Virus record (IMG/VR): IMGVR_UViG_2905894795_000003
From: an uncultured virus (IMG/VR IMGVR_UViG_2905894795_000003)
Taxonomy: Duplodnaviria > Heunggongvirae > Uroviricota > Caudoviricetes
Reading direction: 5' to 3' (one strand)
Length of the DNA stretch: 20,000 nucleotides
Part shown: positions 1-20,000 of the stretch, piece by piece
How positions within the stretch are numbered: the stretch's first letter is position 1
Layout of the letters: the number at the start of each line of letters is the position of its first letter
Translations under genes and position numbers: made by a program
Notes under the pieces: generated by a model
What the model was told of the DNA's origin: nothing
The model's database searches: none
Seen by the model: the letters and a program-made list of their open reading frames with translations, nothing else

Positions 1-1252
1 CTCCGTTCAGGTCACCCTCTAACACATCAAACACATCACCACCGGCATCCGCTGCCGTCCACGGACGGACGCTGTCCACATAAAGCCCGCCCGCCTCAGC
101 GCTTAAGCCGATCACGACGCGACCGTCTCCCGCGTCAGCCACTACGCTCAGCGCCTCCCCGTGACGCAGTACGGCCAGCGGGCGCAGCAGCGCCGAGACC
201 AGGCGCGACCACAGCCCGCCGCCAGCAACGCGTATCGCATGCGTCCGGGCGGCATCAAGCGTGATAACAGAGGAAGGCAGCGCCCCCTTACCAAGGCGCG
301 ACACAGCCACAGGTGACAGTGCGCCCACACGGCGAAAGTCGCCCGCAGACTGCGGCGTCAGCGCATTTATCCAGGCCTCCGTGTCGCGATTCATGGCCGA
401 CACCAGCCGGTTATTGCCGGTAAGCGTCTCACGCACGGCCACGGCGGCCAGACCCGGCTCAGCCTTCGCGCCTTTCTCCAGCAGCGTCTGACCGAGACCG
501 GCCAGATAGCCGCGCCCCGGATTCAGATGAAAACCGGCGTCAGGGGTCAGCATTTGCCCCGTAACCGGATCGCGGTACGCCTGCACCGGGCGGGTCTCCC
601 CCTGCGTACCGTAAGGCTGCTGAATTGTCACCATGCGCCCGGCACTGCTTTCCAGCCCGACCGGGTGGCGGTCAAGCTGCGCCTGCGTCAGAGCGCGCAC
701 CCAGCAGCGGCACCGGTAGCCGTTCGGCGGGTAGATGGTTGCCCAGATGGGATCGTCTGCGGCAAAGACGCGACCATTGAGCATCGCATGCACAGGACGC
801 GTGCGGCTGTCCATGACCGCGTCATACTCCCAGTACGGACGCTGCGCGACGGTGCGCATCTGCTGCTGATAGCGCCCGGCAGCATAGGCGGATTGAATGT
901 TGGTGCGGAAAATGGTGTCGAGCCGGTACGGCATCAGCTTTTTACCCTGCAGCTCGCCGTGCTCATCGGCAACCAGTCCGCTGCCGAGCCAGCCCTTACG
1001 CCGCAGGGTGGGGATTAAATCATCCTGAAACTGGCTCAGCGTGCCGCCGTTCTGCAGCACGCCGGTCAGGCTCTGCTGAATATCGCTCAGCACGTCGAGC
1101 TTCGTGATGCCCGCCACGGTGAACTTCACCGCATGCGCCTCATCCTTCATGTCCGGCCAGACCAGCGTCGGCTGCAACCCCTTCGATTTAAAATAATCGA
1201 TGGCCTTTTCAGGCGGCAGGGTCATGGCGAAGCCTGCGCTGACGTCACCCAT
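1..1252 (-). CDS. Mu gpF (gp30)-like head morphogenesis protein, runs off the window at its 3' end
   Basis: Not in the ORF track; translated by hand from ATG at 1252, which overlaps the portal end: MGDVSAGFAMTLPPEKAIDYFKSKG...RLDTIFRTNIQSAYAAGRY...DSRTRPVH...PPNGYRCRC (MuF motifs). Confidence 0.92.
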   Translation of the reverse strand, partial: MGDVSAGFAMTLPPEKAIDYFKSKGLQPTLVWPDMKDEAHAVKFTVAGITKLDVLSDIQQSLTGVLQNGGTLSQFQDDLIPTLRRKGWLGSGLVADEHGELQGKKLMPYRLDTIFRTNIQSAYAAGRYQQQMRTVAQRPYWEYDAVMDSRTRPVHAMLNGRVFAADDPIWATIYPPNGYRCRCWVRALTQAQLDRHPVGLESSAGRMVTIQQPYGTQGETRPVQAYRDPVTGQMLTPDAGFHLNPGRGYLAGLGQTLLEKGAKAEPGLAAVAVRETLTGNNRLVSAMNRDTEAWINALTPQSAGDFRRVGALSPVAVSRLGKGALPSSVITLDAARTHAIRVAGGGLWSRLVSALLRPLAVLRHGEALSVVADAGDGRVVIGLSAEAGGLYVDSVRPWTAADAGGDVFDVLEGDLNG

Positions 1253-2810
1253 GCTGCTGCCCCAGCACATCAGCCACAAACACCGCCTGACCGACCAGGT
1301 CACGCAGCGCCGAATCATTCAGGGAGGGATAGCTGGCCGCCAGCAGCGCATAGACCTCATCGGGCGTTGACGCCGCCTTTATCCGGTCAATCAGGGGCTG
1401 CAGCATGGCCTCACTCGCGGCGGCTACCTGTGCGGCCAGCAGCTGCGGTGCAGCGTCAAGCTGCTGCTGCACCCCGTCAGTTGTGGTCTGCGGCACGGAC
1501 AGCGCCGCCATCTGATGCTGCACGGCGGCGGACAGGGCCGCATCCGCGGGTAACTGACGCGTAAGGGGTTTGAGTATGGTCTGCCCCTCCTGCGGCAGCG
1601 GGATGCCGCTTTTCTCCGACAGCCACTGCTCGGTGATGCTGAAGCCCGTGGCCTGCGCTTTGATGACCATATCCATCAGGGACAACAAATCCACGGACTC
1701 GCGGGTATCAAACTCGAAACGCGGTGCCCGGCCCGGATCATAACGGCCATTCAGGGTCAGAATGGGCCACAGCAGCTGATGCGTGAGCGTATCGGCCACG
1801 GCCAGCGCATCCCCGACCAGCAGATCGTGACGCACCTCGTTATGGATACTGCCGAGCGCATTTGTTGACGTTTTGCCATCCGCCTGACTGGTCAGCGTAC
1901 CGCCCAGAATGACCTTTGACTGCACCTTCTCGCACCAGTCCACCATGTCGAAGAAAGGAGCAGACTGTCCCGCCGCAGGTGAGACCAGCTCAATGGAGGC
2001 AGTATTAGGAATAATACCGCCGCCCTCGCGGGCCATCCTGCGGATACCCTGCAGCAGCCGCAGGCGCTCATTTTCTGACATGGTGGTGTCGTATTTACCG
2101 AGGCGGAACGGCAGGCCGTACAGGTTCAGGAACTGCGCCCAGTCACGGGCGGAGAGGTTTTTGAACAGGTAGGTCCAGACCAGCACGCGAAACAGCCCAC
2201 TCTGCGCGACCGGGCCTGACTTTGATTTATGCTTATGCACTATCCAGCCCAGCGACTCAAGCGCTTCACCATCAGATCCGCCCCGGTTCAGCCGCACATC
2301 GTTGAGATCGGCCTGCGGCATGGTAAACACTCTGGCGGGGCGCTTATGGAAAGCAACAGGCAGCCACACGTCACTTCTGACGGGCCACTCCAGCTCAATG
2401 CAGGCAAAGCCGTGACCGATGGCATCCAGCAGGTCCATCATCATCTCGCGCAGGCCGGGAAGATTGCGCAGCCACCAGTCCGCCTCTGCCGCCAGCTTCT
2501 TCTCGGCCTCGCTGGCATCAGGCGGCGGCGCAACCTTAAACGGCAGCGTCAGCAATGCCCGCTTGCGCTTGGACAGCTCTGCGAACAGGTGGCCGTCGCG
2601 CTCTTCCATGTCGCTGAACAGGTCACTCTGTGCCTCGATATCGCCCTGTTCGGCGGCGCTGAACAGGGCATAAACCCGATTTATATCCAGGCCGGAAGAC
2701 GGGTGCGCCGGGACACCCATATACAGATAATCATCGCCGTCACCCTGCATGGGGCGGGACTGCCCGCTGCTGAAAAGGCGTTTAACCGCACCTTTAATAT
2801 CCATTACCAT
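1245..2810 (-). CDS. Portal protein, Mu gp29/DUF935 family
   Basis: 521 aa; MEERDGHLFAELSKRKRA, YGLPFRLGKY and SKVILGGTLTS motifs; follows terL. Confidence 0.93.
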   Translation of the reverse strand: MVMDIKGAVKRLFSSGQSRPMQGDGDDYLYMGVPAHPSSGLDINRVYALFSAAEQGDIEAQSDLFSDMEERDGHLFAELSKRKRALLTLPFKVAPPPDASEAEKKLAAEADWWLRNLPGLREMMMDLLDAIGHGFACIELEWPVRSDVWLPVAFHKRPARVFTMPQADLNDVRLNRGGSDGEALESLGWIVHKHKSKSGPVAQSGLFRVLVWTYLFKNLSARDWAQFLNLYGLPFRLGKYDTTMSENERLRLLQGIRRMAREGGGIIPNTASIELVSPAAGQSAPFFDMVDWCEKVQSKVILGGTLTSQADGKTSTNALGSIHNEVRHDLLVGDALAVADTLTHQLLWPILTLNGRYDPGRAPRFEFDTRESVDLLSLMDMVIKAQATGFSITEQWLSEKSGIPLPQEGQTILKPLTRQLPADAALSAAVQHQMAALSVPQTTTDGVQQQLDAAPQLLAAQVAAASEAMLQPLIDRIKAASTPDEVYALLAASYPSLNDSALRDLVGQAVFVADVLGQQHG

Positions 2811-4471
2811 CCTCCGGAACCGAACCCACCGGATTCACCGTCGTCATAATCATCATCTATACCACCACCAGATGCCGCCCCGAGGGGAATAAACTCAAAG
2901 TTGCCCACGCTGGTTGACGCGATGGCCCACAGCATGTGCAGCGCATCCGGCCCGTCGTCATGATCGGCCATCGGAAAATGCATCAGCTGCTCACGCAGCG
3001 TGGTCAGCGCCCGGCCTATCAGGATGCGCTCGCTCTCCATAAACGGCTGCAGCGACTCAATGCGCCCTGCCTTGTCGGTGGTCGGGATCACCGCGCGGGT
3101 GGGAACCGGCACACCCGCCTTCAGGGATTCATCCATCAGGGTTTCGCGCAGAAAGTCCTGGAACTGCACCGACTCAAACGCCCACGCCACGCAGCCAAAT
3201 TCACGCTGTAGGGCGATAACGTCGGTAATGATTTTTTTCGGACGACGCACCCGGATGTCGGCCCGGACCACCTTCAGCACTCTTTTAATGCGGTGCCAGC
3301 CGCCGACCAGCAGCGCGCTGGGGTCGCCACCCCGCGTGTTGTGCTTACCCAGCGACGGGTCGCAGGCACCGAAATAAATCAGGTCGGGTTCTTCCTCATG
3401 CCACTCATGGATACAGCCATGAAATATCGCGTTTTCACCGCTGACCGGATCGTTCTGATACTCCGCATCAAAGGCGCGGGTGCCGACGCGCACGCGGATG
3501 AGCATCAGGGTCAGCAGTGGACGCGCTGACCACGAGACGCGCGACCCCTTCAGCATGGCTTTCTGGTTGCGCTTATAAAACGCATTCGCTGCCGCTTTGC
3601 CTTTCTCCCGCAGCACCGCCTCCCAGTCGTCCCACAGCTTGAGATTGGCAGGCCAGGCGAGGATCGCCTGGAAGCGTTTCGCGTTCCAGGAGGGATTTTT
3701 CATGGTCCGCGCCAGCACCGAGTCGTAATGCAGGATCGAACCAACGTAGATCACATCCAGCTTGACGCCGGGACCGCCGAGCGGCAGAACGGTGCTGTTC
3801 AGCCACTTCTCCAGCTTGTCGCGCTGCTTAGGCGTCACCACGTTTTCGTCGTTTTCGAGGTCATCCAGATGCACCAGATCGGGACGATAAGCACCATGCT
3901 TGCGCCCGCGCAGGCTCTGACCCTGACCCGCCGCCTCAATTTTGATACCGCTTGCCGTCAGGATGCAGCCAATGCGCCACACGCGGCCCTGACCGCACGC
4001 CTCCGGGTAATCCATCCACAGGGCGCGGTTGTAAAGCAGTTCCGCCTTAATCACCTCCAGCGACTCCGCCGCCTGCGTGGCGGTATCAAAGGCGATAATG
4101 ATGAATTTCTTCAGCTCCCGCACCACGCACCACAGGTCAAACAGCTGCTGGCTCAGCGTGGTTTTTGCCTCACCGCGCGGGGCGGCTATCACCTCGTTCT
4201 CACCCTCATCACTTGCGACCACCTGCGGCAGACGTTCAAACAGATACTCGTGCAGCAGGCTGGTTTCCGGGTGATGGAGGTGATGCTTAAAGTAGGTATT
4301 AACGAAGAAGCGAAACCCGGTCACCGGGTCGCTGACCTGTGACCGGCGAGCTTGTATCGCCTCCGGGCTACTGTCCAGACCACAGCTTGCGCTCTCAATG
4401 CGGTCGCGCAGCTCCCCCTGAATGCGGGCTATCTTCTCCCGAAAGGCTTTAAGCGATGATTTGGACGACAC
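2804..4471 (-). CDS. terL: Terminase large subunit (Mu gp28-like)
   Basis: Walker A APRGEAKTT, Walker B VHLDDLE, nuclease motifs ACDPS and HDDGPDAL. Confidence 0.95.
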   Translation of the reverse strand: MSSKSSLKAFREKIARIQGELRDRIESASCGLDSSPEAIQARRSQVSDPVTGFRFFVNTYFKHHLHHPETSLLHEYLFERLPQVVASDEGENEVIAAPRGEAKTTLSQQLFDLWCVVRELKKFIIIAFDTATQAAESLEVIKAELLYNRALWMDYPEACGQGRVWRIGCILTASGIKIEAAGQGQSLRGRKHGAYRPDLVHLDDLENDENVVTPKQRDKLEKWLNSTVLPLGGPGVKLDVIYVGSILHYDSVLARTMKNPSWNAKRFQAILAWPANLKLWDDWEAVLREKGKAAANAFYKRNQKAMLKGSRVSWSARPLLTLMLIRVRVGTRAFDAEYQNDPVSGENAIFHGCIHEWHEEEPDLIYFGACDPSLGKHNTRGGDPSALLVGGWHRIKRVLKVVRADIRVRRPKKIITDVIALQREFGCVAWAFESVQFQDFLRETLMDESLKAGVPVPTRAVIPTTDKAGRIESLQPFMESERILIGRALTTLREQLMHFPMADHDDGPDALHMLWAIASTSVGNFEFIPLGAASGGGIDDDYDDGESGGFGSGGW

Positions 4472-4481
4472 TTATCTGCCC

Positions 4482-4712
4482 TCAGTCCTGGCTGCGAGTA
4501 GACAGCGCAGCCTCAAGCTGCTTCAGCAACGCGGATTTTGCATCCCACACCGATTTGCCATAAAGACCGTCAGCCTGATGAATCTCGCCATCTTCAGTCT
4601 GCACCATCAGATAATCGCTCTGAACATACACACGAACGATGGTATCGGCTCGTACCGCATTGCGGTCGGTAAGTAAGATGAACTGGTTAACCGGCTTAAC
4701 AACGTCAGCCAT
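4482..4712 (-). CDS. Hypothetical 76-aa protein between terS and terL
   Basis: ATG at 4712 overlaps the terS end and the ORF fills the gap to terL. Confidence 0.7.
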   Translation of the reverse strand: MADVVKPVNQFILLTDRNAVRADTIVRVYVQSDYLMVQTEDGEIHQADGLYGKSVWDAKSALLKQLEAALSTRSQD

Positions 4713-5223
4713 ATTTTTTCTCCACGATTTGCTGAAACTCCGGCAGGACATCAAGAAAGCGCACCATCAGCGCCGGATGTCTGTCACTGAGAAAGGCCGC
4801 GAAATCCTCAACCACGCCAGCGGCCACCATCAGGCGGTCGGTCTGGGGCAGAATGCGACGGCTTGCGGCCATCATCTTGTTAAAGCCGTCCTGAAGCCCG
4901 ACCAGGCGCTTTGTATATTCATCAATAGGAAGCGCTGTACCGTCCGGGCTTCCGCGCATTTTGCGCAGCTCAGCGATGGCGAACTGGTTGTGCTCCAGGT
5001 ATTCCAGCATCAGCGCCGTGGCGATTTCCTCCGGCGCACCGGAACCGAGGCGACGCGCAGCACGCAACCTGTCCCAGTCGTCGCCGGTATCCCGTGCCTC
5101 TCTGCGCCAGCGGATCACGGTGGCCACGCCTACACCGTGCATCGGCCCCAGCACCTCCGGGGCCATGCCCTGTGTGATGTAGTCACGGCGGACCGCATCA
5201 CGCACTTCTTTGCCATGCGCCAT
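4705..5223 (-). CDS. DUF1804 / Mu gp27-like terminase small subunit
   Basis: N-terminal HTH-like MAHGKEVRDAVRRDY...ATVIRWRREA...GDDWDRLRAA; lies upstream of terL. Confidence 0.85.
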   Translation of the reverse strand: MAHGKEVRDAVRRDYITQGMAPEVLGPMHGVGVATVIRWRREARDTGDDWDRLRAARRLGSGAPEEIATALMLEYLEHNQFAIAELRKMRGSPDGTALPIDEYTKRLVGLQDGFNKMMAASRRILPQTDRLMVAAGVVEDFAAFLSDRHPALMVRFLDVLPEFQQIVEKKYG

Positions 5224-5486
5224 CAGTGACTACCCGACCCGCTGATCAGCCTGTCAATCCGCTCAGTCGTGCGCTCCATTGACGACTTGATCTCCGCCAG
5301 CATCGACATAATCTGCTCCTGATCGCGAACGGCGTCGGACTTGAGCTGATACAGCTCGCGCATGCGGATATTCTCTTTACGAAGCTCATCAATAGCGCCG
5401 TGCAGACTTTTAACCCAGTAGGTCAGGCCGCTGGCAACCAGGCCGAAAAAAAGCGTCTGTAGCGTGTCCAATGAAATTAACTCCAT
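5223..5486 (-). CDS. Membrane-anchored coiled-coil protein (Mu gp26-like position)
   Basis: One N-terminal hydrophobic segment plus a heptad-rich C-terminus; TGATG coupling to terS. Confidence 0.75.
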   Translation of the reverse strand: MELISLDTLQTLFFGLVASGLTYWVKSLHGAIDELRKENIRMRELYQLKSDAVRDQEQIMSMLAEIKSSMERTTERIDRLISGSGSH

Positions 5487-5487
5487 G

Positions 5488-5808
5488 TTATTTGCCCTCC
5501 GGCCAGAAAAACGCTTCCAGCGCTTTCAGCTTCGCCGCATTCGCCTGACACCAGGCACCATAGTCTGCTGCGTGACGTAACAGCGCTGCCGGAGGCAGGC
5601 CAGACGCCTTGCCCGCATACGCGGACGGGGCGGGCGGCATCGTGCCGACCGAGACCATCGCGCGCGGCGGCTTCATCGCCTGCTCAATGACCGGCGCGGG
5701 CGTCACCGTTACCGTATCCAAGGGCGTTTTCGTAGAGCTGCACCCCGTGAGGACCAAGCCCGTTAAAACCACAGCCGCCAGCCTTACCCGCTGTCGCATT
5801 GTCATCAC
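5488..5808 (-). CDS. Outer-membrane spanin (Rz1-like lipoprotein)
   Basis: Signal peptide with lipobox LTGC and a Pro-rich body; overlaps the i-spanin 3' end in another frame; true start may be 5799. Confidence 0.8.
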   Translation of the reverse strand: MMTMRQRVRLAAVVLTGLVLTGCSSTKTPLDTVTVTPAPVIEQAMKPPRAMVSVGTMPPAPSAYAGKASGLPPAALLRHAADYGAWCQANAAKLKALEAFFWPEGK

Positions 5809-6154
5809 TGATCGCCTTATCTATCTGCGTGCCGAGCAGCAGCCTGGCCTGCGCCAGCTCAGCCGTTTTATCCGCCAGCGTGGCCGCGAGCGCATCCGCC
5901 CGAGACTGCTGTGCCTGTTCACTCTGGCGCGCCTTAAGCAGCGCGGCGGTTGTCGCTTCACTGATACGCTGGCGCTCGTCAGAACGGGCTTTTTTCTCGC
6001 TGGCCAGCGCCACGTCACCGGCGCTTTTCGCCGCTGCGAAACCCGACTGATAACCGCTGTGACGCAGCCACCACACACTACCCGCAAGTACCGCGCACAG
6101 CAGTACACCCGGTAAAATCCGCGTTAAACACCACTTAATCAGCGCCGCGCTCAT
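5684..6154 (-). CDS. Inner-membrane spanin (Rz-like)
   Basis: Start MSAALIKW at 6154 after GAGG; N-terminal TM followed by an Ala/Gln-rich coiled coil. Confidence 0.82.
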   Translation of the reverse strand: MSAALIKWCLTRILPGVLLCAVLAGSVWWLRHSGYQSGFAAAKSAGDVALASEKKARSDERQRISEATTAALLKARQSEQAQQSRADALAATLADKTAELAQARLLLGTQIDKAISDDNATAGKAGGCGFNGLGPHGVQLYENALGYGNGDARAGH

Positions 6155-6431
6155 CCGGCTTACCTCTTGGCTTACCAGCTTCAGGTGGATCATCGTCCGC
6201 CTTGCTGTCGTGATATTTCTGGACCCCGGCATGCGCAACCCATGCACCGACGTAGACCGCCAGTGCGTCCACCGGCGCATGATTCCAGTACGCACACATC
6301 AGGACCACCGCCGAACTGACCAGCAGGGCCGTCAGCGTGGTGGCGTCCGTTGTTGAAAGCTGCCCCTGACGGTTGGAGACCAACTCCGGCAGGCGTTTAA
6401 GAAAGCCCATTGCAATGACCCCGCGCCACAT
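6135..6431 (-). CDS. Putative holin (DUF2644-like)
   Basis: GQLSTT motif, two hydrophobic segments and a charged C-tail, within the lysis cassette; start at 6431 or 6410. Confidence 0.65.
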   Translation of the reverse strand: MWRGVIAMGFLKRLPELVSNRQGQLSTTDATTLTALLVSSAVVLMCAYWNHAPVDALAVYVGAWVAHAGVQKYHDSKADDDPPEAGKPRGKPDERGAD

Positions 6432-6637
6432 CAGCGCCTCAGCCTGCGTTCCAGGCGGCAAAGCGCCTCTGGAATAAATGTCACGTACACAAGCAGGGTC
6501 GCCAATACCACTAATGAAACTGACCAGCTAAAACCGGCAGCAAAATGCCACATAAGCAAGGTAAAGGCCGAATAACCCACATTCAGAAACCACATATCAA
6601 GCCAGAGTTGCCAGCAGGCTTTCAGGTAGTCTTTCAT
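6431..6637 (-). CDS. Small two-TM membrane protein in the lysis cassette
   Basis: ATG overlaps the endolysin stop (ATGA); MKDYLKACW...RLERRLRR. Confidence 0.7.
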   Translation of the reverse strand: MKDYLKACWQLWLDMWFLNVGYSAFTLLMWHFAAGFSWSVSLVVLATLLVYVTFIPEALCRLERRLRR

Positions 6638-7023
6638 GCCGGATACGCTGCAAAAGGAAGCTGGAAATGCGCACCATCTTTGAGCGTGGTCCAGCTGCCG
6701 CCCCATTCAACAGGGATAGAGAGATCGGCAGACGCCTGTTTAAAGGCGATATTAATCTGTTCATAGAGGGACCATTCCCATGACACCTGACCGCCCACAT
6801 ACGCCACGACGTCTACTGCATGGCCGGTAAGATGACGGCTGTTCAGCGTCTGACTATGGCCACCGGCGACCATCTCTTTCTGGCGTTCGGCGGTGCGTAA
6901 GCCTTCGGTGATGCCGAAATCAACAGATGAAACCTCAAGCGCATGGCGAACCAGCTTCACCAGGTCAGGATGCACACCCTGCATATTGTTTTCGCTGCGC
7001 TGACTGAATTTGAAAGAAGACAT
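6634..7023 (-). CDS. Endolysin, peptidase M15 (L-Ala-D-Glu endopeptidase type)
   Basis: EGLRTAERQ, SRHLTGHAVD, WGGSW and DGAHFQL motifs. Confidence 0.93.
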   Translation of the reverse strand: MSSFKFSQRSENNMQGVHPDLVKLVRHALEVSSVDFGITEGLRTAERQKEMVAGGHSQTLNSRHLTGHAVDVVAYVGGQVSWEWSLYEQINIAFKQASADLSIPVEWGGSWTTLKDGAHFQLPFAAYPA

Positions 7024-7057
7024 AAAAAACCCTCACGTTGCTGTGAGGGTCATTGTG
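7024..7057 (-). promoter_or_regulatory. Terminator-like hairpin sequestering the endolysin RBS, overlapped by a probable late promoter -10 (CACAAT)
   Basis: - strand reads CACAAT-G-ACCCTCAC-AGCAAC-GTGAGGGT-TTTTT-ATG. Confidence 0.6.
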
Positions 7058-7105
7058 CGGGGATGATAAAGGAGGCCGTACTTACAGGGGTGGAGTGGCA
7101 GCACA

Positions 7106-7555
7106 TCAGAACAGGCGCTGCTGAACCTGCGGCTCGTCGGGCCTGTTGCGCTCTGCCAGCAGGTGCCACGCCCAGCTGTCGCCGAACCCGTAGCGCGGCG
7201 CGGTCAGCATCAGGGCAATACTCAGCGACTTACCCTCATTCACCAGCGCATCGACGTCGCTGTAAAAGCAGCGGTTGCGGTACTCACGCAGCGCCGTGGC
7301 ACAGCGGGGAATGACCAGCGTACTGTCGCCCCCGAAGTGCTGCATCATTTTCTGGGTATTTTCCTCCCCAATCGTTTCACGCAGCAGCGCCAGACGCGGC
7401 TCGCCGTGGCTCATGATGCCGCGCCCGACCGGGAAACGGGCACCGCCGAACCGCTCGACCAGCTTTTGCGTCGCCTCAAATCCGATCACGCTGGCCAGCT
7501 CGCGCGCGGTATCCGGCAGCAGGGATGCCATCGACTCCAGATCAAACCCGCTCAT
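7106..7555 (-). CDS. mor: Mor/C-family transcription activator
   Basis: LLPDTARELASVIGFEATQKLVERFGG...FGGDSTLVIPRC..ALREYRNR; located between gemA and the lysis genes. Confidence 0.88.
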   Translation of the reverse strand: MSGFDLESMASLLPDTARELASVIGFEATQKLVERFGGARFPVGRGIMSHGEPRLALLRETIGEENTQKMMQHFGGDSTLVIPRCATALREYRNRCFYSDVDALVNEGKSLSIALMLTAPRYGFGDSWAWHLLAERNRPDEPQVQQRLF

Positions 7556-7953
7556 TACAGCCTCCCGTGACGTTTCGCGTCAACAATCAGCATCTGCATC
7601 ACCTGGCGAACCTGATCGTCGTTCAGCCACTCAACCGGCTTTTTCTCACCCAGCATGCGCTCAACCACGCCATCCAGATAGCTCCACGGGCGACCGGCCT
7701 CGGCCAGCAGCGCCTCAATCTTTGACAGCATACCTTTACGCCCTGACGCCACACGCGGACGGCGGCCATGTGACGCAGACGGCGTAAAGCCCGCGCTGCG
7801 CATCCAGGCGACGACCTTTTCAAGTTCAGCCTCTGAGCACGCACTGGCCGAACGGTGCCCGGTCAGTCGCGCCAGCACGTCGCGATAGGTTTCATCGTCC
7901 CAGCCGAGCCGCGACTTGCCGGTATGGACGATGCGAATAAGGTTACGCTTCAT
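7555..7953 (-). CDS. gemA: GemA / Mu gp16 (DUF1018) family protein
   Basis: Start MKRNLIRIVHTGKSRLGWDDETYRDVL after GAGG; KIEALLAE..RPWSY motif. Confidence 0.9.
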   Translation of the reverse strand: MKRNLIRIVHTGKSRLGWDDETYRDVLARLTGHRSASACSEAELEKVVAWMRSAGFTPSASHGRRPRVASGRKGMLSKIEALLAEAGRPWSYLDGVVERMLGEKKPVEWLNDDQVRQVMQMLIVDAKRHGRL

Positions 7954-7998
7954 AGGGAGCACCTCAAACGAAGGAGAAAAACAGGAAGCCCGTAAACG

Positions 7999-8025
7999 AA
8001 AAAAGCCCCTCAATGAGGGGCTTTT
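7999..8025 (-). terminator. Intrinsic terminator, probably bidirectional
   Basis: AAAAGCCCCTC-AAT-GAGGGGCTTTT inverted repeat with a T6 tail on the - strand. Confidence 0.8.
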
Positions 8026-8068
8026 AAGGGCTGATTCAAATTGTCACACCAGTACTGCAGTGGGTGAC

Positions 8069-8097
8069 ATTGGATCACGGTCGAAATTGATTGTCAA
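8069..8097 (-). promoter_or_regulatory. Possible sigma70 promoter
   Basis: TTGACA (8097-8092), 17-bp spacer ending in TGA, then TCCAAT (weak -10 with extended TG). Confidence 0.45.
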
Positions 8098-8135
8098 CAA
8101 TATTACGTAACACCTGAAATATTTGGTGTACAACC

Positions 8136-8543
8136 CTACTTACAAGGATACATTCTCCTTAGAGTATTTGAGTAAACTGCAGCCACATCCAGTTTCATGT
8201 CTGGGTTTTCGCCAGCAAGATACAGCTCAATAAATTGGTTAACCAATTTATCGTTCATTAATAATGTGTCGGGTACACAAGCGTAGGGTTTAAAGCTCTT
8301 ATCCTCCCTGTGGATTACTACATCACTCATCCTCGAATAGCCTTCACCTTCTGCAACACCCTCCAAATAGAAAACTAAAGCCACTTTAGCTGACTGATTA
8401 TCTTTATTATTAATATCATAGGCCTTGCTCCTTATATCTACATATTTTTCCAATGTCATTGCAGAGACCGCATGGAGACTTAGACTCATTAAAGCCAAAC
8501 TAATAAAGACACTTCTAAAAACTGTTTTTCTCATAAGCTTCAT
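8136..8543 (-). CDS. Secreted moron protein, Rap1a/Tai-like
   Basis: Sec signal peptide; Y..GVAEG...C.P...YL...P...A....L...YPC pattern; visibly AT-richer than its neighbours. Confidence 0.65.
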   Translation of the reverse strand: MKLMRKTVFRSVFISLALMSLSLHAVSAMTLEKYVDIRSKAYDINNKDNQSAKVALVFYLEGVAEGEGYSRMSDVVIHREDKSFKPYACVPDTLLMNDKLVNQFIELYLAGENPDMKLDVAAVYSNTLRRMYPCK

Positions 8544-8566
8544 CTCGAAAATTCACTTTTAATACC

Positions 8567-8851
8567 TCATACAGGTATCTCTAGGCTGTCATCATGTTTT
8601 AATAATCTGCCATCTACTGGCAACCACCGCACAACGTACTGCGAAATATCCCGCCCGGTATTGCGACAAATCATGCCAGCGTAATCAACATCCAGATAAG
8701 CCCAGACGAGCTTTGGATAACCCTGTTTCTGCAATTCTTCGCTTACCTCGCACACCGCGCAGATTGCCTTACCTGCGCCGGTTTCATAGGCCGCACTCAG
8801 CACGTCAGTGGGGATATCACCATTCCCCTCAACCCATTTATAACTTTTCAC
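8567..8851 (-). CDS. Hypothetical phage protein
   Basis: GTG start overlapping the upstream stop; 94 aa. Confidence 0.75.
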   Translation of the reverse strand: MKSYKWVEGNGDIPTDVLSAAYETGAGKAICAVCEVSEELQKQGYPKLVWAYLDVDYAGMICRNTGRDISQYVVRWLPVDGRLLKHDDSLEIPV

Positions 8852-9066
8852 TTTCCACCCCCCAATGAATAAGTAATTTTCGCTATACCAATGATGCTTA
8901 CTGAAAGTGTCATTAACCGGAGCGCATCAATCATGCGCTGCATTTCGGTATCACTGACACGCTCCAAATCTATCCCCAGCAAGGCCGCAACAGCGTCCAA
9001 CACATAGTCACGCAGGGCATCTTCAGGCGACCAAATCATTGATTTGTGGTCATTTGCAGAATTCAT
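8848..9066 (-). CDS. Hypothetical phage protein with a C-terminal hydrophobic segment
   Basis: ATGA overlap with the upstream gene; 72 aa. Confidence 0.7.
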   Translation of the reverse strand: MNSANDHKSMIWSPEDALRDYVLDAVAALLGIDLERVSDTEMQRMIDALRLMTLSVSIIGIAKITYSLGGGK

Positions 9067-9281
9067 ACAAATTTAAACCTCTTTTTAAACCGCTCAGCAG
9101 CCCGCCTCATTTCTGATTGTGCAGACCTTTTATAAATACGGTGACCGCGATTATCCCAGCACAGCCAGCGGGACACTTCCGGCAGGCTGCGGCGTTCTTC
9201 TACCGTGCCGCCATCATTCAGGTGGTACACACGACGATCACCGCCGTCATAGTGCTCACAGCCCGTCACGCACAGGTACAT
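9063..9281 (-). CDS. Hypothetical phage protein
   Basis: Start MYLCVTGCEH after GGAGG; basic C-terminus. Confidence 0.75.
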   Translation of the reverse strand: MYLCVTGCEHYDGGDRRVYHLNDGGTVEERRSLPEVSRWLCWDNRGHRIYKRSAQSEMRRAAERFKKRFKFV

Positions 9282-9564
9282 CGCGCACCTCCGAACCACT
9301 GAAAGCCGTGCCACAGAACGGACAGAATCGCATCATTATCGCCGTATCGCTTTTAGTCTGACGGGTTTCAGGCTCTCCATTCTTGCGCCTGCGGTAGTAG
9401 CGAAAGCGGTATTTCAGGGAAACCGGCGCATGATCGCCCGCACTCATCACCCATACGGCATTTTCAAAACCCGACTCACCCATTTCAGCCAAGTCAGAAC
9501 CGATTACGTCGCGAATCTGTTTATCGCAGGCCTCAGCGACCTTATCGAAACAATTACAGGCCAT
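9256..9564 (-). CDS. Putative Zn-binding protein (CxC...CPFCG)
   Basis: MACNCFDK...RFCPFCG; GGAGG upstream. Confidence 0.8.
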   Translation of the reverse strand: MACNCFDKVAEACDKQIRDVIGSDLAEMGESGFENAVWVMSAGDHAPVSLKYRFRYYRRRKNGEPETRQTKSDTAIMMRFCPFCGTAFSGSEVRDVPVRDGL

Positions 9565-9748
9565 CACACGCCTCCATTTCATTAATGCGCACAAAGTCAT
9601 TAAACGTGGTTTCGCAAAAGTGGCATTTCACAACGACCATCAATTGCTGCGGGTCATACATTTCAGGCATAACTTTCAGTTCAAGCACTGCCGTACGCTC
9701 ACAACAGGGGCAGGCAGAATCGAGAAGAACATTTTCAGGATTAATCAT
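9554..9748 (-). CDS. Small Zn-ribbon protein (CPCC...CHFC)
   Basis: MINPENVLL start after AAGGTG; two Cys clusters. Confidence 0.75.
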   Translation of the reverse strand: MINPENVLLDSACPCCERTAVLELKVMPEMYDPQQLMVVVKCHFCETTFNDFVRINEMEACDGL

Positions 9749-9752
9749 CACC

Positions 9753-10100
9753 TTATGCCCCTTTACCAGCGCCGGTGCGGAGTTGACAAAGTTTGACCGC
9801 TGACTCATTTGCGAGGTCATCTTCTGTTTTTAGTGTTGGCTCCGTAATGTCGCCTTCCTCACGCTCAATTACCCACCGACCAAATGCTGTTATGTGCCGT
9901 ATTGAATGCGGCCCTTTAGACGCTAAACCCAGCTCAACAAGACGGCTCATTGCATCCTTGCCAATGTCATATCCTTCGCCGTCATCGCAGGTCTCATTAA
10001 ATCTCAGCAAGGCTTTCAGGTCTGGATCCTGGATTTTAGGCCCAGGGCTTAATCGGTTACTCAATTCACTTTCCATTACATTTTCAGGATTAACTCTCAT
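9753..10100 (-). CDS. Hypothetical phage protein, possibly winged-helix
   Basis: Start MRVNPENV after GAGG; RLVELGL...ITAFG resembles a wHTH wing. Confidence 0.72.
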   Translation of the reverse strand: MRVNPENVMESELSNRLSPGPKIQDPDLKALLRFNETCDDGEGYDIGKDAMSRLVELGLASKGPHSIRHITAFGRWVIEREEGDITEPTLKTEDDLANESAVKLCQLRTGAGKGA

Positions 10101-10110
10101 ATCTGACCTC

Positions 10111-10323
10111 TCATTTGCCCTTGCGGCAAAATTCGCAAAATTCATCCAGAATCACACAAGCACCACAAAGAAGGGCACCAACCCAAGCGACAGGCCAGAA
10201 CACAGTTATAAACAAGGGGTCGGGAAAGCCGCTCCCATCGAAGATATAGCGTGCCGCCACCGCAAGCGTGAGCAACCCCACCGCCAGGTAACCAATTACA
10301 AATAAAAGAACTGCCATATTCAT
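10111..10323 (-). CDS. Small two-TM membrane protein
   Basis: Hydrophobic; contains FWPVAW; GAGG RBS. Confidence 0.75.
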   Translation of the reverse strand: MNMAVLLFVIGYLAVGLLTLAVAARYIFDGSGFPDPLFITVFWPVAWVGALLCGACVILDEFCEFCRKGK

Positions 10324-10344
10324 TAATAACCTCTTAGCGAATTT

Positions 10345-10376
10345 TGGCGTGAGCAGTCCCCTGACGGTTCACGCCA
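10345..10376. other. Intergenic hairpin
   Basis: TGGCGTGA...TCACGCCA arms with an inner GTC/GAC stem. Confidence 0.6.
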
Positions 10377-10406
10377 TATTTAAATGATGATTAATTGCGG
10401 TTTAAA

Positions 10407-10610
10407 TCAGACTACTTTTGCATCAACCGGCGTCAGTGAATCCACATTCGCGAAATAAGGCTCATGACTTATTTCAACAACAGTCGATGACTTCAAATCA
10501 CGCGCGACATCCTTCGTTTTCACCATATCGCCACCTCTGAGAAACTTATGAGGCTGATAGATAAAGTGACTGCCCACCGAATACAGCGCGTTAAACTCGT
10601 CAGCCCTCAC
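10407..10610 (-). CDS. Hypothetical Mu-like early protein
   Basis: GTG start immediately after the upstream stop; 67 aa. Confidence 0.75.
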   Translation of the reverse strand: MRADEFNALYSVGSHFIYQPHKFLRGGDMVKTKDVARDLKSSTVVEISHEPYFANVDSLTPVDAKVV

Positions 10611-10823
10611 TTATTTATTCCCCCATTTCAGCTCGCTACCACGCAGACAGTAAGCCCGCCGGTGCATTGCCCATTTACGCTGGTGCGCCTCACACGGTGA
10701 GATTTGCGCCTTTGCCCAAAGTTCTGCCGCATCACCATAACGGCAGGCTCGCTCAGCCCTGACCGCGCCAATGGCATAACGCGCATACTGGTTAACATGA
10801 TTCACGCTGGACGGATTCTGCAT
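10611..10823 (-). CDS. ANR-family (AraC negative regulator-like) protein
   Basis: A.RAER..RY..AA.LW.KA...WA..R.AYC pattern. Confidence 0.75.
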   Translation of the reverse strand: MQNPSSVNHVNQYARYAIGAVRAERACRYGDAAELWAKAQISPCEAHQRKWAMHRRAYCLRGSELKWGNK

Positions 10824-10824
10824 A

Positions 10825-11349
10825 TCAGGCTCCTGCAGTCTGCTCAAACGGCGTAACAGCGAAGTCCTCGATACCGCTGCGGACCGTTATACCCGCTACA
10901 CCCTCAACAGCTTTAGGTTCATTGAGGATGGCGTCTTTGTTAATTTCTTCCTTCGTGCGGATGAAGCGGTCCATACCCAGTCGGCGCAGCGTTTCCAGCA
11001 CGCTATCCACACCACGCACCGCGACTGATGGCGGACGATTACGCCACTCGACCTTGCCGGTGATCAGACTGGCCGTCTTGGTCTTGCCGTTCTGCGTCAG
11101 CTCATCACGATGCGCCTCACACCAGCCCTGAATCCCTTTGCTCAGGGTTTCAATATCCTTTTTAAGCACCTCCAGTGCTGGTGCATGCTGCTCGGTGATT
11201 TTCCCGATTGCGTCGTTCATTTCGCCTTCGGTACGCGTCAGCTCGCGCTGCAGGTCACCCAGCTTTTTAATATCCCCGATCACATCTTCTTTGCACTGCG
11301 GAACGTAGACCGCCGCAACGGCTTTAATGCGCTTTGGTTTAGTTGCCAT
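10825..11349 (-). CDS. gam: Mu Gam-like host-nuclease inhibitor
   Basis: WCEAHRDELT..GKTKTASLITGKVEWRNRPPSV and FIRTKEEINKDAIL. Confidence 0.93.
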   Translation of the reverse strand: MATKPKRIKAVAAVYVPQCKEDVIGDIKKLGDLQRELTRTEGEMNDAIGKITEQHAPALEVLKKDIETLSKGIQGWCEAHRDELTQNGKTKTASLITGKVEWRNRPPSVAVRGVDSVLETLRRLGMDRFIRTKEEINKDAILNEPKAVEGVAGITVRSGIEDFAVTPFEQTAGA

Positions 11350-11599
11350 AATTATTCACTCCTTTAACGCCAAATTTTTCTATGCAAGCCCATGTGCAAT
11401 GCTCCATCAGCCGCGCCCCAAACTCATGTAACTCGTCCCGAACATCTTCTATGGCCGTTCCGCCTGTAACCTGGTAAATGACTTTGCCGGCCTCATCACG
11501 CCCCATCTTCACCGAGACATTAACCAGCCACCCATTAAGCGAATCATCACTAACGACGTCCGCTGATTGCTGCTTATCCGACATAATGACTTTCTCCAT
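11339..11599 (-). CDS. Hypothetical phage protein
   Basis: Overlaps both neighbours; start at 11599 or 11584. Confidence 0.65.
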   Translation of the reverse strand: MEKVIMSDKQQSADVVSDDSLNGWLVNVSVKMGRDEAGKVIYQVTGGTAIEDVRDELHEFGARLMEHCTWACIEKFGVKGVNNYGN

Positions 11600-11783
11600 T
11601 AATACATTTTGCTTTCAGATGCACCTGATTAAACTGCGCCGCCAGGGCCATCGCATAACTCACAGTACTGGTGGCAATATTCATTTCAGACACGGTGTGA
11701 TTATTGGGATCGACTTTGATTTCCGGGTTAACCACAAAACCCGACTCACCTAACTTAACGTCAATGAATATTCGAACCGTCAT
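11574..11783 (-). CDS. Hypothetical phage protein
   Basis: Start MTVRIFIDVK after GAGG. Confidence 0.7.
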   Translation of the reverse strand: MTVRIFIDVKLGESGFVVNPEIKVDPNNHTVSEMNIATSTVSYAMALAAQFNQVHLKAKCINGESHYVG

Positions 11784-11997
11784 TTTCAGCCTCGCGTTTC
11801 CGACTCTCAGTGCAGGCAGGGCAACCACACCTGGTTTGCATCGCTCCGCCAGCGCGCCGGGCCACAGCCGACCTGATAACCCCGATAATCATGTCCATGT
11901 CCGCCTCCTCACGATAAGTGCGCTCGCCAGTCCCTTTAATATCAAACTCCATTCGGTCACCATGCTCAGTAATGACCACTTCAAGTTTTGCCGCCAT
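11761..11997 (-). CDS. Hypothetical phage protein with C-terminal CGCPAC
   Basis: Start MAAKLEV two bases after the upstream stop. Confidence 0.72.
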   Translation of the reverse strand: MAAKLEVVITEHGDRMEFDIKGTGERTYREEADMDMIIGVIRSAVARRAGGAMQTRCGCPACTESRKREAENDGSNIH

Positions 11998-11999
11998 AA

Positions 12000-12230
12000 T
12001 TACCCCCAGATAACCGTACAACCCTGAATAACCGATGTAAGCACCCGCTGCCGTACACCATTCACAACTTCCAGCACCTCGAACACTGAGCAGGAGACGC
12101 CACCTGCAGGTGGAATAGCCCGTATAACTGGCACAACATGATTTTTCTCAAACCCGATAATCCGGCCACCCTGAGCACAGATTGCCGATAGCGCCCGCGA
12201 ACGGCGGCAGTTAATAACCTGTTTTTCCAT
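12000..12230 (-). CDS. Hypothetical Mu-like early protein
   Basis: Start MEKQVIN; ends GCTVIWG; tightly packed in the operon. Confidence 0.75.
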   Translation of the reverse strand: MEKQVINCRRSRALSAICAQGGRIIGFEKNHVVPVIRAIPPAGGVSCSVFEVLEVVNGVRQRVLTSVIQGCTVIWG

Positions 12231-12232
12231 GA

Positions 12233-12736
12233 TTAACCCCTGAGTTCCTGAATGCATTTATCCAGCTTTTTAAGCATCGCCATCTGTTCGACGTGCGCTT
12301 CCAGCAAGGCCGAGAGAATCTTCTCGAACTGATTATTTTGCGTTTTTGCGCGGCGCAACCGGCGACAACTGCGTGCCGTTCTGCGCATCTCACGCCACAG
12401 CGAATTCTCACTACGAATGGCAGACCTGCAGCGGCAATTGTCTGGAATGGCTGGGAATTCACCCATCATCGGGTAATGAGCAGACCGGCGTGTGCGTCCG
12501 TGCAGAGCACGCTCGATCCGGCCTTTCTCTGCAGGTTTCATAGGTGGCAAGGCTGATTGTGATGCGGGTACATACGCAGCCTCACAATAAAATTTGCCAT
12601 GCCAGTACACATCGACACGACTACTGGATAATCCGCAAATAACATCCACATACCGACCATCAAGAGACGCCAGTGAAGGGTGAAAGTAATCACGTTTATT
12701 ACTTTCCACGAAACCGCGTTTAACTTGAACCTTCAT
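12233..12736 (-). CDS. Protein with a Mu-transposase C-terminal-like domain and a basic tail
   Basis: N-terminal ~55 aa align by eye to the C-terminal beta-barrel region of the phage's own transposase; AAGGA RBS. Confidence 0.72.
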   Translation of the reverse strand: MKVQVKRGFVESNKRDYFHPSLASLDGRYVDVICGLSSSRVDVYWHGKFYCEAAYVPASQSALPPMKPAEKGRIERALHGRTRRSAHYPMMGEFPAIPDNCRCRSAIRSENSLWREMRRTARSCRRLRRAKTQNNQFEKILSALLEAHVEQMAMLKKLDKCIQELRG

Positions 12737-12775
12737 ACTATTTTCCTTATTTAATTAGACTGTGTATTTCAGAAC

Positions 12776-13192
12776 TTAATTTATTGATGCGTGACGTCCA
12801 AAAGCACTGGCGCAATCCCTGATTACCCATTCACGGCGACCTTCAGGGTAAATACGTTCAGCCCATACCTGCCTGTTGCGAAGCTCTTCTCTTGCCGCCA
12901 GCAATATCTGTCGGAACTGCTGGCGCGAGGTGATGCAGCCCCAGTGAACCACCCGCATTTCACTTTCCCACTTATCTACATTCCAGTTATGACGACCAAG
13001 CCCCCTGATTGCATCAGGCAGCCCACGGTGGTCGCGCATAAGCTGATAAGAGTCGACGGTCACGTAGGGCAGCAGTTCATCATTGCGGCGGGCGCGATAA
13101 ATGCAGATATATTTGTCAATCATTAACGGTGAGTGGTGACGTTCAGAAATACGATTCAGCGCGTCAGTTTCTTTTTTAACCAGAGTTTTCAT
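12776..13192 (-). CDS. Hypothetical phage protein
   Basis: 138-aa ORF with a GGGG RBS, bounded by a repeated 39-bp leader. Confidence 0.75.
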   Translation of the reverse strand: MKTLVKKETDALNRISERHHSPLMIDKYICIYRARRNDELLPYVTVDSYQLMRDHRGLPDAIRGLGRHNWNVDKWESEMRVVHWGCITSRQQFRQILLAAREELRNRQVWAERIYPEGRREWVIRDCASAFGRHASIN

Positions 13193-13236
13193 GCTGTTTT
13201 CCCCACATAATTAATCTGAATATTTCAGGGTGATAT

Positions 13237-14163
13237 TTAAAAGAAAGTTTTTTGCTTAATTAACATCTTCCCGTATTTCTCAATAACCAGAGGTGATACA
13301 GGCAGATTCCGCGTCTTACTGGCGCGAATCACTGACCGCGCCAGCTTGTACATGCGGCGATAATTCCCTCCCGACTCTTTTCTGAATGCCGCTAAAACCT
13401 CATCCGTGAGCACATAATCAGGCAGTCCGCCTTTGAGAATATTGGTCAGAATGTCGTTAAAGTCGGACTCTTCACTCAGTTGCTTCATATCATCCAGATC
13501 GAGCGCAAGACTGACGCGGCTATACAGCTGCTCGTATTCCCCTCTGGACCCCATCAGATTGAGCAACAGACGCGGCATGCCCGCCAGTAACAGGCCGCAG
13601 TGTGCGCAGTCCTGAATGCGCCGCATAACCTCCAGCGCACGATAGGGCAGCAGTTCCGCCTCATCGATCATCACAATCCAGCCTGTCCCCTGAAGCGCCT
13701 CTATGCACCGCTCACTGAGTTCATGGATTGTGCCGCTGGTCTTCTTCACCCGTAGTTTGATGCACAGCTCCTGCAGCAGCACTTTGGCGGTGTAACCCGG
13801 ATCGGCCTCAATCAGTATCGCCGCGCTGTCGCGCAGGGCGTACTCTCTCAGCGCCATACTTTTACCTATACCGGCAGCGCCATAAATCACGCCGATATCA
13901 CAGTCAGAATGGGTAATGTCGATAATTTCCAGCACCGTTTTTGCCAGCGTGGTTGGCACAAATTCCACATCACCATGCAGACGCTTCGCCTCACGAAACA
14001 AAAAATCACGTAATTTAGCTTCGATAGTGCTGATATTGCCCTTATAGGTGCCACTCAGATATTGCGATACGGTTGCTGTACTTAAATTCGATTTAGCGGC
14101 GACCTGTTTCTGGGTGTAGCCGCTCCCCTCCATAAACTGGATAACATTTTCTTTAATGCTCAT
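13237..14163 (-). CDS. B: MuB-like transposition AAA+ ATPase
   Basis: N-terminal HTH, Walker A GAAGIGKS, Walker B MIDEAE, QLYSRV. Confidence 0.95.
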   Translation of the reverse strand: MSIKENVIQFMEGSGYTQKQVAAKSNLSTATVSQYLSGTYKGNISTIEAKLRDFLFREAKRLHGDVEFVPTTLAKTVLEIIDITHSDCDIGVIYGAAGIGKSMALREYALRDSAAILIEADPGYTAKVLLQELCIKLRVKKTSGTIHELSERCIEALQGTGWIVMIDEAELLPYRALEVMRRIQDCAHCGLLLAGMPRLLLNLMGSRGEYEQLYSRVSLALDLDDMKQLSEESDFNDILTNILKGGLPDYVLTDEVLAAFRKESGGNYRRMYKLARSVIRASKTRNLPVSPLVIEKYGKMLIKQKTFF

Positions 14164-14175
14164 TTAAATTACCTT

Positions 14176-16212
14176 TTAATAATTTCCGGCTTTTTTAGCG
14201 GCGAACTTTTCCTGACTGGCGAAAATATAAATCTCTTCCTCCTGCTCAATCGGCTCCGGCGCAGCAAACATGCTAATATCCAGCGGCTCGCGGTGCTCGA
14301 TGGCGGGCCGCAGGGAGTCTTTCGCATCCTGTATCACCGCCTGACCGCGCTTAATCTGACGCTGGGCACGTTCGTTAAGTGCTTTCTCAACCCGCGTTAA
14401 CGGAACAGGTGCGTTTGTATTTCCGTTCCAGATGGCCGTACAGACGAACGTGCCATCCAGCCTGCGGATATAAACTTCTTTAGCATCCAGAGGATTAAAG
14501 GCGACACGCACTTTTTCCTGGTCAACCTCTATCAGCTCTCTAGCGTAGTAATTATTCGTACCCAGCTGAATCCAGCCGCGTGCCGCTGTGCGGGTTTCCT
14601 CCGGCAGGAACATATCGTGCAGCTCGTCCGCCGTCAGATACTCAATATCGTCACCCTCTGTTTCAAGAGCGTGCCTGCGGTATGCCAGGGGTGACAGGTG
14701 CTTACCATTCACCTTTGGCAGCTCACTATGCTCATGAGACGTGTTATAGGCGTCGATCTCCGCCTGGATGGCCACCGTCAGTGCCTGCCAGTCTGGTATC
14801 AGCCCCAGCGTCCGCTTTTGCTCGGTGGTCAGCTCTTTACCCTGGCGCAGAGCGTTGGTCAGACTGACCATTTTTTTACCCATAACCCGCTGATGCTCAG
14901 GATCAACGTTATGGCCATTGTAAGTGGCGAACTGCCGTGCGATAGCAATCGGCACCACACCATTAAGACGCTCAATAATCCCGCGCGCCTGCGGGTTGCC
15001 CGGAATACCGGTCATGTGGTTTATGCCCATGCGGGGAAATATCCCGGTGATATCGGCATCGAGCATATTATTTTTTTCACCGCCGCCATTATCGGAATAT
15101 ACAAACAACGGTTTACCGTATTTCTCCATGCCGTGACGGTAAGCCTCCGCTACCGCAAAACGGTTCTCTGATAAAGACAGGCTCCACCCGACAATTACGC
15201 GTGTCCGACCATCAATAACCAGCGTCAGCTCCGGCGTGAACGGACGGTTGTAAACCGGGTGCAGCACCTTCATATCCAGCGACTTACCATCCGCGATCCA
15301 GATGCCATTTACCGGCATCACTGACCAGTCGCGCTTGCTGTAGACGTCATACGCTCTGGCGGCAGAACCACTGACCCGACCCTGCATGCGTTTATAAAGC
15401 GGCTCTTTCTTCAGCATGCGCCGCACAATGTCGTACGAGGGCATGACCGCCAGCACAGCAGGCTGATCGTGATATTGATCTTCCCACCACTTTTTGAATT
15501 TACGCCACGTCGCCTTAATCGAATCACCCGTGGGCGTGCCGTAATAAGACTTGAACGCTATCCACCAGGCACAATCATCAGGCTGCAGCTTTTTGGGCTG
15601 GCCCGGAGCCAGTAAAACCAGACGTTCCAGGCTGTTTGTGGTGGAGTGATAAAGCGAGTACCAGTCCTGCAGGCTGCGAACGCTGATACCGGCACGCTTT
15701 CCCTTACGGGCGTTGGCCAGTTCAGCCGCCTGCTGCAGGCGCTCAGACCTGAAACCCATGCGCGACTGCTCAGCGACATACTCAACCGCCCCCGTGCGGG
15801 TTGCTTTAATCCCCTCAAGCGAACGCAGGCGATCAACCTCCATCACCAGCACACACCGCGCATCAGCAATTCTGCGCTGTTTCTCAGTCAGCCGGTCCGT
15901 CTCACGCTTCGCCAGCGCCGGGCATTCCTGCATCAGAACCAGTTCCTGCTTAGCCTTGACCGCAACACTGACCGGCGCAACGACCCCGGCACCTTCTGAT
16001 GATTCAATCACCTGTTTCATCAGGCGCTGTTTCACCACTTCCCGAGCCGCATCCGGCAGACAGTCAATGTGATACTCAAAGGCTTTAGTACCTTCTCGGC
16101 GACGCACCAGCTCAGGCAAGCCCGCAGCACGCTTATTCAGAGTGAATCTCAGCCCCTGAAGCGTACCCGGCAAACCCGGCAGGCCCATTAACTCATTCAC
16201 TGTGACAAACAT
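14176..16212 (-). CDS. A: MuA-like DDE transposase
   Basis: N-terminal Mu-type HTH (EYHIDCLP); catalytic WIADG, YSDNGGG and GIIER all intact; 678 aa. Confidence 0.96.
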   Translation of the reverse strand: MFVTVNELMGLPGLPGTLQGLRFTLNKRAAGLPELVRRREGTKAFEYHIDCLPDAAREVVKQRLMKQVIESSEGAGVVAPVSVAVKAKQELVLMQECPALAKRETDRLTEKQRRIADARCVLVMEVDRLRSLEGIKATRTGAVEYVAEQSRMGFRSERLQQAAELANARKGKRAGISVRSLQDWYSLYHSTTNSLERLVLLAPGQPKKLQPDDCAWWIAFKSYYGTPTGDSIKATWRKFKKWWEDQYHDQPAVLAVMPSYDIVRRMLKKEPLYKRMQGRVSGSAARAYDVYSKRDWSVMPVNGIWIADGKSLDMKVLHPVYNRPFTPELTLVIDGRTRVIVGWSLSLSENRFAVAEAYRHGMEKYGKPLFVYSDNGGGEKNNMLDADITGIFPRMGINHMTGIPGNPQARGIIERLNGVVPIAIARQFATYNGHNVDPEHQRVMGKKMVSLTNALRQGKELTTEQKRTLGLIPDWQALTVAIQAEIDAYNTSHEHSELPKVNGKHLSPLAYRRHALETEGDDIEYLTADELHDMFLPEETRTAARGWIQLGTNNYYARELIEVDQEKVRVAFNPLDAKEVYIRRLDGTFVCTAIWNGNTNAPVPLTRVEKALNERAQRQIKRGQAVIQDAKDSLRPAIEHREPLDISMFAAPEPIEQEEEIYIFASQEKFAAKKAGNY

Positions 16213-16213
16213 A

Positions 16214-16465
16214 TCAGGAGACCTTGCGCATATAGCTTTCGGTTTTATACCGACTTGGCCAAATCAGCTCCGGCGACATTCCGAGAGCATCCGCAACAAT
16301 CTGTTGCTGAGGCTTCGACGGTGTACGCAAAACAGATTTCAATGAGCCAGCCGAATAACCATTTCTGCGACCAAGCTCAGCAAGTGACAGGCCACGCTTG
16401 TGCAGCTCACCTTTGATATCTTCAGGGTGCATATCGACATGCAGATCTTCTTTTCGATTCATCAT
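16214..16465 (-). CDS. ner: Ner-like transcriptional regulator
   Basis: DMHPEDIKGELHKRGLSLAELGR...IVADALGMSPELIWPSRY. Confidence 0.93.
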   Translation of the reverse strand: MMNRKEDLHVDMHPEDIKGELHKRGLSLAELGRRNGYSAGSLKSVLRTPSKPQQQIVADALGMSPELIWPSRYKTESYMRKVS

Positions 16466-16482
16466 TCAACTATCCTAAAAAG

Positions 16483-16630
16483 TTATCCCGAGGGATAAGC
16501 CACAGGTTGTCTCTTCGGATAAAAGTATTGATCCATATTTCCCTCATGTAAAGCAAATTTCCCACTTAGTTTTCGATTTTTGCCTTTAGTGACCTCAATT
16601 TGAATCAATGCATTTAAAATCAATCGGTTA
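16483..16630. promoter_or_regulatory. Lysis-lysogeny switch / enhancer region: palindrome, early promoter and IHF site
   Basis: TTATCCC-GA-GGGATAA 16483-16498; - strand TTTACA(16552-16547)-17 bp-AATACT(16529-16524); ATTTCCC at 16537 and 16557; IHF consensus AATCAATCGGTTA 16618-16630. Confidence 0.65.
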
Positions 16631-17243
16631 TGTGGAAAAGAAAATGGAATATCGGAAAGAAAACAAATTTGCTTTTGATGAGGACAGAAAAGAAAACTTC
16701 ATCCGGCGTTTAAAATCTGTAATTGGTGAGCGGAGCGTAAGAGCTGCTGCTAAGGAGTGGGGGCTATCATTCTCAACATTGAATAACTACATTACCCGTG
16801 GAACAGAACCATCATTCGTGGCTATGCAGGCTATAGCTTTTGCTGAGGATATTTCTCTTGATTGGCTAGCATTTGGCGCGAATGAATCAAATAAGAATCA
16901 ACCAGAGCGAAGCCTGATGCATGATAATAACTCCAACGACAAGAGCGGTAGTGTGGACAAAGAACATCTCCGCACCGCCTGGGCGACTGCGTTCGAATTT
17001 ATGGGGAAGGCTGAGGCTGAAGCTCTTTTGAAAATCATCATTAACGGCGGTGCACGTAGCATCATCAAGCTAGCCGAACATGATGCAACACTCGAAGAGG
17101 CCTTTATGCTACTCCCGCTGGAGTTAAAAGAAAGAGCAATAGATCTCATTGATGCGTATGCAGAAGCCAAAAAAGGGGCACCTGAAGAGGGTGATCTGAG
17201 CAACACTGCCAGCCCAGCATCTGATAAGAGGCAGGCTAGCTAA
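16608..17243 (+). CDS. Prophage repressor with an XRE/CI-type HTH (start may be 16644)
   Basis: SVRAAAKEWGLSFSTLNNYITRGTEPS...ISLDWLAFG; divergent from ner. Confidence 0.88.
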   Translation: MHLKSIGYVEKKMEYRKENKFAFDEDRKENFIRRLKSVIGERSVRAAAKEWGLSFSTLNNYITRGTEPSFVAMQAIAFAEDISLDWLAFGANESNKNQPERSLMHDNNSNDKSGSVDKEHLRTAWATAFEFMGKAEAEALLKIIINGGARSIIKLAEHDATLEEAFMLLPLELKERAIDLIDAYAEAKKGAPEEGDLSNTASPASDKRQAS

Positions 17244-17378
17244 GTGAGCATAGGCTGGTACTAATCAGTTTGTAATAGTTTCGGCTTATGCTTAATTTGA
17301 CTTAAGCCAAGCGTGTAAGCGATTTCTTAAAATCTGTTTAAACGCCTTTCAAACTCACTTAAACCACAATCATTCGAA

Positions 17379-17526
17379 TGCAAAAAAGATCGCAAAAAAA
17401 TCATTTTTCGGTCATTTTATTGCGACTAGTGCAAAATCCTTGAATCCTTCCAATCCCACGCCGCTGAAGGGTTGGCGTTGATTCCACATGTTCTCCGATC
17501 AGTGCAGAAATGATTCTTACCCCATA
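17379..17526. repeat. Prophage left end with putative transposase-binding repeats
   Basis: TGCAAAAAAGATC (17379), TGCAAAATCCTTG (17430) and TGCAGAAATGATT (17503) in the same orientation, just before the host junction. Confidence 0.6.
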
Positions 17527-17725
17527 GTATGTGTCGATGTTCAGTATGTGGTGCGCGCGCGTCGTGGTCGGTTATCTGCTGGGCATTCAACTTGGCATGG
17601 GCGTCACCGGCGTCTGGCTGGGGATGTTCCTCGACTGGACGGTGCGTGGCATCTTCTTCTGGTGGCGACTTAACAGCGGCAAATGGCTTAACCGCTACCA
17701 TAAAATGATCGCGAAAACCGGTTAG
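17527..17725 (+). pseudogene. yeeO: 3' fragment of a YeeO/EmmdR-type MATE efflux transporter interrupted by the prophage
   Basis: YVSMFSMWCARVVVGYLLGIQLGMGVTGVWLGMFLDWTVRGIFFWWR resembles the last TMs of YeeO; the frame is closed upstream by TAG at 17525. Confidence 0.85.
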
Positions 17726-17922
17726 CAGCATGCCTATGCCTTCTCCTCTCACCGGGGGGAAGGCATCACCTCTCAGACCCTGCCTTTAAAAATAACATCT
17801 CCGTCACATCTCCAGGCTTTCAGGTATAATTTCAGTCAGTTGCACAAAGCCAGTCTCGTCTGAGAGGGGTAGCGTATTTCCAGCTGCGCACTGGCGCAGA
17901 ACCTGCTTATCAAGGTGACCCT

Positions 17923-19035
17923 ATGATCCCTGTTAAAACAGCGCTGGCACTCCTGCCGCTGCTGTGTAGCGCTCCGCTGTGGGCGACAACCTTCGTCTAT
18001 GTGTCGAATGCCGAATCCGGCACCGTTTCCCGCTATCAGCTCAGTGAAGCCAATGGCAGCCTGCAATGGCGGGGCGATACGCCCGCCGGGAAAAAGATTA
18101 TGCCGCTGGCGGCCAGCCCGGATGGTAAACATCTCTATGGCGCGCTGCGATCGCCGCCTTACGCAATCATCAGCTGGCGCGTCACCCGTCCACACGGTGA
18201 TCTGCAGAAACTGGCGGTGACGCCGATCAAAGCCAGCTTTCCGTGGATCACCACCGATAAGAGCGGGCGCTACCTGCTGGCCGCCTCCTATGACAGCGAT
18301 ATCGTCACCAGTAACCGGATTGATGATAAAGGCATTGTGACGACCCAGGTTACGGGCGAAGTGAAAACCGGGCCGCATGCTCATTCGGTGATCACCGACG
18401 TCAGCAACCATTCGCTCTACGTTGGTAACCTTGGCGCGGATAGGGTACTGCAATATACCTTCGCCAGTGACGGGGCCATTACTCCGCTGGGTACGGGGTT
18501 TGTACAGGGTGAGAAGAACAGCGGCGCACGGCATTCTGTAATTTCGCCGGATAATCGCTTTCTCTATAACCTCGCGGAGATGAGCGGCACTATTACGCAG
18601 TTCCGGCGCGCAGCCGATGGTACGCTGACGCCATTGAAAACCTGGCCCAACGCGGTGGCGAAGAAATATAACCTGCAGCATGGCGAGCAGCGTCCGGCGG
18701 GCTACAGCGATCCGACGCCGCGCATCTGGGCGGCAGACATTAAAATCACGCCTGATGGGCAATTTATCTATGTGACTGAACGCACCTCCAGCACCGTCAG
18801 CGGTTATCGGGTAGATAAGCACACGGGTGAGTTAACATTCATCGGCAGCTGGCCGGTGGAAAAACAGCCGCGCAGTATCGCGATTGATGCGCAGAGCAAA
18901 TGGCTGATCGTCAGCGGAGAGAAGAGCGCCGTGATTGGCAGCTACGCCATCGATCCCGCCAGCGGTGAACTTAAGCGGGTGGGGGAGGCCCCAGCTGGCA
19001 AAGGGGCGAACTGGGTGACCCTGATAACGCAGTAG
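17923..19035 (+). CDS. Lactonase-family (6-phosphogluconolactonase-like) beta-propeller with signal peptide
   Basis: TFVYVSNAESG, MPLAASPDGKHLY, HAHS, GARH, WAADIKITPDG, QPR and GKGANWV motifs. Confidence 0.9.
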   Translation: MIPVKTALALLPLLCSAPLWATTFVYVSNAESGTVSRYQLSEANGSLQWRGDTPAGKKIMPLAASPDGKHLYGALRSPPYAIISWRVTRPHGDLQKLAVTPIKASFPWITTDKSGRYLLAASYDSDIVTSNRIDDKGIVTTQVTGEVKTGPHAHSVITDVSNHSLYVGNLGADRVLQYTFASDGAITPLGTGFVQGEKNSGARHSVISPDNRFLYNLAEMSGTITQFRRAADGTLTPLKTWPNAVAKKYNLQHGEQRPAGYSDPTPRIWAADIKITPDGQFIYVTERTSSTVSGYRVDKHTGELTFIGSWPVEKQPRSIAIDAQSKWLIVSGEKSAVIGSYAIDPASGELKRVGEAPAGKGANWVTLITQ

Positions 19036-19070
19036 ATTTTTGAGCAGCCGGTCTCTGGCGGCGGCTGATG

Positions 19071-19343
19071 ATTGACCAGGCAAGGCGCGTTATGCCATTT
19101 TCGGCATAAGCTGCGCAGAAATTTTTGGTTCTGATCGAGCGCGTAAGCGGGTTTACTCAGGGCATCAACTGATGCGGAGAACCTGACATGAAACAGAAAC
19201 TGATAGCCTGGTTTGAACAGCTGCTGAGTGGCCCTGTGACCAGTGAACGTGTACATGATATTAACGTCGAACTGCTGCTGCCACTGAGCCAGCTGTATGG
19301 ACTGGAATATTACCCGGCAGTGCATCGTTACCATGAAAGATAA
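19071..19343 (+). pseudogene. Probable decayed ORF; last 51 codons open (19188-19343)
   Basis: One frame reads IDQARRVMPFSA*AAQKFLVLIERVSGFTQGIN*CGEPDMKQKLIAWFEQLL...HRYHER*; GGAGA precedes ATG 19188; a terminator follows. Confidence 0.35.
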
Positions 19344-19366
19344 CGGTTGTTGTACTTTGACTGGTT

Positions 19367-19394
19367 AAAGGCCCGCTACTTTGCGGGCCTTTTT
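19367..19394 (+). terminator. Intrinsic terminator
   Basis: AAAGGCCCGC-TACTTT-GCGGGCC-TTTTT. Confidence 0.8.
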
Positions 19395-19516
19395 GCGTTC
19401 AGGGTGAAGCGAACGGTCATTTCGTTGCTCAGAAAGCGCAGGGATAAAGAGATGAGCTGGTTTCTCTGGCAGATAACTTCGTTTAATATCTGCGAGTTGT
19501 GTTCCAGCACTGCTTC

Positions 19517-19545
19517 TTGTCGTCCCGCATTAATCGCCGTATTCT
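19517..19545 (+). promoter_or_regulatory. Probable sigma70 promoter of the C4-symE unit
   Basis: TTGTCG-17 bp-TATTCT just before the first leader hairpin (19553-19570). Confidence 0.55.
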
Positions 19546-19645
19546 TTTTCTGCGCCTGCCAAATCAGGCGACGGAATTGGAACTCCGGTTAATGCACACT
19601 CGCGGCAACATTTTATTGTCGTGCGTCTGGCTACACCTCAATGGT

Positions 19646-19713
19646 GGGCTGGGCGAGGGCACCTTAGGGTGCGCCGGTTCAGTGTGCCCGGTAGTTCCAA
19701 CCTCGTTCAGTCT
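19646..19713 (+). ncRNA. C4/CI-type antisense RNA (P1 c4 / P4 CI-like, ash-associated)
   Basis: Stem 19646-58/19701-13, GCACC-TTAG-GGTGC hairpin, CCGG-loop-CCGG hairpin and single-stranded AGTTCCAA; complementary sites both upstream and downstream. Confidence 0.8.
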
Positions 19714-19772
19714 GCCACCCATGAGATTGGAACCTCAGGTGGCGGTTTAAAATGCATACTGGAGGCTTCCCC

Positions 19773-20000
19773 ATGAGCACGAACCTCGAACAACACCATT
19801 TGCCATCTGAAAGCGCGCCAACTAAAACACAACGTCGGTATACCATCGGCTATCAGCCCAAACGCGGCGATTGCACCACACCTGCAATACATCTGAGCGG
19901 GAAATGGCTTCGTGAAGCTGGATTTGAAACCGGAGCCCTTATTACGGTGAAAATTGAGCAGGGCTGTCTTGTGCTGGTTCCGGAAAATACTCAGCAATAG
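19773..20000 (+). CDS. symE: SymE-family type I toxin
   Basis: YTIGY...PAIHLSGKWLREAGFETGALITVKIEQGCLVL; GGAGG at 19761-19765 favours ATG 19773. Confidence 0.88.
   Translation: MSTNLEQHHLPSESAPTKTQRRYTIGYQPKRGDCTTPAIHLSGKWLREAGFETGALITVKIEQGCLVLVPENTQQ

Follow-up and report, generated by a model that had tools for sequence, protein, structure and literature searches.

A stand-alone homolog of the transposase II-beta/III-alpha segment encoded between B and kil in a Mu-like prophage

Tn5 Inh, IS1 InsA and P-element KP are transposase-derived, non-catalytic regulators: they share part of a transposase without its catalysis, are products of the transposase gene itself and retain the part that binds DNA or dimerises. 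The C-terminal modules of transposases that work with AAA+ regulators have been described as parts of the full-length enzymes. In IS21, the barrel of the transposase IstA docks on the AAA+ ATPase IstB and stimulates the IstB ATPase, and the helix following the barrel contacts donor DNA; TnsB likewise engages TnsC via its II-beta domain (PMC11208146). In MuA, III-alpha is described as a positively charged helix, two copies of which pair in the U-turn of the target DNA and give much of the target affinity, and III-alpha on the non-catalytic MuA subunits is described as needed for assembly (PMC5357137). The interface of the C-terminal modules with target DNA and the B ATPase is the least understood one of Mu-type transposition, and PMC11292022 names the MuA–MuB complex as future work. 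Here we describe a Mu-like prophage in which a homolog of the II-beta/III-alpha segment is encoded as a gene of its own.

The window, a 20,000-nt stretch of DNA from an uncultured virus (IMG/VR IMGVR_UViG_2905894795_000003), comprises the early region and part of the late region of a Mu-like prophage. Its early genes lie on the minus strand, the gene order is c, ner, A, B, orf138, P0001, kil ... gam, and beyond gam follow a Mor/C-type activator, an endolysin, spanins, the large terminase and the portal. The features of the early region are as follows.

16608-17243, plus strand: repressor gene (c), an ORF in the window
16524..16552, minus strand: candidate early promoter of the whole operon, sigma-70-like, upstream of ner (consensus scan; 3 sites found against 6.6 expected by chance)
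16214-16465, minus strand: ner, an ORF in the window
14176..16212, minus strand: A, Mu-type transposase, 678 aa (Mu-transpos_C, E 3.6e-15, residues 533-592; HTH_Tnp_Mu_1, E 1.6e-7)
14347..14595, minus strand: A residues 540-622, homologous to P0001 residues 2-83 (BLASTP, hhalign, HMM)
13237..14163, minus strand: B, MuB-type AAA+ transposition ATPase with an N-terminal HTH, 308 aa (AAA_22, E 1.3e-17; HTH_3, E 1.9e-5)
12776..13192, minus strand: orf138 (P0004), 138 aa, an ORF between B and P0001, absent here in the other four loci
12233..12736, minus strand: P0001, stand-alone II-beta/III-alpha-like protein, 167 aa
12000..12230, minus strand: kil homolog with the conserved start MEKQVINC (phrog_2679, E 3.6e-15)
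10825-11349, minus strand: gam, an ORF in the window

P0001 is a stand-alone gene of the early region, as the original prediction had it. It is co-oriented with ner, A and B, the gaps around the two small ORFs measure 39-44 nt, and a consensus scan of these gaps found neither promoter-like nor terminator-like sites. The site at 16524..16552 is the sole minus-strand sigma-70-like site that a simple consensus scan returned in 11500-17500; because this lone site lies upstream of ner and the gaps are so short, P0001 looks like a member of the early operon. The kil start lies 2 nt past the P0001 stop. Relatives of B are named 'DNA transposition AAA+ family ATPase'; orf138 matched no family in Pfam, PHROGs, NCBIfam or PADLOC, and its single-sequence fold (pLDDT 42.6) was unusable.

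The open reading frame of P0001 was confirmed at its exact coordinates, with an ATG start and 167 codons followed by a stop, and the peptide strings given in the original prediction occur in the translations. Its parts, all on the minus strand, are listed from the ribosome-binding site onwards.

12744..12748, minus strand: AAGGA ribosome-binding site, 7 nt before the P0001 ATG (read from the sequence)
12569..12736, minus strand: residues 1-56, beta-barrel homologous to transposase domain II-beta (Pfam Mu-transpos_C; pLDDT 80-89, VIA, profile-profile match)
12485..12568, minus strand: residues 57-84, basic segment, net charge +5, aligned with the III-alpha start of Mu-type A (hhalign to residue 83; HMM positions 5-88)
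12410..12484, minus strand: residues 85-109, conserved Pro/aromatic linker (HYPM..EFP..P) and RCR motif, predicted disordered (pLDDT 33-41; six-member alignment)
12338..12409, minus strand: residues 110-133, predicted Arg-rich helix, nine K+R, net charge +7 (AlphaFold2 model and sequence)
12236..12337, minus strand: residues 134-167, predicted amphipathic, heptad-like helical tail (pLDDT 86-92)

The whole protein has a net charge of +15 and a pI of 10.0, with the basic residues concentrated in 57-84 and 110-133; the barrel itself is weakly basic (net +2). An AlphaFold2 model built from a six-member alignment reached a mean pLDDT of 69.7, residues 59-104 being poorly modelled and the basic segment 57-84, aligned with A at the motif P..P.EKGR.ER...R.RR, weakly so (pLDDT < 50). 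In the same alignment the invariant columns of the linker are Y88, M90, E93, P95, P98, R102, C103 and R104, and those of the Arg-rich helix are L113, R115, E116, R118, R119, T120 and R122. A single predicted helix, 110-166, carries the basic residues 110-133 and then the heptad-like tail, and its structure matches are generic long helices. The Arg-rich stretch RRTARSCRRLRRAK, noticed in the original prediction together with a helical tail, occupies residues 118-131 of this predicted helix. In the best heptad register of residues 110-167, L, I, V, M or F stands at 9 of the 16 a/d positions, and the tail occurs in two sequence variants among the relatives. This arrangement may be akin to the bZIP-like architecture, in which a basic helix is continuous with a dimerising heptad repeat.

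Several comparisons connect the N-terminal half of P0001 with the transposase of the same phage. BLASTP aligned P0001 residues 7-84 with A residues 545-618 (20 of 81 identical, 25% identity, E 0.001), and in a Smith–Waterman shuffle test the N-terminal 85 residues scored 52 against A, a score reached by 1 of 2000 shuffles (mean 30.6, sd 4.3). Profile–profile alignment with hhalign, using 11 P0001-family members and 12 A proteins, matched residues 2-83 to A residues 540-622 over approximately 81 columns with a probability of 95.4% and an E value of 1.7e-8. HMM alignments with Mu-type A proteins extend to profile position 83-88, past the barrel, where the P0001 family and Mu-type A have in common a junction motif of a proline, then EK..ER and an arginine run; in A this is the start of III-alpha. 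Phage Mu's own MuA was a weak match to the P0001 family (probability 38.5%, MuA residues 512-560). The alignment with the phage's own transposase that had been read from the sequence alone is therefore borne out, and P0001 residues 2-83 are a homolog of the II-beta barrel and the start of the III-alpha basic helix.

The Pfam search proposed in the original prediction gave a divided answer. P0001 itself scored 14.0 bits (E 0.051) with PF09299 Mu-transpos_C, below the curated gathering cut-off of 21.7 bits; the same model matches four of the six family members at E ≤ 1 (best 4.9e-6), and the relative P0008 carries a precomputed PF09299 label. No rve/DDE domain was matched in P0001 by the Pfam search, in agreement with the predicted lack of a DDE core, and the barrel begins at residue 1; nor did the search match HTH_Tnp_Mu in P0001, while the phage's A has one. 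NCBIfam and PADLOC returned nothing, and the sole match in PHROGs was phrog_13110 (E 0.034).

Structural superposition, a check that the original prediction had proposed, agreed with the sequence comparisons. With VIA the predicted P0001 barrel superposed on TnsB II-beta with Z 9.6 (rmsd 1.3-1.8 Å, 55-58 residues), on MuA 493-560 with Z 7.0 (rmsd 1.8 Å over 56 residues, 29% identity) and on IstA with Z 6.4. The rmsd values for the three transposase barrels span 1.3-2.4 Å; unrelated barrels reached Z ≤ 4.5 against the P0001 model, and SH3 domains approximately 3. In a Foldseek search against the PDB all rows were weaker than E 0.001; the top 12 were TnsB/IstA transposase entries, and MuA ranked 14, 15 and 21.

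How P0001 relates to the adjacent A gene was addressed with a family profile scored on 60 transposase sequences, in which the window's A stood beside 35 relatives, 22 loci were represented by their longest frames, and L003 and L027 by their A proteins. The P0001-family HMM scores 30-42 bits on Mu-type A proteins, 31.3 bits on the window's A and, at best, 35.7-39.7 bits on A of another bacterial family. The longest frames at PF09299-picked loci that are no relatives of Mu-type A, which we take to be TnsB-like, reach 0-19 bits, in the barrel region alone. Because the family profile scores the window's A no better than other A proteins, and because P0001 does not co-vary with A (see below), P0001 shows no sign of being a recent copy of its neighbour; of the predicted paralogy, the homology with the II-beta/III-alpha segment stands, whereas recent copying of this phage's own A is not supported. 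Judged from these alignments, its ancestry lies in a Mu-type A gene, of which it is an old, diverged copy. The C-terminal half is not similar to A, its score being reached by 757 of 2000 shuffles and hhalign giving no second match, and residues 85-167 matched no Atlas feature, their structure rows being generic long helices. Since no test traces the C-terminal 84 residues to a transposase, P0001 is a composite gene and not a simple fragment; since A retains its own III-alpha segment, P0001 is an addition and not the product of a split gene.

The P0001 family is small, comprising approximately ten clusters. Of 188 candidates from a word-indexed search, six proteins, one of them the query, reached E ≤ 0.01 (50-75% identity, 153-167 aa), and an exhaustive profile search of 1.84 billion representatives returned eight at E ≤ 0.001, seven of them 100-166 aa long; the distant relatives are short (100-131 aa). 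One 898-aa protein, P0012, was rejected as a spurious relative, being a six-fold repeat protein matched at profile positions 16-51 alone. Among the six closer members 35 columns are invariant, and these include motifs beyond the barrel. Two relatives, P0008 and the L004 protein, lack all or part of the III-alpha-like segment. The only named members come from Pantoea stewartii, Erwinia typographi and Candidatus Erwinia dacicola. NCBI names the P. stewartii protein (P0170, 164 aa; cluster representative P0009, 50% identical to P0001) "Mu transposase C-terminal domain-containing protein", which is an automatic name, and calls the Erwinia relatives 'hypothetical protein'.

Five loci could be read in their genomic context. 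Besides the window these are L003 from P. stewartii, L091 from a metagenome, L027, which encodes the protein listed by NCBI for Erwinia typographi, and L004/L006 from a Pantoea symbiont with broken A and B genes. The gene order A, B, P0001, kil holds in all five; P0001 directly follows B in four, the window having orf138 between. The homologs in L003, L004, L027 and L091 are intact (150-167 aa), so that the reading frame is intact in five of five loci spanning 34-58% identity, with the start, the ribosome-binding site and the stop-ATG coupling conserved. The element TAAGGAAAAT...ATG is also found upstream of the P0001 homologs in L091 and L004, and the same stop–2 nt–ATG junction with kil recurs in L003, L004, L027 and L091 (5/5 loci).

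Outside these loci the gene is rare. In phage Mu, kil directly follows B with no P0001 between, and in four genomes with an A 50-56% identical B is followed by other small genes, orf138, P0001, this kil and this gam all being absent. Salmonella, Yokenella and Erwinia prophages carry an A that is 65-87% identical over its C-terminal 159 residues. The P0001-family profile was run on 401 genomes from the bacterial order and on 351 from the bacterial family, and its matches were confined to long transposase frames or fragments (profile positions 1-102); no stand-alone relative was found in the 401 and 351 sampled genomes, 18 of the 351 carrying a related A. A tblastn search with P0001 found no match in the phage collection, although a related A, always below 60% identity, is encoded by 141 of its records; P0011, P0013 and P0015 found none there by tblastn either, nor did window positions 11000-16500 by megablast. 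A search of the plasmid collection found no match either, and a genomic context for P0011, P0013, P0014 and P0015 was not found among viral contigs. At the B|kil junction P0001 is therefore an accessory gene, rare and dispensable.

Pairwise comparison of the loci revealed how differently the genes of this region evolve. Between the window and L003 the protein identities are 86% for A, 86% for B, 47% for P0001 and 47% for kil; for L027 they are 83% (A), 58% (B), 34% (P0001), 49% (kil) and 74% (gam), and for L091 41% (A), 31% (B), 58% (P0001), 45% (kil) and 94% (gam). P0001 diverges far faster than A and B and shows no co-variation with either. It is also internally mosaic: between the window and L091 the barrel is 47% identical with saturated dS, whereas residues 110-167 are 76% identical with dS 0.56 and dN/dS 0.23. 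In the pair L091 and L004 the flanking genes ner, kil and gam show 98.6-100% protein identity (dS 0.05-0.27, dN/dS 0-0.13), whereas the P0001 homologs differ at 58%, the dN/dS of the barrel is 0.54 and ten III-alpha-like codons are deleted in frame in L004. Because dS is 1.8 in the C-terminal half as against 0.05-0.27 in the flanks, this half has been replaced between the two.

The dN/dS ratio is below 1 in every P0001 segment measured (0.13-0.54). Together with the intact frames in 5/5 loci and the 35 invariant columns this is evidence against pure decay. The conservation that the original prediction had proposed to examine is accordingly found in the frames and the dN/dS, and is qualified by the fast, mosaic change without co-variation with A or B. 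Such evolution fits diversifying selection as well as weak constraint with recombination, and a conflict role and weak constraint fit it equally; selection and weak constraint are inseparable here because one of the L091/L004 pair is a decaying prophage. By these comparisons P0001 is an old, shuffled accessory module.

Set beside the described systems, P0001 resembles the MuA-type II-beta/III-alpha segment in approximately 81 homologous columns, in the barrel fold and in the junction motif leading into a basic helix. Unlike Mu-type transposases it is a separate gene without a DDE core, end-binding N-terminal domains or a recognisable III-beta, and it has as its own feature an unrelated Arg-rich helix and heptad tail. 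With IstA (IS21) and TnsB (Tn7/CAST) it has the same barrel fold, and a B-type AAA+ gene lies one or two genes upstream of P0001-family genes; the IstA and TnsB barrels work as part of a transposase that contacts the AAA+ regulators IstB and TnsC, whereas the P0001 barrel is a separate protein. In contrast to regulators of the Tn5 Inh type, P0001 is a separate gene two genes downstream of A, 25% identical to it and without co-variation; in contrast to Inh, InsA and KP, it is old and evolves separately, and it keeps the target- and regulator-facing C-terminal module alone. The P. stewartii protein P0170 belongs to the same family, and its gene in L003 occupies the same place and encodes a product 47% identical to P0001. 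Searches of the open-access PMC and bioRxiv literature found no account of such a stand-alone II-beta/III-alpha gene in any transposable phage. What is already known is the automatic NCBI domain name on one homolog and transposase-derived non-catalytic proteins as a kind, of which P0001 is a variant.

We tentatively propose, as the reading that we would follow up although it may well prove wrong, that P0001, as a strongly basic accessory protein without catalysis from the early operon for transposition and replication, acts in trans at the target-capture interface, on DNA and/or B. A trans role at this step is proposed because P0001 combines the barrel and the junction helix with an Arg-rich helix and a tail that probably oligomerises, and would be made with A and B. 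Through the heptad-like tail P0001 would dimerise or form higher oligomers; its barrel and its basic helices would bind DNA, preferably bent or B-coated target DNA, and/or the B ATPase; and P0001, acting in trans at target capture, would compete with or supplement the transposase's own II-beta/III-alpha module, so that the site and efficiency of phage transposition may be tuned by it. A tight A- or B-specific partnership is disfavoured because there is no co-variation, because the III-alpha-like part is lost in two relatives and because the charge of the barrel is modest. Two further points count against the proposed role: P0001 is dispensable for this kind of phage, being absent from phage Mu and from the sampled genomes and phage records with a related A, and the known MuA contact with MuB, as given in PMC3562280 and PMC3362531, is III-beta and not II-beta.

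The closeness of P0001 to kil suggests a different reading, which we regard as unlikely, though worth keeping in view: P0001 may have been exapted for a task outside transposition, working in the semi-essential early region as a general binder of nucleic acids or as a host-takeover factor, together with kil or on a host target, its transposase ancestry being historical. It is coupled to kil by the stop–2 nt–ATG junction in all five loci, its rate resembles that of kil (47% and 47%, window against L003) and not that of A and B (86% and 86%), its shuffling goes with the kil-gam side whatever the A/B type, and its conserved HYPM..EFP..P linker may be a short partner-binding peptide motif, which it resembles. 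On the other hand, in the loci with context P0001 always follows the A–B pair and was seen in no other location, it retains the II-beta and III-alpha junction motif of Mu-type A, more than a generic barrel, and Pfam, PHROGs, the exhaustive profile search, NCBIfam and PADLOC gave no similarity to other families. That P0001 is a functionless remnant, a partial duplication of the A 3' end carried along in the operon, is very improbable: the frame, start, ribosome-binding site and stop-ATG coupling are kept in 5/5 loci at 34-58% identity, the 35 invariant columns lie partly outside the barrel, dN/dS stays between 0.13 and 0.54, and the C-terminal 84 residues that are not transposase-derived make it a composite gene, even if the very small family, the short distant relatives (100-131 aa), the in-frame deletion in L004 and the origin of one named member from an insect symbiont are what a remnant would lead one to expect.

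The original prediction also named interference as a possibility. In one form P0001 would be a rapidly diversifying decoy of the II-beta/III-alpha module, acting in trans on the B ATPase or on target capture and reprogramming target choice or immunity or sabotaging rival Mu-like phages, which we think improbable. We are just as doubtful of the form in which it is a poison or decoy subunit of inter-phage conflict that enters or caps transposase assemblies or strips B from DNA, whether aimed at superinfecting or co-resident Mu-like phages or limiting the phage's own late transposition. In that form it would be a counterpart of truncated-transposase inhibitors such as Tn5 Inh and P-element KP, the Tn5 Inh type of which blocks transposition in trans through inactive mixed complexes. 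The fast mosaic evolution is consistent with such a part, above all the L091–L004 barrel dN/dS of 0.54 against 0-0.13 in ner, kil and gam and the replaced C-terminal half; III-alpha being required on non-catalytic MuA subunits for assembly in the description of PMC5357137, free II-beta/III-alpha could in principle interfere. However, P0001 lies in the early operon without a promoter-like site of its own and is thus not obviously made in the lysogen, where exclusion of incoming phages would be needed, and relaxed constraint explains the raised dN/dS equally well, since one of the compared prophages has broken A and B genes.

Under the accessory role at target capture that we prefer, as under its competitors, P0001 is a natural probe of the module, combining II-beta, the III-alpha junction and a putative oligomerisation tail in a protein that would be made alongside A and B, and its binding or perturbation would report on the role of the module. 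If P0001 modulates or poisons transposition, it would be a new, separately encoded, domain-level regulator among transposase-derived inhibitors and a new player in the conflicts of transposable phages. If it is a decoy, it would represent a new class of transposition-interference factor and give direct evidence of a Mu-type barrel–B contact, as in IstA–IstB and TnsB–TnsC. Should it have no effect on transposition, it would be a transposase domain recruited to another early-phage task.

Other short proteins with this barrel were sought among bacterial genomes and structure collections. A survey with PF09299 gave 119 matches in 96 of 401 genomes, three of them in open frames below 250 aa (199, 91 and 81 aa). 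None of the three looks like an intact stand-alone gene with the P0001 architecture: one closes a row of three ORFs on the same strand (217, 195 and 193 aa) that look like pieces of a longer, split gene, another has similar pieces next to it, and over the remaining match there is no ORF ≥ 70 aa. In BFVD, a 73-aa protein of a metagenomic phage named 'Transposase' (A0A8S5MQA4) matched the P0001 model in the barrel only (E 4.4e-5, 32% identity over 63 columns, TM 0.76 by target); unlike P0001 it is without a basic helix or tail, and it may be a gene fragment. The ESM Atlas holds several clusters of short proteins, part of whose members carry PF09299, which are leads with scores of at most 0.85.

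Between the gene for the MuB-type ATPase B and that for P0001, the 167-amino-acid stand-alone barrel protein, the window carries an additional gene, orf138 (protein P0004), which locus comparison revealed to be missing from the same interval in L003, L027, L091 and L004, four other loci with a P0001 homologue.

13193-13236 and 12737-12775, minus strand: gaps beside orf138
12776-13192, minus strand: orf138
12530-12568, minus strand: P.KP.EKGR.ER motif, P0001 residues 57-69+
12000-12257, minus strand: kil, longest ORF, its 5′ end inside the 3′ end of the P0001 gene

Both gaps contain a common string, ...CTGAAATA..CAG..TAATTA..., that is also present after B in L091; orf138 looks as if it were a cassette inserted at a repeated junction. 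The protein had no family match in Pfam, NCBIfam or PADLOC, a phrog_3690 hit (E = 0.0098) was not counted as a family assignment, and a search of viral contigs found no relatives. Its fold predicted from the single sequence was unusable (pLDDT 42.6).

On the other side of the P0001 gene, the kil start conserved in four other loci corresponds to the ATG at 12230, 2 nt past the P0001 stop, suggesting translational coupling of the two genes. The motif that follows the P0001 barrel weakly resembles GNPQARGIIER, a catalytic-region stretch of the A transposases (A residues ~403-416) in which the DDE glutamate presumably lies. This likeness scored low as a HMMER domain match (-4.4 to 2.9 bits; i-E 0.27-45), and it is therefore probably due to chance. 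Comparison of L003 and L027 with the window, L091 and L004 in alignments A1/A2 revealed two unrelated sequence types of the C-terminal tail (residues ~134-167), ...EKILSALLEAHVEQMAMLKKL... and ...KEKFDVRPALVNIREG..., that are independent of barrel type, A/B type and kil type.

The Pantoea symbiont prophage has split A and B genes.

L004/L006, 3077-5962: A in two pieces (ORFs of 552 and 113 amino acids) and B in two pieces (79 and 240 amino acids)

Its downstream kil and gam are still 100% and 98.9% identical, respectively, to their counterparts in L091, where the prophage is intact. Elsewhere, the genome survey for Pfam Mu-transpos_C yielded two loci with runs of short same-strand ORFs around matches.

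L058 (G390), 5128-8201: ORF runs
L059 (G312), 4384-5884: ORF runs

These have the look of disrupted genes of a transposon, and the order of the ORFs gives the impression that it may be Tn7-like. The P0001 barrel is also matched (32% identity, TM 0.76 by target) by BFVD A0A8S5MQA4, a 73-amino-acid metagenomic-phage ORF named 'Transposase', which could be a second stand-alone barrel or a gene fragment.

Follow-up and report, generated by a model that had tools for sequence, protein, structure and literature searches.

A C4-type antisense RNA leader upstream of, and on the same strand as, a symE-family gene points to a stand-alone chromosomal cassette in Pantoea and other genera

The stretch of DNA analysed here, referred to as the window, comprises 20,000 nucleotides, the first 17 kb of which constitute a Mu-like prophage. 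The nearest genome (G001) lacks this prophage, which does not belong to the cassette described here; the cassette lies at the far end of the window. Over the 601 bases from 19400 to 20000, G001 matches the window at 100% identity. A small gene of the symE family is preceded there, on the same strand, by a leader that contains a C4 antisense RNA (Table 1). The original prediction, made from the letters of this DNA, had described a complete layout of the C4/CI type, i.e. a1 and b1, the C4 RNA, and a2 and b2 at the ribosome-binding site, with symE on the same strand, and this layout was recovered in full. The motifs a1, b1, b', a', a2 and b2 were all found at the coordinates it had given, the hairpin it had placed at 19553-70 corresponds to the first one in the c4-a1b1 model, and b2 does reach the Shine-Dalgarno sequence of symE, with which it has one G in common. 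The start codon of symE follows the Shine-Dalgarno sequence by 7 nt and lies 40 nt downstream of the a2 hairpin loop.

Table 1. Features of the C4-symE cassette in the window
Feature	Position	Strand	Description
Putative terminator	19370..19394	+	hairpin GGCCCGC/GCGGGCC, then T5; read from the sequence
Putative promoter	19516..19544	+	-35 TTGTCG (19516-21), 17-nt spacer, -10 TATTCT (19539-44)
c4-a1b1 element	19539..19591	+	RF03163; hairpin A 19552-71, hairpin B 19572-87
a1 TTGGAACT	19577-84	+	in the loop of hairpin B
b1 GCACACT	19594-600	+	complementary to b'
C4 antisense RNA	19637..19722	+	RF01695
b' CAGTGTGC	19680-87	+	C4 hairpin loop
a' AGTTCCAA	19693-700	+	C4 single-stranded linker
Small hairpin GAG/CTC	19723..19736	+	loop holds a2 TTGGAAC (19727-33)
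b2 GCATACTG	19754-61	+	one G:U against b'
Shine-Dalgarno GGAGG	19761-65	+	first G is the last G of b2
symE-family gene	19773..20000	+	75 aa; ORF 19773-19997 (ATG at 19773), stop 19998-20000

The hairpin and T stretch at the left are likely the terminator of a 51-aa ORF upstream and as such the left boundary of the unit. Some leader models align to this hairpin by their terminator part only, and it was not called by the consensus promoter/terminator scan. The promoter that had been predicted upstream of the leader stood up in part: the positions of its TTG and TAT..T are kept in an alignment of nine loci (see below), but a strict consensus scan for promoters and terminators over 19300-20000 on both strands returned 0 sites. 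The putative -10 coincides with the start of the c4-a1b1 match. We infer this promoter from positional conservation, and it is the weakest part of the layout.

Searching with the Rfam C4 model (RF01695), as had been suggested, gave a full-length match above the cut-off (78.5 bits versus 45, E 3.5e-14, model positions 1-87 of 87). The c4-a1b1 model, named along with it, gave a match under permissive settings with an E-value of 1.3e-8, its 40.1 bits staying below the gathering cut-off of 46.7; the related isrK model (RF01394) aligned to 19552-19616 with 35.7 bits, under its gathering cut-off of 50. The window has both hairpins of the c4-a1b1 and isrK models but not the IsrK terminator. Over the nine loci, the gathering cut-off is reached by c4-a1b1 in three and by isrK in six. 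The minimum-energy fold of the C4 stretch is the three-helix shape of the model (-43.1 kcal/mol, z = -4.07, equalled by 0 of 200 shuffles), in line with the cloverleaf-like RNA presenting a' and b' that had been described. For the whole leader, the minimum-energy fold (-105 kcal/mol, z = -4.68) pairs a'/b' in cis with a1/b1, not with a2/b2, so that repression would need processing of the leader or action in trans. We also considered an alternative helix in which GGTGGCGG, further downstream, would pair with the 3' strand of the C4 stem and a2 would come to lie in a large loop. Its pairing amounts to 90%, with one covarying pair, but 42 of 500 shuffles did equally well, so that it is unsupported on its own. 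As to family membership, the window RNA has the model score, a covarying stem with two covarying hairpins, a'/b' complementary to both a1/b1 and a2/b2, and a site at a ribosome-binding site; it lacks the setting of a phage or satellite immunity operon with antirepressor or replication genes. Apart from this setting, it is a member of the C4 family by each of these features.

The protein encoded downstream matches the Pfam family SymE_toxin (PF08845) over residues 20-68 with 63.5 bits, the cut-off being 29. Against the NCBIfam model for endoribonuclease SymE (NF010128) it scores 51.5 bits, under the cut-off of 132. Since this match covers only profile positions 11-73 of 113 and stays under the model cut-off, we regard the window SymE as a short form without the C-terminal part; the C-terminal helices of E. 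coli SymE are missing. The protein thus belongs to the SymE Pfam family and is not an equivalog of E. coli SymE. SymE condenses the nucleoid, according to passages of a review (PMC11894785) reporting Thompson et al. 2022. PADLOC gave 0 defence-system matches for SymE or the five proteins encoded downstream.

How often C4 lies directly upstream of symE, a survey called for by the original prediction, was determined on 55 SymE loci from one-genome-per-species contigs, which were chosen via SymE and its close relatives and scanned with Rfam at gathering thresholds. In nine of the 55, C4 is found directly upstream of symE on the same strand, so the arrangement is not a one-off. These loci represent six named genera of three families and one uncultured member of the Enterobacteriaceae: Candidatus Pantoea gossypiicola (L007, with a SymE protein 100% identical to that of the window), Yokenella (L009), Leminorella grimontii with two copies (L010 and L012), Atlantibacter (L011), Limnobaculum allomyrinae with two copies (L013 and L015), Kosakonia (L017) and the uncultured Enterobacteriaceae (L035). 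An even sample of the whole order (151 genomes) contained 38 C4 matches in 19 genomes and 45 SymE matches in 11; one of the 38 and one of the 45 were adjacent, the sole case being the G001 copy. In a maximum-likelihood tree of SymE, built on 45 rows with 10 fragmentary rows excluded, eight of the nine C4-linked proteins fall into one clade (support 82/88) together with those of L021 and of L008, a metagenome-assembled Pantoea genome discussed below; the Kosakonia protein (L017) adjoins this clade, its placement being unresolved. From its distribution, the C4-symE pairing appears to be confined to one SymE clade.

Among the nine loci the b' and a' loops vary in at least six combinations, and a1, b1, a2 and b2 vary to match in each; the paired copies within one genome differ at a single site, which is b in Leminorella and a in Limnobaculum. 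Pairing was counted on a nine-row alignment (A2), the brackets of which were set with the sequences already read. In the a'-a2 helix all cells pair (100%), and both partners have changed in 5 of the 7 pairs; the corresponding values for b'-b2 are 92.1% and 7 of 9. At the upstream sites a1-a' is 100% and b1-b' 98.7% paired, and 12 of the 16 pairs have changed on both sides (7 of 9 in b1-b'). Helices 1 and 2, which make up c4-a1b1, are 98-100% paired, helices 3-5 of C4 are 95-100% paired with seven pairs changed on both sides, and helix 8, the a2 hairpin, is 100% paired. For the structure as a whole 97.2% of cells pair, compared to 88.1% in shuffles, none of the 500 reaching the observed value, with the caveat that nine related sequences may beat shuffles by shared descent. 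When the partner is slid by 1-3 columns, pairing falls to 35-44%, and these slid controls, with the number of distinct compensated pairs, are a stronger argument than the shuffles. The GGAG after b2 is invariant in all nine loci. In a cross matrix of C4 RNAs and targets, the cognate duplex is the most stable in seven of nine rows, a non-cognate partner being slightly better for L017 and L035; the loops of the cassette C4 also differ from those of the two further C4 RNAs in the nearest genome. The overlapping ash-like frame persists in the window as a trace: as had been remarked, it is broken there (MVGWARAP*), and tblastn returned no more than short, weak matches spread over two frames, whereas the pairing has been kept. 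Because the loops and a1, b1, a2 and b2 change together across loci, C4 pairing at the symE ribosome site is under selection.

Six of the nine loci have a full IsrK match, the Rho-independent terminator of which lies between b1 and C4. This terminator bears on the question whether C4 might act mainly on transcription, by premature termination in the leader, with the translational block being secondary. Such a mode of action has a precedent in P4 CI, which works through termination (in the passages of PMC4825925 on this RNA). We nevertheless consider it improbable for the cassette, as b2 runs into the Shine-Dalgarno sequence in nine of nine loci and the terminator hairpin has disappeared from three of them (the window, L017 and L035) with all pairing sites kept. 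Termination and translational block are compatible with each other.

RNA libraries were looked up for the cassette as well. Of 24 runs listed, six were RNA libraries with a small share of the stretch, and four of these were compared. A metatranscriptome contig covers 19630-19752, with C4 intact, and continues into an L008-like symE start; a transcriptome contig, 93% identical, covers 19477-19751, and two further RNA-library contigs hold the 3' part of symE. Being contigs, they carry no ends, strand or level and may stem from DNA carry-over, and 19757-19830, uncovered in four of four runs, carries no information. Both leader contigs, which stem from close relatives, have an A at 19684, which turns b' into CAGTATGC, a perfect match to b2, and the second, 93% identical contig has a b1 with matching changes. 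The window has a G in b' at this position, a compensating C in b1 and a T kept in b2, giving the G:U pair.

In E. coli, symE is served by an RNA from the opposite strand, and the original prediction had named a separate SymR-like RNA as the finding that would speak against it. No such RNA was matched: the SymR model (RF01809) has no match in the window at E<=10 and none in the eight other C4-linked loci at E<=0.1. The clade adjoining the C4-linked SymE proteins consists of L014, L016 and L018, and in L014 and L016 the strand opposite the symE start carries a weak SymR-like match (35.7 and 38.9 bits, the cut-off being 61). Hence one clade within the SymE family has a C4 leader where its relatives have a SymR-type RNA. 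Furthermore, weak isrA matches are present on the minus strand inside symE, with 18.7 bits in the window and 27-34 bits in six of the eight other loci, and a true isrA match (102.7 bits) is antisense to a symE homologue at locus L053. These sister loci and isrA-like matches could be taken to mean that repression is in truth the work of an opposite-strand RNA (SymR or IsrA type), with the C4 leader as a leftover from a phage or satellite immunity region that happened to become fused to symE. We regard this as hardly probable. The isrA-like matches stay far under the cut-off of 51 and lie on coding sequence common to symE homologues, which, given that the true match of L053 is itself antisense to such a homologue, they probably reflect, and the consensus scan of 19300-20000 gave neither a promoter nor a terminator on either strand, the minus strand included. 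Moreover, the C4 leader does not behave as a leftover, since 12 of 16 upstream and 12 of 16 downstream site pairs stay compensated over six genera. These observations point to a same-strand C4 RNA in place of the opposite-strand SymR.

A relative that has lost most of C4 is found in the metagenome-assembled Pantoea genome L008. With the same gene order, it carries a 72-nt deletion that takes the C4 RNA from its second hairpin through a2, and it keeps the promoter, a1/b1, b2, the Shine-Dalgarno sequence and an intact symE of 73 aa. As symE and the promoter are intact despite the deletion, loss of C4 is tolerated in L008, be it that this genome can do without C4, that its SymE does no harm or that its promoter is silent. 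The deletion argues against strict addiction and weakens the reading of C4 as an antitoxin, at least for the short SymE of Pantoea. It is in favour of a possible, if doubtful, explanation in which the same switch operates without a toxin-antitoxin pair, the 75-aa SymE being a harmless or mild DNA-binding protein of AbrB/MazE fold whose expression the C4 leader would only keep tight and self-limiting in a threshold-like way, with no addiction or killing. The low score against the NCBIfam equivalog model agrees with this explanation, as does the fact that the Pantoea proteins stop directly after the SymE domain, the remaining C4-linked copies being 85-103 aa long with a C-terminal helix-like tail. 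However, the SymE proteins of Pantoea are conserved (76-95% identity among relatives), the switch is kept by compensatory changes even between close relatives, and the L008 deletion is a single metagenome-assembled case, L008-like contigs from RNA libraries having an intact C4. RNA control of such tightness, moreover, guards genes that harm the cell, i.e. icd in P1 and the antQ cascade in Gifsy-1 (passages of PMC8198154 and PMC4825925).

The neighbours of the cassette differ at every site and include transporters, peptidases, an AbiE pair, YicC, a gene with a RelA/SpoT domain and an IS3 element. As no conserved gene follows symE across the nine cassettes, the unit comprises the leader and symE, about 0.5 kb. 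No phage immunity, antirepressor or replication genes were found around the eight other loci, among which one integrase gene, 1.5 kb off, and one IS3 transposase are present. In G001, symE is followed by an open frame of 1039 codons, full of haemagglutinin repeats, which we consider a CdiA-type remnant because it lacks both a secretion domain and a proper start and is truncated at its end; the syntenic locus of L008 is without it. SymE genes inside contact-dependent-inhibition loci have been described in Proteus and Dickeya (in passages of PMC11278526 and PMC8386352).

G001 has two further C4 copies, both within ORFs matching Pfam Phage_ASH; one of these ORFs is fused to a Rha domain, and this is the usual phage or satellite setting of C4. 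Phage sequence similar to the window corresponds to the C4 region, under annotations such as 'immunity region', Rha and antirepressor. Among phages, phiP27 gave the best match (82% over 37 nt); it has the a' loop in common with the window and a different b', and no phage with both loops of the window C4 was found. The first gene of phiP27 starts with MATVPT, comparable to the MATTPT or MATTLT with which most C4-linked SymE proteins begin; judged from these starts, the leader was presumably joined to symE within the first codons. SymE-like genes occur in six phage records, none of them close, and the leader profile matched at 0 of 11 SymE-like loci of viral contigs. Megablast of 19400-20000 against E. 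coli genomes gave no match, and a distant-mode search of these genomes matched the leader and not symE. The IsrK-C4 leader found in E. coli O145 (L062) is 81% identical to 19531-19764 of the window; its a sites are those of the window, and its b site is related. The cargo, however, is other than SymE and comprises a 153-aa protein that belongs to no Pfam family, together with a winged-helix protein, in the neighbourhood of type VI secretion genes. To judge from these relationships, the leader is evidently a portable module, with symE as one of several cargoes.

Together, the evidence makes it probable, in our view, that the unit, about 0.5 kb long, forms a stand-alone cassette in the chromosome with a decoy, C4 and symE on one transcript, in which C4 holds SymE off in the manner of a type I antitoxin. 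From a single promoter, the transcript would run through the a1/b1 decoy of IsrK/seqA type and the tRNA-like antisense RNA of C4/CI type into the symE message. By analogy with P1, where RNase P acts at the 5' end, C4 would be cut from the leader, accumulate and bind a2/b2 of symE messages; the c4 precursor is an RNase P substrate (as stated in a passage of PMC11143913). RNAs of the C4 family are typically released as a stable product of about 77 nt. With C4 on a2/b2 the 30S subunit could not load and SymE would stay off, so that C4, on the model of its phage relatives, would repress symE translation. The a1/b1 copy would compete for the C4 loops and set the threshold at which repression fails, acting in cis on the unprocessed transcript and, in six of nine loci, possibly also as a short IsrK-like RNA. 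If SymE is, as its family suggests, a growth-inhibiting, nucleoid-condensing DNA-binding protein, then the two would form a type I-like pair; in type I systems the RNA neutralises a toxic protein and is shorter-lived than the toxin message. At the computational level, the hallmark of such a pair was found, namely an RNA complementary to the message of a toxin-family gene near its translation start, with compensatory changes; the opposite-strand RNA over the symE 5' end that marks the symE/symR type was not.

The closest known counterpart of the cassette is found in the immI operons of P1 and P7, in which c4, with a1/b1 and a2/b2, is followed by icd and ant1/2 and blocks expression of icd and ant (Citron & Schuster 1990, as described in passages of PMC8198154). 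Cassette and immI have in common the Rfam RNA family, the order of the parts on one strand, the two-site pairing, a small gene whose ribosome-binding site holds the downstream site, and a specificity set by the a and b sequences. They differ in that the first gene of the cassette is of the SymE family instead of icd/ant, and that it has no surrounding phage, shows no context of a C1-type repressor and stands alone at varied chromosomal sites. In isrK - orf45 (STnc1160) - anrP of Salmonella Gifsy-1 and in seqA - CI - seqC of P4, an element of IsrK/seqA type precedes an RNA of C4/CI type, as in six of the nine loci. The fold of the window leader, which pairs the IsrK part with the C4 part, resembles 'structure A', an inactive form described for the isrK locus of Gifsy-1, in which translation is activated in trans by a short IsrK RNA (both comparisons drawing on passages of PMC4825925). 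Unlike Gifsy-1 and P4, the window lacks the IsrK terminator, and its target is symE instead of a leader ORF coupled to antirepressor or replication genes.

With E. coli symE/symR the cassette shares the Pfam family of the protein and an RNA that covers the translation start region. SymR, however, is a 77-nt opposite-strand RNA over the symE 5' end, whereas the cassette C4 is located upstream on the same strand, is unrelated in sequence and has two short separated sites. In addition, the cassette protein has 75 aa versus 113 in E. coli, and inspection by eye of the aligned promoter regions revealed no LexA box (CTG-N10-CAG). Type III ToxIN likewise has its antitoxin RNA 5' of the toxin gene, in the same orientation, and the RNA is released from a transcript that both share. 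The target of ToxI is the toxin protein itself, whereas C4 would bind the message of the toxin.

In open-access full text, outside of which most subscription journals fall, no paper linking SymE with a C4-type, CI or IsrK RNA was found. Open-access papers naming both SymE and IsrK treat each separately in the passages concerned, and 'SymE' was not found in the accessible parts of the supplements of Weinberg et al. 2010 (PMC2864571). Both parts of the cassette are of known kinds; what is new is the combination of a C4 leader with symE.

A further idea, which extends the abortive-infection trap of the original prediction, is that C4-symE acts as an RNA-keyed sensor: decoys with a/b sites from an incoming phage or satellite would soak up C4 and release SymE, after which the nucleoid would condense and the infection abort. 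This is speculation, to which we assign a slim chance. The phiP27 match at the a' loop, though not at b', touches on the idea, as does the IsrK of Gifsy-1, which switches on a gene behind a C4-type RNA (passages of PMC4825925). If the sensor were real, the many a/b specificities and the one-site differences within genomes would be the trace of an arms race.

If the type I-like cassette proposed here is true, then the SymE family is served by at least two unrelated RNA repressors, the opposite-strand SymR and the same-strand C4, which suggests that RNA antitoxin modules may be swapped like cassettes. It would also be, as far as our literature searches show, the first type I-like pair with an antitoxin cut from the leader of the toxin itself. 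Among the nine cassettes there are at least six two-site 'keys', each distinct from the others and each with a fitting 'lock', which form a test set for C4 specificity and a possible source of orthogonal translational repressors. For the biology of RNA antitoxins and phage-derived regulators, the cassette would mean that an IsrK-C4 immunity leader of phages has been reused outside phages to silence a potentially harmful, host-borne gene.

The DNA to the left of the symE cassette is occupied by a Mu-like prophage (see table), for which a MatE efflux gene, unbroken in the nearest genome G001 (L003 6736-8169), appears to be the insertion site. A provirus record, G002, has 93% of the window's sampled words in common with it, and 19400-20000 is absent from this record. 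A 51-aa ORF without family match separates the lactonase gene from the cassette; its 3' end is kept in the syntenic Pantoea locus L008, and after it come a hairpin and a T-run. On the other side, the open frame following symE in G001 lacks a secretion domain and a convincing start and is truncated at its end, and is therefore a CdiA-type remnant, which is absent in L008. Passages of two papers place SymE genes within CDI or hecA loci (PMC11278526, PMC8386352).

Features of the cassette surroundings and of related loci
Feature	Position	Remarks
Mu-like prophage	window 1-17300	portal, Gam, MuB-like AAA protein, Mu transposase, CI-type repressor
CI-type repressor of this prophage	window 16608-17243
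51-aa ORF	window 19188-19343
Conserved block (T)TGCGAG-N6-8-TTCCAG	window 19470-19510; L011-L035, about 45-110 nt upstream of -35; L021 2282-2310
1039-codon open frame (G001)	L003 10398-13517	directly 3' of symE; six stretches of haemagglutinin repeats
Phage_ASH (PF10554) ORFs	L004 1310-1834; L006 898-1746 (minus strand)	Pfam match; over IsrK-C4 RNA region
72-nt deletion	L008 2328-2500, aligned to window 19665-19745	between short GGTG(C/G)G repeats
34-nt inverted repeats, 88% complementary	L015 1943-1976 and 2828-2861	flank one Limnobaculum cassette
Leader closest to the window's, with cargo (E. coli O145)	L062 3501-4458	81% identity; adjoins tssG
isrA, full match	L053 1088-1216 (minus strand)	102.7 bits; antisense to start of Rahnella symE homologue

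In L008, from a Pantoea metagenome-assembled genome, the deletion removes two thirds of C4 together with a2, and symE is unbroken. Elsewhere, the leader region coincides with Ash-family frames: residues 64-93 of the Phage_ASH ORF at L004 in G001 correspond to the C4 position, and the Ash-like frame is broken by stops in four of the nine symE leaders. The Ash family signal may, at least in part, be a translated conserved structured RNA.

The leader is also found with other cargo. The E. coli O145 copy, left unannotated in its record, controls an HTH_35 winged-helix protein and a protein of 153 aa that matches no Pfam family. The repeats bracketing the Limnobaculum cassette hint at its mobility; a second cassette in the same genome (L013) has 881 bp in common with it at 90% identity and misses the right repeat arm.

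The conserved block upstream of the promoter is followed by an inverted repeat in several loci, and also precedes a Pantoea ananatis symE (L021) that is without C4 leader. This block may act as an operator or belong to an older promoter of symE. A tRNA-Sec gene is located 1-2.3 kb upstream of symE in nine of the 55 SymE loci (L025, L031, L034, L038, L039, L040, L041, L044 and L049; Kluyvera, Citrobacter, Phytobacter, Enterobacter), accompanied in three by a second, weaker copy; these symE genes are at the edge of selC islands. Finally, IsrA, known as a Salmonella 'island sRNA' and matched antisense to symE in Rahnella, may be a SymR-like antitoxin RNA.
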